A stretch of 64,000 nucleotides of DNA, from the NCBI GenBank assembly GCA_963803605.1, contig CAWDNG010000012.1, forward strand, positions 396,974 through 460,973. The letters are read 5' to 3'. The notes beneath the pieces were generated by a model. The model searched no databases. It saw nothing but the letters and a program-made list of their open reading frames with translations, and was not told the DNA's origin. Shown here piece after piece: positions 1 to 64,000 of the stretch. Both the position numbers and the translations under genes were made by a program. The first letter of the stretch is position 1. The number at the start of each line of letters is the position of its first letter. The stretch is from Terriglobia bacterium (GTDB taxonomy: Bacteria > Acidobacteriota > Terriglobia > Terriglobales > Acidobacteriaceae).

Positions 1-643
1 CGCCGGGGTACCTGCGGTTGTACATGTAGTAGCCGTTGTCGACGTAGTCTACATAGACGTCGTCGTTGTCATACCAGTCATCTCCCCAGCTTGACGGCCA
101 GGGATCAATCGCGCTGATCCAATAGCCCTCGTACTGGAAGCGCGGGTATCCGCCTACGACCAGGAAGGGGAGGGTGTTGATGCGGAACCCATGGCTCGGC
201 CCAAAGTATCCGCGGTACCGGTCATCAGGAATGCGATAACCGTGGTAGCCGCCCCGCTGCTGCCAGTTGCGGTGGTCGGACTGCCAGTTTTGTGAGCGAT
301 GCTGCTGCCAGGCGCTCCGCTGAACTTGCTGCTGTTGCTGAGAGTGCTGCGGCTGCTGCCGGGCGCGAGCTTGCTGCTGGTTATGCTCGGCCTGCTGCTG
401 GTTATGTTGCGCCTGCTGTTGCTGGTTATGCTCGGCCTGCTGCCGATTATGTTGCGCCTGTTGTTGCTGCTTCTGCTGCGGTTTCTGAGCATGCTGCGGG
501 CTCGGTTTGCCTTGCTCGTGACCGCCCTGTTGCTGAGCATGGTCTTGCTTTTCGCCTTGCTCTTCGTGCTGAGCGTAGGCCGGAGCCGCGATTCCGAGAA
601 GCAAGGACAGAATAGCTGTGCTGGTGATTCCGACTATTTTCAT
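1..643 (-). CDS. secreted Gln/His-rich protein with conserved C-terminal RFQYxGYW..PWPxxW domain (start in window, 3' end runs off the window)
   Basis: ATG at 643-641 with GGAG 9 nt upstream (revcomp of atctcc, 651-656). My own translation reads MKIVGITSTAILSLLLGIAAPAYA (signal-like), then a Q/H-rich tract, then RIPDDRYRGYFGPSHGF..YPRFQYEGYWISAIDPWPSSWGDDWYDNDDVYVDYVD. The frame is open to position 1, so it is absent from the ORF track (no in-window stop). Paralog of 14732-15421. Confidence 0.7.
   Translation of the reverse strand, partial: MKIVGITSTAILSLLLGIAAPAYAQHEEQGEKQDHAQQQGGHEQGKPSPQHAQKPQQKQQQQAQHNRQQAEHNQQQQAQHNQQQAEHNQQQARARQQPQHSQQQQQVQRSAWQQHRSQNWQSDHRNWQQRGGYHGYRIPDDRYRGYFGPSHGFRINTLPFLVVGGYPRFQYEGYWISAIDPWPSSWGDDWYDNDDVYVDYVDNGYYMYNRRYPG
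377..466. repeat. 45-bp tandem duplication (2 units, 42/45 identical) inside the Gln-rich coding tract
   Basis: Unit 1 (377-421) is ctggttatgctcggcctgctgctggttatgttgcgcctgctgttg. Unit 2 (422-466) differs at 3 positions. On the minus strand it encodes the repeated QQAEHNQQQQAQHN module. Confidence 0.8.
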
Positions 644-679
644 ATGTGCTATCTCCGTTGCTACTGGATTGCGCTTGCT

Positions 680-2344
680 CTACTGCAAGCTTCCTGTCTG
701 CGGGTTGACCGGGTTGCCGATGGCTTCGCCGGACACGAGAAGCTCGACTCTCCGGTTCTGCTGCCGGCCGGCGGCGTTGTTGTTTGAGGCTACGGCGAGG
801 CTGTTGCCAAAACCTTTGGCCGTAACCGAATTGCTCTCGACCCCCTGTTGCACCAGGTAATCACGCACTGAGCGGGCGCGGTTTTCAGACAGAGTTTGAT
901 TCATCTGATCGCCGCCTACATTGTCGGTGTAGCCGCCGACTTCAATGTTGAGTCCGGGGTAGGCAAGCAGAATGCCGGCGACCTTCGCCAGCTTCTCCCG
1001 CGCGCCGGGCTTCAACGAGTATTTACCGGTGTCAAACAACACATCGGACATACTGACGATGAGCCCACGCGCGCTGTCGCGGGTCTGAAGGATCTTGTTC
1101 AGTTGCTCGGACAAGCGCGTGCGCATGGCCGCTTTTTCGGCTTCGGCTTGTTGCGCGCTTAACTGGGCCTGCTGTGCCGTCAGGCGGGACTGGTCCGCAT
1201 CAGCCTGGGCGGCGGAGAGGGCGGTGGCTGAAGCAGCCTGGTTGTTCGCCATATCGGATTTGGCCTGGTCGGCGGCCAACTGGGCATTAGCGGCATCGGC
1301 CTGGGCTGTTGCCGTAGCAGACTCTGCCCGCGCGGTGGCAGCCTGTGCCCGGGCTGTGTCGGACTCGGCTTGAGATCGGGCGCGCTCGGCCCGGGCCTGG
1401 TCCAACTGGGCCTGTTCTTTCTTGCGGGTCGCGTCGTCGGCCTGCAACTGGGTATTGGCCTGCGCGTCAGCCGCAGCCTGACGTTCGTTTTCCAGACGCT
1501 CCTCTTCGATCTTTTTGACCGTGATGGCGCGTGCATCTTCCGCGGTCTGCACCACCTCACGCGCAACCCCGATCATTGCCTTGCGATCCGTGTGCCTGCC
1601 GGTGGCATCGGCATCGACCTGGTCCATCAAGCGGGACGCGTGCTGATAGCTGTCACGGGCGTAGGTCTCGGCGCCCTCGGATTGCGCGATGCGCAAGGCG
1701 TTGCGCGCCTCAAAGAATTCCAGCGGCAATTTGGTATTCAGAACTACGGGATCGAACTTGTAGCCGGTGGGGATATAGCCACCGCGTTCCAGGAGTTCAT
1801 ACTTGGTGTGCATCGCCTCGGTAGTCCCCTTGGTGTCTTCGCGGACCACGTTTTCGAGCACCACCACGTTGCTGGGCTGTCGGACCGCGTAATAAGGTTC
1901 TGCGGTGACCACCAAAGCGAAAGCCTGAAGGTCTGTGGTGACATCCACCTTGCTGCGATGGTTATCGCCCACCAGGATCTCACCCAGGTTTACGGCCCGG
2001 CCCTCGGGCGAGATGGCCCAAAGAATGTAAGTCAGATACTCGTTGCCGAAAGTCGTAGGATTCTCCAGGTTGGCGAATTCTACTTCGATTTCGATGTAGC
2101 CCTTTTTGCTCTCTACCTTGGCCTCACCGCGAGCCTGGGGCATCAGGTCAGTGCCGGCAAAATCCATCTTGGTGGCGCCGCCGCGATGTTTATAGTTGAC
2201 CGCCTGAATGCTGCGGCTGACCACGGTGACCCGGAAGGTTGGAGTGTGCTCCATGGGTTCGAGGGCCATGGTTGATTGAGAATTGGTCTGAGCCAATGCG
2301 CTCAAACTGAGGGTGATTCCGAGTGCCAACAAAATAGTCTTCAT
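680..2344 (-). CDS. OmpA-family protein with long Ala/Gln-rich coiled-coil linker
   Basis: C-terminus NIEVGGYTDNVGG..NQTLSENRARSVRDYLV..NRRVELLVSG is the OmpA/MotB peptidoglycan-binding motif. I chose the internal start MKTILLALGITLSLSALAQ (signal peptide) at 2344 because GGAG lies upstream. The ORF-track start at 2485 is probably too long. Confidence 0.9.
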   Translation of the reverse strand: MKTILLALGITLSLSALAQTNSQSTMALEPMEHTPTFRVTVVSRSIQAVNYKHRGGATKMDFAGTDLMPQARGEAKVESKKGYIEIEVEFANLENPTTFGNEYLTYILWAISPEGRAVNLGEILVGDNHRSKVDVTTDLQAFALVVTAEPYYAVRQPSNVVVLENVVREDTKGTTEAMHTKYELLERGGYIPTGYKFDPVVLNTKLPLEFFEARNALRIAQSEGAETYARDSYQHASRLMDQVDADATGRHTDRKAMIGVAREVVQTAEDARAITVKKIEEERLENERQAAADAQANTQLQADDATRKKEQAQLDQARAERARSQAESDTARAQAATARAESATATAQADAANAQLAADQAKSDMANNQAASATALSAAQADADQSRLTAQQAQLSAQQAEAEKAAMRTRLSEQLNKILQTRDSARGLIVSMSDVLFDTGKYSLKPGAREKLAKVAGILLAYPGLNIEVGGYTDNVGGDQMNQTLSENRARSVRDYLVQQGVESNSVTAKGFGNSLAVASNNNAAGRQQNRRVELLVSGEAIGNPVNPQTGSLQ

Positions 2345-2432
2345 AAGATCCTCCTTGAGGCAGATACCTGCCGTGCCGCTTGGTCTGCATCGAGCGTTCC
2401 ATGGTCGGGATTGCAAGTCGCTCACATGCAGC

Positions 2433-2627
2433 TCATCCTTTCCCAACGTGGATATGGGAAAGGGAATGAAACAGTCCAAAAACATTCAACAGCCACAGAA
2501 CCACGGCGATTACCACGACACCGTTCAGGATCGACTTGATGGACGACTGCATGGGAATGAAGCGGTTCACCAGCCACAGAAGAACACCCACCACAATGAG
2601 AACTTCCAGGAGCTGAATTAACGGCAT
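2433..2627 (-). CDS. small two-helix membrane protein (resembles the Thivi_2564-type small membrane protein family)
   Basis: ATG at 2627. The 64-aa product MPLIQLLEVLIVVGVLLWLVNRFIPMQSSIKSILNGVVVIAVVLWLLNVFG.. has two hydrophobic helices. The family assignment is from memory only. Confidence 0.55.
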   Translation of the reverse strand: MPLIQLLEVLIVVGVLLWLVNRFIPMQSSIKSILNGVVVIAVVLWLLNVFGLFHSLSHIHVGKG

Positions 2628-3046
2628 GGTCTTTACCTTTCTGGTTGCGCGGGCAGCCGCCTCTCCGCCGAGGTGTGTTGCCCTAATTGTTACGTTCGAG
2701 AACCTGGGGTCGCAGGGTTTTTGGAAAGTTCCGCGGCCCACACGGAAGAAAAATGTCAAATTCGCTGGATGTTGTCGCTTCGACTTGGACTGGCCGGGAC
2801 CTGACCCGCCGCGACTAAGTCATGAGAGCTACGAATTAGGGATCGCTATCTCTACACACTCAGCAGGGTTAAGAATGACAGGTAGGCATTGTCTTGTCTG
2901 AGCAAGATAGCTCACATGCGGAACTGGAGCATTCCCCTTAGTGGCTCAGTCGCGAGGGGTTCCTCGCGCCACTCGGCACGCAGAGAATGCAGATCGGGCA
3001 CGAGTCTCTGAGTAACATAGCTCAGACGCCTTTTGCCCAGATTGGA

Positions 3047-3193
3047 TCAAATGGTTGGAGGTTCTGAACGCTCAAACTCTCGTCCACATTTGAAGCAGAC
3101 TTGGTACGTTCTCCCCTTGATGGTGAATACGCGGCTCATCTGGCGGTGACGGCAGCGGAATACGAACTCGAAGACCCAAAGCAGCGGGTTCAT
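3047..3193 (-). CDS. small Cys/His zinc-ribbon-like protein (48 aa)
   Basis: The start ATG at 3193-3191 overlaps the GH130 stop (ATGA). Product is MNPLLWVFEFVFRCRHRQMSRVFTIKGRTYQVCFKCGREFERSEPPTI, with CxH...CxxC. Support comes only from the coupling and the motif. Confidence 0.4.
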   Translation of the reverse strand: MNPLLWVFEFVFRCRHRQMSRVFTIKGRTYQVCFKCGREFERSEPPTI

Positions 3194-4194
3194 ACGTCCT
3201 GCGATCGCCTGCGGTCGCAACTTCCATTGGCATCCAGCCATTCCAGCAAAGCGCGCACGCTGGCCCGGGCCAGGGCAATTGAGCAATCAGCAGCTCCGTA
3301 ATAGATGTTAATCGTGTCGCCGTCGGGGTCCATGGTGTATCCGCACGGGAACACTACATTGTTGACGTCGCCGTTGCGCTCGTAATCTGCCTCCGGCCCA
3401 AAAATCCATGAGTCTCCGCGCAGCAGACATTTTTCTGGCTTCTCCAGATCGAAAAGCGCCAGGCCCAACCGGTACAGACAGCCCGAAGGCGTGTGCCTCA
3501 CACCGTGGTAGAGCACCAGCCATCCTCTGGAAGTCTCGATGGGCGGGGGCGACAGCCCAATCTTGTTGGCGTCCCACCAGGCGCCACGGCGGGCTTCTAA
3601 CATCAACCGGTGCCTTCCCCAATGGTGCAGATCCGGAGAATAGGAAATCCACATGTGAGACCCGAGTGGCGTCATGGGTCGATGAATCAGCGCCCAGTAT
3701 CCATCGATTCTCCTGGGCAGAAGAGCTGAGTCTTTGTCGTCCGGCGGCATGATGACACCGTAACGCTCGAAGCTGCGAAAGTCTTTGGTCAGAGCCAGAG
3801 ACACGCCCGGACCGCCCCGCGAATACGAAGTGTAGGTCACGGCATATTGCTGCAGCTCAGGGACAAATGTGATGCGCGGGTCTTCGATTCCCCAGATCTC
3901 CTCGGGAAAATCGTTGGGGCTCGGCATCAGCGTCGGCTCGTGGTCGATTTGCCATCCATCCACTCCGTTAACAGAGCGCGCAGCGCAAAAATGCGACAAG
4001 CCGCGCCGGTCTTCGATGCGGCACAGCAGTAGAGTCGTTCCATCCTGCAGCAAAGTGGCCCCGGCATTGAACACGCTGTTGATGGAGTACGGCCAATGCT
4101 TGCGGGTCAGGATGGGGTTGGCTGGGTGCCGCAGAAGCAGCGGCGGGTAATGCTGGCCTTCGACGTTGATCAAAGTGGTTTCGGGAGCGGTCAT
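3190..4194 (-). CDS. GH130-family glycoside phosphorylase/hydrolase (beta-mannoside phosphorylase-like)
   Basis: 334-aa translation with NPIL..WPY..NSVFNAGA, IEDPRITF, GWLVLYHGV, NVVFPCG and IYYGAAD blocks, typical of the 5-bladed GH130 fold. The start overlaps the upstream gene's stop (ATGA at 4191-4194). Confidence 0.85.
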   Translation of the reverse strand: MTAPETTLINVEGQHYPPLLLRHPANPILTRKHWPYSINSVFNAGATLLQDGTTLLLCRIEDRRGLSHFCAARSVNGVDGWQIDHEPTLMPSPNDFPEEIWGIEDPRITFVPELQQYAVTYTSYSRGGPGVSLALTKDFRSFERYGVIMPPDDKDSALLPRRIDGYWALIHRPMTPLGSHMWISYSPDLHHWGRHRLMLEARRGAWWDANKIGLSPPPIETSRGWLVLYHGVRHTPSGCLYRLGLALFDLEKPEKCLLRGDSWIFGPEADYERNGDVNNVVFPCGYTMDPDGDTINIYYGAADCSIALARASVRALLEWLDANGSCDRRRSQDV

Positions 4195-6587
4195 GGCCGG
4201 TCTTCCGCCTTTTCATGTTCTTGCAGAGAGCGCATTTCGAGCAGTGCCATCAGGAAAGACAGCGTGGATTCCGCACCCTGGTTCTGATTGGCGCGGTCGG
4301 GATGCAGGCCGTCCCGGCAGCCGCCGGTTTCAGCATCGTACAGGGGAAGTTGAAGATCGTTATCGCCCAGGAACCAGTTGAAGGCCGACCAAGCTTCATT
4401 GCGCCAACCTTGGTCTCCAGTCACGTGGTGGGCCTGTAAACAGGCGGATACGGCACCGGCAGCTTCGACCGGTTGTTGATCGAATCGTGCTTGTTCGCTC
4501 CCCCGGCGGTAAAACCCCTGCGAGCCGATCGGAACAAAATGTCGGTTTGTCCGGCAGTGCTGTCGGTCCATGAGCCATTCCAGAGAATCGAGCCCGGCGG
4601 AAATCATGTGCTCATTGCCATAAGCCGATCCCGCTTGCAGTAAGGCTTGGGGCAGCCTCGCGTTGCCATACGCCACCACGTCCTCGAACCACTTCCAGTC
4701 CGGACGATGGATCGAGTCATAAAAGTCGAGCAGTCTTTGAGCCAACGCGGATCGTACGCGCTGTGCGTCCCGGTCTCCGGAGTACGCATGCAGGTACTCC
4801 TGAATTCCGAGCAGGGCATAGGCGCAGGCACGCGGACTGTGAAACTCGACCACCGCGGGCAGCGAGTATTCGAACAAACGCCCGGCCGCGCCTCGCAATC
4901 CAGAATTTCGGGATCGGCCCAGAACGGTTCCCAGGGCCCACAATGCTCGACCGTGAGAATCTTCCGATCCCTGATCTTCCATCCAGCGGTGGTCGTAGCC
5001 CATGAAGTTTCGGAACCTCTTCGTCTTGGCGTTGAAGGCATGCTCGAGGAACGCCAGGTAGCGGAAAGCCCAATCCGGGTTGGCTGCTTCGGCGGCCACA
5101 GACATGGCCGCTGACTCGCTGCCCAATTGGTTTAGTAAAACGGTAAAAATGAGGGCCCGCGCATTGTCGTCGGTGGTGTATCCCTCGGCCCGGTTGGGGA
5201 CGGTGAAAATGGCGTGCTGCAGAATCCCGATGTCATCGGTCAATGCGTTTACGTGATCGAGTTTCAATGGAGGCAGCTGATCCACAGATTTCGGCGTCGC
5301 GCGGGCCGAAAACTGGACTCGGGGAGTCGCCATGCGGTCGCGGCGAACCCGGGCAAAACTCGCCATATAACCCTGCGCCGCTTTTTTCCAGACCATATCG
5401 CGCGCGAACAGGTAAGCGCGTTTGCGCATGGCATGGCGCAGGGCCGGCGTGGCCAGGAGTTCGATCGTCTTTTTTGCGATGGCGTCGGGGTCCTGGAAGG
5501 GAACCAGCGCGCCGCGACGGTCGTCCAACAATTCAATCGCATGCCAGTAAGGAGTGGAAATGATCGCTTTGCCCGCCCCCAGCGCGTAAGCCAGGGTTCC
5601 AGAGACCACTTGCGCTTCATGGCGATAGGGCGTGATGTAGATGTCAGCGGCGCCGATGAACTCCGCCATTTCCTCGGGGCTGGCAAAACGGTCGTGGAAG
5701 ATCACTTGCGATTCAACTCCCACTTCCTTTGCCAAAGCCTGAAGGCTGGCCCGATACTTGTCCCCCTCGCGACGGAGAATGTGAGGATGGGTCGCGCCCG
5801 CCACCAGGTACACCACGTTTTCGTGCTTCGACAGTATCTGAGGCATGGCCTGAATGACGTTCTCGATGCCTTTGTTCGGCGACAGCAGGCCAAAGGTGAG
5901 CAGCACCGCCTTGCCTTCGACGCCGAAGCGGTCTTTGTAGAAATTGGGGTCGAGAAAGGGCAGGTCCGGAACGCCGTGTGGAACCAGGTCGATCTTGCTG
6001 CCCGGCACCTTGAAAATTTCCTGCAGGAACTGGGACGAGAGCTGACTCATGACGATGAGCCGGTCGGAAAGCTCCACAATCTCTTCCATGACCATGAGTT
6101 GGTCGGCATCGGGCTCGCGCAGGACAGTGTGCAGAGTGGTGACCACCGGCATTTTAAGGCCGCGCAGCAGATGCAGGATATAGCTTCCGGCCGGGCCGCC
6201 GAAGATTCCATATTCGTGCTGCAGGCACACCATGTCGATATTGTGGAAGTTGAGGAATTCTGCGGCTTCCTGATACGACCTCACATCATCCTGGGCCAGG
6301 GACCATCTCACTCGGGCGGGATAGTCGTATCCCTGTTCCGTGTCGTTTACCGGCAGCGCCAAGAGCCGGGCGGTCCCATACTCCGCGGCGATGGCCTCGC
6401 ACAGGTCGGTGGTGAACGTAGCAATTCCACAATGCCTGGGCAAGTAGTTGCCGATCACTGCAATTCGACTGGGGAGCGAAGGCTTGGCAGACCAGCGGGG
6501 AGTGGCGGCAACCTCGTCTCGGGCGGCGGGACGGGGCGCGATGACCTCCAATATTCCTCTGGGAAGCGCTGTCTTTGGTAGTGACAT
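4191..6587 (-). CDS. glycosyltransferase family 4 (GT-B) fused to a C-terminal alpha/alpha-toroid-like domain of about 400 aa
   Basis: The N-terminal half has GT1/GT4 motifs (IGNYLPRHCGIATFT.., ..ADIYITPY..E..SGTLAYALGAGKAIISTP). The C-terminal half is rich in W/aromatic repeats (GRALWALG, ARLPQALL, QGAESTLSFL), resembling a glycosidase-like (alpha/alpha)6 barrel. Confidence 0.85.
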   Translation of the reverse strand: MSLPKTALPRGILEVIAPRPAARDEVAATPRWSAKPSLPSRIAVIGNYLPRHCGIATFTTDLCEAIAAEYGTARLLALPVNDTEQGYDYPARVRWSLAQDDVRSYQEAAEFLNFHNIDMVCLQHEYGIFGGPAGSYILHLLRGLKMPVVTTLHTVLREPDADQLMVMEEIVELSDRLIVMSQLSSQFLQEIFKVPGSKIDLVPHGVPDLPFLDPNFYKDRFGVEGKAVLLTFGLLSPNKGIENVIQAMPQILSKHENVVYLVAGATHPHILRREGDKYRASLQALAKEVGVESQVIFHDRFASPEEMAEFIGAADIYITPYRHEAQVVSGTLAYALGAGKAIISTPYWHAIELLDDRRGALVPFQDPDAIAKKTIELLATPALRHAMRKRAYLFARDMVWKKAAQGYMASFARVRRDRMATPRVQFSARATPKSVDQLPPLKLDHVNALTDDIGILQHAIFTVPNRAEGYTTDDNARALIFTVLLNQLGSESAAMSVAAEAANPDWAFRYLAFLEHAFNAKTKRFRNFMGYDHRWMEDQGSEDSHGRALWALGTVLGRSRNSGLRGAAGRLFEYSLPAVVEFHSPRACAYALLGIQEYLHAYSGDRDAQRVRSALAQRLLDFYDSIHRPDWKWFEDVVAYGNARLPQALLQAGSAYGNEHMISAGLDSLEWLMDRQHCRTNRHFVPIGSQGFYRRGSEQARFDQQPVEAAGAVSACLQAHHVTGDQGWRNEAWSAFNWFLGDNDLQLPLYDAETGGCRDGLHPDRANQNQGAESTLSFLMALLEMRSLQEHEKAEDRP

Positions 6588-6731
6588 TAGCCCTTCTGCT
6601 CGCCGGAAATCGCGGGGCCCGGCAAACCGCGGCAGAGTCGCTCCGCCAGGCGGACGAGGGCGCCCGTCCCGACGTAAGCTCGCTGGTAGAATTTAGCTAT
6701 TACAAGTATCGAACATCACGACGCCTAAGGA

Positions 6732-6749
6732 CTGGTCAAAATTGACCAG
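6732..6749. promoter_or_regulatory. perfect 7-bp inverted repeat CTGGTCA-aaat-TGACCAG in a divergent promoter region
   Basis: Seen directly. It lies 36 nt upstream of the pirin ATG, between divergent genes starting at 6587 (-) and 6785 (+). The binding factor is unknown. Confidence 0.3.
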
Positions 6750-6784
6750 ACATCCAAGCGAGACTCTGAATACCGGAGAAAATC

Positions 6785-7684
6785 ATGTCTATTCGTCCTG
6801 TTAAGCGGCTGGTGAAGGCCAAGCCGACTCTCGAAGGCGCGGGCGTGCACTTGCGGCGCGCGTTTGGTTTCGGCAACACCTCCGACTTCGACCCCTTCCT
6901 TTTACTGGACGACTTCCGCAACGATGTTCCCGAGGATTATCTGGCGGGCTTTCCCTGGCATCCGCATCGCGGGATCGAGACGATTACTTATGTGCTGGCC
7001 GGAACGGTGGAGCACGGCGACAGCATGGGCAACCGCGGCGCCATCGCTTCGGGCGATGTGCAGTGGATGACGGCCGGAAGCGGGATCATCCATCAGGAGA
7101 TGCCCAAAGGTGATCAGGCCGGACGCATGCATGGCTTCCAGTTGTGGGCCAACCTTCCCGCCTCGCAGAAGATGACGGCGCCGCGTTACCAGGAAATCAA
7201 GGCGCCCGAGATCCCGGAGATAAAAGACGACGACGGCACGCACGTGCGCGTGGTGTGCGGAACGTTCTGGGGGAAGACGGGCCCGGTCGAAGGAATTGCC
7301 ACCGATCCAACTTATATCGATGTGTCTGTATCCCCAGGGCGAAGGAAGACGCTGCCGGTGGAAGTCACTCGCCACGCCTTCGCATATGTGTTCGCAGGTG
7401 GCGGAAAATTCTGCAACGCGTCCGGTCCATTGACGGTTCCGACGGAAGCGGTGAAATGGTCGGACACCACGCCTCCAGTCGAGGCGGACAACCGGTCACT
7501 CGTCCTCTTTGACCGCGGCGACGAAGTTACGGTGCAGGCCGGCGATGACGGCATCCGTTTTCTGCTGGTTTCAGGAAAGCCTCTGCAAGAGCCGGTGGCA
7601 TGGTACGGGCCAATCGTGATGAACACGCAGGAGCAGCTGCGGCAGGCGTTTCAGGAACTGGAGCAAGGGACATTCCTGAAATAG
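6785..7684 (+). CDS. pirin-family bicupin protein
   Basis: GFPWHPHRGIETITYVLAGTVEHGDS..G..I..GDVQWMTAGSGIIHQEMP is the canonical pirin N-terminal cupin metal site. Confidence 0.95.
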   Translation: MSIRPVKRLVKAKPTLEGAGVHLRRAFGFGNTSDFDPFLLLDDFRNDVPEDYLAGFPWHPHRGIETITYVLAGTVEHGDSMGNRGAIASGDVQWMTAGSGIIHQEMPKGDQAGRMHGFQLWANLPASQKMTAPRYQEIKAPEIPEIKDDDGTHVRVVCGTFWGKTGPVEGIATDPTYIDVSVSPGRRKTLPVEVTRHAFAYVFAGGGKFCNASGPLTVPTEAVKWSDTTPPVEADNRSLVLFDRGDEVTVQAGDDGIRFLLVSGKPLQEPVAWYGPIVMNTQEQLRQAFQELEQGTFLK

Positions 7685-7743
7685 GGTGTAGCACTGACCA
7701 CATGGGGACTGCCGAGGGCGGCTTCCCCACATGGTCGGTGGAA

Positions 7744-9882
7744 TTACTTTGAAACCGGCTCCAGGATACCTCGATATTTGAGCATGGGCTCAATGCTGGG
7801 CTCCGCTCCCAGCCAGGCCCTGTACATGTCGGCCAGTTCTTCGGTGTTGCCGCGGGACAGCACCATGCGGCGAAGACGATCGCCGTTGGCGCGGGTCAGG
7901 CCGCCGTGGTCTTCGAACCACTGGAAGGCGTCATCGTCCAGCATCTCAGCCCATAGATAGGCGTAGTAACCGGCGCCATAGTCACCGCCCCAGATGTGTG
8001 CGAAGTAGGTGGAGCGGTAACGGGGCGGCACGGCGCTGAGCGCGAGATGGGTCTTCTCCAGCGCGGCGGTCTCAAACGCGTCAGGCTTCGACAGTGGCGT
8101 GGTTGGAGGAAGCGTGTGCCACTGCATATCGAGTTCGGCCGCGGCCAAAATTTCAGTCAGCGCGTACCCCTGGTTAAAGGTTGCGGACTTCCTGATTTTC
8201 TCGGCCAGTTCCGCCGGCAGGGGTGCACCCGTCTTGTGGTGCTTCGCGTAGTGGCTGAACACCGCCGGATAACTAGCCCAATGTTCGTTGAACTGGGACG
8301 GAAACTCTACAAAGTCGCGGGCAACGGCAGTTCCGGAGAGGCTGGGATACTGGCTATCGGCGAACATGCCGTGCAGGGCGTGGCCGAATTCGTGGAACAT
8401 GGTAGTTACATCGCGAAAACTGAGCAGCGCGGGTTCGCCGGGTGCAGGCTTGCTGAAGTTACACACGTTGTAGACGACCGGCAGCGTACCCAATAGCTTG
8501 GACTGGTCAACGAAGTTGCTCATCCAGGCGCCGCCGCGCTTGTTATCGCGTTTGAAGTAGTCGCCGTAGAAAAGCGCCACAGGCTGGCCGTTGGCATCGA
8601 AGACCTCGAAGACCCGCACGTCCGGGTTGTACACCGGAATGTCCCGGCGCTCCTTGAAGGTGATTCCGTAGAGCTGGCTGGCGGCATAGAATACGCCGTT
8701 CTCGAGCACGTTATTCAACTCGAAATACGGCTTGATCTGGGCTTCGTCCAGATCGTACTTGGCCTTGCGGACCTGCTCGGCATAGAAATTCCAGTCCCAC
8801 GGCTCGAGCTTGAAGCCGGCTTTCTGCGAGTCGATTACTGATTGGATATCGGCGGCTTCGGCCGTGGCTCTGGCCCTCGCTCCCGGCACCAGCGCATCCA
8901 TAAACTTCAGCGCCGCGTCCGGCGTTTTGGCCATCTGGTCGTCCAGTTTCCACGCTGCGTAGTTAGGGAAGCCCAGCAACTTGGCTTTCTGCGCACGTAG
9001 CTGAGCCAGACGGGAAACCGTGTCACGGGTATCGTTCGCCCCTCCGCGTTCGGCGCGATTCCAGGAGTCCTCGAAGAGCTTCTGACGGCTGGAGCGGTGG
9101 CTCAGCAAATCCAGGTCAGGCTGTTGCGTGGTGTTCTGCAGCGGGAGCACGTAGCCGTCCAGCTTGCGTTCCTTTGCCGCCAAAGCGGCGGCAGTGATTT
9201 GGGCCTCGGTCAAGCCCGCAAGCGCATCTTTCTCCTGGGTTACAAAGGCCGCATCCTTGGTGGCGGCGAGCAACCGGGTGGTGAAATCGTTGGTCAGGAT
9301 CGACTCTTCTTCGTTGAGCTTCCTCAGCGCAGCCTTGTCGGCGTCGGAGAGGTTGGCGCCGGCATGCACAAATTTCTTGTAATAGAACTCCACCAGGCGG
9401 AGCGATTCCTCACCGATTTTCAGCGAGTCGCGTTGCGAGTAAATCGTCGCCACACGCTGGAATAATTTGGAGTCGAGATAGATCGCATCGCTGTGCGCGG
9501 CCAGCCGGGGCGCCTCGTAGTCCTGTACTTTCTGCAGTTCCGGATTCAGGTTGGCTCCCGTGACGCCGTTGAATGCAGCCATGGCGCGGTTGAACAACTG
9601 GCCAGTCTTTTCCAGCGCGACAAGTGTGTTCTCGAATGTCGGCGGAGCGGGATTGTCGGCAATCGCCCGAATCTCCTGGCGTTGCTCCGCCATGCCGGCG
9701 TCAATGGCGGGCTGGTAGTCGCTGTCCTTGATCTTGTCGAAGGGTGGCGCGTGAAAGGGCAAAGTGCTCGGCGCATAGAACGGGTTATTCGGCCCAAAGT
9801 CCATAGGTTTATCCGAGGTGGAAGCACTGGAGCCAAGCGCCATGGCGCCGGCTGTGATCAGAGTGGCTAGTCGTGACAGCAT
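7744..9882 (-). CDS. dcp: M3-family peptidyl-dipeptidase (Dcp-like), secreted
   Basis: HEFGHALH zinc motif, 712 aa, and an N-terminal signal-like MLSRLATLITAGAMALGSSAS. Confidence 0.9.
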   Translation of the reverse strand: MLSRLATLITAGAMALGSSASTSDKPMDFGPNNPFYAPSTLPFHAPPFDKIKDSDYQPAIDAGMAEQRQEIRAIADNPAPPTFENTLVALEKTGQLFNRAMAAFNGVTGANLNPELQKVQDYEAPRLAAHSDAIYLDSKLFQRVATIYSQRDSLKIGEESLRLVEFYYKKFVHAGANLSDADKAALRKLNEEESILTNDFTTRLLAATKDAAFVTQEKDALAGLTEAQITAAALAAKERKLDGYVLPLQNTTQQPDLDLLSHRSSRQKLFEDSWNRAERGGANDTRDTVSRLAQLRAQKAKLLGFPNYAAWKLDDQMAKTPDAALKFMDALVPGARARATAEAADIQSVIDSQKAGFKLEPWDWNFYAEQVRKAKYDLDEAQIKPYFELNNVLENGVFYAASQLYGITFKERRDIPVYNPDVRVFEVFDANGQPVALFYGDYFKRDNKRGGAWMSNFVDQSKLLGTLPVVYNVCNFSKPAPGEPALLSFRDVTTMFHEFGHALHGMFADSQYPSLSGTAVARDFVEFPSQFNEHWASYPAVFSHYAKHHKTGAPLPAELAEKIRKSATFNQGYALTEILAAAELDMQWHTLPPTTPLSKPDAFETAALEKTHLALSAVPPRYRSTYFAHIWGGDYGAGYYAYLWAEMLDDDAFQWFEDHGGLTRANGDRLRRMVLSRGNTEELADMYRAWLGAEPSIEPMLKYRGILEPVSK

Positions 9883-9932
9883 GAGGTCGACCTAAGAATT
9901 GTAAATGACAGGCAGAGGTTTGTGTGTGTGTG

Positions 9933-10084
9933 GTGTGGGTCGGACACTCCTGTCCGACGCTTTTGATTTTGATCTTTAGTCTTTTAACCGAAGACTCAAG
10001 ACAAAATAAAAAGCAAAGCCAAAAATCAAAATCAAAATCAAAGTGAAAGTCAAAGGCGTCGGACAGGAGTGTCCGACCCACACT
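9933..10084. repeat. REP-type composite palindromic element, family 1 (copy 1)
   Basis: Left arm gtgtgggtcggacactcctgtccgacgc (9933-9960). Right arm gcgtcggacaggagtgtccgacccacac (10057-10084). The arms are mutually inverted and each is itself a hairpin (gtcggaca/tgtccgac). The loop is A/T-rich with (aaatca)n. Located between convergent genes. Confidence 0.85.
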
Positions 10085-10098
10085 TGATTCTTCTGATA

Positions 10099-11238
10099 TC
10101 ACACTGCTTGCCGGCTCAACGCCTCTCGGCTTGCGGTCCAGTGCATAACTTCCTCGATCACACGCTCAACTTCCTGATTGGCGAGTTCGGGATACATGGG
10201 AAGCGAAAGCACGCTGGCTGCCGACCTCTCCGTGACCGGCAGCGAGCCAACGCGAGCGGGGCGCTCCCAGGGAAAGCCGTCCTGCTGATGAATGGCAATG
10301 GGATAGTGGGTGAGCGCCGTAATGCCTTTCGACTGCAAGTAGGCTTGCAGCCCGTCGCGGTCGTCGCTATCGACCACATATAGATGATAGACGTGCTGGT
10401 AGCCGGGCGGCGTGAAGGGCAGAGTCATCGATGCGCCGGCCAGGCCGTGGTCGTAGAGCCGGGCAATCTCGCGGCGGCGCTCGCTCCATTCGTCCACGCG
10501 CTGCAGCTTGACGCGCAACACTGCCGCGTGGATGTCGTCCAGGCGGCTGTTGTAGCCAATGCTGTGGTGGGAGCGCTTCATCGAGCCGTGGTTGCGCAGT
10601 TTGCGGATCTCGGCGGCTAGGTCTTTATTGTTCGTGGCCACAGCGCCGCCGTCGCCGAAGCATCCCAGGTTTTTCTGGATAATGAAGCTCAGGCAGACTG
10701 CGTCGCTGAGTTCTCCAATGGCAAAAGTGTCTCCCCTCGCTCCGATACCCTGGGCACAGTCCTCCACCACGAACAAATTGTGGGCCTTCGCAATGCGCGC
10801 GATCGCGGGCATGTCCGCAGTCAAGCCGTACAAATGCACAGGTACGATGGCGCGAGTCTTCGGCGTGATCGCGGCTTCGATCTTGCCGACATCGATATTG
10901 CGGGTCCGGGGATCCGAATCCACGAATACGGGAGCGGCGCCGGCCAGCCAGATGGCTTCCGCCGTGGCAAAGAAAGTGTTGGAGGTGGTTATGACCTCGT
11001 CGCCTGGACCCAGCCCCAGGGCCAGGAACACCAGCAGTAGAGCGTCGGTGCCGGAATTCACGCCCACGGCTTCCTTCGTCTTCATGTACCGCGCCAGTTC
11101 TTCTTCGAACTTGACCAGCTGCGGACCCAATACATAGCTTCCGCTTTCGAGCACATTCAGAATGGCCTGATCAATCTCAGGCTTCAGATTGTGATACTGC
11201 TTCACGTGGCCATAAAAGCCGATGTTGGATTCGGGCAT
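10099..11238 (-). CDS. DegT/DnrJ/EryC1/StrS-family PLP-dependent sugar aminotransferase
   Basis: 379 aa with typical blocks (GPQLVKFEEELA, VNSGTDALLL, SFIIQKNLGCFGDGGAV). AGGAGG lies upstream of the ATG at 11238. Confidence 0.9.
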   Translation of the reverse strand: MPESNIGFYGHVKQYHNLKPEIDQAILNVLESGSYVLGPQLVKFEEELARYMKTKEAVGVNSGTDALLLVFLALGLGPGDEVITTSNTFFATAEAIWLAGAAPVFVDSDPRTRNIDVGKIEAAITPKTRAIVPVHLYGLTADMPAIARIAKAHNLFVVEDCAQGIGARGDTFAIGELSDAVCLSFIIQKNLGCFGDGGAVATNNKDLAAEIRKLRNHGSMKRSHHSIGYNSRLDDIHAAVLRVKLQRVDEWSERRREIARLYDHGLAGASMTLPFTPPGYQHVYHLYVVDSDDRDGLQAYLQSKGITALTHYPIAIHQQDGFPWERPARVGSLPVTERSAASVLSLPMYPELANQEVERVIEEVMHWTASREALSRQAV

Positions 11239-11508
11239 GGGGGATTGCCTCCTTGAATTCTGACGGGCATCACACGCAGCCGGCCTCTATTCCATTAAAA
11301 CGATTCACTCGCTGCAAAAATGGGCTGGCCAAGACTTTGTACCCCCAGCAGGCCGAATTCGCTAAACGCAAAAATCCGATGGCGGAAACTCAAAAAACTG
11401 CTAAGGCCCGGGTGGCCATTGCAGCTAGAGGCTGGCGACTCACGCACTGGGTGAGAAGGACAAATAAGGGTTGGCGAAGGTCCTCAACGGCGGGTCGATT
11501 CTGAGACG

Positions 11509-14196
11509 CTAGGGAAGGCGCACATCCAGGCTGTAAATCTCTTGCGTGCTTTTGTCCCGCATCAGCAGCGGCGAGTCGTCGGGCCCCAAACCCACCCAGA
11601 ATTCAAAGGGATCGAACCCACGCGGAACTTCCTTCAAGCTGAATAAGCGTTCCAATGTGCCGGTGGCCACATTCACACGCACCAGGTCATCGGTTTTGTC
11701 GGAATAGTCCTCGGCATAAAGATACTTTCCATCGTGGGACCAGTTCTCGAAGCCGAACCGTGACGAGGCGAGCTGCCTCCAACTTTTCTTTTCCATGTCG
11801 TACAGCAACAGCCTGGTAGAGTCCGCGGATAGAGCCGCTACGTAGCGCCCGTCCTGCGAGCAGCGGGGACTGAAAAGATCTTCAGAGCCCGGCAGATCTG
11901 ACACCTGCGCGGTCTTCAAGTCAACGATGTGAATGTTCGGGCCTGATACGGCCCCGTATTCCAGCCAGGGCATTCCCGCGAACACAATGGAATTGCCGTC
12001 GGGGGTCCAGGTGGGATCACCCTGATTGCGGTCTCCTGCCGTTACCTCCTGCGGCGTACCGCCCTCGGCCGGAAGTACGAAGATCTTCCAGGGTTTTCCC
12101 GGACGCGAGGCCATGAAAGCAATCCGGGTACCGTCGGGTGACCAGCGCGGCATGTGGGCCTGCATGGGCGCAAAGGTGAGTTGGGTACGTGAACTTGCGT
12201 CCGGCTTGCTCCGCCACAACGTGAGTTCCGGATGCGTGACGTAGGTGATCCACTCGCCGCCATTGCGCTGGAAGTTGGCCTCGCCCGCGGAAACGCCGGG
12301 AAGGTAAACGGAAAACTGCTGTGACTTGTTGTCCAGGCGGACCAGATCGAAGCTGCGCTGCTGGCCGATCACGAACAGCTTCTTTCCAGCTGTGCTGGGA
12401 GTGGGATTGCTGAACATGAGCGGTCCCACGGTCAACTGCGTTGGCTCCGCGGCAGCCCTGCGAAAAAGCGACGTGTCTTCACGCCGGACCCAGATGTTCT
12501 GGGTATGATCCCGCGTCGATTCAAAGAGGAAGTATTTTCCATCTTTCGTCCAGGCTCCGCCAAATTCTTCTGGCGGCTTGTTCCAGTTCGGCAGTACTGG
12601 ATGCAGCCCCTTTCCGTCGGCAGAAACCTCCCACAGCGAAGAAGTGCGCTGGTTGGTGTCGCGTATGGTGAAGCGCAGGCGGCGGCCGTCGGGAGAAAAT
12701 CGCGGCGCAAAAGGGACCCCTGGCACGGTAACCAATTCGCGCGAATCCGTGCCGTCCGTATTGCAGCTGTACACGCCCGACTTCCAGACATACACGATGC
12801 GCTGGCCATCCGGCGCCCAGGTGGCCCCGTGTGCGAGGATGGTTCCCACGGAACGGAGCGAGCCTGCCGGTAGGGGCAATATCCAGACCGGCCACTCTGT
12901 CTCCGAGCCTTCGGCTACGCCTTTCACTAGCAATTCCGAGCGACCCGGGTAGAAATCATAGATATCGGCGCTGACCAGCGAGATAGGCACGGGGGCGGTC
13001 TCTCCGCCCGAGGTTGAAACCTGCCTCAGAACCGAATGGCCGCTCAGATATTCGGAAAAGTAAACGCGGCTTCCGTCCGTGACCAGAGATCGCTTCGAGG
13101 TACCGTCGCTGGTGATCTGCAGTGCCGAAATCACGGCTGGCGGGGGCTGGGGCGATCTCAAGAACAGGACAAGCACCGCCAGCGCAATCCCAGCACAGAC
13201 CGCCATCGCCAGCCGGCCGAGAACGCCAACTTTGGGCTGTGGCCTGAGGGCGGTGGCGGACGCGAAGAAAGAACGGATGAGCTCTTTCGAATCCGGCGCC
13301 CGTCTCACGGTGGGCGCGGCGAGCCCTGATTCAGCGGCCCGGCGAAGGCTTTGCAGATCGGTCCGCATCTCAGCCGCGCTGGCATAGCGTCGATCTGGAT
13401 TCTTCTCCAGAGCTTTGCGCACGATGCTCTCAAGTTCCGGTGGGGTTGCCGGATCGGATCTCAGCGGCCAGTCCGGCACCCGGTGAATAATGGAATCGAA
13501 AACCGCGGCCGGCGTCTGTCCCTGGAAAGGTTGCACTCCAGTCGCCATCTCATACAGCACGACCCCGAAAGAAAACAAATCCGTACGCGTGTTGAGGGGC
13601 TCGCCCAGCGCCTGTTCCGGCGACATGTAAGGAATGGTTCCCAGAGTCGATCCCCGGCGATTGAGTTCCTCCGGGGCCCGCGTGTCCACTGCGAAGGTGT
13701 CGCCACTAATGCTGCCTTCGTCCCCAGCGGTGAACTTGGCCAGGCCGAAATCCAGAATCTTGGCGTGGCCGCGCTGGGTCACGAAAATGTTCGCCGGCTT
13801 GATGTCGCGATGCATAATGCCGTGGGTGTGGGCGGCATCGAGGGCGTCAGCAATCTCGATTCCCAGATCCAGCAACTGGGGCAGGGGCAGAGGACCTTCC
13901 GCGATGCGCTGCCGCAATGTCATGCCATCGAGAAATTCCATGGCGATGAAGCGCCGGCGCTGTGCCTGACCGACTTCGTAGATCACACAGATGTTGGGAT
14001 GATTCAGAGCCGATGCGGCCCGCGCTTCCCAGCGGAATCGTTCCAATACCGCCGGATCCTGAGCAACCATGTCGGGAAGAAACTTGAGGGCCACCATTCG
14101 GCGCAACTCGATGTCCTCAGCCTTGTAGACGACACCCATCCCGCCGCCGCCCAGCTTCTCGATGATGCGGTAGTGCGAGATGGTATGGCCGATCAC
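11509..14196 (-). CDS. Ser/Thr protein kinase with one TM segment and a C-terminal TolB-like beta-propeller
   Basis: Hanks kinase motifs [27 protein letters not shown] and PYMSPEQ. Hydrophobic segment [17 protein letters not shown]. Repeated ..SPDG..I.F... propeller blades. GTG start. Confidence 0.9.
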
Positions 14197-14261
14197 AAAA
14201 ATACCTGGAGCGGGTCGATTCCAGTCTCTGGGAGTCCGGGAAGAGCGCCGAAGTTCAGAGG

Positions 14262-14600
14262 GTGGCTGACGCGATGCGGGGGAAGATCATCATGTGGGAA
14301 AATGCCGCTCTCGCGAGTGAGCCCACCGCCTTGCCGAAGCCGCTTGAGGCAGACTTCGTCGAGCAGGTCTTCCTGCCTTGGATTCGAAAGCACCGCTCAC
14401 CCTCGACATTCAAATCGTACAGCGTGTACTGGAAGACGTATCTGAAACCAGTTTCAATCATACGCGAACGCCGGCCCTCTACGAAACGCATCGCGGCAGC
14501 CACCTGGTCGGAATACTGTGCTCCAAATATTCCGACAAGCACCTTGATGCCCGGGATAGTGCTCGGCACTTTTTGCGTTGGCGAAACCGCAGTGAATGAA
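14262..14600 (+). pseudogene. possible remnant of a tyrosine-recombinase (integrase) N-terminal domain
   Basis: LEADFVEQVFLPWIRKHRSPSTFKSYSVYWKTYLKP resembles the SAM-like N-domain of phage-type integrases. The reading then degenerates or shifts frame, and no catalytic R..HxxR..Y domain is present. Confidence 0.25.
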
Positions 14601-14731
14601 GCTGCGCCCGAAGATGGCCGGTTACATAGTGCACAACCTGCCGCGAAAGGTGCATTTCTGGGGTTGAATGCACCCTTTGCGTTGTCGCGCAAAAAGGGAT
14701 CAGGAAGGTCTCCACAGTTTCCCTTTAAGGC

Positions 14732-15421
14732 TTATCCGACCACAATGACCGCAAGGCGAATCCCAGGGTGCGCGGGATCAATCAGGAAGTACCGCTCGTC
14801 GATGTAGTCAATGTAGCAATCGTCCGAATAGGACCAATCCGCCGGCCACGGATTGACCAATTCAAACCAGTATCCCGTGTACTGGAAGCGTGGACGGTTC
14901 TCTACCAGGACGATGCGCTCCACGTGAAACTTGTGATTGCGGCCAAAGTGCTCGCGAAATCTGTCATCTGGAATGCGCGCTCCGCGTTGGGGACGTCCCG
15001 GTCGCGATCCTTGCGCCTGCGCCTCATGCCGGTCATTTTGTCGGTCTTTATCTTCGACCTGGGCGCGTTCACGTTGCTCTGAAGCCTGCTTTTGTTGTTG
15101 CTGGTCCTCGGTTTGCTTTTGCTGCTCATGCTGGGCGCGCTTCTGTTGCTCCTCAAGTTGCTTCTGCTGTTCCTTCTGAACCCGACTCTGATCTTCCGTC
15201 TGACGTTTTTCTTTCTGCTGCTCACCAGGTCTTGTTTGCCCGCCCGGTTCCGCTTTGCCTTCGGAAGGCTTCGAATCTGTCTTGCTCGGCTTCGATTGCT
15301 GCGGGGACGGCTTAGCCTGATCAGGTTGATCCTGTTGTGCCTGCATTGCGATTGTGGTTCCGCCAAGTAACAACCAAGCGGCAACGCCCGTTAGGATTCT
15401 CTTCTTCATGGAATCCTTCAT
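14732..15421 (-). CDS. secreted Gln/Glu/Lys-rich protein with C-terminal RFQYxGYW..PWPxxW domain (paralog of 1-643)
   Basis: Start MKDSMKKRILTGVAAWLLLGGTTIAMQAQQ at 15421 with AAGGAG upstream. C-terminus is RIPDDRFREHFGRNHKFH..RPRFQYTGYWFELVNPWPADWSYSDDCYIDYIDERYFL. Confidence 0.75.
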   Translation of the reverse strand: MKDSMKKRILTGVAAWLLLGGTTIAMQAQQDQPDQAKPSPQQSKPSKTDSKPSEGKAEPGGQTRPGEQQKEKRQTEDQSRVQKEQQKQLEEQQKRAQHEQQKQTEDQQQQKQASEQRERAQVEDKDRQNDRHEAQAQGSRPGRPQRGARIPDDRFREHFGRNHKFHVERIVLVENRPRFQYTGYWFELVNPWPADWSYSDDCYIDYIDERYFLIDPAHPGIRLAVIVVG

Positions 15422-15784
15422 TTGCAACTCCTTCGTCTTTTCGCTCGCGCTGCTTTCGGGGATAGAGATGTCACCGGAGAAATGCGGGATGCTCAACCAC
15501 AAGCGATACTGGCTCATCGTTTTCCTGACATCCGGCAAGAACAGACCTTAGAGGATGTGGGCCTGTCATCAGTCAGGCAATCCCGAACGGAGATCCCAGA
15601 AGCGAATCGGAATTACAAACACGCGTCACGCACACTAAGAAAAAGCCACCAAACATGAACAGCGGCCGCGCCGATTACAGGAGATGTTCGTGGATGTCGA
15701 GGCTCTGTCGCGCTCTTGGTGGAGAAGTCGGACGCTGGCGGCCCACATGCGCACTAGATAATGCCCGGTCTCGAACGGAGTGAT

Positions 15785-16162
15785 TCAAGCTGCTATGAAG
15801 GCGGCAGCTCTGAAGCCAAGCGATTCCAAGACATCATTAGCGATGTCGATTGTGGGCAGCCTCACTAACTCACTTGGACGCATCCTCGAGAGGATCTCGA
15901 ATTGGCGGTCAACCATCGCGGCGTCCATACGGAACGCCAATAGTACTTCTCGCGCTTTGTCTCTTGTGTCGTATTTGCGCGCAGCGCCAGAACTGAGACC
16001 GTGCTTGACGACAGAAATTTCTACGCTTCCACTTTCGCTTCGATTGAGGAACACGTCCGCTTCCATGAAAAGCCGGTCCTTTGCTAATTGCGATCCTTCA
16101 CTACGATCTCGTAGAGATTGCGGGTTGAAAATACATTGAATACTGTATGCCGAAGCGTTCAC
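15785..16162 (-). CDS. hypothetical protein in a locally lower-GC patch
   Basis: Only ORF length and more protein-like composition than the opposite-strand ORF support it. I recognise no motif. Confidence 0.35.
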   Translation of the reverse strand: MNASAYSIQCIFNPQSLRDRSEGSQLAKDRLFMEADVFLNRSESGSVEISVVKHGLSSGAARKYDTRDKAREVLLAFRMDAAMVDRQFEILSRMRPSELVRLPTIDIANDVLESLGFRAAAFIAA

Positions 16163-16182
16163 GGGATTCTATTTTGGGCGCT

Positions 16183-16716
16183 CTAGCCCGTAGGATCGCG
16201 GCGTCTGTGGCGCAGGTTCCATTCCGCGCTAAAGAGCTCGTAGCGTTTCGTCAACTCTTCCAACTCCCGGTCTGAAAGCTTTTCAATATTGATCATTTCA
16301 TTGTGCGCCGTGTGGATCGACCGGATCACCTCGTCGAGCTTCAGGTGCAAGGCGCGTGCGTCGCGGTTCTGGGTGTTTTGGATCAGGAAAACGATGAGGA
16401 AGGTGATGACCGTGGTGGCGGTATTGATGATCAACTGCCACGTGTCGGAGTAGTGGAAGTAGGGGCCGGATGCGGCCCAGAGGAGCACAGAGACGAAGGC
16501 AATCGAAAAGGCCCAGGGATCGCCAACCCGTCCGGCAGCCCAGGTTGCGGTCTTGCCGAACCAGGTACGGAATTCGGTGCGGTTATCTGTGACGCGGTCG
16601 ACCATCGGCGGGTTACGCCGGCGAGGCTCATTTCCGGCGTGCTCATTTCCAGCAGGCTTATTTTGGACGTCGTCGCGGGCATTGGCGTCTCCGAGGTGCT
16701 TATCGACTTTATTCAT
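16183..16716 (-). CDS. low-affinity iron permease family (Fet4-like) membrane protein
   Basis: WAFSIAFVSVLLWAASGPYFHYSDTWQLIINTATTVITFLIVFLIQNTQNRDARALHLKLDEVI is the hallmark of this family. Confidence 0.85.
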   Translation of the reverse strand: MNKVDKHLGDANARDDVQNKPAGNEHAGNEPRRRNPPMVDRVTDNRTEFRTWFGKTATWAAGRVGDPWAFSIAFVSVLLWAASGPYFHYSDTWQLIINTATTVITFLIVFLIQNTQNRDARALHLKLDEVIRSIHTAHNEMINIEKLSDRELEELTKRYELFSAEWNLRHRRRDPTG

Positions 16717-16798
16717 GGCTGTACCTTTCTATGAACACATTTGGATGCGTTCTCGGAGCGGCGTGATCGCAAGTCGCGCGGAAGACCCCTGGGGCAGC

Positions 16799-17776
16799 AT
16801 GCATCCTTTGGCGGATAATGGGCGTCCCAAGTGGGTGCCTTCCCATGTTTCCAGGCAAGTTGTGCGAGTGGCGGTTATCTCCAACGTCGCGATTGCCATC
16901 TGCAAGTATGGCGCGGCCATACTCACCGGAAGTTCGGCCATGCTCGCCGAGGCGTTTCATTCGACGGCCGACACAGGAAATGAATTGCTGCTGGTGTTGG
17001 GCATGAAACGGAGCTCGCGCCCGGCGGATCCCCTGCATCCCTACGGGCACGGCAAGGTCCTGTACTTCTATTCGCTGCTGGTGGCGGTTTACATCTTTGG
17101 CTTCGGCGGTGTTCTCGCCCTTTATCGCGGAATTGCTCACCTCCGCCATCCCGAGCCAACTGTGCACACCGGCTGGAACTACATTGTGCTGGCGTTCGCG
17201 TCGGTGGTCGATTTCTACTCATGGCAAATCTCCTACCGGGCTTTGCTGGCACAGAAGGATGCGGAGGAAAGCCTTTGGGATGAGATTGTCGGGAGCAAAG
17301 ATCCTACCGTCTTCACGATATTTCTAGAGGACTCAGCGGCGCTGGTGGGAGCCTTCCTTGCGTTCCTGGGTATTTTTCTGGGAAGTGTCCTGCGCAAGCC
17401 TTACCTGGATCCGGCGGCCTCTATTCTGATCGGCGTGCTGCTGGCGTGTGTGGCGCTGCTGCTGGGACGCGAAAGCGGCGCATTACTGGTAGGCGAGAGA
17501 ACGAACCGAAGGAGGATCAACAGAATCGGGCGGGTCATCGAGCAGGATGCGGCGGTCGAAGCCGTAGGCGATCTGCTCACCATGCAGCTTGGCCCCGACC
17601 AGGTATTGCTTACCGTGGACGTCAAGTTTCGCCGCGGCCTCGAGATTCAGGAACTCGAATCGACGATCGACCGGCTCAAGAGGCGAATCCAGCGCGAGGA
17701 GCCAATGATTACCCGAATCTTCCTGGAAGCCGACTCTCTGAAATGGCCCGGCCGCCAACCACCTCAGGCGGCCTGA
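16799..17776 (+). CDS. cation diffusion facilitator (CDF) family metal efflux transporter
   Basis: AILTGSSAMLAEAFHSTADTGNELLL, HPYGHGK, and a C-terminal cytoplasmic domain. The ORF-track start at 16553 overlaps the divergent gene. I prefer the ATG at 16799, with 16745 as an alternative. Confidence 0.8.
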   Translation: MHPLADNGRPKWVPSHVSRQVVRVAVISNVAIAICKYGAAILTGSSAMLAEAFHSTADTGNELLLVLGMKRSSRPADPLHPYGHGKVLYFYSLLVAVYIFGFGGVLALYRGIAHLRHPEPTVHTGWNYIVLAFASVVDFYSWQISYRALLAQKDAEESLWDEIVGSKDPTVFTIFLEDSAALVGAFLAFLGIFLGSVLRKPYLDPAASILIGVLLACVALLLGRESGALLVGERTNRRRINRIGRVIEQDAAVEAVGDLLTMQLGPDQVLLTVDVKFRRGLEIQELESTIDRLKRRIQREEPMITRIFLEADSLKWPGRQPPQAA

Positions 17777-18020
17777 CGAGCAATCCACACCAAAGAATTC
17801 CAGAAATCCGGATTGCGGAACTTTCGGTTGTGAGAAATGCAGGTCAGGAGAGGTGCATTTGTCAGACAGCAAGGCTGCAATTCAGGGAATCAGGGTTTGT
17901 ATTCGTCGGGAATAGGGATCTTCTGTTCGATCTGCTTGACCTTTTGCGGAGCGTGCTTGCGGAAGAGAAGCTTCAGGTCAGGCGTGAATTCAACCATGAT
18001 ATATAACGTGGCGTCGGAGC

Positions 18021-18443
18021 CTAGCTAAAGGCTGTTGCGAAACCCCGGTTTTTCAATTTGGCGGATAAAAGCCAGTAATTTCGTGGAGAGGTTGCGCGAT
18101 GGGGTTGGTTTGAGTTGCCGGCTTGAGCGGCAACTCGCCAAGGTCCGATCGGTTCCGCTGGCCCATGGCTCTCCTTGCCGGGTGGACCCATATTGCCGGC
18201 AGTCGACGCACTGTCGAGGACCAGAGAACCGAAAGGTCCAGCGCGAGCCGGATCGAACTCCATGCTTCCGACAACCGAAGTTGTGGGCGAGTCGGATGCG
18301 GCTTCTTTACCTTGATCGAAGCATGGTTGCGAGCGGACGACATGCGACTGGGAATTCCAATCGGCGGGCGGATTAAGACCGAGTAATAGACACAGCAGTA
18401 TCCAGCAGACCAGGCTGCAAGTTAGACGGAACCGTGTCATCAT
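18021..18443 (-). CDS. hypothetical signal-peptide-like protein
   Basis: The ATG at 18443 overlaps the TGA (18442-18440) of the reconstructed DUF6788-like gene (ATGA). The N-terminus is hydrophobic. Composition is otherwise unconvincing. Confidence 0.3.
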   Translation of the reverse strand: MMTRFRLTCSLVCWILLCLLLGLNPPADWNSQSHVVRSQPCFDQGKEAASDSPTTSVVGSMEFDPARAGPFGSLVLDSASTAGNMGPPGKESHGPAEPIGPWRVAAQAGNSNQPHRATSPRNYWLLSAKLKNRGFATAFS

Positions 18444-18566
18444 CGCGCATCGGCCTCGCGGGCGCGCCGCAAATTGCGCTCCTTATTTAACTCCGCCAGT
18501 TCCCGCAAACATTGCTGCATTTGTTGCCAAGCGGCTACCCCTGGGCGGGCGACATAGAAGTGGATG

Positions 18567-19910
18567 TCAAGCCGCCTGAGCCTCGCAGCGCTCCTCCCAA
18601 TAGTCCTCAAAACGGCCATTGAAATGAGAGCAGCGCAGCGCCAAGATTGCGTTGGCTCCCCGGACGGTCCAGAACATTCCCGATTGTTTGAGACGAGAGC
18701 CGATCACGGTCTTGCATCCCGCTTCGATCACACCCGAGCCAACAAACAAGTGTTGCCGGCGAAACTTGGGATAACGCATCCGCGCTGCATTTCTCTCGAA
18801 GTAATCGGCCTCGGTGCGAATCTTCTCGGCCATTAGGGGATTGCCAGCGGGAATGGCCCGCAGCGCGCTCACCAGTTTTTCGATTTTCCCCTTGTCCAGC
18901 AGGTGCTTCTGGTGGACCTTCATCCAAGCTTTCTGTTGGGCTTCCTGGTGGGGATACAGCTGGCGCACCACCTCCCACAGATGCTGGCGCGCATGGTAGA
19001 GGTCGACAATCTGAATCGCGTCCGGGAAGTGTTCGGCGACCAGAGTCCAGATCCATACGGCTCCATCACCGATGACCACCTTCTTCTTGGCGCGGCTCCA
19101 ACCTCGTTTTAGCGCTTCCAGATAGATGCGCTTGCCAAACTGTTCTGCCGTTTCGATGGCCCCGGTGTAGGTGGTGGAATCCGGATCGCGGATGGCGAAG
19201 CCTTTCTCGTCCCAGGTAGTTTGCGTGAACACACATCCCAACTTGACCTCCCGTGTATGAGCGGGTTGGCCCTCGGTCTTGCCTTGCCGGCCCACCGTCT
19301 CTTTCTTCACGACGGGAACTCCGGTCCCGTCCATTTGCACATACAGGATGGGAATCGGCTGGCCGACCAGGACGGGTAGATCCAACTGCATGGCTTTCTG
19401 GATCTCTGCTTGCTCGCGCTGGGCGATATCGCCTCCGATGGCCTCGGCGATACGCTCCACGGATTTAGTGGTCACCTCCAAACCGGCCAGGAGCTGCATC
19501 TGCTCGCGACCGTGATCGAACGGAGCCTCTTGGCCCACCAGAGCATGCATGCGGCGCACTCCGGGAGAAAACTCCGTATTTTCGATGTCCAGTTCGACAT
19601 CCACCGGAAACTGACCGACGTGACATTGGGAGCATAAGTAGTAGGGGCGGGCAATGCGCACCCGACCTACGATGGTTAAGATGGGTTTGGAGCGGATTTC
19701 CTGGTATTGGGCGTGATGGCCACATCGGCACGGCAGCTGACGCTGATCCCCCGCTGGGGTGTCGAATTGCAGCAGTTCGCTTAAGGCGGCGGCGCCCGCT
19801 TGGTGGAGAGCAGTTCGCAAGGCCGACTCTACCGCTTCCAGATCGGTCCGGCGGTCCTTACGGCGTTGTGCAAAGACATGGCCGAGCAGTTGATTTACTT
19901 CCCGCGCCAC
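18567..19910 (-). CDS. ISKra4-family DDE transposase, orfB part (probably expressed as an orfA-orfB fusion)
   Basis: CRCGHHAQYQ..YYLCSQCHVGQFPVD zinc ribbon, YVQMDGTGVP, REVKLGCVF, VIGDGAVWIW, IVDLYHARQHLWE. This pattern is typical of ISKra4 transposases (recognised from memory). Confidence 0.9.
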   Translation of the reverse strand: MAREVNQLLGHVFAQRRKDRRTDLEAVESALRTALHQAGAAALSELLQFDTPAGDQRQLPCRCGHHAQYQEIRSKPILTIVGRVRIARPYYLCSQCHVGQFPVDVELDIENTEFSPGVRRMHALVGQEAPFDHGREQMQLLAGLEVTTKSVERIAEAIGGDIAQREQAEIQKAMQLDLPVLVGQPIPILYVQMDGTGVPVVKKETVGRQGKTEGQPAHTREVKLGCVFTQTTWDEKGFAIRDPDSTTYTGAIETAEQFGKRIYLEALKRGWSRAKKKVVIGDGAVWIWTLVAEHFPDAIQIVDLYHARQHLWEVVRQLYPHQEAQQKAWMKVHQKHLLDKGKIEKLVSALRAIPAGNPLMAEKIRTEADYFERNAARMRYPKFRRQHLFVGSGVIEAGCKTVIGSRLKQSGMFWTVRGANAILALRCSHFNGRFEDYWEERCEAQAA

Positions 19911-20302
19911 CTCTTGATGGATCGCAGCAGCCGTTTTTTTTCCTGCTCGCTCCAGCCACCCCGATGCTGCTCAACCGGGCGGAGTCGACAGATCTTGTCG
20001 TTGAGGGCGACCAGGTCCTGGCTGAGCTTCTGGAAACGGTGAAACTCGGCGACTTCTTGCTGTGCCTTGCGCAGCGCGGTGGGATTGGGAAAGGTTTCTG
20101 TCACCGTCTTGCCGGACACGCGGCGAGTGAGGCGAAATTGCGGGTCATGTCCCGGGTCGTTGTGTTTGGCGCAGTGGCAGGAGGGCTTGCCGCAGCGTCG
20201 GGTCACGGCGGTAATGGAGCCAGGTCGCAGATCACCCAAGCGGAGGAACTCCTCCAGGAGCTCGGATCTTTGGGTCTCCAAGGTGGCGAGATCGTCAGAC
20301 AT
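19895..20302 (-). CDS. IS orfA, DUF6788-like zinc-finger protein
   Basis: RRCGKPSCHCAKHNDPGHDPQFRLTRRVSGKTVTETF. It ends 16 nt inside orfB, which is in the -1 frame. Confidence 0.85.
   Translation of the reverse strand: MSDDLATLETQRSELLEEFLRLGDLRPGSITAVTRRCGKPSCHCAKHNDPGHDPQFRLTRRVSGKTVTETFPNPTALRKAQQEVAEFHRFQKLSQDLVALNDKICRLRPVEQHRGGWSEQEKKRLLRSIKRWRGK
19934..19941 (-). other. A8 slippery run (A_AAA_AAA in the orfA frame) for programmed -1 frameshifting
   Basis: The plus strand has T8. In the orfA frame the codons read GAA AAA AAA CGG. Shifting -1 gives ..KKTAAAIHQEVAREVNQLLGHVF.., which is the orfB frame and is open through the site. Confidence 0.6.
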
Positions 20303-20640
20303 AAGGGGTCTCCTTTCTGTAGCGCATCTTGTCTGTACGTATACATACGTTCAGAATCATGCCACAAAAAAAGAAAACCCGCTAGATGCCCCTTCCATGT
20401 CGCCCGCCCGCTACCCCTTCTCGCGTGGCCTCCTCGGCTCCCTTGGGAACATAGTAGCCGGTGGTCTTTCCTTTCTCTCCGCGGTAGCTCACATTCAGCG
20501 GACCATGCTTGGGTCCATCGCCCTGACAATGACAGCCCGCTCGCCCGCAGGTGCGGTAGGTTTCCGAGAGCGTTCCAAAGACAGCCACCTCGGCCAGACG
20601 TTCAATCTCACGCAGCAGCTTACGTCGTTGGGCCGTAGCG

Positions 20641-22062
20641 TCAACCGACCTGGCCATGGTCCCTCCGACGCGCTTGATCGCGAGCAATAGAAAACAGATT
20701 CTTGGTAATCACACACCAGCCCACGTAGCGCTCAAATCCAAACCCTCCTTTATAGGTGGCCCGCCACATCGAAAAGGGATGCTTCAAGGTGCTGATGGTG
20801 GCTTCACAGCCGGCCCGCCAGCGCAGCACGCGCCGGAACCAGCGCTGCTTCTGTTGCTGCGATCGCGTGGCGGAAAGTCGTCCGCGCGCCGGCAGCGCCA
20901 CCTTCTTCACCCCCAGGGCTTGTGCCTCCCGCTCGTTTTGAGCAGAGAAAAATCCGCGGTCGGCGGTGGCCATCTCCGGCACTCGCCCGAAGCCAACTCG
21001 ATGTTGTTTCAGGGCCGGCATCCAGGCCGTGGTATCGTCCGGATTGCCGACGAAAACTTGGTAGCCGCTCACGATGCCGTTTTCCACCTCGTCAATCCGC
21101 ACCAGCCTACCAAACTCGTTCGGCTTATGCGTTTTGCCTTTGCGAATGACTTCGGTGTGGGGCTCGAACAGACTCAACACTTTGCCCTCTACGTGGCAGT
21201 TTCCATCCCACACCCGTTCCTTCGTTTGCCGGATGACCTTCTCCACCAGAGGAAGAAAGTGTCGCAGTTGGCCGATCTGCGTTTCTACGCGCAGTAGTTT
21301 GCCCACCACCTTCAGCCGTCCCTTCCCCCATCGTTGCACCACTTCGCTGGCCTGTCGCACCACGCTCCGGGTCAGCCCCACCAACTTCTGGTAACTATCC
21401 CGCATGCGCTGCTGGTTGGCCTGGGTCAGGCACTTGGCGGCGCGGCTGATCTCCAGCAGACGATGCTTCACCGCGCGCCCGTGATCGACCACTTCCAGGG
21501 CTCCGTCCGTACACTCGACGGCGATCCGTTGTAGGCTGCGGCTGAGCACGCGGATGCCGTCGCCCAAAAGCGAGCTATCGGTTGGGTAATGCACGTTGCT
21601 CTCAACTACGGTCGTGTCGGTGCGTAACCTATCGCCTCGGGCTACGCCTTGCTCGCAGGCGAGGCCGACCACTCGCTGATGAATCTCTGCCGTGACCGCC
21701 GGACTGAGCAGGGCAAAGCTGCGGCTGAAGGTCGTGAAATCGGGCGTAACCTCGGCATCGAAGTGGGTGAAGCGGCGGTACACCAGGTTGCTGCGCAGCT
21801 CCCGTTCCAGATCGCGGAAGCTCCAGCCCTTCAGATGCTTCATGACACAGCAGCGCAGCAGACGATCCGGGGCCATGCCGTCGCGCCCGGTGCGCGTCGA
21901 AAGTGGGCTGCGCGCGGCCAGACCTTGGCGGACCAAGTCGACCAGTGCGGGATCGTCCAAGAGCGCATCCACGGGATCGAGCAAATCGTCCTTGAGCAGC
22001 ACCGCTTGGCGGGCCAAGGGCGCGTAGAAGAGCCAGGCTTGGTGGGAAGTCGAGGGGATCAT
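20641..22062 (-). CDS. IS5/ISNCY-type DDE transposase (IS4/IS5 superfamily)
   Basis: DTTVVESNVHYPTDSSLL, GNPDDTTAWMPAL, ATADRGFFS, and C-terminal RWRAGCEATISTLKH..ATYKG..G..RYVGW.VI.KNL. Start chosen at MIPSTSHQAW (22062); the ORF-track start is 22125. I could not identify the element's ends. Confidence 0.8.
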   Translation of the reverse strand: MIPSTSHQAWLFYAPLARQAVLLKDDLLDPVDALLDDPALVDLVRQGLAARSPLSTRTGRDGMAPDRLLRCCVMKHLKGWSFRDLERELRSNLVYRRFTHFDAEVTPDFTTFSRSFALLSPAVTAEIHQRVVGLACEQGVARGDRLRTDTTVVESNVHYPTDSSLLGDGIRVLSRSLQRIAVECTDGALEVVDHGRAVKHRLLEISRAAKCLTQANQQRMRDSYQKLVGLTRSVVRQASEVVQRWGKGRLKVVGKLLRVETQIGQLRHFLPLVEKVIRQTKERVWDGNCHVEGKVLSLFEPHTEVIRKGKTHKPNEFGRLVRIDEVENGIVSGYQVFVGNPDDTTAWMPALKQHRVGFGRVPEMATADRGFFSAQNEREAQALGVKKVALPARGRLSATRSQQQKQRWFRRVLRWRAGCEATISTLKHPFSMWRATYKGGFGFERYVGWCVITKNLFSIARDQARRRDHGQVG

Positions 22063-22203
22063 AACGTACTCGACTATATCGATTAAGATTAATTCTGTCA
22101 AGCAACAAGAGTGGGATTCGTGCAATTCTTTTCAGGAAAGTGTGCGAAAAAAATAAGCGAACTTGTAGATCTGCCACGCCCCCGTGTCACCTACCCGCGT
22201 CAG

Positions 22204-22993
22204 TCAAGGGGTTGAGCCCTGTGTTTCACAACAGGCTTTAGCTAGAGCTTCGACAAACCGGCTCATGGTGCCGCCAAAAGTCCGGGATGGGGCAGGGTAG
22301 TAGGCATTCTGTAAAGAGCTGACCGCGAGCGTGCCGAAAAGTTCCGAGGAGTTGAACTCGCTCTGTCCGGTGTCGCTTCTGGTGATCAGCACGCGGGTTG
22401 CGGCATACCAGGCGCGGCCAAACAACCGTTTCCGGTCAGAAGGGAAGTAGCGCGGGTCCTGGTGCAAAAGGGTCGACAGCAGAAAGCCCTGGACGAAGCG
22501 GCGGGATTCGGTGTCGGCCAACGTTGCCCCGAAGCGCTTTCCCCAACCCTGCATGCCGCCGCCATACTCGGGCCATTGGGCCCACATCTGCGACCATGTG
22601 GCTTCAAAGCCAGCGGCCGCGAAAGGTGTACGGGGAATAGGTGTGCCTTAAGAAAAGCTCATACTTGCATTTCCGCGTCAGAGGCAGGTATGCGGAGGGA
22701 GCCTCGGTATGGCCGGATCGGTGCACTTGCTTGCGTGGGATTCTTGCCTGGCATCCGGACTTTGAGGTCATCGATTGCGCATTCGGAGGCCGGGCGGCCA
22801 TGATCGATTGGGAGCCGCCAACCGCTCCCGCGGTGGAATCACCCGAGGAGATTTCCCCGGGCGCTGCCTGCGGACGGGTCGACTGGGCCCAGCCCAGAAC
22901 TCCCATGCGAGTCATGCCGGCGGACCAGCGCAGACGCGGGCCCCTGAGGTCGCTCAGGGTCTCCGCGTCCGCAAGAAAGTAAGCATAGGCCAC
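22204..22993 (-). pseudogene. hypothetical protein gene with a +1-nt frameshift (or homopolymer sequencing error)
   Basis: ..KYELFLRHTYSPYTF runs into TGA at 22604. Dropping one T of the TTT (A3 at 22622-22624 on the plus strand) continues AAAGFEATWSQMWAQWPEYGGGMQGWGKRFG..HQDPRYF. The GTG start abuts the upstream stop. Confidence 0.6.
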
Positions 22994-24157
22994 TCACTGA
23001 TGGGGCTTTTCCTTTTCAGGCCGGGCCTGGTTCTGGTGCGGTTGCTGCTTGGCCTGCACTTTCTGCTGTTCCTTCTCCTGCCGTTGCTCTAATCGCTGGG
23101 TCTGTTGCTGATGCTTCTGTTCAAGCTGCCGATTTCGGGCTTCATTCTCTTGGCCTTTTGCCATCCGCTGATGTTCCTGGTCTTGCTTTTGCTCAAGTTT
23201 CTGGCGTTGCTTCTCCTGATTGGCATACATTTTCTGCTGCTGTTTCTCATACTTCTGATCCAGTTTCTGATTTCCGGTAGTGGGAGCCGGGAGCCGTTCA
23301 CCGTGGGGAAGGTCGTTAGGATCGGGCTACGTTGTTGTGCGGATTTGGCGCCGGGTTATTACCAGGACGCGGTTGGGATCCACCGTGGGCTGCGGGGCGA
23401 TTAGCGGGAGGCCGATAGGGACCGCCCGCCTCTTTGGCAGCAACGACATGATCGCGAAATTCGCCTGGCTTCGGAGTTGCGGCTATGGGGTTTTGCCCCG
23501 ATTCACGGAAGCACGCAGCTCGCGGTTAGCACGAGCAGCTTTTATCTGCTGATTCTGGGCGGCCACGCGGGCGATGTGGTGGTCGCGTTCCGCATTTTCC
23601 TCGTCCGGCCGCGGACGCGCATTGATGCCGCCTGCACCTCCGTTGTAGCTGATCCGGTTCACCGTGGTATTGATCACCGTGGTGTTGTACACGTTGTGAA
23701 TGTGCGTGACGTTGACATTGTTGACGGAGCGGTTATAGAAGAAGCGGCCGTTCTCCCAGCGTCCGCCTTCGTAGCCGTGGCCGACATAGCCATATCCGTA
23801 ATCGATTCCGCCATAAAAGCCGACGTGCGGGCCCCAGTAGCCGTCATGGAAGACAAAGCCTGCGCCATTCCAGCCCCAATAACCCGGAGTCCACAGCAGG
23901 CCTGGTTCGGGCGCCTCAACCCAGGTTCCCGGCACCCAGTAGTAATCCCCTTCGTCGTAGTCATAGGCCCAGTACCCGGGCGTCCAGATGTGGCCTTCGC
24001 CGGGACAGAGAGGTTGTTCATATACCGGCAATGGCGGCGGTCCGAAGGTCAGAGAAACGGAAACCTGGGCCGACGAAATAGTGGCGAGAGCGGGCACTAT
24101 CAAAACCAGCACAGCCAGTGCCCATACTGCCGATCGGATAAAGCTAGTTTTACGCAT
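22994..24157 (-). pseudogene. YXWGXW-repeat secreted protein with Gln/Glu/Lys-rich C-terminal tail, two frameshifts
   Basis: Signal peptide, then TPGYWAYD..YYWVPGTWV..WTPGYWGWNG..HDGYWGP repeats. TAG at 23483-23485 follows a C4 run (G4 at 23487-23490 on the plus strand). The next frame reads IAATPKPGEFRDHVVAAKEAGGPY..PGNNPAPNPHNN. A second shift at the C3 run (23324-23326) leads into PDPNDL..QEKQRQKLEQKQDQEHQ.. ending at 22994. Confidence 0.6.
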
Positions 24158-24213
24158 GGTTGGATGCCCCTCTCAACGTCAGCGGCGTCTGACCTCTCCA
24201 TCCGCCCGAGACT

Positions 24214-24693
24214 TCACGCCGCCTCGCGACTGGGCTGGGTATGACTCTTCTGGCCCTTGGTGCGAACTGCCTTCATGGCCGAACGCTTGCGGGCAGCCGC
24301 GCCCCGCTTTCGGGCAGCAGCATGGGCCCGCCGGGAGAGCGCACGGCGCGAGGCCGCGCTATGCCCTTCTCTTTTGAAAGCGCCACTGACGGCGAGTGAG
24401 CGCGTGGAGGATGCCTTACGGCGGGAACGTTTTTGTCCCTTACTGTAGTCGCGGACCGCCTGGCCCCTGGTCGTGGCCGGGGCGCTTCCCTTGCGGGGCG
24501 GTCGCAGCTTGACACCTGCCCTGCGCGCTTTGGAAAGACCGATTGCTATTGCCTGCTTGGTCGAGCGTGCACCATGTTTGCCTTCGCGAACATGATGTAT
24601 TTCTTCGCGGACAAATTCTCCCGCCTGTGTGCTCGGCGATTTTCCCTCACGAGCATCTTCGCGGGCGCGTTCAACCGTCTCTTTTTCGGGCAT
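24214..24693 (-). CDS. DUF6496-type basic protein
   Basis: MPEKETVERAREDAREGKSPSTQAGEFVREEIHHVREGKHGARSTKQAIAIGLSKARRAGVKL is the conserved DUF6496 N-terminal block. The tail is Arg/Lys/Ala-rich. Confidence 0.8.
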   Translation of the reverse strand: MPEKETVERAREDAREGKSPSTQAGEFVREEIHHVREGKHGARSTKQAIAIGLSKARRAGVKLRPPRKGSAPATTRGQAVRDYSKGQKRSRRKASSTRSLAVSGAFKREGHSAASRRALSRRAHAAARKRGAAARKRSAMKAVRTKGQKSHTQPSREAA

Positions 24694-24828
24694 ACCAGCC
24701 TCCTGGGAAAGCCTAAAAGGCCGCTCCCTGCGCCGGAATCGAAGGTATGCTGTAATTTCCCCAAGGGATTGCTGTAGCCGCTCGTGGCCAGCCCCATCGC
24801 GAAGATCAAGGTGGCGTGGTCGGACGCC

Positions 24829-25617
24829 TCAAGCGGCCTTCGATTCGCGGCAAAGTTGCTGATAGTATTCGCGACCGCGACGATAGCCCCGCGCAAAGGG
24901 CTCCGCCACCTGCTTACCTGGATACTGGCGCTCGAGTTCCTCGACTCTGACCGACAATTCCGCCAGGGCCTGATCATATTCCTGACAGCGGGTGCGAGCG
25001 TGAAGTGCGGATTCGAAGCCGAGGCGGTAAAACTCTTCATCCTGGCCGAAGTTTCCGCCGTGAACCGAATAGTGCTCCTTTTCGGCACTACGTAAACCGG
25101 TCCACCATTGTTCACGAGCGGCGTCACCCGCCTCAGCACCTTCGACCTTCAACAGTTCGCGAACGCGCGAGGCGTGAGCCGGGTCATCGGCGAGGGCAAT
25201 CACCACGCTGCGGCCCTTGCGCAAGGCATCCTCGTAAACGAACAGCTCGTCCTCGGGTAGCCCTTCAGTCATGGATTTCTCCAACTTTTCACCGCCGATG
25301 GCGCCAAGGCTGGCGCCCGCCGCGCCGAGAACAGCCGCACCCAGCAGGCCGAGCGCGCTGATTGCGCCGACGCCGGGTACGATGGCTGCGATCGCAAACG
25401 GTCCCGACAGTCCTGCCGCTGCTCCGACCACGGCGCCAATGGCCTTACCCATGCCCGGCTGCTCGCCTGTGACTACCGGGACGGACTGCAGGTCTTTTGC
25501 GCTGCTGCACTGGGTCAAAAGGGTCACACGATCATCCTGCAACCCGAGGGAACGCAACTCTGCCAGCGCATGTTCGGCGTCTGAGCGCGATCGAAATATT
25601 CCAGTTACGGTTTTCAT
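24829..25617 (-). CDS. general-stress-protein-like (YflT/GSP17M-type N-domain) protein with a Gly/Ala-rich hydrophobic segment
   Basis: MKTVTGIFRSRSDAEHALAELRSLGL..DRVTLL is the YflT-like motif. This is followed by a GAVVGAAAGLSGPFAIAAIVPGVGAISALGLLGAAVLGAAGA segment. I prefer the ATG at 25617 over the TTG at 25623. Confidence 0.65.
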   Translation of the reverse strand: MKTVTGIFRSRSDAEHALAELRSLGLQDDRVTLLTQCSSAKDLQSVPVVTGEQPGMGKAIGAVVGAAAGLSGPFAIAAIVPGVGAISALGLLGAAVLGAAGASLGAIGGEKLEKSMTEGLPEDELFVYEDALRKGRSVVIALADDPAHASRVRELLKVEGAEAGDAAREQWWTGLRSAEKEHYSVHGGNFGQDEEFYRLGFESALHARTRCQEYDQALAELSVRVEELERQYPGKQVAEPFARGYRRGREYYQQLCRESKAA

Positions 25618-25814
25618 CGTCAACTACACCTTTCACTTATCTGCAGGTTGCGACTTCAGCCCGCCCACTTCACCGGCAGTCTGTACCTTGGTTTCTCCGC
25701 GAGCCATTCAAACGCTAGCCAGTGCGGAATGCCTACACCATCCGGTAAAGGCTGTAGATCAGCCTCGGCGATAACTGAGCCGATGATTTGCCGGCTTCCC
25801 CTCACTCTTCGTCC

Positions 25815-26258
25815 TTACCATCCTTTGTGCCGTCTTGGGCGGAAGGATTCCCAGAGATACCAGACAAGAATCGAAACCGAAAACCACGCGACGGTGGAAC
25901 CAGTCAGCACCAGCCAGACGGGAAAGACAGGCAGGAGGCGCCACGCCAGGAGGGCAAATACAAGGAGGCCAAGCGCGCCCATGGCAGCGCCGAAGGCGTC
26001 CATTTCCACCGCCTTTCGGCCTTTCATTTGGGCGGAGACTGTATTTCGCTTCTCCCTGCGCTGCTCGTGTTCCGCGATCAAGGTCGCGCTCGCGGGGAAG
26101 ATCGAGGGGAATGCCAGAAACAGTCCGCCCAGGACAGGGCCGTACTTGTGCGTTATAACGCCGGCCAATGCGGTGACGAATCCACCCATCACGAAGCGAG
26201 ACAAGTATTCATGCCACGTAATCTGCAACAGAGCGGAGGGCTGTGGTGAAGGTTTCAT
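25815..26258 (-). CDS. DUF3147 family membrane protein
   Basis: YLSRFVMGGFVTALAGVITHKYGPVLGGLFLAFPSIFPAS. The ATG at 26258 overlaps the upstream stop (ATGA). Confidence 0.8.
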   Translation of the reverse strand: MKPSPQPSALLQITWHEYLSRFVMGGFVTALAGVITHKYGPVLGGLFLAFPSIFPASATLIAEHEQRREKRNTVSAQMKGRKAVEMDAFGAAMGALGLLVFALLAWRLLPVFPVWLVLTGSTVAWFSVSILVWYLWESFRPRRHKGW

Positions 26259-26599
26259 CGCAGGAACAAAACCCAAAGGCCGAAGGCTCCCGCGAGCCAG
26301 ACGGATAACGACATCAGCGTAGCGGGGAGCACGGGCAATTTGCGGTAAGCCAGGAGCAAGACCACGAGCAAGGCGTAAATCAGGAAGGCAATCGAACCCG
26401 CGACCATAGAGCGAGCCTCGGTGGCCGCGAATGCCGATCCTTGCCTGGATATGGTCAGGCCAAGTGTGGCCAGGGCGACGGACGGGGCAGCGCTAAATAA
26501 TCCGGCGAAACTCTTAGGCTTGAGGACGTCGTCCAACACCGAGAAAACGGAGACCACAGCACCGCCAACAATCACGCGTAGCAGGATTTCCGTGAGCAT
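26255..26599 (-). CDS. DUF3147 family membrane protein
   Basis: MLTEILLRVIVGGAVVSVFSVLDDVLKPKSFAGLFSAAPSVALATLGL. Paired with and coupled to 25815-26258. Confidence 0.8.
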   Translation of the reverse strand: MLTEILLRVIVGGAVVSVFSVLDDVLKPKSFAGLFSAAPSVALATLGLTISRQGSAFAATEARSMVAGSIAFLIYALLVVLLLAYRKLPVLPATLMSLSVWLAGAFGLWVLFLR

Positions 26600-26705
26600 G
26601 GATTCAAAGCATGGTGCAATCCGGCAGAACAACTCTCAACCGCGATACCAGTCACTCCGAGCCACGGTCAGGCGCTCCGGGCCCAGCGCGGCTCGGGTGG
26701 CGAGA

Positions 26706-26737
26706 CATGAAGCCCAGCCTGACGACTGGGCTTCATG
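26706..26737 (-). terminator. 12-bp perfect hairpin downstream of the 26751-27125 gene (no U-tract)
   Basis: catgaagcccag / cctgacga / ctgggcttcatg, seen directly. The lack of a T-run makes intrinsic termination uncertain. Confidence 0.35.
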
Positions 26738-26750
26738 AGCCCTCGCGATT

Positions 26751-27125
26751 TTAGCGGGTTGTACTGCCGGCCTGGCAGGTCTTGGAGACGTGCTTGAACG
26801 AAGTGACGTCAATCGTCTTTTGCGCTTGCCCCATCGTGCTGTTGCTGGCGCCGCTGTTCGTGGATGTGGACGCCGCACTTTCTGTGCCGGTCACTTTGAT
26901 TTCGTGGCCGATATGTTCGCTCAACTTCGCGGTGTTTCCAGTCAGCTCAAAGTTGTTGCCCTTCATATCGGTCAGCATGTAGTTGCCAGCCGAACCACTC
27001 AAGCAACCCTCGACTGTTGTGTGACTGCCGGTATTCGCAGATTTCGACTGACTGGGATAATTTTGTGCGGCGGCCCAGGTGGCGCCAAGCAACAGTACCG
27101 AAACTACTAGCAGGTATCGCATCAT
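26751..27125 (-). CDS. small secreted Ser/Thr/Gly-rich protein
   Basis: GGAGG lies 6 nt upstream of the ATG at 27125. Signal peptide MMRYLLVVSVLLLGATWAAAQ. No recognised domain. Confidence 0.6.
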   Translation of the reverse strand: MMRYLLVVSVLLLGATWAAAQNYPSQSKSANTGSHTTVEGCLSGSAGNYMLTDMKGNNFELTGNTAKLSEHIGHEIKVTGTESAASTSTNSGASNSTMGQAQKTIDVTSFKHVSKTCQAGSTTR

Positions 27126-27233
27126 TGTGACCTCCATCGTTTGTCTTCTGCATGCGGTTGCGAGCGCATGCGGCTGAGTTGCGTGAACAAATTCCACGCC
27201 CCTTGAGGCGTAGTCGACGATCGCAGGCGCGGT

Positions 27234-27473
27234 TTAAGAAGTGACCGCTTCCTCTTTAAGCACGGGAATGCTTGAGGGTCTTGGAGCTATCGAAATGAGC
27301 GGTTCGTCAAGCCGGTAGATCACTCCCAAAGGACACAAGCGACATGACTCAAACCGGTCACCTTCGACATAGGTCGCGCGCTCCATTAACTTGTGCGGCG
27401 TCGAATGCAAAGCGGAATAAACACCAGAAGCGGTAACCAGATCCCCGTCCTTGAACACATTGAACACGGCCAT
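27234..27473 (-). CDS. hypothetical 79-aa protein
   Basis: ORF only, with plausible composition and a CxxC (CRLC). Confidence 0.4.
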   Translation of the reverse strand: MAVFNVFKDGDLVTASGVYSALHSTPHKLMERATYVEGDRFESCRLCPLGVIYRLDEPLISIAPRPSSIPVLKEEAVTS

Positions 27474-27705
27474 CCAGCCCTCGTTTCAGGTTTTTAACCA
27501 CCCTTCACGGTGGCGCCACCAAAAAGTTTCCACCTGAGCGGACGCGAGTTGCAATACAGCGTTTGCCCGATTTTGCCAGCTATTTTCGGGGGGATTCCGC
27601 GGGCAATGGCAGCCAGGGAGGCCACGATTAACTGCTGTCTTTGCCGTGTGTTGGCGGCGCATCTCGCGCCCTGGGCTGCACATCCAACTATGTAGGAGGC
27701 AGGCA

Positions 27706-28680
27706 ATGAGAATCGCAAGATGGAAAACAGCGATTGGAAGCGTTTTCCTGGCGGCGGCTCTATGTGTACCCGCGTGGTCGGCGGAACAACATTCGGCGAT
27801 GCCAGGAACTCTCAACTACGTCGAGGGTCAGGCATCGATCGGAGATCAGACTCTCGATTCGAAATCGGTCGGCTCAACCGAGCTGCAAACCGGGGAAGTC
27901 CTGGGCACGGAGAAGGGCAAGGCCGAGATCCTGCTGACGCCGGGAGTATTTTTGCGACTCGGCGACAATAGCTCGGTGAAGATGATTTCGCCCAGCCTGA
28001 CCAACACAGAGGTTGCGCTCAATCAGGGAGAGGCGATGCTGGAGGTGGATGAAATACATCCTGAAAACAACATCCGGGTCAGCCAGCCGGGAGCGAGCAC
28101 TCGAATCCTGAAGACCGGCTTGTACGACTTCAATGCGACCAGCCAGCAGGTAAGGGTTTTCGATGGCAAAGCCTCAGTACTGGCAGGCGATCGCGATATT
28201 ACCGTCAAGGGCGGGCACGAGCTTTCGCTGAACGCGACAGACAAATTGAAAGCGTATGGCTTTGACAAGAAGGCGGCACTCCAAACCGACGACCTGTATC
28301 GCTGGAGCAGCCTGCGATCCGATTACTTATCGGAAGCGAACGTGGAAACGGCTCGACTTTATATTGCGAATGGGTGGTACGGGCCGGGTTGGATCGGAGC
28401 CGGTTGGTACTGGAATCCCTGGTTCAGCGGATTTACCTTTGTGCCAGCGGACGGCTTTCTCTACAGTCCGTTTGGATGGGGTTTCTATTCTCCGCTGGTA
28501 GTTCGGCGGGTGCCGGTAGCGGTAGGACGTTTCCCGCATCATTTCAACGGTTTTCGTCCGACGCCGGCAATCGGCCGCGGGTTCCATGACCACGCGGTGC
28601 GCGCCTTTGGAAACGGCGCGCATCCCAGTGGATTTCACGCGATGCACGAGCCGGGCAGAATGAATGCCTTCCGGCGTTGA
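27706..28680 (+). CDS. secreted FecR-domain protein with Trp/Gly-rich C-terminus
   Basis: AGGAGG lies 8 nt upstream of the ATG at 27706. Signal peptide MRIARWKTAIGSVFLAAALCVPAWSA. FecR-like pattern GTLNYVEGQASIGDQ..LQTGEVLGTEKGKAEILLTPGVFLRLGDNSSV. Confidence 0.65.
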   Translation: MRIARWKTAIGSVFLAAALCVPAWSAEQHSAMPGTLNYVEGQASIGDQTLDSKSVGSTELQTGEVLGTEKGKAEILLTPGVFLRLGDNSSVKMISPSLTNTEVALNQGEAMLEVDEIHPENNIRVSQPGASTRILKTGLYDFNATSQQVRVFDGKASVLAGDRDITVKGGHELSLNATDKLKAYGFDKKAALQTDDLYRWSSLRSDYLSEANVETARLYIANGWYGPGWIGAGWYWNPWFSGFTFVPADGFLYSPFGWGFYSPLVVRRVPVAVGRFPHHFNGFRPTPAIGRGFHDHAVRAFGNGAHPSGFHAMHEPGRMNAFRR

Positions 28681-28701
28681 TCTTAGCAGCGTTCAACTCA
28701 G

Positions 28702-28731
28702 ACGGCGCGCGCGAGCGCGCCGTTTCTTTTT
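28702..28731 (+). terminator. rho-independent terminator
   Basis: acggcgcgc-gcga-gcgcgccgt (9-bp GC stem) followed by ttcttttt, 22 nt after the stop at 28680. Confidence 0.8.
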
Positions 28732-28860
28732 GGCCAACCATATTCGTTAAGAGCAGCCTGGCAAACGTCATCCTCATTACTCTTTCATTGCCCGTCTCCT
28801 TATTGTTGCGCGCACGCAAAATCATCCATCAGCGGCCCGCTCAGGCTATGATTCGCAAAC

Positions 28861-29568
28861 GTGACCGCAATGCCGGACACACACGTCAAGACCCCGCTTC
28901 GGACGGGCCTCCTTCGATCCGTTGTTCGATGGCTTCTCATCGGCGTGGTGCTTCTTTGGTCGCTCGCCGCGCTGGTCCTTGTAGCCGCCCGGTGGATCGA
29001 CCCGCCAACAACCGCGGTGCACATCCAGCGCCGCGTGCAGGCCTGGATTCACCACACGCCGTATCGCAAACGCTACAAATTCGTTCCGCTTAGCCAAATC
29101 TCGCCCGATCTCCAGCACGCCGTGATCGCTGCAGAGGACGCGCACTTCTACCAGCATCATGGATTCGATTGGCACGAGATCCAAATCGCGGCCCAAGATG
29201 ATTTGGAGGGTGATCGCACTCGCGGCGCTTCCACTATTACTCAGCAACTCGTCAAAAACCTGTTCTTCGGGACGGGCCGCTCGATCCTCCGCAAGGGCGT
29301 AGAGGCGACACTGGTACCGGTGGCCGAGTTCGTGCTCGGCAAACAGCGCATTCTGGAGATATACCTCAACGTGGTCGAGTGGGGCCCTGGTATTTATGGT
29401 GCCGAGTCGGCGTGTCGTTATTATGACGAAACCGCAGCTCGCAATATCGGCCGGCAACAGGCCGCTCGTTTGGCTGCAATTCTGCCGGCTCCCCTGAAGC
29501 GACGACCCGAGCGCATGAACAACTACAGCGCGATCATCCTCGAGCGGATGGGCCAAATGGGATGGTAA
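28861..29568 (+). CDS. mtgA: monofunctional biosynthetic peptidoglycan transglycosylase (GT51)
   Basis: AEDAHFYQHHGFDW and RGASTITQQLVKNLFF motifs, with one N-terminal TM helix. Start is GTG 28861 or ATG 28870. Confidence 0.9.
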   Translation: MTAMPDTHVKTPLRTGLLRSVVRWLLIGVVLLWSLAALVLVAARWIDPPTTAVHIQRRVQAWIHHTPYRKRYKFVPLSQISPDLQHAVIAAEDAHFYQHHGFDWHEIQIAAQDDLEGDRTRGASTITQQLVKNLFFGTGRSILRKGVEATLVPVAEFVLGKQRILEIYLNVVEWGPGIYGAESACRYYDETAARNIGRQQAARLAAILPAPLKRRPERMNNYSAIILERMGQMGW

Positions 29569-29954
29569 TCGTTGCTGCGAATGCGGAGGGTTTTATTTCT
29601 CTCGCGCTCGGCTCTGGTTGTATGGTCATCGATTCCCGAAAGTACCATCTCCACAAAATTGCCTCTCCTCAATATCTATATCTATCCATCGCTTGCGCTT
29701 CGAGCGCGTTGATAACTTGGGAACTGCCCAGTGGAATCGAATTCATTCTTTGCGGCATTCTCTTTTTTTTCCTTTTTCGCGCTGATCGCACAACCCGCCA
29801 AACGTAGCCAGCCATCTCAATCCGCCGCGATTCGTCGGCAAGCTGACTTGACCAGGCAGGCCCACCTTGATTCAACGCTTTTCCCGCGAGCTTCACGACT
29901 CCATCACTAAACCACCAATCTCTCCCTGCAACGATTTTTCCTCGAGGTGACCCC

Positions 29955-32733
29955 ATGAAGTCTCTTACGCTGAGTGTCCAGGCTGTATTGCTTTTGGTTT
30001 GTACAATTTGGTGGGCCGCCCCGATGCAGGCCCAGTTTCGCGCCTCGTTAAGAGGTACAGTGACCGACCCTCAGGGCGCAGTGGTTCCGGGGGCCAGCGT
30101 CACGCTGACGAACAAGGGCACAAACGCCACTTTGACCTCTATTTCCGACGACAATGGCATCTATCAGTTTAATGCGCTGCCGCCGGCTCCTTACCGGCTG
30201 ACTGTGGAACGCTCCGGCTTCCGGCGGAGAGTGCTGGACAGCGTGCAGATTATTCCGGAACAGCTCAATGCGCTCGACCTGCAGCTAGAGGTGGGGGAAG
30301 TGAGTCAGACTATAACCGTGACCAACACCGTTCAGGCGCTGGATACGGAGACAGCCACAGTCAGCGGCACGGTCACCGCGAATCAAATTCAGCACATGCC
30401 GTCGTTCGGGCGGGATGTGATCAAACTTGCACAATTGGCTCCCGGCGTCTTCGGTAATGGCGCGCAGGGAGCCGGCGGCAACGGTTTTAATCTTCCCGGT
30501 ACGCAGACTGGTGGAGGGGCCACGGGTGGCGAAGACGGCATCTTCAAGACTGAAAACGGCGCACAGGTTATCGCCAACGGCAACCAGACCGAGAACAACG
30601 GCATTTCCATTGATGGCATCAGCACCACGAGCGCTGTCTGGGGCGGAGCCACAATCATTACGCCATCCGAAGACTCCGTAGATAACGTGAAAGTCGTCGC
30701 CAATAGCTACCACGCAGAGAACGGCCGCTTCAGCGGCGCCCAGCTCCAGATCACTTCCAAGGGCGGTACCAATAACTATCATGGCAGCCTCTTTTTTACG
30801 GCTCACCGTCCGGGCCTGAACGCTTTTCAGCGGTTCAATGGCGAAAACCAAACGTGGTACGAGACCCAACTTTTTTCAATCAGTTAGGCGGCAGCGTCGG
30901 TGGCCCGATCTGGAAAAATAAGATTTTTGCCTTTTTCGCCTACGAGACGATCCGAAGCCCCCAAGGCCAGACCAGAATTGCCAACAACTGGTACGAAACC
31001 CCGGCTTTCGACGCTTCCGCGCCTGCTGGAAGCATAGCCGCCACTTATCTCGGCTTCCCCGGTGCCGGCGTTATTAGCAGAGGCATCAATCCTTCCACCT
31101 GCGCCGATGCCGGCCTGAACGAAGCCGTAAACTGCGCAACCATTCCCGGCCAGGGACTGGATATCGGTTCTCCCTTGACGTCAGGCCTGGGTACGCAGGA
31201 CCTTAGCTGGGTCAGCGCCACCACTCCCGGCGTGGGCAATGGGCTGGATGGTGTGGCGGACATCGCAAATTTCATTACTGCCAGCAACAGCCACTTTTCG
31301 AAAGCTCAGTACAATGGCCGCCTCGATGCGAATGTCACGAATAACGATCGTGTCGGTTTTGCTATCTACTGGTGCCACAGTCAACCACATTCCTCAACGG
31401 CCCGGCGCGTGAATACAGCCTGTTCAACCATTCGCAAATCAATAACGCCTACTCCGCCATCTGGAACCACACTTTCTCGCCGACCTTCCTGAATGAATTT
31501 CGCGTGAATGCCGCCGGATGGCGCTGGAATGAGATCGACTCCAATCCGCAGTCGCCGGTTGGACTTCCCACGGCGTTCATTGATTAAACTGGAAATCTGG
31601 GCGCCAACAACAATGCTGCCGGCAACTCGATAGAGTCTTTTGGGCCAAGCGTCGGCAGCATCCTGAATCAGTGGACTTACAGCTTCAAAGATGTGGCAAC
31701 CAAAATTATTGGACGCCACACGCTCAAGTTCGGCGCCGATATTACGCGCCTTTTCTACCTGAACGAGTGTGCCGGCTGCGGCGTCCCCAACTACAACTTT
31801 TTCAATATCTGGGACTTCCTCAACGATGCGCCGCACAAAGAAAACGGAGGCTTCGATCCCACAACTGGGGCGCCGACAACGCAGCGCCAGGACGACCGCG
31901 AAAACATCCTGGGATTCTTTGTCCAGGATGACTTCAAACTCCGCAGAAATCTGACACTCAACCTTCAGTTCATGGCGGAGGCTCAATTTACCTGGGCCAA
32001 AAGTTTGGACACCAGTTCCGGGCCTTACTTCGAACAGCCTTACCCGTTCGACCTCAATACGAATTACGGGCGGTCAGACTACGACGTCTCCAAGGCGTTC
32101 AAGCTTTTTGCTACCTGGCAGCCGGTCTTCTTCCGCGGCAACAGAAATTGGTTGGAGAAGATTGCCGGTGGCTGGTCGCTTAGCGGTATTTTCAACCTTC
32201 ACTCCGGATTCCCCTGGACACCGGTAGTGAGCGTTCAGGGCGGTAGCCTCTATTGCGGAACTTGTGGTTATACGACGCTGTTTCCTACCACTTACCTGGG
32301 AGGCGCGGGCACCAGCACCAGCAACGATGCTTTCAAGACTCCTGCCGATTCGAACTTTCCTAAAGGCGGCGCGGCGTATTTCGTTGCGCCGGCACCCTGC
32401 TCGCCCACTCAAACAGCGAATTGCTACACCGCCTTCAGCTCCGGCTTCGGGTCCGCGCTTCCTCCAACCCCCGGAGTTCACCGCAACTCACTCAACGGCG
32501 CCGGATACAAAGACCTGGATCTGACGCTCACCAAAGCTTTCGGTTTGCCGAACATGCCCGTACTCGGCGAAAACGCCCGGGTTGAGTTCCGAATCGATCT
32601 CTACAACGTGTTTAACAATTTGAACTTCGACCCGAACACCATTTCGGACAACATCGCTGCTGGTAACTTCGGCACGTACACGGCGGCACTTTCTGGCCGT
32701 GTCGTCAATCTGGGGGCCCGGTTCAGTTTCTAG
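29955..32733 (+). pseudogene. TonB-dependent receptor with CarboxypepD_reg-like N-domain, disrupted (2 frameshifts and 1 in-frame TAA)
   Basis: Four colinear ORF pieces: 29955-30887, 30854-31492, 31372-31587 and 31693-32733. First frame change at about 30840-30855 (A-runs). Second at 31370-31373 (..AIYW|VPQSTTFLNG). A TAA at 31585-31587 interrupts the otherwise continuous ..PTAFID*TGNLGANN..ILNQWTYSFKD. Confidence 0.8.
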
Positions 32734-34105
32734 AGGAGGCCCGAAGGGAGAAACTTGGCTTTACGCACTTTGGTCTTGCGCAACAGGGGTGTTCCCTGTC
32801 TCTTACTGCAAGTTGTTCTACTGCTGTCTTATGCGCCAGGACTGCACGGTCAGACAACCTCGCAAGAGAGCGTCGAGATCGATGTGCGGGCACCGACCAC
32901 TCCATTCCCCCATTTTTGGGAGCAGATGTTTGGTTCGGGGCGCGCCATTCTTTCGTTGCGCGAGAGCTATCGCGACGATCTTCGGGCGGTAAAGGCAGTG
33001 ACCGATTTCCGCTACGTTCGCTTCCACGCGATCCTGCACGATGAGCTCGGGGTTTACAACGAGGACGAACACGGCGAACCGGTGTACAACTTCGCCTATG
33101 TGGACCAGGTGTACGACGGGTTGCTCAGCAATGGAATCCGGCCTGTAGTTGAAATCAGTTTCATGCCAAAAAAGTTGGCGTTCAATCCGGATGCGCTCCA
33201 TCCCTTCTGGTACAAGCCGAATGTGTCACCGCCCAAAAGCTGGAAACGATGGGATGGTCTGATGGTCCACTTTGCCCGTCATCTGATCGAACGTTACAGA
33301 ATTGACGAAGTATCGCAATGGTATTTTGAAGTGTGGAATGAGCCCAATATAGATTTCTGGGGCGGAATTCCAAGGGAGAAGTCCTATTTCGAACTCTACG
33401 ATCACACTGCCCGGGACTTGAAGAGCGTAAGCCAGCGGATCCGTGTAGGCGGCCCTGCCACTGCGGCCGCGGCGTGGGTGGACGACTTTCTGAAGCACGC
33501 GGCAGAGAGCCACTCGCCCGTGGATTTCGTTTCCACCCACCGATACGCGGACGACAGTGTGCCACGAGCACGAAAAGTCGCAAGGCTGAGTAGTGCGTAA
33601 CTGCTTAACTGATGAGGGTAGGCCCCTCGGAACCGGTCTGCAGGGACAGGTTCCAAACCACCTTCGGCGGCTGTGGACAAAAGCCATGGTCGTGAGCACA
33701 GAAGGAAAAGGCCTGGCAAGGACCAGGTCAGGTGACAGGCAAGAAGAGGACCGCAAGGGAACCACTATGGAAGTGTCGAAAGCGTAGGGACGATGTCAAA
33801 ACCGTGGGGGTGTCGTTATCACGGGACAAAGCTCCGACGAAACCTGTTTACGGGCGGAGCGGCATCCGGCATGAGAGGTGGCCTGAGCTTGCCAAAGAGG
33901 CGGTTGAGCGGAACGTGGGAACCTGAGACTCCGATGCGAACGGAGAAGTCACAAGTGGCAGAACCACAAGGACGAGAGTACGAAGGCGGAGACTCAGGGG
34001 CGGAACAGCGCGTAGTAGCCGAGAAGTCCTCGATAAAGGGATGGAGCGAAGGCGCTGTATCAAGGAGCCTGATTCAATGAGCCAACCAGCAATGGGAGGA
34101 GCCCG

Positions 34106-35365
34106 ATGAGTGAGGCAAAGCCGTTTTGTATTTCGAAGAAGGAGGTTTGGGAAGCGTACAAACGGGTCAAAGCAAATAAGGGAGCAGCAGGGGTTGATGA
34201 TCAATCGATCGAAGATTTTGAGAAAAGGTTGAAGAAGAATCTTTACAAGATCTGGAATCGGATGTCATCGGGCAGTTACTTTCCGCCACCGGTGAGGACG
34301 GTAAAGATACCAAAGAAAAACGGTGGCGAAAGAAAACTGGGTATTCCCACAGTAGCCGATCGCATTGCGCAGCAGGTAGTCAAGGCAAGACTGGAACCGG
34401 AAGTAGAGCCGCTGTTTCATGCCGATTCCTACGGATATCGACCGGGGAAGTCGGCATTGGATGCAGTGGGTCAAGCGCGAGAAAGATGCTGGCGCTATGA
34501 CTGGGTTCTTGATCTGGATATCAGGAGCTTCTTTGACAGCCTTTCACAAGATCTACTACTCCGGGCGGTCAAGAAGCATGCCAAGGAGCGGTGGATCGTT
34601 CTCTACATCGAGCGTTGGCTGAAAGCGCCAGTGCAAGAAGAGGATGGGCGGTTGGTTCCGCGTGAGAAGGGCACTCCACAAGGTGGAGTAGCCAGCCCAC
34701 TGCTGGCGAATCTGTTCTTGCATTATGCGTTAGATCGATGGCTGGCGGTGCACTATCCTCAGGTGCCATTTGAGAGGTACGCCGATGATGTCATCGCGCA
34801 CTGCAAGACGGAGAAGGAAGCCCAGGAAATGAGGAAGGCCATTGCTGAACGTTTGCAGACTTGCGGACTGGAACTCCATCCGGAGAAAACGAAAGTCGTC
34901 TATTGCAAGGATGATTTTCGGAAGAAGAAGTACCCAAACGAAAAGTTTGATTTTCTCGGTTACAGCTTTCAACCTAGGAGATCAAAGAACCGCAAGGGGA
35001 AGTTCTTCATCAATTTCAGTCCCGCGGTCTCGAACAAAGCAGCGAAGGCAATTCGCGACACTTTTCGGCGCTGGAACCTGCCTAACCGCAGCGACAAGGC
35101 GATTGAAGATCTGTCGCGGATGTTTAATCCGATTATCCGAGGCTGGCTCCAGTATTACGGGCGCTACTATCGCTCGGCGCTTTATCCGACGATGCGCGAA
35201 CTGAACCAAGATCTGGTCCTGTGGGCCAAGCGTAAATACAAAAAGCTGCGCCACCATCACCGACGGGCAGCAGGCTGGATCGCGCGCATTTCGCGGCGCG
35301 CTCCGGAGTTGTTTGCTCACTGGCAGATGGGGGTGCGGCGTGGCTCCATGGTGGGAGCTGTATGA
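34106..35365 (+). CDS. group II intron reverse transcriptase/maturase (no endonuclease domain)
   Basis: RT blocks GVDDQSIEDF, RTVKIPKKNGGERKLGIPTVADRIAQ, GTPQGGVASPLLANLFLH, RYADDVIAHC (YADD), FDFLGYSF, and an X/maturase block RGWLQYYGRYY. 419 aa. Confidence 0.95.
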   Translation: MSEAKPFCISKKEVWEAYKRVKANKGAAGVDDQSIEDFEKRLKKNLYKIWNRMSSGSYFPPPVRTVKIPKKNGGERKLGIPTVADRIAQQVVKARLEPEVEPLFHADSYGYRPGKSALDAVGQARERCWRYDWVLDLDIRSFFDSLSQDLLLRAVKKHAKERWIVLYIERWLKAPVQEEDGRLVPREKGTPQGGVASPLLANLFLHYALDRWLAVHYPQVPFERYADDVIAHCKTEKEAQEMRKAIAERLQTCGLELHPEKTKVVYCKDDFRKKKYPNEKFDFLGYSFQPRRSKNRKGKFFINFSPAVSNKAAKAIRDTFRRWNLPNRSDKAIEDLSRMFNPIIRGWLQYYGRYYRSALYPTMRELNQDLVLWAKRKYKKLRHHHRRAAGWIARISRRAPELFAHWQMGVRRGSMVGAV

Positions 35366-35388
35366 GCTGAGAGGTTCATGTACAGTTC
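35355..35388 (+). ncRNA. group II intron domain V
   Basis: GAGCUGUAUGAGCUGAGAGGUUCAUGUACAGUUC has the same architecture as the textbook DV (GAGCCGUAU..GAAA..ACGUACGGUUC): AGC triad, GNRA (GAGA) loop, 34 nt. Confidence 0.85.
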
Positions 35389-36327
35389 TGAGAGAGCCTC
35401 GGGGTGAAACTCCCCGGGGCTACTCACCCCGTGCAGAATCTTTTTGGAACCGACGAAAACATTCCTGAAGACGACCGGGTCTGCTGCGCGATCGCCAAGG
35501 CCAGGAAAGAGATTCAAGCATCGTCCTTGCCGCGACTGCCGCTGTTCTGGACCGAGTGGAATGTGCCCGGCAAGATGGAAGCCCGCGACACGACCTATGT
35601 GGGGCCGGCATTGGCCAACACGGTGCGGGAATGCGACGGCAAGGTGGACATCATGTCGTTCTGGACGTTTTCTGACGTCTTCGAAGAGAACGGGCCGATT
35701 CCCAAGCCGTTCGTCGGAATGTTTGGCTTGCGTGCCAAGGGGGGGAATCAACAAGCCAAGCTACTACGCCTACAGCCTGCTCCATAAACTGGGAACCAAT
35801 CGCCTTGCTAACCCTTCCCAGAACGTAGTCGTCACAAAAACCGCAACCGGCGGCCTAGCCATAGCGGCATGGAACCTGGTCGATCCAGGACAATCGGGCA
35901 CGATCCGCCATATGACATTCATATTTGCCGGTCTCCCTGCGTCGGCTAAGGCCATGCTGCAAAGCGTCGACAGCGAACATGGCAACGTGTTGAAGGAGTA
36001 TGCCGCCATCGGCGCACCGCTCGATCCGACACCGCTGCAGGTGGCGCAGCTGAATCGCATGACTGCATTGCCTGCTCCCGAGCCCCTGGCCATTCGTGAC
36101 AACCGGCTGGATATCGAGCTCTCTCCGAATGCGCTGGTGCTGATCAACGTCGTTCTCCAAGACCGCATTCAGAAAGATTGAAACCACAGGCATTCGAATT
36201 TCTGAGGAGGCGAATCGTTTCCTGCCTGACTCCGAAGCGCTACGCTCATCCAAACATATAAGATGAAGCAGGTTTAGTTCGAGCCGGGGTTGTAGTCAGC
36301 CGGCAGCATCCAGGAGAAACGAAGAGC

Positions 36328-37314
36328 ATGCACTACCGAGCACTCGGTCGTACGGGATGGAAGGTTTCGGAAATCAGCTTCGGGGCCTGGGCGATTGGCG
36401 GGTCATGGGGCCAGGTTTCGGATGAAGAATCGATGGCGGCACTGCATCAGGCCATCGACTGCGGCGTGAATTTTATCGATACCGCGGACGTTTATGGCGG
36501 CGGTCGCAGCGAGCGCCTGATCGCCCGCCTCAAGACGGAGCGCAAGAACGAAGAAATCATCGTTGCTACCAAGGCGGGCCGCCGTTTGCCCCGGCAGACG
36601 GTTGAAGGCTACAGTCGCGAGAATCTTTCCGCATGGATCGAAGACAGCCTGCGAAATCTTTCTACCGAGCAGCTCGACTTGGTCCAGTTGCATGGCCCGC
36701 CAACTGCGCTTTATTCCCGCCCCGAAGTTTTCGGGATGCTCGATGATCTGGTGGCCGCCGGGAAGATTCGCTATTACGGCGTCAGCGTGGAGAAAGTCGA
36801 AGAAGCGTTGCTGGCGATCAAGTTTCCCAACGTGCAGACGGTCCAGATCATCTTCAATTGCTTCCGGCAGCGTCCCGCGGAAGACTTCTTTGCGGAAGCC
36901 AGGGAAAAACAAGTGGGCATTCTGGCGCGGGTTCCGCTGGCCAGCGGGCTGCTCACCGGCAAGCTGCGCCCTGACTCCACCTTCGCTGCCGACGACCACC
37001 GCAACTTCAACCGGCGGGGCGAGGCTTTCGACGTGGGCGAAACATTTTCCGGAGTGGACTACGAAACTGGCCTCGCAGCGGTGGAAGAGATCAGGAAACT
37101 GTTGCCCGTCGGGGTGTCGATGAGCCAGTTCGCGCTGCGTTGGATACTGATGTTCGACGCGGTCGGTTGCGCCATTCCAGGCGGCAAGCGGGCCGAACAG
37201 GTGGCTGACAACTGCGGCGCTTCCAATCTTCCACCACTTTCGTCCGACGCCATGACTGCGGTGCGGCGTATCTACGATGAGAGGATTCGGCCACTGGTGC
37301 AGGGTCGCTGGTAA
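36328..37314 (+). CDS. aldo/keto reductase family oxidoreductase
   Basis: LGRTGWKVSEISFGAW, FIDTADVYGGGRSE, LDLVQLH, YYGVS and IPG..R..Q..DN motifs. Confidence 0.9.
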   Translation: MHYRALGRTGWKVSEISFGAWAIGGSWGQVSDEESMAALHQAIDCGVNFIDTADVYGGGRSERLIARLKTERKNEEIIVATKAGRRLPRQTVEGYSRENLSAWIEDSLRNLSTEQLDLVQLHGPPTALYSRPEVFGMLDDLVAAGKIRYYGVSVEKVEEALLAIKFPNVQTVQIIFNCFRQRPAEDFFAEAREKQVGILARVPLASGLLTGKLRPDSTFAADDHRNFNRRGEAFDVGETFSGVDYETGLAAVEEIRKLLPVGVSMSQFALRWILMFDAVGCAIPGGKRAEQVADNCGASNLPPLSSDAMTAVRRIYDERIRPLVQGRW

Positions 37315-37325
37315 GCAAATAGTGA

Positions 37326-37383
37326 ATGGAGGACGGGCATCCCGCCCGTCTCTGCTCGGACCGGCGGGGACGCCCGTCCTCCA
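37326..37383. repeat. palindromic element, family 2 (ATGGAGGACGGGC ... GCCCGTCCTCCAT)
   Basis: 13-bp inverted arms at 37326-37338 and 37371-37383, with an internal GACGGGC-atccc-GCCCGTC hairpin. Located between the AKR stop and the SDR start. Confidence 0.55.
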
Positions 37384-37405
37384 TCCTCCGTTAGAATGGC
37401 TGACC

Positions 37406-38425
37406 ATGAACGTACTGTTTGTCGGAGGCACTGGGATCGTCAGCAGCGCCTGTACACGGCTGGCATTGGGGCGCGATATCAGACTCACGCTGCTTACCCG
37501 CGGACAACACGCGGCCGACTGGCTGACGGGGGCGGAGACCGTACGCGCTGACATCAGCGATCCACATTCAGTTGCGCAGGTGCTACGGGGGCGGCACTTC
37601 GATGTCGTCGTCAACTGGATTGCCTTTACTCCGGCCGACATCGAGCGCGACCTGGAACTATTTCGCGGACGCACCCGGCAATACATATTCATCAGCTCCG
37701 CCAGCGCCTATCAGAAACCTGCAACCGATTACCTGATTACCGAATCGACCCCACTGGCTAATCCGCACTGGGAGTATTCGAGAAACAAGATCGCCTGCGA
37801 AGAGCGTTTGCTCAAGGCCTATCGCGAAGAAGGATTCCCCGTCACGATTGTCCGGCCGTCCCTTACATATGGTGAGACTCTTATCCCGCTCGTCATCAAT
37901 AGCTGGGAGCGTTCCTACACCGTGGTGGACCGGATGCGGAAAGGGCAGAAGGTCATCGTGCCGGGCGATGGCACGTCGTTGTGGGTCATGACGCATGACA
38001 GCGATTTCGCCAAGGCTTTTATCGGGTTGCTGGGCCACGCGCAGGCGATCGGGCAGGCCTTCCACATCACGACCGACGAAGTTTTGAGCTGGGACCAGCT
38101 TTATCGCATTGTGGGTGCAGCGGCTGGAGTGGAACCCAAGATCGTGCATATCCCTTCCGACTTCATGGTGGCTTGCCGGCCGGAAATGGAAGGCACGCTG
38201 ATTGGCGACAAAGCGGTAAGCGTGGTGTTCGACAACAGCAAGATCAAGCGCTTCGTTCCCGACTATGTGGCCACAACCCGGTTCGCCGTGGGCATTCGCC
38301 AGTCGCTGGCCTGGTTCGACGCCGATCCTGCCCGGAAGCTGATCGACGCCCAGGCCAATGCCACATGGGACAAGTTGATCGACGGCTACGAAAAGGGATT
38401 GCGGGAAGCCGTGGCCAGGTTTTAG
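37406..38425 (+). CDS. NAD-dependent epimerase/dehydratase (extended SDR) family protein
   Basis: Start MNVLFVGGTGIVSSA (Rossmann GxxGxxG) at 37406, and YSRNK (YxxxK). The ORF-track start at 37277 overlaps the upstream gene and the repeat. Confidence 0.85.
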   Translation: MNVLFVGGTGIVSSACTRLALGRDIRLTLLTRGQHAADWLTGAETVRADISDPHSVAQVLRGRHFDVVVNWIAFTPADIERDLELFRGRTRQYIFISSASAYQKPATDYLITESTPLANPHWEYSRNKIACEERLLKAYREEGFPVTIVRPSLTYGETLIPLVINSWERSYTVVDRMRKGQKVIVPGDGTSLWVMTHDSDFAKAFIGLLGHAQAIGQAFHITTDEVLSWDQLYRIVGAAAGVEPKIVHIPSDFMVACRPEMEGTLIGDKAVSVVFDNSKIKRFVPDYVATTRFAVGIRQSLAWFDADPARKLIDAQANATWDKLIDGYEKGLREAVARF

Positions 38426-38444
38426 CGTGGTTAAATGTGGGCGC

Positions 38445-38487
38445 GGGCGTCCATGCCTGTGCGACGGGCGGGACGCCCGTCCTCCAT
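38445..38487. repeat. palindromic element, family 2 (copy with GACGGGCG-gga-CGCCCGTC hairpin, then T-rich tract)
   Basis: gggcgtccatgcctgtgcgacgggcgggacgcccgtcctccat shares the GGGACGCCCGTCCTCCAT core with 37363-37383. A T-rich run starts at 38494, so it may double as the SDR terminator. Confidence 0.5.
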
Positions 38488-38859
38488 CACTCATTTATTT
38501 TTTCCAGAATTCCACAGTCGGGGCGTCGGATCGGTGTTCTTGACAATTCAGAGACATCCTCCGAAACTCCGCAATCTGCACCACTTCCAAGGCCGTGTTG
38601 CTTCCGGGAAGGGAGATGAACAAAAACACGAAAAAGGGGTTGGCAGCGCGCGCAAGATGATCTATCTTGGCAGGCACAAATCTAGGCTCCGGGGGCGGAA
38701 AGAGATGCGGGCTTAGTTCGGAAAACCGGCGCGGTGGCGGTACGCGGGCCCGGGTCAGCAACCTGAACGTCACTCGCTAGCGAATATCCCTTCAGTCCCT
38801 GGCATCCTGCTCGTTCGGTATCGAGTCTAAGATTCGAAAGTTCGAAAGAAGGGCCAGCC

Positions 38860-41800
38860 GTGAAATCTCCTTGTTTCCTGCTCAGGGCTTCTCTCTTGGT
38901 ATTTTTGTGCGTGTGTGCAAGCGTTTACAGCACTGCACTTGATTCATCGCCCAGCTCAGCTTCGGACACCACAACCAGCGCGAAGTCGCCTGAAGTTCCG
39001 GCGCCGACCTCAGTCACGGGGGCCAGCGTAGTCATCCCGGGACCGCTGCGTTCTTTTTTGCGCATGGCCGGCGTCAGCCAGAAGATCTCAACCGAAGAAG
39101 TGCTGCCTCTGCTGGCGCGCAACGTAGCCATTGAAGGCTACCAGGGGCGCAAAGACAAGGCGGGCAGGCCCACGGAATTTCTGGTCCTGCTCAAACGATA
39201 TGTGGAACAGGCCAGGGAACTGGTTACACTGGCGGGCCCGGAAGGGGTCATCCGAGTTTCCAACTGCGATCAGGCGGGTCCGTTGCTGAACGTACTCGGC
39301 TATCGGCTGCGCCAGGGCTGCGGCAAGGACGCTGCCCTTGAGACTGCTGATCCCGAAAGCGCCTTCTTGACTATCGATTCCGGATTCCCGCTCGCTGAAC
39401 TTGAACAAACCCTGCAGGGAGGCGAGCCATTTGCCTGTCATTTTGCCAACACTCCAGTCCCGCTGTTGTTCTCGCCCGACGATTGGATCCAGGCGGGCGC
39501 CAAGGAGTCTCACGATAAACAGAATGATGTGCTGGATTCATTGCTCGACGACCCGGCGCTGGCCAGGCTCTACTGGGCCATGGCGCGGATGGATACCGAA
39601 ACCAGCGCCAGCCTGCGGCAATTTGCGGGGATATCGAGGCTGCTTCCTTTCGCACCCGTTCTAGATTTTTACGGTAGTCATATCTCCATTCGGCAGGGAC
39701 GGGTGGTGGTGCCGGGGGGAGTGGCCGCCGAACCCGCCTGGAAGCAACTGGCGGGAGCCAATCCTGAATCGCCGAAAGAGTTTGTGGCACGGCTGCTGGC
39801 GAAGGATGACGGCTGGCTGGCCGCCTATTTCGACACCCTCTCCCGCCTGACTCCGGCCCAGCAGGTTTACTTCACCGACGCTCATCGTTTGCCTCGTTTC
39901 TACGAGGCATTGCGCGGAAATGACATCGGAGCGGGCCCGGCCCGTCCGGTTTTCCGGCCCGATCCCGACTTGCTGCTGCTGGTGACCCGTCTGGATCTGG
40001 ATTCGTCGGGCCAGCCCAAGGTCCCAGGAAATCTGGAGGCGTGGGAGCAGATTCTCCACCAGAAAACCGATTCCAAGGTGGTGCGCCGTTGGGCCAGGCG
40101 CGCCAGCCATTGGAAGAGTCCCGATCAACTGGTGGAGGCGCTGTTTGCTTTCTCCCGGCAGAGTTCCGAAGACGGGCCCCTGCGAATCTATCTGATGCTG
40201 AGTGCGATCGATGGCGCCCGGCCACCAGAGCGGCGTTTGAGCCCGCCTACGGTCCTTCTGCTGGCGCAAAGATTTTCCCGGTATGGAAATCAGTATCTGA
40301 CTTTCTCCGAGTTCGGCGGCTTGAACGACGATTCCATCACTCGTTTTCTGGAAGTGGCAGAAAGCATTGATCGGATTTCCAATGTCACGCTGCGGGCCAA
40401 TGCGCTGGGCATCTTTCAGGCCAACGTGGGATTGTGGCAAATCCTGGCGCGCCAGGGGCAGATCCCGACCCAGGAAGAGAACCCTTCCTGGCAGGCAGTG
40501 ATCAGTCCCTTTGCAGTCCGGATCTCCTCTTCCACGCAATTGTTCGACTCCGCCCAAACCTCGGTGCGGGAATTGTGGCGCGCTGCCGCCGGCCGTCCGA
40601 ATCTTTCCCAGGACGAAGTGGTTAACCTGCTGGCCGGTCCGAGTCAGTCAAGCCCCGACGGCAGAAGAGTCCGGCAGGAACTGGCCGACAGAATGCGCGC
40701 AGTGCTGGATGGCCAGAGGCTGGTTTCCCTGGATACTCTACTGGCTTTGGGCCAGGGATTGAATGAACTGGCGCAGGGCAAGGCCGTGGGCGATACGCTG
40801 CTTCCCCTGGCCGGGCAGCTCAAGGAATTTGAGATGCCCCGCCCTATGTTTACCAGCGGCGAACGCAGCGAATGGGCAGCCGGGTTTTACAACACGCGGC
40901 ACAGTTCGCTGCAGACGCGAACCGATCTGGCCAAGATCATCAAATCCAGCAAATCGAAGAAGGAATTGGTGGATGCGCGCGGCCTGGTCGTCCCCTTCCT
41001 AAGGGACACGCTGGTGGGCTTGAACTATGCCTACTACGAGCCACCTGGGGCGCAGATTATTCTCAACAATCCGCTTTTCGTGCGCTCCCACGACTTTTCG
41101 GGAGAAATGGCGATGGGAGGAGGACAGTCCTGGCGCGTGCCGCATGTATTCGGGTCGGGCTTGCCCGCTGGCGGAGGCGCCCATCTGGCGGGCTCGCTGG
41201 CGGACCTCCCATTCGTCCTGGCAGAAGCCGAGCAGGACTTTATCGTGCCGGAAAATGTTCAGGCCTTGATCTGGCATGAGTTGGTGCCCGGACTGGTCAG
41301 CAGCGCAACCCTGCCACGCTGGTGGGGTGTCAGCCGAAATGAGTTGCACGCTGTCTCTCTCTATCAGCGAACGGGAGAGGAACTTCTAACCGCCGCCACA
41401 CAGGATGAGAAACTGCGACAGACCGTGCTGGATATTGTTTCCGAGCGCATGGCCCCGCAGCGCTCCGAGCAAATCGAGAAGGCCCTGAACGCCGGCGCCG
41501 TCGAAGACGCGCTTGCCCGGGTGTTGCCCGGCGAAACTTTCTACCTGGCGGCGGAATTCCGGCATAGGTTTCCTGGTCCCAACACCCACTGGGGAAAGGC
41601 GGGAGAGGAACTGGAGGAACTTTCTACCCGATATCCGGCGGAGGTCAGTTGGAAACGGATATCCGACGATTTCGGCGTCCCGCATCCCGCGTTGGCGCAA
41701 AGTTATTCTCTGGAGTTGCTCAATGTAAAACCCTTTCCGGCGTTCATGGGCTATTCCAGCCGCTTGCTGGCGGAGTCGTGGGACTCCAACAATTTGTACT

Positions 41801-42012
41801 GGGCCCGGCTGGCGGATGAACTGGGTTATTCCCCGGCCATGCTGAACCGGTTGGTCCCCGAACTCACCTATCGCATGGTGGAGAAGATATTTGCCACCGA
41901 CTTCGAGGATTGGCCGGCCATGCTGCGGGCGATGCGCGAGACCGGCGACGAATTCCGGCGGGGAAAGATTACCACGTTGCCGAAAGTTGCTTTGAGCTCG
42001 ACCGTTCAATAA
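38860..42012 (+). CDS. large (1050 aa) secreted protein of unknown function
   Basis: GTG start, signal-like MKSPCFLLRASLLVFLCVCASVYS, and uninterrupted protein-like composition. I recognise no domain. Confidence 0.85.
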   Translation: MKSPCFLLRASLLVFLCVCASVYSTALDSSPSSASDTTTSAKSPEVPAPTSVTGASVVIPGPLRSFLRMAGVSQKISTEEVLPLLARNVAIEGYQGRKDKAGRPTEFLVLLKRYVEQARELVTLAGPEGVIRVSNCDQAGPLLNVLGYRLRQGCGKDAALETADPESAFLTIDSGFPLAELEQTLQGGEPFACHFANTPVPLLFSPDDWIQAGAKESHDKQNDVLDSLLDDPALARLYWAMARMDTETSASLRQFAGISRLLPFAPVLDFYGSHISIRQGRVVVPGGVAAEPAWKQLAGANPESPKEFVARLLAKDDGWLAAYFDTLSRLTPAQQVYFTDAHRLPRFYEALRGNDIGAGPARPVFRPDPDLLLLVTRLDLDSSGQPKVPGNLEAWEQILHQKTDSKVVRRWARRASHWKSPDQLVEALFAFSRQSSEDGPLRIYLMLSAIDGARPPERRLSPPTVLLLAQRFSRYGNQYLTFSEFGGLNDDSITRFLEVAESIDRISNVTLRANALGIFQANVGLWQILARQGQIPTQEENPSWQAVISPFAVRISSSTQLFDSAQTSVRELWRAAAGRPNLSQDEVVNLLAGPSQSSPDGRRVRQELADRMRAVLDGQRLVSLDTLLALGQGLNELAQGKAVGDTLLPLAGQLKEFEMPRPMFTSGERSEWAAGFYNTRHSSLQTRTDLAKIIKSSKSKKELVDARGLVVPFLRDTLVGLNYAYYEPPGAQIILNNPLFVRSHDFSGEMAMGGGQSWRVPHVFGSGLPAGGGAHLAGSLADLPFVLAEAEQDFIVPENVQALIWHELVPGLVSSATLPRWWGVSRNELHAVSLYQRTGEELLTAATQDEKLRQTVLDIVSERMAPQRSEQIEKALNAGAVEDALARVLPGETFYLAAEFRHRFPGPNTHWGKAGEELEELSTRYPAEVSWKRISDDFGVPHPALAQSYSLELLNVKPFPAFMGYSSRLLAESWDSNNLYWARLADELGYSPAMLNRLVPELTYRMVEKIFATDFEDWPAMLRAMRETGDEFRRGKITTLPKVALSSTVQ

Positions 42013-42068
42013 GGGTTCTGGTTGTACAAATCAAGTCCCGAAGCCGAAACGGCTGGGGCAGGTGAACA

Positions 42069-43172
42069 ATGGCAAAGCGATTCCTTCTCTTTCTTTTGCT
42101 GGTCGTGGTGGCCCTCTCGGGCTCCATCAATCGGACCCTGGCCCAGGAAACTGACGCCGAAACCAAGATTCGCGTCGAAGTCGATATGGTGCAGTTGAAT
42201 GTGGCGGTGATGGACCGCAAAGGGAACTACGTGACCGGTCTGCGGCCCTCGGATTTTGTCGTGACCGAGGATGGAATCACGCAGAAGGTCGCCACCTTCG
42301 GCGAGGGCAACGAAGCCACCCGAATAGTGACCTCCAACGGTCCCGGCCGGGACCAGGCTGGGGACCACATGCGCTTGCGGAACGGTGCCGCGGATTCCGA
42401 TACCTCGTCGGAGCTGGGGTCCGAGCTCGGGTCGATGATGGCAGGCGCCAACGTTTTCATCCTGTTCGATACCAGCAATTACATGTATCGAGGTTTCGTT
42501 TTCGCCCAGGACGCGATCGCCGAGTTTGTCCGCTCGCTCGACGGTCCCGACCGGGTGGCGTTCTATTCCTACAGTCGCGATCTCTCGAGGGGGGCCACTC
42601 TTACCGCAGACCGCTCGCAGGTGCTGCGCGGAGTGCGCACCACGGTGGCCGGCGATGATGCTGCGTTGTACAACGCGTTGCTGATGACGGTCAGGGATGC
42701 GGGCCAGAATACCGGCAGAAAAGTCATCGTGGTGTTTTCCAACGGCCCCGACAATGCCAGCATGGTGCCGCCGGAAGATGTGGCCGAACTGGCGCAATCG
42801 AAAGGCATTCCTATCTACATGATCAGTACACGGGAGGCCAAGCTGGAGCCGGTGTCCAGCACCGTGTTCAAGCGCATGAGCGCGGCCACGGGCGGTGAAG
42901 CGTACTTTGCCAAGACCTGGAAACAGCAGCAGAAGGCGTTCGCTTCCATCCGCAATGATCTGGCGCATCTTTATTCCTTGAGCTACTACCCGCAAGCCAA
43001 CCCGAACCGGGGATGGCGTTCGATTACGGTGAAACTGGTGGGCGAGCGGGCGAAAGGCTGCCGCGTCCGCACCCGCAATGGCTACCGGCCGCAGGCGGCG
43101 CGGGTATCCGCGGAGACGGTCACGCCGGCCTCCGGAGTGGAAGGGATGCAGGGGCCAGCCTCCTCCAATTGA
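42069..43172 (+). CDS. VWA-domain protein (VWFA-related acidobacterial type)
   Basis: Signal peptide. N-terminal IRVEVDMVQLNVAVMDRKGNYVTGLRPSDFVVTEDG..Q is typical of the acidobacterial VWFA family. VWA block VFILFDTSNYM...VIVVFSNGPDN. Confidence 0.85.
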   Translation: MAKRFLLFLLLVVVALSGSINRTLAQETDAETKIRVEVDMVQLNVAVMDRKGNYVTGLRPSDFVVTEDGITQKVATFGEGNEATRIVTSNGPGRDQAGDHMRLRNGAADSDTSSELGSELGSMMAGANVFILFDTSNYMYRGFVFAQDAIAEFVRSLDGPDRVAFYSYSRDLSRGATLTADRSQVLRGVRTTVAGDDAALYNALLMTVRDAGQNTGRKVIVVFSNGPDNASMVPPEDVAELAQSKGIPIYMISTREAKLEPVSSTVFKRMSAATGGEAYFAKTWKQQQKAFASIRNDLAHLYSLSYYPQANPNRGWRSITVKLVGERAKGCRVRTRNGYRPQAARVSAETVTPASGVEGMQGPASSN

Positions 43173-43221
43173 AAGGTGTTAATCGAGTTGGAACTGCCAA
43201 TAAAGTATTTGCGGCGGCGTG

Positions 43222-43235
43222 AGTAAACGTTTACT
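43222..43235. promoter_or_regulatory. perfect 14-bp palindrome AGTAAACGTTTACT, candidate LacI-family operator
   Basis: Seen directly, 36 nt upstream of the GH51 start codon. A one-mismatch copy lies at 48176-48189. CG-centred, like LacI/CcpA-type operators. Confidence 0.6.
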
Positions 43236-43270
43236 ATTTCCCGGCCCGCTCCTCTCAGGAGGCAATCCAC

Positions 43271-44893
43271 ATGTTCTCCGCCAATCGACGTCGTTTCTTG
43301 CGTCAGGTTTCTGCTGCTGGAATCGCATGTTCCGCCAACTTCGCCTTCGGCCGTTTTCTGTCCGCCCAGACGTCAGGATCCAGCGACCTGGCGAGAATCT
43401 ACGTGGACTCGCGGCGCACCCTCGCCCCGATTGATCGCAATCTTTTTGGCTCTTTTCTCGAACATCTCGGGCGTGCCATCTACGAGGGGATTTACGATCC
43501 CGGCTCGAAGCTTTCGGACTCGAACGGTTTCCGCAAGGATGTGATGGACGAAGTGCACCACCTGGGAGTTCCCATCGTCCGCTATCCCGGGGGAAATTTT
43601 GTCTCGGGATACAACTGGCTCGACGGCGTGGGACCCAGGCAGGACCGTCCGCGGGTGCTCGACAAGGCCTGGAATGCGATCAACACCAATCAGTTCGGCA
43701 CCAACGAATTTATGGCATGGTGCAAGGCGGTCGGTACCCAGCCCCTGATGGGCCTCAATCTAGGTACTGGAACTGCGGAACAAGCCGCTGCCCTGGTGGA
43801 ATATTGCAATGTGGAGAAGGGCACGCAATGGAGCGACCTGCGCCGCAAGCATGGTTTCGCCGAGCCCTACAGCGTGAAGCACTGGTGCCTGGGAAACGAG
43901 ATGGACGGCCCCTGGCAGATCGGCCATATGACGGCCACCGAGTACGGTCTCAAGGCGCAGGATGCGGCGCGCCAGATGCACGCGGTGGATCCATCTCTTC
44001 AGCTCATCGCCTGCGGCTCGAGCGGGCCTTTCATGCCCACCTACCTGGAATGGGACCGCGAAGTCCTGGAGCAGTGTTACGACTACGTGGATGCTCTCTC
44101 CCTGCATCGCTATGTAGGGAATACGGCCGAAGAAACTGGCAACGACAGCTCGAAATATCTGGCCATGAATCTGAGCATGGAGAAACAGATCGCGGAGACA
44201 CTTGCGGTTTGCGATCTGGTGCGCGGGCACAAGCGGTCTCCCAAAAAACTGTGGCTCTCGTTCGATGAGTGGAATGTGTGGTATCGCGCGCGCACCGGGG
44301 ACGCGGTGAACGGTCACGGCCAGGAGGCGCCGCATCTGCTCGAAGAGGTTTACAACCTCGAAGATGCGCTGCTGGTGGGCGGGATCCTCAATTCTCTGAT
44401 TCGCAATGCTGACCGGGTAAAGCTGGCTTGCCTGGCGCAGTTGATCAATGTGATTGCTCCCATCATGACCAACCCAAACGGCCTGTTCCGGCAGACGATT
44501 TTCTATCCTTACAGCTGGGCGCTGCAATTCGCCCGCGGCTCCGTGCTTAACCTGCTGGTGGAATCTCCCACTTATGAAGTTTCAGGAATGGGCCAGGTTC
44601 CGTACCTGGACGTTGCCGGAACGGTCAGCTCGGAAGACGGCAAAGTTTCCCTGTTCATTCTCAACCGGGATTTGTCCAAGGCCCACGCCCTCGAGGTGAA
44701 TTGGGAGGACAAGGCGCCGGCACGGGCCCTCTCATCGGTTTTGCTGACTGGTGACGACCTGAAAGCTTTCAACAGTTTCGAGACGCCGCAAAAAGTGTCG
44801 CCGCGAACTCTGGACAAACCTTCGATCGCGGGAGGGCGGGCGAAGTTTGAGGTTCCAGCTCGCTCCTACGCGGTCATTCAGTGGGGGGCGTGA
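43271..44893 (+). CDS. abfA: GH51 alpha-L-arabinofuranosidase with Tat-type signal
   Basis: RRRFLRQVSAAG twin-arginine motif. GSFLEHLGRAIYEGIY, VRYPGGNFVSGYNW, WCLGNEMDG (acid/base E), SFDEWNVWY (nucleophile region). Confidence 0.9.
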   Translation: MFSANRRRFLRQVSAAGIACSANFAFGRFLSAQTSGSSDLARIYVDSRRTLAPIDRNLFGSFLEHLGRAIYEGIYDPGSKLSDSNGFRKDVMDEVHHLGVPIVRYPGGNFVSGYNWLDGVGPRQDRPRVLDKAWNAINTNQFGTNEFMAWCKAVGTQPLMGLNLGTGTAEQAAALVEYCNVEKGTQWSDLRRKHGFAEPYSVKHWCLGNEMDGPWQIGHMTATEYGLKAQDAARQMHAVDPSLQLIACGSSGPFMPTYLEWDREVLEQCYDYVDALSLHRYVGNTAEETGNDSSKYLAMNLSMEKQIAETLAVCDLVRGHKRSPKKLWLSFDEWNVWYRARTGDAVNGHGQEAPHLLEEVYNLEDALLVGGILNSLIRNADRVKLACLAQLINVIAPIMTNPNGLFRQTIFYPYSWALQFARGSVLNLLVESPTYEVSGMGQVPYLDVAGTVSSEDGKVSLFILNRDLSKAHALEVNWEDKAPARALSSVLLTGDDLKAFNSFETPQKVSPRTLDKPSIAGGRAKFEVPARSYAVIQWGA

Positions 44894-44894
44894 C

Positions 44895-46556
44895 GTGATC
44901 GGACGCAGAGAATTCATCCGCGGCAGCGTGGCGGGCGCAGGCTTCTTGTGGCTTAGCCGGGTTGCGCCATTTGCCGCTGCCGAGGCCGTCGGCGACGACT
45001 CACGCATCGAGGTCCTCCTGGGCGAGCCTTTGGGGACAATCTCGCCCAATATTTACGGTCACTTCGCCGAAAATCTTGGAGGAGTGATCTACGACGGCAT
45101 CTGGGTGGGCGAGAAGTCCAAAGTTCCAAACGTTAATGGCATCCGCAAAGAGCTGGTCGATGAGATGCGGAAGATCAAAGCCCCGGTGGTGCGTTATCCG
45201 GGCGGATGCTTTGCCGACAGCTATGACTGGCGTGATGGCATCGGCCCTGCTGACAAGCGTCCCCGGCGCACCAACTTCTGGGCGCAGGAAGAGAGCGCCG
45301 CCGGCCCCGCCAGCCACAAGTACGATCCTAATCAGTTCGGGACCAATGAGTTCGTGCAGTTCTGCAAGTTGATTGGCAGCCAGCCTTATCTCGCGGCCAA
45401 TGTACGAAGTCTTCCCGCGGCTGAATTCTACCGCTGGGTGGAGTATTGCAATTCTCCTGCGGGCAGCACGACGCTGGCCGAGATGCGGGCCGCAGCCGGA
45501 TACACCGAGCCCTTCGGAGTGCGCTATTGGGGCGTGGGAAACGAGTCGTGGGGTTGCGGTGGAAACTTTACGGCGCAGGAATACGCCGTGGAATTTCGCC
45601 GATATACCGCGTGGGTACCGCAGTATCAGGAGAAATTGTCATTCGTGGCTTCCGGGCCCAGCGACGACAAATGGGACTGGACCCGCGGGTTTCTGGAAGA
45701 GATTGTGCGCCATTCTCCGGGGGACATCCGTTCCATTTTCGGCCTGGCGCTTCACTACTATGCCTGGAACCTGAGCCGCGGGCGCACCCACAACTGGGTC
45801 GAGGGCAAGGGTGACGCGCTTAAGTTCGATGCACTGGACTGGTACGAACTGCTGCGCCAAGGCGACGTCATGGAGTCTCTGATCAACGGGCACTGGCTGG
45901 TGATGGGAGAATTCGACCGCGAACATTCCATCAAACTCGTAGTGGATGAATGGGGGCCCTGGTACCGCCCCGGCAGCGAGGCCACAGCGGGGGATATCCT
46001 CGAGCAAATGCCGACCCTGCGGGACGCGCTATTCAGCGGCCTCACGCTGGACACCTTCAATCGCCACCCGGAAAAAGTTGCCATGGCCAACTGCGCCCAG
46101 CTCATCAATTGCCTGAACAGTCTGTACCTGGCGCATGAGGACAAATTTTGCGTCACTCCGGTGGGCCACGTCTTTGGAATGTACGCAGCACACCAGGGTG
46201 GACAGGCTCTGCGCACGATATTCTCCGCTCCCTCAGTGAACTATGACCGCGATGGGAAGCCAGCGTCATTCTGGGGCTTGCAGGGCTCGGCATCGCTGCA
46301 TGACAAGGAACTGGTGCTGACGGTAGTCAATCCGCACGTGAACGTGGCGCGTGAAACCAGGATTGGGGCTCGGGGCGCGAGTTTGAAATCGGGTACAGCC
46401 ACGACCCTGACAAGCTCAGATATTCACGCCCACAACACGTTTGCAGAGCGGAACGTAGTCAGCCCCCAGATGAAAGCGCTTGATTTACAGCGGGGACGTC
46501 TCACCTACAACTTTCCGCCTGCATCCGTGACCAAGCTGACGCTGTCGCTCGAGTAG
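44895..46556 (+). CDS. second GH51 alpha-L-arabinofuranosidase with Tat-type signal
   Basis: The GTG at 44895 lies just after the upstream stop. GRREFIRGSVAGAG motif. GHFAENLGGVIYDGIW, VRYPGGCFADSYDW, WGVGNESWG, VVDEWGPWY. Confidence 0.9.
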   Translation: MIGRREFIRGSVAGAGFLWLSRVAPFAAAEAVGDDSRIEVLLGEPLGTISPNIYGHFAENLGGVIYDGIWVGEKSKVPNVNGIRKELVDEMRKIKAPVVRYPGGCFADSYDWRDGIGPADKRPRRTNFWAQEESAAGPASHKYDPNQFGTNEFVQFCKLIGSQPYLAANVRSLPAAEFYRWVEYCNSPAGSTTLAEMRAAAGYTEPFGVRYWGVGNESWGCGGNFTAQEYAVEFRRYTAWVPQYQEKLSFVASGPSDDKWDWTRGFLEEIVRHSPGDIRSIFGLALHYYAWNLSRGRTHNWVEGKGDALKFDALDWYELLRQGDVMESLINGHWLVMGEFDREHSIKLVVDEWGPWYRPGSEATAGDILEQMPTLRDALFSGLTLDTFNRHPEKVAMANCAQLINCLNSLYLAHEDKFCVTPVGHVFGMYAAHQGGQALRTIFSAPSVNYDRDGKPASFWGLQGSASLHDKELVLTVVNPHVNVARETRIGARGASLKSGTATTLTSSDIHAHNTFAERNVVSPQMKALDLQRGRLTYNFPPASVTKLTLSLE

Positions 46557-46730
46557 TGTGGGTCGGACACTCTTGTCCGACGCCCTTGATCTTGATTTGC
46601 TCTCAGGTTTCAGCCGTCAGGCAGAAACTGTACGGGTCGGACCCTCTTGTCCGACGTTCAGGTCAAGTCAAGATCAAAATCAAAATCAAAATCAAAATCA
46701 AGAGCGTCGGACAAGAGTGTCCGACCCACA
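46557..46730. repeat. REP-type composite palindromic element, family 1 (copy 2, three arms)
   Basis: Arms at 46557-46584, 46634-46656 (same orientation as the first) and 46704-46730 (inverted). (aaatca)n tract at 46671-46702. Confidence 0.85.
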
Positions 46731-46759
46731 TTCTGAGGTCAGCTTTTCGGCCCAGCGTT

Positions 46760-47791
46760 TCACTGCTTTTCTGCTGGCTTAGAAGCGCCCGCGAGCAAAC
46801 CGGTTGACTCCCGCAGCACCAGATTTGTCTTGAGCAAATAGTCGGTGCCGTTGGGTGCTGGTACTTCGCGCTCGACTTCAGCCAGGAGCGCATTGAAGGC
46901 CAGCCGCGCCAGTTCGGGTTGGGACATCTGCACTGAGGTGAGCGGCGGCAGCACGAACTGCGCCAGGCGGATGTCGTCAAACCCAATCACCGAAAGATCG
47001 CGGGGAATGGAGATGCCGGCGTCATGGCTTTCGCGCATCACGCCAATCGCGGTCATGTCATTCGAACAGAGGACGGCGGTGGGGCGGACGGGGCCGGCCA
47101 GCAATCGGGTGAAGGCCGCCATACCTCCTTCCATGGTGTGGTCGCCTTCGACCACCAGCCGCGGGTCCGCTTCGAGGCCGATTTCCTGCATGGAGCGCAG
47201 GAAGGCCTGTTTCCTGGCCATCGCGGACTTCAGCCGCAAAGGGCCTGTAATGAACGCGATCTTCTCGTGGCGGAGCGCCGCCAGATGTTGCACTGCCTGG
47301 CGAATTCCGTTGAGATAGTCGATTCGGATGTTGCTGACCCGTGGGCGCGGCGGCCCGACATCGACAAACACCAAAGGCACTTTCCTCAGCTTCAGGTCTT
47401 CGAGCAGCACCTCTTCCATACCAAAGGTCAGAATGGCGACGCCCTCAACCCGGCGCTCAATCATCCGGCGCACCGCGCTTTCCATGCGTTCAGGATCATT
47501 TCCGGTCGAGGTAAGAAGAATCTCGTAGCGGTGTTGGACTGCAATGGTTTCGAACACTTGAACAATTTCCGGAAAGAAGGGGTTGGTAATTTCGGAAATG
47601 ATGAGGCCAAAAATCCTGCTGCGCCCGGAAACCAGGGCCCGCGCCTGAGTATTCGGATAATATCCAAGTTCTTCGATTACGCTCCAAACGCGCTTGGCCA
47701 GGGCGGGGCTGACGGTAGGGACGCGGTTGATGGTGCGAGAGACGGTGGCGGTTGACACCTTGGCCCGTCTCGCGATTTCTCGTATGTCCAT
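46760..47791 (-). CDS. LacI-family transcriptional regulator
   Basis: MDIREIARRAKVSTATVSRTINRVPTVS HTH, followed by a periplasmic-binding-fold sugar domain. I chose the ATG at 47791; the ORF-track start at 48157 adds 122 unlikely residues. Confidence 0.9.
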   Translation of the reverse strand: MDIREIARRAKVSTATVSRTINRVPTVSPALAKRVWSVIEELGYYPNTQARALVSGRSRIFGLIISEITNPFFPEIVQVFETIAVQHRYEILLTSTGNDPERMESAVRRMIERRVEGVAILTFGMEEVLLEDLKLRKVPLVFVDVGPPRPRVSNIRIDYLNGIRQAVQHLAALRHEKIAFITGPLRLKSAMARKQAFLRSMQEIGLEADPRLVVEGDHTMEGGMAAFTRLLAGPVRPTAVLCSNDMTAIGVMRESHDAGISIPRDLSVIGFDDIRLAQFVLPPLTSVQMSQPELARLAFNALLAEVEREVPAPNGTDYLLKTNLVLRESTGLLAGASKPAEKQ

Positions 47792-48134
47792 AAGTTCAGC
47801 AGGCGGGTGGAGCGATGGCCGAAATTCTAGCACGGCAAACGTTATCCCGGCAGAGGTCGGAAGGCAACGGCAGGGAAGCGCGATGTGGCGGAAAATGGGA
47901 GCAGGCTCACGCTTCTGCGCTTGAGATGAGGGTGGTGGACTGCGAGGGTGCCGGGTTTGTCCGGGAGCAGATGTGGGAGCCGAGGTTGGCCGCGCTCGCG
48001 AAAGGGAATGAGAAAACGTTTTCTCTGGACCCGCTAGATCCCCCCGCTGGAGTGGCCGGAATATGGCTTTGCCTTGCAATTCCGGCACTGGCCAGTCGGG
48101 GGCGGAGAAATCGAGGATGGCAGATATTCGGTGA

Positions 48135-48163
48135 TTGACAAAAGCGGTTACGTACACTATTTT
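48135..48163 (+). promoter_or_regulatory. candidate sigma70-type promoter (TTGACA - 17 nt - TATTTT)
   Basis: TTGACA at 48135-48140 and TATTTT at 48158-48163. The operator-like palindrome starts 13 nt downstream. Prediction by eye only. Confidence 0.35.
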
Positions 48164-48175
48164 GACTTTTCGTGT

Positions 48176-48189
48176 AGTAAACGATTACT
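48176..48189. promoter_or_regulatory. AGTAAACGATTACT, second copy of the candidate LacI-family operator
   Basis: 13/14 match to the palindrome at 43222-43235. Located in the lacI/araD divergent region, 39 nt upstream of the araD ATG. Confidence 0.55.
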
Positions 48190-48227
48190 TATCAAAACCC
48201 TCACATTCCTCGGATAAAAAGCTCACT

Positions 48228-48932
48228 ATGCTGTTGCCACGGCTACGGGAAGAGGTGCTAGAAGCGAACCTGGAGCTGGTGCGAAGAGGGTTGGTGCTCT
48301 ATACCTTCGGCAATGCCAGCGGCATCTCCCGGGAACAGAAACTGGTCGTTATCAAGCCTAGTGGTGTTCCTTACGACGCCATGAAACCAGAGCACCTGGT
48401 GGTCACCGATCTAGAGGGCAAGATAGTGGAAGGCACTTTACGGCCCTCCTCCGACCTTCCCACACATCTTGTCCTCTATCGGGCCTTCCCGGAGATCGGA
48501 GGAGTCGCCCATACTCATTCCGAATATGCCACCTCGTGGGCGCAGGCGCGCCAGCCGATCCCATGTTTTGGCACCACCCATGCCGACTACTTTCATGGTC
48601 CGGTCCCGGTCACTGAGGTCATGGCGGACGGCGAGATCGCTTCCGAGTATGAGAAAAACACCGGACATGCTATTGTTCGTGCCTTTGAGAAGGTGGGGTA
48701 TGCCTCCGTGCCGGCGGTTCTGGTGGCCAATCACGGCCCCTTCGCCTGGGGTCCGGATCCGGGAGCAGCGGCGCATAACGCCGTGATCCTGGAAGCGGTG
48801 GCACGAATGGCGTATTTTACTGTCACTCTCAATACTGGAGCGGAACCGGTCGGCAGCGGGCTGCACGACAAGCACTATTTGAGGAAGCACGGGGCCAGCG
48901 CGTATTACGGGCAGGCAAAGGAAAAGAAATGA
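48228..48932 (+). CDS. araD: L-ribulose-5-phosphate 4-epimerase
   Basis: LYTFGNASGI, VIKPSGVPYD, GVAHTHS.YAT, and HGPFAWG class II aldolase/epimerase motifs, 234 aa. Start at ATG 48228. Confidence 0.9.
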   Translation: MLLPRLREEVLEANLELVRRGLVLYTFGNASGISREQKLVVIKPSGVPYDAMKPEHLVVTDLEGKIVEGTLRPSSDLPTHLVLYRAFPEIGGVAHTHSEYATSWAQARQPIPCFGTTHADYFHGPVPVTEVMADGEIASEYEKNTGHAIVRAFEKVGYASVPAVLVANHGPFAWGPDPGAAAHNAVILEAVARMAYFTVTLNTGAEPVGSGLHDKHYLRKHGASAYYGQAKEKK

Positions 48933-50632
48933 TGCCAGCGTTCGCGATGTTGGTCGAGACCCAGCTTGTGCATTTGTCCCGGGTGGATTTTGTCATCATT
49001 GCCTTCTACTTCGCCCTGGTTCTGGCGATTGGCTTTTACCTGCGCGGACGGGCGAATACGGGCGAAGACTTCTTCATGGCCGGGCGCGAGATGACCGCAT
49101 GGGTGGCCGGCCTCAGTTTTCTCTCTGCCAACCTCGGTGCCCTCGAGTTGATGGGCTGGGCGGGTTCGGCCTATCAATATGGCATTCTTGCCACGCATTG
49201 GTACTGGATCGGCGCCATCCCGGCGATGCTGTTCCTGGCTCTGGTGATGATGCCGTTCTACTACATTTCCAAGACGCACTCGGTCCCGGGATATTTGAAG
49301 CTGCGCTTCGGCGAACCCAGTCGCGCCCTGTCCGCAATTTCCTTCGCCTTCATGACCGTGCTCATGAGCGGCGTCAACATGTTTGCCATGGCCAAGGTCA
49401 TGCAAATCGTGCTGGGCTGGGACATCAATTTCAGCATCTGGGTCTCGTCGCTCACGGTGGCCATTTATGTGACCCTCGGCGGGCTACGCTCGGCCATCTT
49501 TAACGAGGTGCTGCAATTCTTTCTGATCTGGGCGGGTGCGCTGCTCATCCCGATCCTGGGATTGTATGAAGCCGGCGGCTGGGGCCATCTCAAGATACTG
49601 ATCGCGCAACGAGCTTCGGAACAGTATGTCCATCTCTGGTCGGGGTTGGGCTCATTCACCGCCAACCCGATGGGCATCCACTGGACTGGCATTGTGTTCG
49701 GGCTGGGCTCGGTGATCTCGATGGGGTACTGGACCACGGACTTCCTGGTGGTACAGCGCATCCTGGCTGCAAAAGACATTCGCAGCGCGGAAATGGCCCC
49801 GATCATCGGTGCCGGATTCAAGATGATGGTGCCACTGATCGTGATTCTTCCCGGACTGTTGGGCCTTGGCCTGCTGCCCATGAAGCTGGTTCCGGAATCG
49901 GTGGCGACGGTCACTGGCGGCCACAGCTATAACGACGTGCTTCCGCTGATGCTGGCCCGCTACTGCGGTCCCGGGCTGCTTGGGTTGGGGATTACGGCGC
50001 TGATTGCGGGTTTCATGTCGGGCATGGCCGGCAACGTGAGCGCGTTCACCACGGTCTGGACTTATGACATTTACCGCCCCCTCATCAACAGCAAAGGGAC
50101 CGATCATCACTACGTGAACATGGGCCGGTGGACCACCGTGATCGGCGTGCTGATCAGCGTAGGCACCGCCTATCTGGTGATGCAGTTCGCCAGCATCATG
50201 GACTACGTGCAGGCATTGTTCAGCTTCTTTATTGCCCCGCTGTTTGGCACAGTCATCCTGGGGATGCTGTGGAAGCGGGCGAGCGGCCCGGCAGGTTTCT
50301 GGGGATTGCTCTGCGGAACCCTTTCTTCGATTGGCATGTGGACCTGGGTGAAGGTCGATCCCAGCGCGCTGCGTTATGTGGCGCTGTCGCCCCATGCCAA
50401 GGCCCTTGCCCAGGACATGTACCAGGCGCTCTGGTCGTTTGTGGTTTGCGTGGTCGTCACCGTGGCGGTAAGTCTGGTAACTAAACCTGTGCCGGACAGC
50501 CAATTGACCGGTTTGGTCTATGGGCAAACGGAGATTCCCTCGGTTGGAAACGTGCCCCTGTATCAGAAGCCGCTTTTTTGGGCTGGCATTGTGGTGGTGG
50601 TGTTCTTCGTACTGAACATTATTTTCTGGTAA
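48929..50632 (+). CDS. sodium:solute symporter (SSS/SGLT) family transporter
   Basis: 567 aa with about 13-14 hydrophobic segments. GREMTAWVAGLSFLSANLGALELMG is typical of SSS. ATGA overlap with araD. Confidence 0.9.
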   Translation: MMPAFAMLVETQLVHLSRVDFVIIAFYFALVLAIGFYLRGRANTGEDFFMAGREMTAWVAGLSFLSANLGALELMGWAGSAYQYGILATHWYWIGAIPAMLFLALVMMPFYYISKTHSVPGYLKLRFGEPSRALSAISFAFMTVLMSGVNMFAMAKVMQIVLGWDINFSIWVSSLTVAIYVTLGGLRSAIFNEVLQFFLIWAGALLIPILGLYEAGGWGHLKILIAQRASEQYVHLWSGLGSFTANPMGIHWTGIVFGLGSVISMGYWTTDFLVVQRILAAKDIRSAEMAPIIGAGFKMMVPLIVILPGLLGLGLLPMKLVPESVATVTGGHSYNDVLPLMLARYCGPGLLGLGITALIAGFMSGMAGNVSAFTTVWTYDIYRPLINSKGTDHHYVNMGRWTTVIGVLISVGTAYLVMQFASIMDYVQALFSFFIAPLFGTVILGMLWKRASGPAGFWGLLCGTLSSIGMWTWVKVDPSALRYVALSPHAKALAQDMYQALWSFVVCVVVTVAVSLVTKPVPDSQLTGLVYGQTEIPSVGNVPLYQKPLFWAGIVVVVFFVLNIIFW

Positions 50633-50714
50633 ATGGGGACGGGATTGGGGTAGCGCCGGCAAGATGCCGGCGCTACGCTAAAGCGGTAGGTTTTGAAAAG
50701 CAGAGGTGCGCAGC

Positions 50715-50921
50715 ATGATTTCCATCTGGTTCTTTATCGGTATCTCGCTGGCCGTGAACGGCGCCTTGATTTGTGCTGCGGGAATTTACCAGGTCGTAAA
50801 TCCTCCGGCGGATCCGGGCGTGGTTTTGTTCAACCTGCACGCCAACGTATGGTGGGGCGCCGTGCTCCTGGTCCTGGGATTGATCTATTGCGTGAAATTC
50901 GCCCCGAAGCGGCACGCGTAA
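50715..50921 (+). CDS. small two-TM membrane protein
   Basis: MISIWFFIGISLAVNGALICAAG...WWGAVLLVLGLIYCV, with AGAGG upstream of the ATG at 50715. Its position within the operon is the only other support. Confidence 0.45.
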   Translation: MISIWFFIGISLAVNGALICAAGIYQVVNPPADPGVVLFNLHANVWWGAVLLVLGLIYCVKFAPKRHA

Positions 50922-50948
50922 GGGATTGGGTTTCAAAAAGGGCTAAGT

Positions 50949-52379
50949 ATGGCAACGAAAAAAATGACGATGGGCCTGATCGTGGGCAACCGTGGTTTCT
51001 TCCCCGATCATTTGGCCAAAACCGGGCGCGAGGAAATGCTGAGGGTTTTGACCGCGGCCGGCATGGATGTGGTTGCGCTGACTCCGGACGAGAGCAAATA
51101 CGGTGCAGTCGAGACCCGGGACGAGTCGCGGCGCTGTGCTGACCTGTTCAAACGCAATCGAGATCGCATTGACGGCGTTATCGTGACACTACCGAACTTC
51201 GGCGAAGAGCGCGCGATTGCCGATGCCTTGCGCCTGGCGGATCTGCACGTGCCCGTGCTGATCCAGGCCACGCCCGACGATCCCAAGAAGATGACCATCG
51301 CCTTCCGGCGCGACAGCTTTTGCGGCAAGATGTCGGCCTGCAATAATCTGCGCCAGTACGGCATTCCCTACTCCATCACCACACTGCACACCGAAAGTCC
51401 GGATTCGCCCGAGTTCGCCAAAGACCTGCAATGGTTCGCGGGAGTCTGTCGCGTCGTCAATGGTTTCCGCAATTTACGCGTGGGATCGATTGGGGCGCGG
51501 CCCACGGCTTTCAATACGGTGCGCTACAGCGAGAAAATTCTCGAAGCGCAGGGGATCTCGATCGAGACCCTTGACCTCTCCGAGGTGCTGGGCCGCATCG
51601 AGCGCATGAAGGACAACGACGACGCGGCGCAGGCCAAACTGGCTTCAATCAAGAAATACGTGGATTCGAGCGGAGTGCCGGAAGCCGCCCTGATGAAGAT
51701 GGCTAAGCTCGGCGCCGTGGTCGACCACTGGATGGCAACCACCGAAGTAGCCATCAGCGCGGTACAGTGCTGGACGTCGATTGAGGAGAATCTTGGTGTC
51801 GTGCCCTGCACCGTCATGAGCATGATGAGCGATGGATTGCTTTCCAGTGCCTGCGAGGTGGACATTTGCGGCGTGCTGGCCATGCATGCCCTGCGCCTGG
51901 CGTCGGAAACGCCCTCGGCGCTGCTGGACTGGAACAACAACTACGGCTCCGATCCCAACAAGGCGGTCTGCTTTCACTGTTCCAATCTGCCCAAACACTT
52001 CTTCCGCTCGGTGAAGATGGATTTCCAGGAGATCATTGCGGGCACCGTGGGCAAGGAAAACACTTTCGGTACCTGCGTGGGATTGATCAAGCCGGAGAAG
52101 ATGAGCTTTGCCCGTTTTTCCACCGACGACACCGCGGGCAAGATGCGCGGCTACGTGGGCGAAGGCAGGTTTACCGATGACCCGCTGAATACTTTCGGCG
52201 GCGCCGGGGTGGTGGAAATCCCACAGATGCAGAAGTTGCTGCATTACATCTGCGAAAACGGCTTCGAGCATCACGTGGCCGCCAACCTTTCGAGCGTGGC
52301 GCCTGCAGTTTACGAAGCCACCACCCGGTATCTGCACTGGGACATGTACGCGCATCCGGGGAACAACGGGGCCTGCTGA
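50949..52379 (+). CDS. L-fucose/L-arabinose isomerase family protein (FucI-like fold), probable L-arabinose isomerase of this locus
   Basis: MGLIVGNRGFFPDHL, TLPNFGEERA, FCGKMSACNNL, VPCTVMSMMSDG..SACEVD, FHCSNLP match the FucI-like (COG2407-type) family rather than canonical AraA. Confidence 0.8.
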   Translation: MATKKMTMGLIVGNRGFFPDHLAKTGREEMLRVLTAAGMDVVALTPDESKYGAVETRDESRRCADLFKRNRDRIDGVIVTLPNFGEERAIADALRLADLHVPVLIQATPDDPKKMTIAFRRDSFCGKMSACNNLRQYGIPYSITTLHTESPDSPEFAKDLQWFAGVCRVVNGFRNLRVGSIGARPTAFNTVRYSEKILEAQGISIETLDLSEVLGRIERMKDNDDAAQAKLASIKKYVDSSGVPEAALMKMAKLGAVVDHWMATTEVAISAVQCWTSIEENLGVVPCTVMSMMSDGLLSSACEVDICGVLAMHALRLASETPSALLDWNNNYGSDPNKAVCFHCSNLPKHFFRSVKMDFQEIIAGTVGKENTFGTCVGLIKPEKMSFARFSTDDTAGKMRGYVGEGRFTDDPLNTFGGAGVVEIPQMQKLLHYICENGFEHHVAANLSSVAPAVYEATTRYLHWDMYAHPGNNGAC

Positions 52380-53953
52380 TGGCCATCGTGGCGGGAGTCG
52401 ATTTCGGCACTCTCAGCGTGCGCGTCTCCATCGTGGACAATGAGCGCGGGCTGCTCGAATCCGCGGTCGCCGAATATGCTCTGCACCGCAAGCGCGACGA
52501 CCCTGAATACGCCACTCAGGCGCACGAAGATCATATGCGCGCCTTGGCCTCGGCCATGCGCGAGGCAGTGAAGAAGGCCGGCATCTCTGGCGACCAGGTC
52601 GAAGCCATCGCGCTCGACACCACCGGCTCTTCGGTAATTCCCGTAGGCAAAGACCTGCAACCTCTCGGCGAATACTATCTTTGGTGTGATCATCGGGCCA
52701 AAGGTGAGGCGGCGGAGATCACGGCGGCTGCTCATCGCGAAGGACTTGAAGCCATTTACTGGTGCGGCGGTGTGTACTCGTCGGAGTGGGGATTTTCGAA
52801 ACTCCTGCATTGGCTCCGCAACAACCCGGCGAAGCGCTCGGAGTTTGTCTCCGCCTTCGAGCACTGCGACATGGTGGCGGCAACGCTGTGCGGCATCACC
52901 GATCCCAAGAAAGTGAAGCGCAGCATTTGTGCCATGGGCCACAAATGGCTCTGGAACCGCGCCCTGGGCGGTCTGCCTCCCGAGCAATTCCTGGTGAAAG
53001 TCGACCCGCTTTTGGCCGGCGTTCGCGAAAAACTGGACGGTGAGTATGCGGCGTCCGACCAGATCGCAGGAACACTCACCAAAGATTGGGCCGAAAAGCT
53101 TGGTCTTAAGACCGGCATTCCGATTCCGGTGGGGGCGTTCGACGCGCATTGGGATGCGATCGGGGCTGGCTGCGGCACTGACGACATAGTGAATGTGGTC
53201 GGAACCTCCACTTGCATCATCGGGATCACGCCGTCGGTCAATCTGGTTCCGGGCGTGTGTGGCGTGGTGCAGGGAAGTGTGCACCCACTCCGCACTGGCA
53301 TCGAAGCTGGCCTCTCGGCTGTCGGAGATATTTTCAACGCTATTGCGACCCGCGCCGGTACGGATGTAAAGACCTTGAGCCAGGGCCTGGAGAATTATCG
53401 CGCCGGAGAAACCGGGCTGCTGCGGATGACCTGGGACAATGGCGACCGCACCGTGCTGGTCAATCCCAACCTGCGCGGCATCACTCTGGGCTGGAACCTG
53501 CAGAGCACTGCCCAGGACGAATTGTTCGCCGCCATCGAAGGCACGGCGTTCCACACCCGCGTAATCCTCGATCGCATGGCCGCGAACGGGGTAAATATCA
53601 AGCGCGTCATCAACGCCGGCGGCATTCCGCAAAAGAATGACGTGCTGAACCGCGTGTATGCCAATGTGCTGGGGCGCCCGGTACTGGTGCCGAGCAAGAG
53701 CGTGACCAGCCTGGGCTCAGCAATCTTTGCGTTTCTGGCGGCCGGGACTTTCAAGACCATCGAGGAGGCGCAGAAAAAGATTTGTCCACCCCAACGGGTG
53801 TTTGAGCCCGACAAATCCGAGCAACAGGTTTACGAAGAGCTGTATCCCCTTTACAGCAAGCTTTACTTCGCCTTGGGCGATCCCCAAAAGGATGACTTCG
53901 GTATGGTCCTTCCCACCTTGATTCGCGTGGCTGAGTCCGTGCACAAGCGGTAA
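52379..53953 (+). CDS. araB: ribulokinase (FGGY family)
   Basis: VAGVDFGTLSVR, an FGGY N-domain, GTSTC, and a C-terminal NAGGIPQKN..L..VYANVLGRPV block typical of AraB. TGATG overlap with the isomerase stop. Confidence 0.9.
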   Translation: MAIVAGVDFGTLSVRVSIVDNERGLLESAVAEYALHRKRDDPEYATQAHEDHMRALASAMREAVKKAGISGDQVEAIALDTTGSSVIPVGKDLQPLGEYYLWCDHRAKGEAAEITAAAHREGLEAIYWCGGVYSSEWGFSKLLHWLRNNPAKRSEFVSAFEHCDMVAATLCGITDPKKVKRSICAMGHKWLWNRALGGLPPEQFLVKVDPLLAGVREKLDGEYAASDQIAGTLTKDWAEKLGLKTGIPIPVGAFDAHWDAIGAGCGTDDIVNVVGTSTCIIGITPSVNLVPGVCGVVQGSVHPLRTGIEAGLSAVGDIFNAIATRAGTDVKTLSQGLENYRAGETGLLRMTWDNGDRTVLVNPNLRGITLGWNLQSTAQDELFAAIEGTAFHTRVILDRMAANGVNIKRVINAGGIPQKNDVLNRVYANVLGRPVLVPSKSVTSLGSAIFAFLAAGTFKTIEEAQKKICPPQRVFEPDKSEQQVYEELYPLYSKLYFALGDPQKDDFGMVLPTLIRVAESVHKR

Positions 53954-54078
53954 TCTTTCACAGGACTCCCGGCCTATCTGTTTTCTTTTCATCGGGACCG
54001 GCAGGGCGCGCGGTCCTCCACTGGGCGCCAGTAGTCTATAATTTAAGCTTCCGCTTCAAACCTTGGAGTGACGACACA

Positions 54079-56067
54079 ATGATTCGATTTCTGCAGACCC
54101 CTGGCCCGATCAAGAAAGTGGTTCTTGGCGGATTGCTGACCGTTATTTGCGCCGCTATGGCGATCACACTGATTCCGGGCGGCATCGGTGACAGCATCGG
54201 CCTGGGGGGACCCGGACAGGGGGTAGTGGCCAAAGTGGCCGGCGAGCCGGTGACCACGCTCGAGGTGCAGCGCGAGGCCCGGCAGATGCTGCGCCAGCAG
54301 TTTCCCCGTGGCGGCGAGCAGACCGCCATGCTGCTGCCCTACTTTGCCGAACGCGCTGCCCAGAACCTGATCAGCCGGAAGGCTCTGGTCACCGAAGCCG
54401 AGCGCCTGGGTCTGCGGGCCACGGATGAAGAGTTGCGCGATGAATTGCAGCACGGGCGCTATTCGGCCACGTTCTTTCCCGGCGGAAAATTTGTCGGCCA
54501 GCAGCAGTACGAGAACATTCTGCAAAACGCCGACCTGAGTGTTCCCCAGTTCGAGCAGGGCGCGAAGGACGATATTCTGGTGGGCAAGCTGCGCAACCTG
54601 ATCGCGGGCAGCGCGCTGGTCACGGACGGTGAAGTGCGTCAGGAATTTGAGAAGGAAAATACCAAGGTCAAGTTCGATTATGCGGTGCTCCGGAAGGATG
54701 ATCTGGCGAAACAGATCAAACCTACGGAAGCCGAGTTGAAGGCGTTCTACCAGCGCAACCAGGCCAGCTATAACAATTCGATTCCGGAGAAGCGCAAAGT
54801 CCAGTATGTCGTGCTGGACACGGCGAAGATCGAAGCGGGAGTGAGCGTGTCCCGCGAGGACCTCCAGGCCTACTACGACCAGCACCGCGATGAGTACCGC
54901 GTGCCCGAGCAGGTCAATGTAAGCCATATCCTGATTAAGACTCCTCTGCCCGGTGCGGATGGAAAAGTTGACCCCAAAGGCGTGGAGGAGGCCCGCAAGA
55001 AGGCAGAAGATGTTCTCAAACAGCTGAAGGCAGGCGGAAATTTCGCCGAACTGGCCAAGAAATACTCTGATGATCCGGGGAGCGCCAAGAATGGCGGTTC
55101 GCTGGGCTGGATTGGCCGGGGCCGCACCGTGCCGGAATTTGAACAGACCGCATTCTCCCTGGCCAAGGGCGCGACCAGTGGCCTGGTGCAGAGCAGTTAC
55201 GGCTTCCACATCATCCGTCTCGAGGACAAGCAGGCGGCGCATGTGAAGCCGCTGGATGAGGTCAAGGACCAGATCGAAGAGGTCATCAGGCAGCAGAAAG
55301 CTGCCCAAGCCGCGACGAATCAAGTGAATGCGTTGCTGACGCAGGCGCGCAGTGCGGGATTGGAAAAGGCAGCCGCGGCCAAGGGCCTTAACGTCATCAG
55401 TACCGACTTTGTGAGCCGTACCGACAGTCTGCCGGGCATTGGCAGTTCGCCGCAGTTCATGAGCGCGGTGTTCGGCCAGGCCGAAAAAGCTCCGCCCGAC
55501 CAGGTGCAGACCGCGCAGGGCTACGCCGTGTTCCAGGTAGTGGCCATCAAGCCGCCGGCAACCCCGACTTTTGAGGAGATTCGCAGTCGGGTGGAGGACG
55601 AATTCAGAAACGAGCGCGTTGCCGCCCTGCTCAACCAGAAAACCCAGGAGCTGGCCGACCGCGCCAAGGCCGAACATGACCTGAAGAAGGCGGCCAAAGA
55701 GGCGGGAGCAATTGTCAAGACCAGCGACTTCGTGCTGCCGGACGGGCAAGTCCCGGACATTGGTTCCATGTCGGGCGGCGCCTCGGTGGCCTTTAGCCTG
55801 AAGCCGGGCGAGATCAGCGGTCCGATCAGCAACGGCACCACCGGCGTGGTCTTGTCGGTCCTGGACCGCCAGGAGCCGACCGCCCAGGATTTTGAGGTCA
55901 AGAAAGACCAGGTCCGCGACGCCTTGATCCAGAACAAGCAGCAGGAAATCTTTGGCCTCTTCCTCACCAATCTGCGGGTCCAGATGGAAAAATCCGGCAA
56001 GATCCAGATCAATGCCGATGAGATGAAGAGCTTGACCCGCGCCCAGGGTGGGGAACAGGGAGAGTAA
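54079..56067 (+). CDS. ppiD: periplasmic chaperone / peptidyl-prolyl isomerase, PpiD-like
   Basis: N-terminal TM anchor, a SurA_N-like region, and a parvulin block HILIK..A..V..QLK.G.NFAELAKKYSDDPGSAKNGGSLGW..RG..VPEFE..AF.L..G..S..V.S.YGFHII. Confidence 0.85.
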   Translation: MIRFLQTPGPIKKVVLGGLLTVICAAMAITLIPGGIGDSIGLGGPGQGVVAKVAGEPVTTLEVQREARQMLRQQFPRGGEQTAMLLPYFAERAAQNLISRKALVTEAERLGLRATDEELRDELQHGRYSATFFPGGKFVGQQQYENILQNADLSVPQFEQGAKDDILVGKLRNLIAGSALVTDGEVRQEFEKENTKVKFDYAVLRKDDLAKQIKPTEAELKAFYQRNQASYNNSIPEKRKVQYVVLDTAKIEAGVSVSREDLQAYYDQHRDEYRVPEQVNVSHILIKTPLPGADGKVDPKGVEEARKKAEDVLKQLKAGGNFAELAKKYSDDPGSAKNGGSLGWIGRGRTVPEFEQTAFSLAKGATSGLVQSSYGFHIIRLEDKQAAHVKPLDEVKDQIEEVIRQQKAAQAATNQVNALLTQARSAGLEKAAAAKGLNVISTDFVSRTDSLPGIGSSPQFMSAVFGQAEKAPPDQVQTAQGYAVFQVVAIKPPATPTFEEIRSRVEDEFRNERVAALLNQKTQELADRAKAEHDLKKAAKEAGAIVKTSDFVLPDGQVPDIGSMSGGASVAFSLKPGEISGPISNGTTGVVLSVLDRQEPTAQDFEVKKDQVRDALIQNKQQEIFGLFLTNLRVQMEKSGKIQINADEMKSLTRAQGGEQGE

Positions 56068-56119
56068 AGCGCGGCCACCCACCGCTTCCACGATTGCTGG
56101 TAGCATCGGCACAGTTCAG

Positions 56120-57658
56120 ATGACGTCATTCCCCCGCGCCACCGGAATCCTGCTGCACCCGACATCCTTCCCAGCACGCGGCGGCATTGGCGACTTCGGT
56201 CCTGCCGCCTACGAGTTTGCCGACTTTCTTGCGTCGGCCCGGCAAGGTTTGTGGCAGGTGCTGCCCCTGGGGCCGCCGGCCAACGGGAACTCTCCTTACT
56301 CTTCAACCTCCGCCTTTGCCGGGAACCCCTTGCTGATCAGCCTGGAGCGCCTGGCCGAGCGCGGGTGGCTTGGTTCGGCGGAGTTGGTGGGCGTTCGGCA
56401 CGAGGCTGGCGCAATCGACTACGAAGAAGTCTTTCAACGCAAGTCGCCGCTGATCGCGGAGGCTGCAAGCACCTTCCTGAAGAACGCCGGGGGCAGCGCC
56501 CGCACCCGCTTTGAACGCTTTTGTGCCGGGAATGGCTGGTGGCTGGAAGACTTTGTCCTGTTTGATGTGCTGCGCGAACGCAACCACAGGCGATGCTGGA
56601 AGGAGTGGCCGCGCCCCCTGGCCCGCCGCGAGGCTGCAGCAATAACCACGGTCAGCAAGGAACTCAAGGCCGAGGTGGACCTCCGTCGCGTGATTCAATT
56701 CTTCTTCTATGAACAGTGGCGTGCCTTACGGCGCTACTGCGCTCAGCGCTCGATTCGGGTGGTGGGCGATATCGCGATTTTCGTGGCTTATGACAGCGCC
56801 GACGTGTGGGCCCACTGCGACCTTTTTCGCCTGCGCAAGGACGACCTGGAACCAGAGGCTGTTTCCGGCGTCCCGCCCGACGCGTTTAGCGCAACCGGCC
56901 AGCGCTGGGGCACTCCTCTCTATGACTGGGGTGCGATCCGGGCTCGAGGCTACGACTGGTGGATCGACCGCCTGCGCTGGGCCGCACAGACTTGCGACTA
57001 CATCCGTCTCGACCACTTTCGCGGCTTCGATCAGTTCTGGGAGATTCCCGCCAACGACACTACCGCTGTAAACGGACGCTGGGTGGACGGCCCCAGGGAC
57101 GAGCTCTTCAACAAGCTTCGTGACGCACTGGGCGGGCTGCCCTTTTTCGCCGAAGACCTGGGACACATCACGCCCGCGGTGCACGCGCTGCGCGAGCGTC
57201 ACCAGATTCCGGGAACAGCGGTACTGCAGTTTGGCTTCGCGGATGCCGGCGCCCATGTGTATCTGCCGCATCGCCTCACCTCCGATCGCGTCATCTATAC
57301 CGGTACGCACGACAACGACACCACCCTGGGCTGGTGGAAGTCGGGCGTGTCGGAGAGCGAGCGGCGAGCGATTCAATCGTATGTGGGACCCTGCGAAGAC
57401 GGCATTCACTGGGCTTTCATCCGCCTGGCACAAGAGTCAGTCGCAAACCTGGCCGTGGTCCCCCTGCAGGATGTCCTGGGACTGGGCAGCGAAGCGCGGC
57501 TTAACACTCCCAGCGTCTCCGAGGGGAATTTCCGCTGGCGTTATCAGAAAGGGTCTTTAACCGTCGCGCTGGCGGAGAAGCTGGCCGTCCTCGCCGAAGT
57601 GACGGACCGGGTACCGCCGCCCATGCCGGTTCCACAGGACGAAGACTTCGCGGCGTGA
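56120..57658 (+). CDS. malQ: 4-alpha-glucanotransferase (GH77, amylomaltase)
   Basis: RATGILLHPTSFP, SPYSSTSAFAGNPLLIS, IRLDHFRGF, FAEDLG, and YTGTHDNDT motifs. ATG at 56120. Confidence 0.9.
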   Translation: MTSFPRATGILLHPTSFPARGGIGDFGPAAYEFADFLASARQGLWQVLPLGPPANGNSPYSSTSAFAGNPLLISLERLAERGWLGSAELVGVRHEAGAIDYEEVFQRKSPLIAEAASTFLKNAGGSARTRFERFCAGNGWWLEDFVLFDVLRERNHRRCWKEWPRPLARREAAAITTVSKELKAEVDLRRVIQFFFYEQWRALRRYCAQRSIRVVGDIAIFVAYDSADVWAHCDLFRLRKDDLEPEAVSGVPPDAFSATGQRWGTPLYDWGAIRARGYDWWIDRLRWAAQTCDYIRLDHFRGFDQFWEIPANDTTAVNGRWVDGPRDELFNKLRDALGGLPFFAEDLGHITPAVHALRERHQIPGTAVLQFGFADAGAHVYLPHRLTSDRVIYTGTHDNDTTLGWWKSGVSESERRAIQSYVGPCEDGIHWAFIRLAQESVANLAVVPLQDVLGLGSEARLNTPSVSEGNFRWRYQKGSLTVALAEKLAVLAEVTDRVPPPMPVPQDEDFAA

Positions 57659-57683
57659 ATCGTCTTAAGGTATCCTTTCCGGA

Positions 57684-57718
57684 CTGAGAACTGAGAACTT
57701 GAAACTGAGAGCTGAGAT
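57684..57718. repeat. tandem heptamer repeat (CTGAGAA-like x5)
   Basis: ctgagaa ctgagaa cttgaaa ctgagag ctgagat, in the malQ-hisS intergenic region. Confidence 0.7.
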
Positions 57719-57768
57719 CTCGTACTCCTGAAGCACGAGGATAGGGCCAGCAGCCAGAAGCGACTTTG

Positions 57769-59046
57769 ATGATCAAAGCAGTCAGAGGAACGCGCGACCT
57801 TCTGCCGCCGGAGACGGCGTTGTGGAACTTTGTCGAGGCCGCGGTGCGCGACGTCTTCCGCGCTTACAATTTTTACGAAATACGCACCCCGATTTTCGAA
57901 TCGACGGAACTCTTTTCCCGCGGAGTAGGCGAGGAAACCGATGTGGTCGCGAAGGAGATGTACACCTGGGAAGACCGCGGACGGGCCCAGAGTGATAAGG
58001 GCCAGTCGCTGACTCTCCGTCCCGAGAACACCGCCAGCGTCGTGCGGGCATACATCGAACACAAACTCTGGGAGCGGGGGCTGAACAAGCTCTACTATAT
58101 CGGGCCGCAGTTCCGGCGGGAGCGGCCGCAGAAGGGACGATATCGGCAGTTTTATCAGATTGGGGCGGAGGTCATTGGGCCAGCCAGCGCGGGCAGCGAG
58201 TCTCCGGCGCGCGATGCTGAGGTCCTGGAGTTGCTCGCCACGCTGCTCGACCGGCTTGGCATCCGGGACTGGACATTGCAGTTGAATTCTGTGGGATGCG
58301 CGAACGACCGCGCGACCTACAACGAGGCCCTGCGCAAGGCGCTGGAGCCGGTCGTGGGCGGCATGTGCGAGGATTGCAAGCGCCGCGCCGTTACCAATCC
58401 ATTGCGCGTGTTCGATTGCAAAGTTCCCGAGGACCAGCCCATGATCGAGAGGCTGCCACGCATCAGCCAGTTTCTGGACGAGGCCTGCCGCAAGCATTTC
58501 GAGCAGGTGAAGAGCATTCTCAATGCCGTCGGGGTCGAGTTTCAGGAAAATGACCGGTTAGTGCGCGGGCTCGACTACTACACCCGGACGGCCTTTGAGT
58601 TCACGCATGGCGCTTTGGGGGCGCAGAACGCGATCCTCGGCGGCGGGCGCTACGATGGGCTTTCGGAATCGCTTGGCGGCCCCAGCGCTCCCGGAATCGG
58701 TTTTGCCATTGGAGAGGACCGGCTGGTGCTGGCTCTGCAGGAATCGGCCGAGGCGGTACAGCGCAAGCCGGATGTGTACATCGCGCCCCTGGGCGCCGGC
58801 ATGGACCGCGAAGCTGCCCGCCTGGCGCGTGAGCTACGCCGTCACGACCTGGTCGTCGAACTGGGCGACGAGAATTTTCGGTTGAAGAAATCGTTCGAGA
58901 CCGGCGACAAGCTGGGCGCGCGCTTTGCCCTGATCGTGGGGGAAAATGAAATCAAGGCCGATGCCTTCGCGCTCAAGAATCTGGAAACCGGCGAGCAGGT
59001 TTCGGTCCCGCGTGCCGGTCTGGCAGGAAAGATCCAGGCGAAGTAG
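57769..59046 (+). CDS. hisS: histidine--tRNA ligase
   Basis: MIKAVRGTRDLLP, class II motifs (FRRERPQKGRYRQFYQ, GGGRYDGL), and an anticodon-binding C-domain. I prefer the ATG at 57769 over the TTG at 57766. Confidence 0.95.
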   Translation: MIKAVRGTRDLLPPETALWNFVEAAVRDVFRAYNFYEIRTPIFESTELFSRGVGEETDVVAKEMYTWEDRGRAQSDKGQSLTLRPENTASVVRAYIEHKLWERGLNKLYYIGPQFRRERPQKGRYRQFYQIGAEVIGPASAGSESPARDAEVLELLATLLDRLGIRDWTLQLNSVGCANDRATYNEALRKALEPVVGGMCEDCKRRAVTNPLRVFDCKVPEDQPMIERLPRISQFLDEACRKHFEQVKSILNAVGVEFQENDRLVRGLDYYTRTAFEFTHGALGAQNAILGGGRYDGLSESLGGPSAPGIGFAIGEDRLVLALQESAEAVQRKPDVYIAPLGAGMDREAARLARELRRHDLVVELGDENFRLKKSFETGDKLGARFALIVGENEIKADAFALKNLETGEQVSVPRAGLAGKIQAK

Positions 59047-59055
59047 CGGAGGTTT

Positions 59056-59159
59056 GTGTGGGTCGGACATTCCTGTCCGACGCTTTTGACTCTTGGTTTT
59101 TGCTATCCGGCTGGGTAAGCACAAGTCAAAGGCGTCGGACAGGAGTGTCCGACCCACAC
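59056..59159. repeat. REP-type composite palindromic element, family 1 (copy 3)
   Basis: Arms gtgtgggtcggacattcctgtccgacgc (59056-59083) and gcgtcggacaggagtgtccgacccacac (59132-59159). Confidence 0.85.
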
Positions 59160-59195
59160 TGAAGTCCCTACGAAATTTTGCTAACGGGAGGACTA

Positions 59196-59669
59196 ATGAG
59201 AAACTCAGGTTTGGTTGTCGGCCTGCTCTGCTTTTCTTTCTCTCTGGCTGGATCTGCGCAGAGTCCGGGGAATTCGTCCAGGCCTCTCAGCCCGCTGGAG
59301 CAGACGCTGATCGCGAATACCAACGCGATCCCTGAAGCTCAAAAGAGCAGGAATACAGATTTCCTGAAACATACGCTGACCGATGATTTTGTCCTGGTGG
59401 GCAGCGAGGGCAAGCTGCATGACAAGGAAGAAATTGTGGCGAGCGCCAATGAGGGCGAGCTGAAAGATTATTACACCTACAATCTGCGGGTTCTGCCCGT
59501 CAACGATGGCGTGGCTGTGGTGACCTACGATTGCATCATCCATATGCCGGAGGGCGATGCTCCCGGCATGGCGCCACGCTATCAGCACATCTCCGATCTC
59601 TGGGTAAAGCAGAATGACCAGTGGCGGCTGAAGTTCCAGCAGGCCACGGCGGCGCGCCCGATTGACTGA
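59196..59669 (+). CDS. secreted SnoaL-like / DUF4440 (NTF2-fold) protein
   Basis: GGGAGG upstream of the ATG at 59196. Signal peptide MRNSGLVVGLLCFSFSLAGSAQS. ..DDFVLVGSEGKL..K.E....................WVKQNDQWRL pattern typical of DUF4440. Confidence 0.7.
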   Translation: MRNSGLVVGLLCFSFSLAGSAQSPGNSSRPLSPLEQTLIANTNAIPEAQKSRNTDFLKHTLTDDFVLVGSEGKLHDKEEIVASANEGELKDYYTYNLRVLPVNDGVAVVTYDCIIHMPEGDAPGMAPRYQHISDLWVKQNDQWRLKFQQATAARPID

Positions 59670-59788
59670 GCCGCAGTACCAGGACTCAAGAACAGGTTTC
59701 TGGTCGGCCCGCACGAGCGGGACGCTCGCGCCTACATTTATAATCTTGGATTCGGTTTACAACTCCATTCTTTACTGAAGGGCACAAC

Positions 59789-61633
59789 TTGCTCGATTTT
59801 CTTGGTGATCTACGGCGTACCCATATGTGCGGCGCTTTGCGTCCGGCTGATTCCGGCAAAAAGGCGGTGCTCATGGGCTGGGTGAACCGGCGGCGCGATC
59901 TGGGCAACCTGATCTTCATTGATATTCGCGACCGCAGCGGCGTCACCCAGGTGGTATTCAACAAGGAGCGCGATCCCGCCATCCACCAGAAGGCTGAGGC
60001 CCTGCGCAATGAATACGTGATCGCCGTGGTGGGCACGGCCAAACAGCGCGTCCCCGACACGATAAACAGGAACATTGCCACCGGCGAGGTGGAACTGATT
60101 GCGGAAGAACTGCGCATCCTGAATGAGTCGAAGCAGCCGCCCTTCCTGCCCAGCGAAACGGTCTTGCCTAACGAGGAAATGCGGCTGAAATATCGCTACA
60201 TCGATCTGCGCCGCGACACCATGCAGTACAACATCGAACTGCGGCACAGGGTTGCGCTGGCCATTCGGGACTATCTTTCCGCGCAGGGGTTTTTCGAGAT
60301 TGAAACTCCCTTCATGACCCGCTCGACCCCCGAAGGCGCGCGCGACTATCTGGTCCCCAGCCGGGTTCAGCCGGGCAGTTTCTACGCACTGCCGCAGTCG
60401 CCGCAGATGTTCAAGCAGATCCTCATGATCTCGGGCTTCGACAAGTATTTCCAGATTGTGCGCTGCTTTCGCGACGAAGACCTGCGCGCCGACCGCCAGC
60501 CGGAGTTTACCCAGATCGATCTGGAGATATCTTATCCCCAGCCGGAGCGGGTGTGGGAGGTGGTTGAAGGCTTTCTGACCGCCGCGTTCAAAGCCGCCGG
60601 ACATGAGATCAAGACACCATTCCCGCGCATGAGTTACGACGAAGCCATGCGTCGCTATGGCAGCGATAAGCCGGACCTGCGGTTGCCCGCAATGACAGAC
60701 GTCCGCTCCGCGTTCACGCCTGAGGAACGGGAGAAATTCGCTGCGGCGTTCAAGGTCAGCCCGGGTTTTACTTCTCTGCTCATCCGGATTCCGAAGGTGG
60801 GTGAAATTTCTGGAACCGAACGCCGGACCATCGGAACCTACGGTGCCTTTGCCCATGCCCAGGGCACGGCAAACGTCAGCCTGATGAGCGATCCCAATCG
60901 CTTTGCGCGCGACTATCCCAATTCGGTTGAGGCTGTTACGAAAGCGGCGGGCGTCGAACCGGGCGATTTGTGGGTGCTGGTGGTGCGCAAGGCGGATTCG
61001 AAGCAGAGCACGAACCAGTTCTTCTTGACCTGCGGACAACTCCGGCTCGATCTGGCGCAGAAGTATGCTGCGAAGCATGGCGCGTTTGCCAAGACGGGGG
61101 ATCCCGCGAAGGATTTTCGGTTCCTGTGGGTGACTGACTTCCCCATGTTCGAATGGGACCGCGAGTCGGGCTGCTGGAACGCTGCCCATCATCCCTTCAC
61201 CTCGCTGCACGACGAAGACATGGCCAAGCTCGAAAATGGCTACGATACGACCCGCGATCCCAAGTCGGTCCTGGGAGAAATACGCGCGCTGGCCTACGAC
61301 GTGGTATTGAACGGCACCGAACTGGGATCAGGCTCGATCCGTATTCACCGCCAGGATATTCAGAGCAAGATATTCCGCGCTCTCGGCATGACGGAAGAAG
61401 AGGCGCGCTCGCGCTTCGGATTCTTTCTGGAGGCGCTGGAATATGGCACGCCGCCGCACGGCGGTATTGCGCTGGGGCTGGATCGCATCGTGATGATTCT
61501 GGCCGGTGCGGACAGCCTCCGCGAGGTGATTCCATTCCCCAAGACGGCCCGGGCAGTCGATCTGATGGTGGATGCGCCAACCCCGGTCAGCGAGGCGCAG
61601 CTGAAGGAGTTGGGGATACAGGTAAAGAAATGA
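59789..61633 (+). CDS. aspS: aspartate--tRNA ligase
   Basis: LRRTHMCGALR, GWVNRRRDLGNLIFIDIRDRSG, FRDEDLRADRQPEFTQID, GGIALGLDR. TTG is the only in-frame start upstream of the conserved N-terminus. Confidence 0.95.
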   Translation: MLDFLGDLRRTHMCGALRPADSGKKAVLMGWVNRRRDLGNLIFIDIRDRSGVTQVVFNKERDPAIHQKAEALRNEYVIAVVGTAKQRVPDTINRNIATGEVELIAEELRILNESKQPPFLPSETVLPNEEMRLKYRYIDLRRDTMQYNIELRHRVALAIRDYLSAQGFFEIETPFMTRSTPEGARDYLVPSRVQPGSFYALPQSPQMFKQILMISGFDKYFQIVRCFRDEDLRADRQPEFTQIDLEISYPQPERVWEVVEGFLTAAFKAAGHEIKTPFPRMSYDEAMRRYGSDKPDLRLPAMTDVRSAFTPEEREKFAAAFKVSPGFTSLLIRIPKVGEISGTERRTIGTYGAFAHAQGTANVSLMSDPNRFARDYPNSVEAVTKAAGVEPGDLWVLVVRKADSKQSTNQFFLTCGQLRLDLAQKYAAKHGAFAKTGDPAKDFRFLWVTDFPMFEWDRESGCWNAAHHPFTSLHDEDMAKLENGYDTTRDPKSVLGEIRALAYDVVLNGTELGSGSIRIHRQDIQSKIFRALGMTEEEARSRFGFFLEALEYGTPPHGGIALGLDRIVMILAGADSLREVIPFPKTARAVDLMVDAPTPVSEAQLKELGIQVKK

Positions 61634-61689
61634 AGTACCTCAGGCCAGAGTCGCTGGCTATCGTCCATGAATTTGTCATCTTGAGCGCA

Positions 61690-61719
61690 GAAAAGAAACT
61701 CGCTCGCGAGTTTCTTTTC
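61690..61719. terminator. 14-bp perfect hairpin between convergent aspS and the acyl-CoA ligase gene (bidirectional terminator candidate)
   Basis: gaaaagaaactcgc-tc-gcgagtttcttttc. There are T-rich runs on the plus strand and A-rich (T-rich on the minus strand) flanks within the stem ends. Confidence 0.6.
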
Positions 61720-61836
61720 GGAGTCGAAAGACCTGCTGCTGGCTGCGTCATCGATCCTGCCATGTCTAGATTTAGCTCCGCCACAAAGCAGGTCCCTCGA
61801 CTGCGCTCGGGATGACAGGGTGTGGAGATGGAGGTC

Positions 61837-63456
61837 TTAATTCCCTCGCTCGCGTAGCTTGAATCTCTGCAATTTCCCGGTTGCTGTCTTGGGCAGTTCG
61901 TCCACGAATTCTACCCAGCGCGGGCGCTTGAACGTAGGCAGGCGGCTGACTACGAAATCCTGCAGTTCGCGGGCGAGTTCGGGTGTGCCCGCCGTGCCAT
62001 TTTTCAGAACTATGTAAGCCGCAGGTTTCAGCAGCTGGTCTTGATCTTCACGGCCAACGACCGCCGCTTCCTGGACGGCCGCGTGTTCGATCAGCACAGC
62101 TTCGATTTCGACGGGGCTGACCCACACACCGCTGCATTTCAGCATGTCATCAGAGCGGCCCGCATACCAGAAGTATCCGTCAGTGTCCTGATAGTACTTG
62201 TCACCAGTGCGAATCCAGTGGCCTGCGATGGTGCTCTTCGATTTCTCGTGCTGGTTCCAGTAGTGGGAGCAGGTGGAATCGGATTTGATCACGAGATTGC
62301 CGATCTCTCCCGGATTTGCAGGTTCCTCGTTCTCGTCCACAATCTTGGCCTCGTAGCCGGGGATGATCTGGCCACTGGAGCCGGGGCGGACCGCGCCTGG
62401 ACGGTTGGCGATGAACATGTGCAGGACTTCGGTGGAACCAATCGCGTCCAGGATTTCTACGCCGAAGCGTTCTTTAAAGCGATGGAACAAGGCGGCGGGC
62501 AAGGCTTCTCCAGCCGAGATACCGCAGCGGATTGAGGAAAGATCAAAATCGGGCGCGCTTTGCGCGCCAGGACGGACGAGGGCGTCCGTCCCTACGTGAT
62601 CTCTTCTGTGGGCCAGCAGCGCGGCGTAGTTGGACGGGACGGAAAAGAACAATGTTGGGCGGTGGCGCTCAATGATCTCGAATACGTGCTGGGGCCGGGG
62701 CGGCCCCGGCCACAGGATGGTGCTGGCGCCGACGGCCAGAGGAAAATACAGGGCATTGCCCAGGCCGTAGGCGAAGAAGAGTTTGGCCACGCTGAAGCAG
62801 CGATCGGATTCAGTGATGCCGAGAATGCCCTTGGCATACCGTTCGGCACAGACCACCATGTCATGCTGCAGGTGCACGCAGGCCTTGGGAAATCCGGTCG
62901 ATCCTGACGAGTAGAGCCAGAAGGCGGCATCGTCCTTGCTGGTGGGCTCGGCTTCGAGCTGCGGTGAGCCGCGCTTGACCAGATCGGCGAAACAAAGCAG
63001 GTCTTTTTCGGGCCCGTCGGGCGGCGCGGCGCCCACTACGATGACGTGTTGCAGATAGCGCAGCTTTTCCCAGCCTTGCACCTGGGGGAAAAGCGACTCG
63101 CTGACCACGGCTACCCGCGCCCGCGAGTTGTTAAGGATGTAGTGATAGTCCGGTGTCTTGAGCAGCGTGTTGACCGGAACCGGGACGGCTCCGATCTTGA
63201 CCGCTCCGAAGAAGCTGAACGCGAACTCGGGAGCGTCGAGTAGGAGCAGGAAGACGCGTTCCTCAATCCGCACGCCGAGCTGGTGCAGGGCATTTCCGAA
63301 TCGGTTTACGCTCTCCTGGAGCTGGCGGTAGCTGATGCGGCTCTCGCCCGCCTCAATGGCAATCTTCTCTCCGCGGCCTTCAGGAATATGGCGATCGATA
63401 AAGTAGGTAGCAGCGTTGAATTGATCGGGAAGCAGAATGGGCGCGCCCGGAATCAT
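61837..63456 (-). CDS. AMP-binding acyl/aryl-CoA ligase (benzoate-CoA ligase-like family)
   Basis: AFWLYSSGSTGFPKACVH (AMP-binding motif I), YGLGNALYFP, SAGEALP, GSTE, TGDKY..D.DGYFWYAGRSDDMLK, and KTATGKLQRFKLR. Confidence 0.85.
   Translation of the reverse strand: MIPGAPILLPDQFNAATYFIDRHIPEGRGEKIAIEAGESRISYRQLQESVNRFGNALHQLGVRIEERVFLLLLDAPEFAFSFFGAVKIGAVPVPVNTLLKTPDYHYILNNSRARVAVVSESLFPQVQGWEKLRYLQHVIVVGAAPPDGPEKDLLCFADLVKRGSPQLEAEPTSKDDAAFWLYSSGSTGFPKACVHLQHDMVVCAERYAKGILGITESDRCFSVAKLFFAYGLGNALYFPLAVGASTILWPGPPRPQHVFEIIERHRPTLFFSVPSNYAALLAHRRDHVGTDALVRPGAQSAPDFDLSSIRCGISAGEALPAALFHRFKERFGVEILDAIGSTEVLHMFIANRPGAVRPGSSGQIIPGYEAKIVDENEEPANPGEIGNLVIKSDSTCSHYWNQHEKSKSTIAGHWIRTGDKYYQDTDGYFWYAGRSDDMLKCSGVWVSPVEIEAVLIEHAAVQEAAVVGREDQDQLLKPAAYIVLKNGTAGTPELARELQDFVVSRLPTFKRPRWVEFVDELPKTATGKLQRFKLRERGN
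62551..62590. repeat. double hairpin (GGCGCGC-ttt-GCGCGCC plus GGACGGACG-aggg-CGTCCGTCC) inside the ligase coding sequence
   Basis: Seen directly. On the minus strand it encodes ..GTDALVRPGAQSA.. in a linker that looks about 14 aa longer than in the BadA/HbaA-type ligases I remember. Confidence 0.5.
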
Positions 63457-63466
63457 CTGCCCTGAC

Positions 63467-63847
63467 TCATTTGGAAGTGGCGCGTTTGCGGAAACTGCGC
63501 AGAATGATCACCCCGCTGACGCCGAAACTTGCCACCGCTGCCAGCGCCAGCGCCTCCGTGGCCTGTGAATTGACGTGAAGCAGGTCCACAAAGAACGCTG
63601 CCAGGGCAAAAAGAATGCCCAAAACATTCAGCCAGGCAGGCGAACTGGAAGACTGTGCTTGTTCGCGATTCTGTAAACGAAGCTGCATTAGGACGGCAGC
63701 CAGTCCGACGGCGCCCATCACCACCACCGCGAGCGGGCTGGAAAATGCGCCACGGTTGGTAAACAGCACGATCAGGGCCAGGGCCCCGCACAGGAGCCCG
63801 GAGGCGATCACGGTCCAGCGCCGCGAACTGTAGTCGAGCTTCTTCAT
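63467..63847 (-). CDS. hypothetical 4-TM membrane protein
   Basis: MKKLDYSSRRWTVIASGLLCGALALIVLF... with four hydrophobic segments. The same frame stays open upstream to the window end (64000), so the true start could lie outside the window. Confidence 0.5.
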   Translation of the reverse strand: MKKLDYSSRRWTVIASGLLCGALALIVLFTNRGAFSSPLAVVVMGAVGLAAVLMQLRLQNREQAQSSSSPAWLNVLGILFALAAFFVDLLHVNSQATEALALAAVASFGVSGVIILRSFRKRATSK

Positions 63848-64000
63848 GCCATGCCGGGAAAGCCCATTGTAGACAGAGTTCCGCCCAATGCAAAACCGAT
63901 GCACCAGCAGCGTTACATAGGAATGAGCTACAATCGGCGATGAATGCGCCAGTGAGTTGGCCGGGTGTCCGTCTTTAGGCTCTTTCAGAACGTCCGAGAT

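What the first reader, a model, noticed from the sequence alone, without database searches (positions are those of the whole stretch)
33557..35423. Complete group II intron inserted in sense orientation inside a GH39 glycosidase coding sequence
The GH39 reading frame is colinear with the family up to ..VDFVSTHRYADD (33555). It resumes at ..PVQNLFGTDENIP..WTEWN..WTFSDVFEE from about 35424. The 1.87 kb between has every hallmark of an intact, mobile group II intron:
- 5' GUGUG.
- A 419-aa En-minus RT/maturase with YADD.
- A 34-nt domain V (35355-35388) that overlays the textbook DV, with AGC triad and GNRA loop.
- A DVI-like hairpin and a ..CUAC 3' end.
- TGTCGT at 33811-33816, about 255 nt into the intron, which is exactly complementary to the last six exon-1 nucleotides ACGACA (an EBS1/IBS1 pairing).

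Bacterial group II introns normally sit outside ORFs or behind terminators. A sense-strand insertion in an enzyme gene implies splicing-dependent expression or recent retrohoming.

Caveat: GUGUG..AC boundaries leave the two exons one nucleotide out of frame. One extra C in the C4 run at 35427-35430 would repair this. A bulged-A alternative fold of DVI would move the 3' site by a few nt.
Basis: partly seen in the sequence, partly recalled or inferred. Interest (0 to 1): 0.7.

Follow-up and report, generated by a model that had tools for sequence, protein, structure and literature searches.

The report
YADD-homing group II intron in GH39
A complete, recently mobile group II intron from a known lineage that normally inserts into the 'YADD' active-site codons of reverse-transcriptase genes has landed in a glycosidase gene, because that enzyme happens to encode the same YADD motif with the same DNA.

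Summary
The intron is real and complete. Rfam matches domain I and domains V/VI, and there is an intact 419-aa RT/maturase with no endonuclease domain.

The true extent is 33557-35428 (1872 nt), not 35423. Five other copies that differ by 0-1 nt share exactly these ends. With this 3' end the GH39 exons join in frame to ..STHRYADD-T-VQNLFG.., colinear with all 120 uninterrupted homologs retrieved.

It is a class D (IIB-like) intron of the already described lineage that homes into the RYADD codons of RT genes (M.a.I5, P.l.I2, B.th.I3). Identical and related copies in about 45 loci sit right after Y/F-A-D-D codons of other RT genes.

The GH39 site TACGC-G-GACGACA pairs 5/5 with EBS2 and 7/7 with EBS1. 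This is an off-target insertion by homing-site mimicry.

Splicing-dependent expression is unproven and doubtful. GH39 carries a separate +1 frameshift in a G7 run, and the adjacent TonB-dependent receptor is a clear pseudogene.

Verdict: a new member of a known kind in an unusual host gene. Moderate interest.

The parts
32755..33556 (+). GH39 exon 1. The TTG start at 32755 is tentative. It ends ..VDFVSTHRYADD plus the first base (A) of the next codon, and contains the WNEP motif.
   Evidence: Pfam PF01229, E=7e-69, profile positions 3-228. Colinear with 120 homologs.
33544..33548 (+). IBS2 (TACGC, positions -13..-9). These are the Tyr codon and the first two bases of the Ala codon.
   Evidence: 5/5 pairs with EBS2. 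Positions -13, -10 and -9 are invariant in 25 distinct RT-hosted sites.
33550..33556 (+). IBS1 (GACGACA, positions -7..-1). These are the two Asp codons plus one base. Position -8 (33549, the Ala wobble base) is left unpaired.
   Evidence: 7/7 pairs with EBS1. Positions -7, -6, -4 and -3 are invariant in 25 RT-hosted sites.
33557..35428 (+). Complete class D group II intron, 1872 nt, 5' GUGUG ... CUACUCACC 3'.
   Evidence: Ends defined by five other copies with 0-1 nt differences in different flanks. Rfam hits. The 3' boundary is homologous to that of the curated class D intron Pa.de.I1.
33614..33733 (+). Part of ribozyme domain I, matched by Rfam group-II-D1D4-2.
   Evidence: 108 bits against a gathering score of 36, E=2.6e-21, full model 1-118.
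33782..33786 (+). EBS2 (GCGUA).
   Evidence: Co-varies with positions -13..-9 of the target in retargeted relatives: GUCA(A)/TGAC, CGUUA/TAACG, CCUAU/ATAGG.
33811..33817 (+). EBS1 (UGUCGUU), in the loop of a hairpin CCGUG...CACGG.
   Evidence: Co-varies with positions -7..-1 in relatives: GUUUGC/GCAAAC, GUAAGU/ACTTAC, UUUCCA/TGGAAA. The hairpin stem shows compensatory changes.
34106..35365 (+). Intron-encoded protein (RT domain plus maturase X domain, no D/En domain), 419 aa, intact. It lies in domain IV.
   Evidence: Pfam RVT_1 E=7.8e-43 and GIIM E=3.6e-16. 60.1% identity to the class D Pa.de.I1 IEP. The best PDB match is the GsI-IIC RT, E=2.7e-50.
34778..34789 (+). The intron's own YADD codons (TACGCCGATGAT). 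This is an unoccupied match to the family's target motif.
   Evidence: One of only two matches to TAYGCNGAYGAY in 64 kb; 0.12 expected by chance.
35355..35388 (+). Domain V (AGC triad, GAGA tetraloop).
   Evidence: RF00029 alignment. Fold z-score -3.8.
35392..35425 (+). Domain VI, with the bulged branch-point A at 35422, followed by the 3' tail ACC (35426-35428).
   Evidence: MFE and centroid fold. RF00029 alignment.
35429..36181 (+). GH39 exon 2 (CC completes the Thr codon, then VQNLFGTDENIP..TEWN..). It is broken by a +1 frameshift in the G7 run at 35739-35745.
   Evidence: The ORFs 35404-35787 and 35444-36181 are in two different frames. All homologs read GLRAKGGINKPSYY. This is the only run of 7 or more G in the window.
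29955..32733 (+). TonB-dependent receptor pseudogene immediately upstream of GH39. The receptor-GH39 gene pair is conserved in L089 and L090.
   Evidence: tblastn with two homologs shows frame changes near 30848 and 31372, a TAA stop at 31585-31587, and about 235 aa missing at 31965/31966.

Best explanation
Positions 33557-35428 are a full-length bacterial class D (IIB-like, endonuclease-minus) group II intron that looks active. It belongs to the known sub-lineage whose homing site is the DNA that encodes the RT active-site motif (R)YADD.

The intron RNA recognises its target by base pairing. EBS2 (GCGUA) pairs with TAYGC. EBS1 (NGUCGUU) pairs with GAYGAYN. The G residues of the EBS face the synonymous C/T third codon positions, and the four-fold degenerate Ala third position (-8) is left unpaired.

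GH39 enzymes of this acidobacterial clade carry a conserved ..H-x-Y-A-D-D-T-V.. peptide. Here it is encoded by TAC GCG GAC GAC A, a perfect 5/5 plus 7/7 match. The intron therefore reverse-spliced into the sense strand of the glycosidase gene as an off-target event caused by homing-site mimicry.

By analogy with the class D intron RmInt1, insertion probably occurred into the transiently single-stranded lagging-strand template at a replication fork, with cDNA synthesis primed by nascent DNA. This step is inferred.

The event is recent. If the gene is transcribed, splicing would rejoin the exons in frame to ..RYADD-T-VQN... The host locus seems to be decaying, however: GH39 has a +1 frameshift and the adjacent receptor gene is dead. 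The insertion therefore probably costs the cell little.
For: Identity and completeness of the intron:
- Rfam D1 and DV/DVI hits.
- Intact RT and X domains in the IEP.
- DVI with a bulged A 7 nt from the 3' end.

Boundaries and recency:
- Copies L001-L005 differ by 0-1 nt of 1872 and share the same ends in four different flanks.

Frame:
- The spliced product reads ..VDFVSTHRYADDTVQNLFGT... All 120 homologs read ..H[GAR]YADDT.. with no insertion.

Lineage behaviour:
- The identical copies sit at NYADD|LVIC, RYADD|TILGF and RFADD|LVIL inside RVT_1 ORFs.
- Relatives with 60-99% IEP identity, from Acidobacteriota, Chloroflexia, Gammaproteobacteria, Spirochaetota, Nitrospira and others, do the same.
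- In 25 distinct RT-hosted sites, the invariant positions are exactly the non-synonymous bases of the Y-A-D-D codons.

Pairing:
- The window site scores 7/7 and 5/5.
- Sub-lineages with other targets carry compensatory EBS1/EBS2 changes; there are 12 EBS types.
- TAYGCNGAYGAY occurs only twice in the 64-kb window: at the occupied GH39 site and in the intron's own IEP. 0.12 matches are expected by chance.
- Uninterrupted GH39 genes encode the same target: TAYGCGGATGACA in L087, L089 and L090.

Class:
- 60.1% IEP identity and 62% whole-intron nucleotide identity to Pa.de.I1. Pa.de.I1 is listed as class D together with M.a.I5-3 and the B. thuringiensis israelensis and P. luminescens introns (PMC3552965 Table S1).
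- The RYADD-homing behaviour of those introns is described in PMC2504315 section 13.

Orientation:
- GC skew of the + strand is positive in 13 of 15 windows, as expected for insertion into the lagging-strand template (weak evidence).

Host decay:
-.
Against: - No transcript data are available, so neither splicing nor its absence is shown.
- The GH39 frameshift lies in the only G7 run of what is probably a nanopore-derived assembly, so it could be a base-calling error. In that case GH39 may still be functional after splicing.
- The replication-fork mechanism is borrowed from RmInt1 and was not tested.
Membership of that exact sub-lineage rests on shared behaviour and on similarity to another class D intron.
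- No empty-site allele of this same GH39 was found. The closest homolog is 85% identical, and the neighbouring gene is not on record.
Confidence: 0.8

Rival explanations
1. Functional interrupted gene. The intron is efficiently spliced, GH39 is expressed only through splicing, and the G7 frameshift is a sequencing error.
For: - The intron is in sense orientation, with exact in-frame exon junctions.
- EBS/IBS pairing is perfect, and splicing needs the same pairing.
- The ribozyme and maturase are intact.
- WNEP in exon 1 and TEWN in exon 2 (the motifs I take to be catalytic) are present.
- The frameshift is in the only G7 homopolymer of the window.
- The related copies come from long-read MAG assemblies.
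Against: - The receptor gene immediately upstream, paired with GH39 in L089 and L090, has a nonsense codon, two frameshifts outside long homopolymers and a deletion of about 0.7 kb. These are not base-calling errors, so the locus is under relaxed selection.
- The six intron copies agree at every homopolymer, which argues for good consensus quality.
- There is no expression evidence.
Confidence: 0.2
2. Assembly artefact. A multi-copy 1.9-kb repeat was wrongly threaded into the GH39 locus during metagenome assembly.
For: The intron is a repeat with at least 6 copies in the same community, and contigs from that sample are rich in repeats and IS elements.
Against: - Both flanks are the two halves of one GH39 gene.
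- They are joined at single-nucleotide precision, in frame, at a site that is a perfect IBS2/IBS1 match. A mis-join would not produce this.
Confidence: 0.02
3. An old, vertically inherited intron position in this GH39 clade, as with organellar or cyanobacterial housekeeping-gene introns.
For: The YADDT motif and its coding DNA are conserved in the clade, so the site is long-lived.
Against: - All 120 closest homologs are full length and uninterrupted.
- The intron is 99.95-100% identical to copies in unrelated RT genes.
- No GH39::intron junction was found in the JGI metagenome scan.
Confidence: 0.02

Closest known systems
RT-active-site-homing class D introns: M.a.I5 (Methanosarcina acetivorans), UA.I3, P.l.I2 (Photorhabdus luminescens), and B.th.I3 of B. 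thuringiensis israelensis ATCC 35646 (Dai & Zimmerly 2003; Tourasse & Kolsto 2008, PMC2504315)
   Same: - About 1.87 kb long, with an endonuclease-minus IEP of 415-420 aa and a B-like ribozyme.
- Insertion is immediately after RYADD codons plus one base (published target AGGTATGCTGATGACT; here CGATACGCGGACGACA).
- Only IBS1 and IBS2 are conserved in targets.
- They form nested or tandem twintrons. I see the same for identical copies and relatives of this intron.
   Different: - This copy sits in a glycoside hydrolase gene, not in any RT.
- The published hosts are group II IEPs or, for B.th.I3, a retron-like RT.
- I could not make a direct sequence comparison with those named introns.
RmInt1 (Sr.me.I1) of Sinorhizobium meliloti, the experimental model for class D / IIB3 introns
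   Same: - The IEP is 419 aa and consists of RT and X domains only.
- The IBS2(-13..-9)/IBS1(-7..-1) layout with -8 unpaired is, from memory of the RmInt1 literature, the same.
- RmInt1 reverse-splices into the lagging-strand template and has documented ectopic insertions.
   Different: - Its target is different (the ISRm2011-2 transposase gene).
- The mechanism is inferred here, not tested.
Pa.de.I1 of Paracoccus denitrificans (curated class D intron; CP000491 19065-20924)
   Same: - 60.1% IEP identity and 62% nucleotide identity over the whole intron.
- Same 5' GUGUG, and a 3' end six nucleotides after the branch A.
   Different: - It is inserted in an IS66 transposase gene at ..AAGTATGCGGATCATC|.
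- Its EBS1 is changed accordingly.
Bacterial group II introns in conserved cellular genes (for example the E. coli groEL stop-codon intron, PMC12584367, and the cyanobacterial housekeeping-gene introns reviewed in PMC4424553)
   Same: A sense-orientation intron in a non-mobile protein-coding gene whose expression would require splicing.
   Different: - Those introns are specialised for their host gene site.
- Here the host site is an accidental mimic of the normal target, and the host locus seems to be decaying.

Membership tests
Group II intron (ribozyme plus IEP retroelement) | 5' GUGYG; domain V with catalytic AGC triad and GNRA loop; domain VI with a bulged A 7-8 nt from the 3' end | tested here: met
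   GUGUG at 33557. RF00029 at 54.4 bits against a gathering score of 40. DV at 35355-35388. Bulged A at 35422, 7 nt from 35428.
Group II intron (ribozyme plus IEP retroelement) | Domain I structure with EBS1/EBS2 loops that pair with the 5' exon | tested here: met
   RF01999 at 108 bits. EBS1 pairs 7/7 and EBS2 5/5 with the exon. Covariation is seen across 12 EBS types.
Group II intron (ribozyme plus IEP retroelement) | RT plus maturase (X) ORF in domain IV | tested here: met
   Pfam RVT_1 E=7.8e-43 and GIIM E=3.6e-16. YADD is present.
Group II intron (ribozyme plus IEP retroelement) | Self- or maturase-assisted splicing, and retromobility | not testable with these tools
   There is only indirect evidence for mobility: at least 6 copies with 0-1 nt differences at different sites.
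Bacterial class D (IIB3) introns | IEP without a D/En domain, about 400-420 aa | tested here: met
   419 aa. Only RVT_1 and GIIM are found, with 33 residues after GIIM.
Bacterial class D (IIB3) introns | IEP groups with curated class D members | tested here: met
   60.1% identity over 419 aa to the Pa.de.I1 IEP. Pa.de.I1 is listed as class D in PMC3552965 Table S1. The PDB match to the class C-type GsI-IIC RT is much weaker (175 bits). No phylogenetic tree was built.
Bacterial class D (IIB3) introns | Class-specific C-terminal signature after domain X (PMC3552965) | not tested
   The C-terminus ..RAPELFAHWQMGV.. is conserved among relatives (L070). It was not compared with the published consensus.
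RT-active-site (RYADD) homing sub-lineage of class D | Inserted after the (R)Y/F-A-D-D codons plus one base, with IBS2/IBS1 formed by those codons | tested here: met
   The window site is CGA TAC GCG GAC GAC A|. Identical copies and relatives sit at the same position in about 45 loci.
RT-active-site (RYADD) homing sub-lineage of class D | The host gene is a reverse transcriptase (a twintron or another retroelement) | tested here: not met
   The host of this copy is GH39 (Pfam PF01229). The feature is met for the other identical copies L001-L005. This copy is therefore an off-target insertion by a member of the lineage.
RT-active-site (RYADD) homing sub-lineage of class D | 58-67% nucleotide identity to M.a.I5, UA.I3, P.l.I2 and B.th.I3 over the whole length | not tested
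   Those sequences were not retrievable with the tools. Identity to another class D intron, Pa.de.I1, is 62%.
Glycoside hydrolase family 39 (host gene) | Pfam PF01229 match, and colinearity with family members across the junction | tested here: met
   E=7e-69 for exon 1. 70-85% identity to 120 homologs, with no homologous protein sequence spanning the intron.
Glycoside hydrolase family 39 (host gene) | Uninterrupted reading frame after intron removal | tested here: not met
   An extra G in the run at 35739-45 shifts the frame before ..INKPSYY... A sequencing error cannot be excluded.

The most novel reading that the evidence does not exclude
The GH39 gene is still functional: the G7 frameshift is a base-calling error and the intron splices. 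On this reading, an intron lineage specialised to parasitise RT genes is colonising a conserved cellular enzyme gene purely because the enzyme shares the peptide motif YADD, in the same codon phase, with its normal target. Every GH39 of this acidobacterial clade (all encode TAYGCGGAYGACA) would then be a standing target. Mimicry at the level of a peptide motif would be a general route by which retroelement-homing introns move into housekeeping genes.
Probability: 0.2. Interest if true: 0.5.

Novelty: new member of a known kind. Interest (0 to 1): 0.4.

Why it matters
- It corrects the annotation. The intron spans 33557-35428, the exons are in frame, and the intron is class D.
- It explains why a bacterial group II intron sits inside an enzyme gene. 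The intron was not selected for that gene. It belongs to a lineage that hunts the most conserved codons of reverse transcriptases, and GH39 carries the same 13 nucleotides.
- It is a natural specificity experiment. It shows that about 12 paired nucleotides (IBS2 and IBS1) are enough for insertion and that RT-specific flanks (-21, +7) are dispensable. It also shows that this family produces off-target hits in cellular genes; an SDR gene in L015 is a second sense-orientation case.
- It documents a large, previously uncatalogued expansion of this lineage in soil Acidobacteriota MAGs, with EBS retargeting events that could be mined for targeting rules.
- It does not reveal a new kind of element.

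Tried and rejected
Rejected from the copy comparison and the DVI fold.
- **Looking for the window's own contig or an empty-site allele.** An exact look-up of the neighbouring aldo-keto reductase found nothing on record. The closest GH39 is only 85% identical.
- **JGI metagenome scan for a GH39::intron 5' junction** (F-[VI]-S-[ST]-H-x-YADD followed by GTGYGCC): 0 hits.
- **Dai & Zimmerly 2003 (PMC1370365)** could not be read. Its content is cited only through PMC4424553, PMC2882425 and PMC2504315.
- **The "B.th.I3" name.** I first assumed it placed the lineage in Toro's group g2. The g2 B.th.I3 is a different intron (pBMB67, 1970 nt). The ATCC 35646 intron (AAJM, 1866 nt) is listed under class D.
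- **S. meliloti plasmid hits (63.7% identity).** I considered that they were RmInt1. The locus inspected (L091) is instead two tandem ltrA genes between an 'RT domain-containing' ORF and a 'maturase-specific domain' ORF, which looks like a twintron of this lineage. I did not use it as an RmInt1 comparison.
- **Local MFE folding of intron positions 206-300** did not reproduce the EBS1 hairpin. I relied on covariation instead.
- **tblastn matches longer than 1257 nt.** I took these as a possible sign of insertions in the IEP. The matches run past the intron's 3' end, most likely into the related maturase region of the host IEP; I did not check this directly.
Full report

Yes, with one correction.
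- A gathering-threshold Rfam scan of the whole 64-kb window gives exactly two hits, both on the + strand inside the reported interval. Group-II-D1D4-2 (RF01999) matches 33614-33733 at 108 bits, E=2.6e-21. Intron_gpII (RF00029, domains V and VI) matches 35353-35428 at 54.4 bits, E=6.5e-08.
- The ORF at 34106-35365 (419 aa) matches Pfam RVT_1 (E=7.8e-43) and GIIM (E=3.6e-16) and nothing else. It is an RT/maturase without a DNA-binding or endonuclease domain.
- The flanks match Pfam Glyco_hydro_39. Exon 1 covers profile positions 3-228 (E=7e-69) and exon 2 covers positions 252-332.

**2. Boundaries and reading frame**

An exact-protein look-up of the IEP found six other contigs, five from ENA assembly ERZ25039533 and one from Logan run ERR11718635.
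- In five of them the whole intron is present. It differs from the window copy at 0 or 1 of 1872 positions.
- All copies start GTGTGCC and end CTACTCACC. The sequence diverges immediately outside, in four different flanks.
- The intron is therefore 33557-35428, not 33557-35423.
Three base pairs and the tail ACC follow it, so it lies 7 nt from the 3' splice site.
- The curated class D intron Pa.de.I1 ends at the homologous position (..GCGCGACTCGCT|).

With this 3' end, exon 1 ends in phase 1 (..GAC GAC A) and exon 2 begins CC GTG CAG. The spliced product is ..VDFVSTHRYADD-T-VQNLFGTDENIP... All 120 best GH39 homologs (70-85% identity, mostly Terriglobales and Acidobacteriaceae) read ..VDFVS[ST]H[GAR]YADDT[VA].[ND][LM]FG.. 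with no gap or insertion there.

**3. What kind of intron is it, and why is it here?**

The flanks of the other copies give the answer. The intron sits at ..AAT TAT GCC GAT GAC C|TT GTG (NYADD|LV)..AGA TAC GCC GAT GAC A|CG ATT (RYADD|TI) and ..CGA TTC GCG GAC GAT T|TG GTG (RFADD|LV). Each of these lies inside an ORF with RVT_1 upstream and GIIM downstream, which is the IEP gene of another group II intron.

A scan of one genome per GTDB species with the IEP returned 80 loci, with 301 confirmed relatives in all.
- IEP identity is 72-99% in Acidobacteriota MAGs, many from the MFD series.
- It is 59-70% in Chloroflexia, Gammaproteobacteria, Spirochaetota and others, and 75-82% in the Nitrospira and Methylomirabilota hits.
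- About 45 of the 80 show the same arrangement: an intron immediately after [RN]-[YF]-A-D-D codons plus one base.
- In 25 distinct RT-hosted sites, the invariant positions are -13 T, -10 G, -9 C, -7 G, -6 A, -4 G and -3 A. These are exactly the non-synonymous bases of the Tyr-Ala-Asp-Asp codons.
- Positions -11, -5 and -2 are C or T, and -8, -1 and +1 are free.

This behaviour is already described. [quoted passage not shown] According to that paper:
- they are about 1.8 kb long and lack the endonuclease domain;
- they are B-like in structure;
- they share only IBS1 and IBS2 between targets.

Reviews describe the resulting nested arrays in Methanosarcina (PMC4424553, PMC2882425). Toro & Martinez-Abarca's Table S1 lists the following as class D (PMC3552965):
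- M.a.I5-3 (1875 nt, 415 aa);
- the B. thuringiensis israelensis intron (1866 nt);
- the P. luminescens intron (1882 nt);
- Pa.de.I1.

The window's IEP is 60.1% identical over its full length to the Pa.de.I1 IEP (hit H19; the coordinates fall inside the curated intron). The whole introns are 62% identical. I therefore assign the window intron to class D and, by behaviour, to the RYADD-homing sub-lineage.

**4. Target recognition**

- EBS1 is UGUCGUU (33811-33817), in the loop of a hairpin whose stem shows compensatory changes across relatives.
- EBS2 is GCGUA (33782-33786).
- Sub-lineages that have moved to other targets carry matching changes in both elements. Examples are GUUUGC/GCAAAC with GUCA/TGAC (L018, L019, L026), GUAAGU/ACTTAC with CGUUA/TAACG (L036-L040), CCUAU/ATAGG (L042, L044, L047) and UUUCCA/TGGAAA (L066, L071, L085). 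There are 12 EBS types in all.
- Across 38 distinct intron/site combinations, the mean is 6.6 of 7 EBS1 pairs and 4.4 of 5 EBS2 pairs. Cross-lineage combinations give 4.0 of 6 and 2.4 of 5.

The GH39 site scores 7/7 and 5/5, which equals the maximum seen for the RT sites.

The pairing scheme fits a coding target well. G residues of the EBS lie opposite the three synonymous C/T positions (TAY, GAY, GAY), so both codons are read through G-C or G-T pairs. The unpaired -8 position coincides with the four-fold degenerate base of the Ala codon. This is my reading.

Further points:
- Uninterrupted GH39 genes of the clade encode the same target: TAT/TAC GCG GAT GAC A (L087, L089, L090).
- TAYGCNGAYGAY occurs only twice in the window: at the occupied GH39 site and in the intron's own IEP (34778-34789). 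0.12 matches are expected by chance.
- The window matches 9 of the 11 strongly conserved positions of RT sites. The two misses (-21 and +7) lie outside IBS1 and IBS2.

The simplest explanation is off-target retrohoming into a mimic of the homing site. Here the mimicry exists at the peptide level, with YADD in the same codon phase.

**5. This is not the only off-target event in the family**

- In L015 a relative with 94% IEP identity interrupts a short-chain dehydrogenase gene in sense orientation (Pfam adh_short, E=3e-55). The site is GA TAC GCC GAT GGC T, read in a different frame as D-T-P-M-A.
- In L023 a relative with 88% IEP identity lies antisense inside a HEAT-repeat protein gene.

**6. 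State of the host locus**

After removal of the intron, GH39 is still broken.
- All homologs read ..GLRAKGGINKPSYY...
- The window has one extra G in the run at 35739-35745. The frame shifts from the 35404-35787 ORF to the 35444-36181 ORF.
- This is the only run of 7 or more G in the window, so a base-calling error cannot be excluded.

The gene immediately upstream is a TonB-dependent receptor. It is paired with GH39 in L089 and L090. In the window it is unambiguously a pseudogene. Against two homologs it shows:
- frame changes near 30848 and 31372, neither in a long homopolymer;
- an in-frame TAA at 31585-31587;
- a loss of about 235 residues at 31965/31966.

I conclude that the locus is under relaxed selection. 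"Splicing-dependent expression of a working glycosidase" is possible but is the less likely reading, at about 0.2. From my own knowledge of GH39, the catalytic acid/base Glu lies in WNEP and the nucleophile Glu lies in TEW. These fall in exon 1 and exon 2 respectively, so an unspliced message could not give active enzyme. Translation of such a message would stop at 33598-33600, after 14 intron-encoded residues.

**7. Mechanism (inferred)**

Class D introns lack the endonuclease. RmInt1 reverse-splices into the transiently single-stranded lagging-strand template and uses nascent DNA as primer (abstract of PMC8914252; PMC2504315 proposes the same for the RYADD-homing introns). The + strand of the window has positive GC skew in 13 of 15 windows. 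That is the orientation expected if the sense strand of the intron lies on the lagging-strand template. This evidence is weak and consistent only.

**8. Artefact check**

A mis-assembly through a repeat would not place the two halves of one gene around the intron at single-base precision, in frame, at a perfect IBS match. The window also shares a 1.8-kb IS (20410-22244) at 99.6-100% identity with contigs L001 and L004, which carry intron copies. The window and those contigs therefore come from the same or a very closely related population.

**9. Verdict**

The feature is real, complete and recently mobile. It is a new member of a known kind: a class D intron of the RYADD-homing lineage. Its host gene is unusual and the reason for that is clear. 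Interest 0.4.

Noticed in passing
window 29955-32733 (+): The TonB-dependent receptor gene directly upstream of GH39 is a pseudogene. It has two frameshifts (near 30848 and 31372), an in-frame TAA at 31585-31587 and an internal deletion of about 235 aa at 31965/31966, relative to the syntenic homologs in L089 and L090.
   Followed up: yes
window 35739-35745 (+): A G7 run carries one G more than the GH39 reading frame allows; all homologs read KGGINKPSYY. It is either a real frameshift or a homopolymer base-calling error. It is the only run of 7 or more G in the window.
   Followed up: partly
window 20410-22244 and 18020-18542: An IS element whose transposase ORF lies at 20641-22125 (- strand; Pfam DUF772 and DDE_Tnp_1). 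It is 99.6-100% identical to copies next to intron copies in L001 and L004. A further 523-bp segment is also shared with L001.
   Followed up: partly
L022, L030, L056, L058, L059; L091 (S. meliloti plasmid pMl3, CP140952.1 131394-137650): Head-to-tail tandem intron copies (..CTCACC|GTGYGCC..) and two ltrA genes in a row between split RT-related ORFs. Because only the 5' exon is recognised, an occupied site can apparently be invaded again, which builds arrays like those described in Methanosarcina.
   Followed up: partly
L018/L019/L026; L036-L040; L041/L042/L044/L047/L074/L084; L061; L066/L071/L085: Sub-lineages of the same intron family have left the YADD target for other sites (for example GAYGACGGGCAAAC| and CCGGTAAYGCGACTTAC|) with matching EBS1 and EBS2 changes. 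I did not determine what those new targets are.
   Followed up: partly
L015 (intron 2453-4323) and L023 (intron 2448-4323): Two other off-target insertions into cellular genes. One is sense, inside a short-chain dehydrogenase gene, at a YADD-like DNA site read in another frame. The other is antisense, inside a HEAT-repeat protein gene.
   Followed up: yes
window 34778-34789; L048, L070: The intron's own IEP encodes a matching target (TACGCCGATGAT) that is empty here. In L048 and L070 the invaded host ORFs are IEPs of this same family (they end ..LFAHWQMG.. / ..LFIHWELG..), so the family invades itself.
   Followed up: partly
L087 (ENA ERZ25039533 contig_54388): The same metagenome that holds the identical intron copies also holds an uninterrupted GH39 (P0009, 79% identical) whose site TATGCGGATGACA is a good IBS match but is unoccupied.
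   Followed up: no
window 38860-42012 (+): A 1050-aa ORF with no Pfam match at E<=0.001. It lies between a NAD-dependent epimerase/dehydratase-family gene and a VWA-domain gene. An alpha-L-arabinofuranosidase gene follows at 43271-44893.
   Followed up: no
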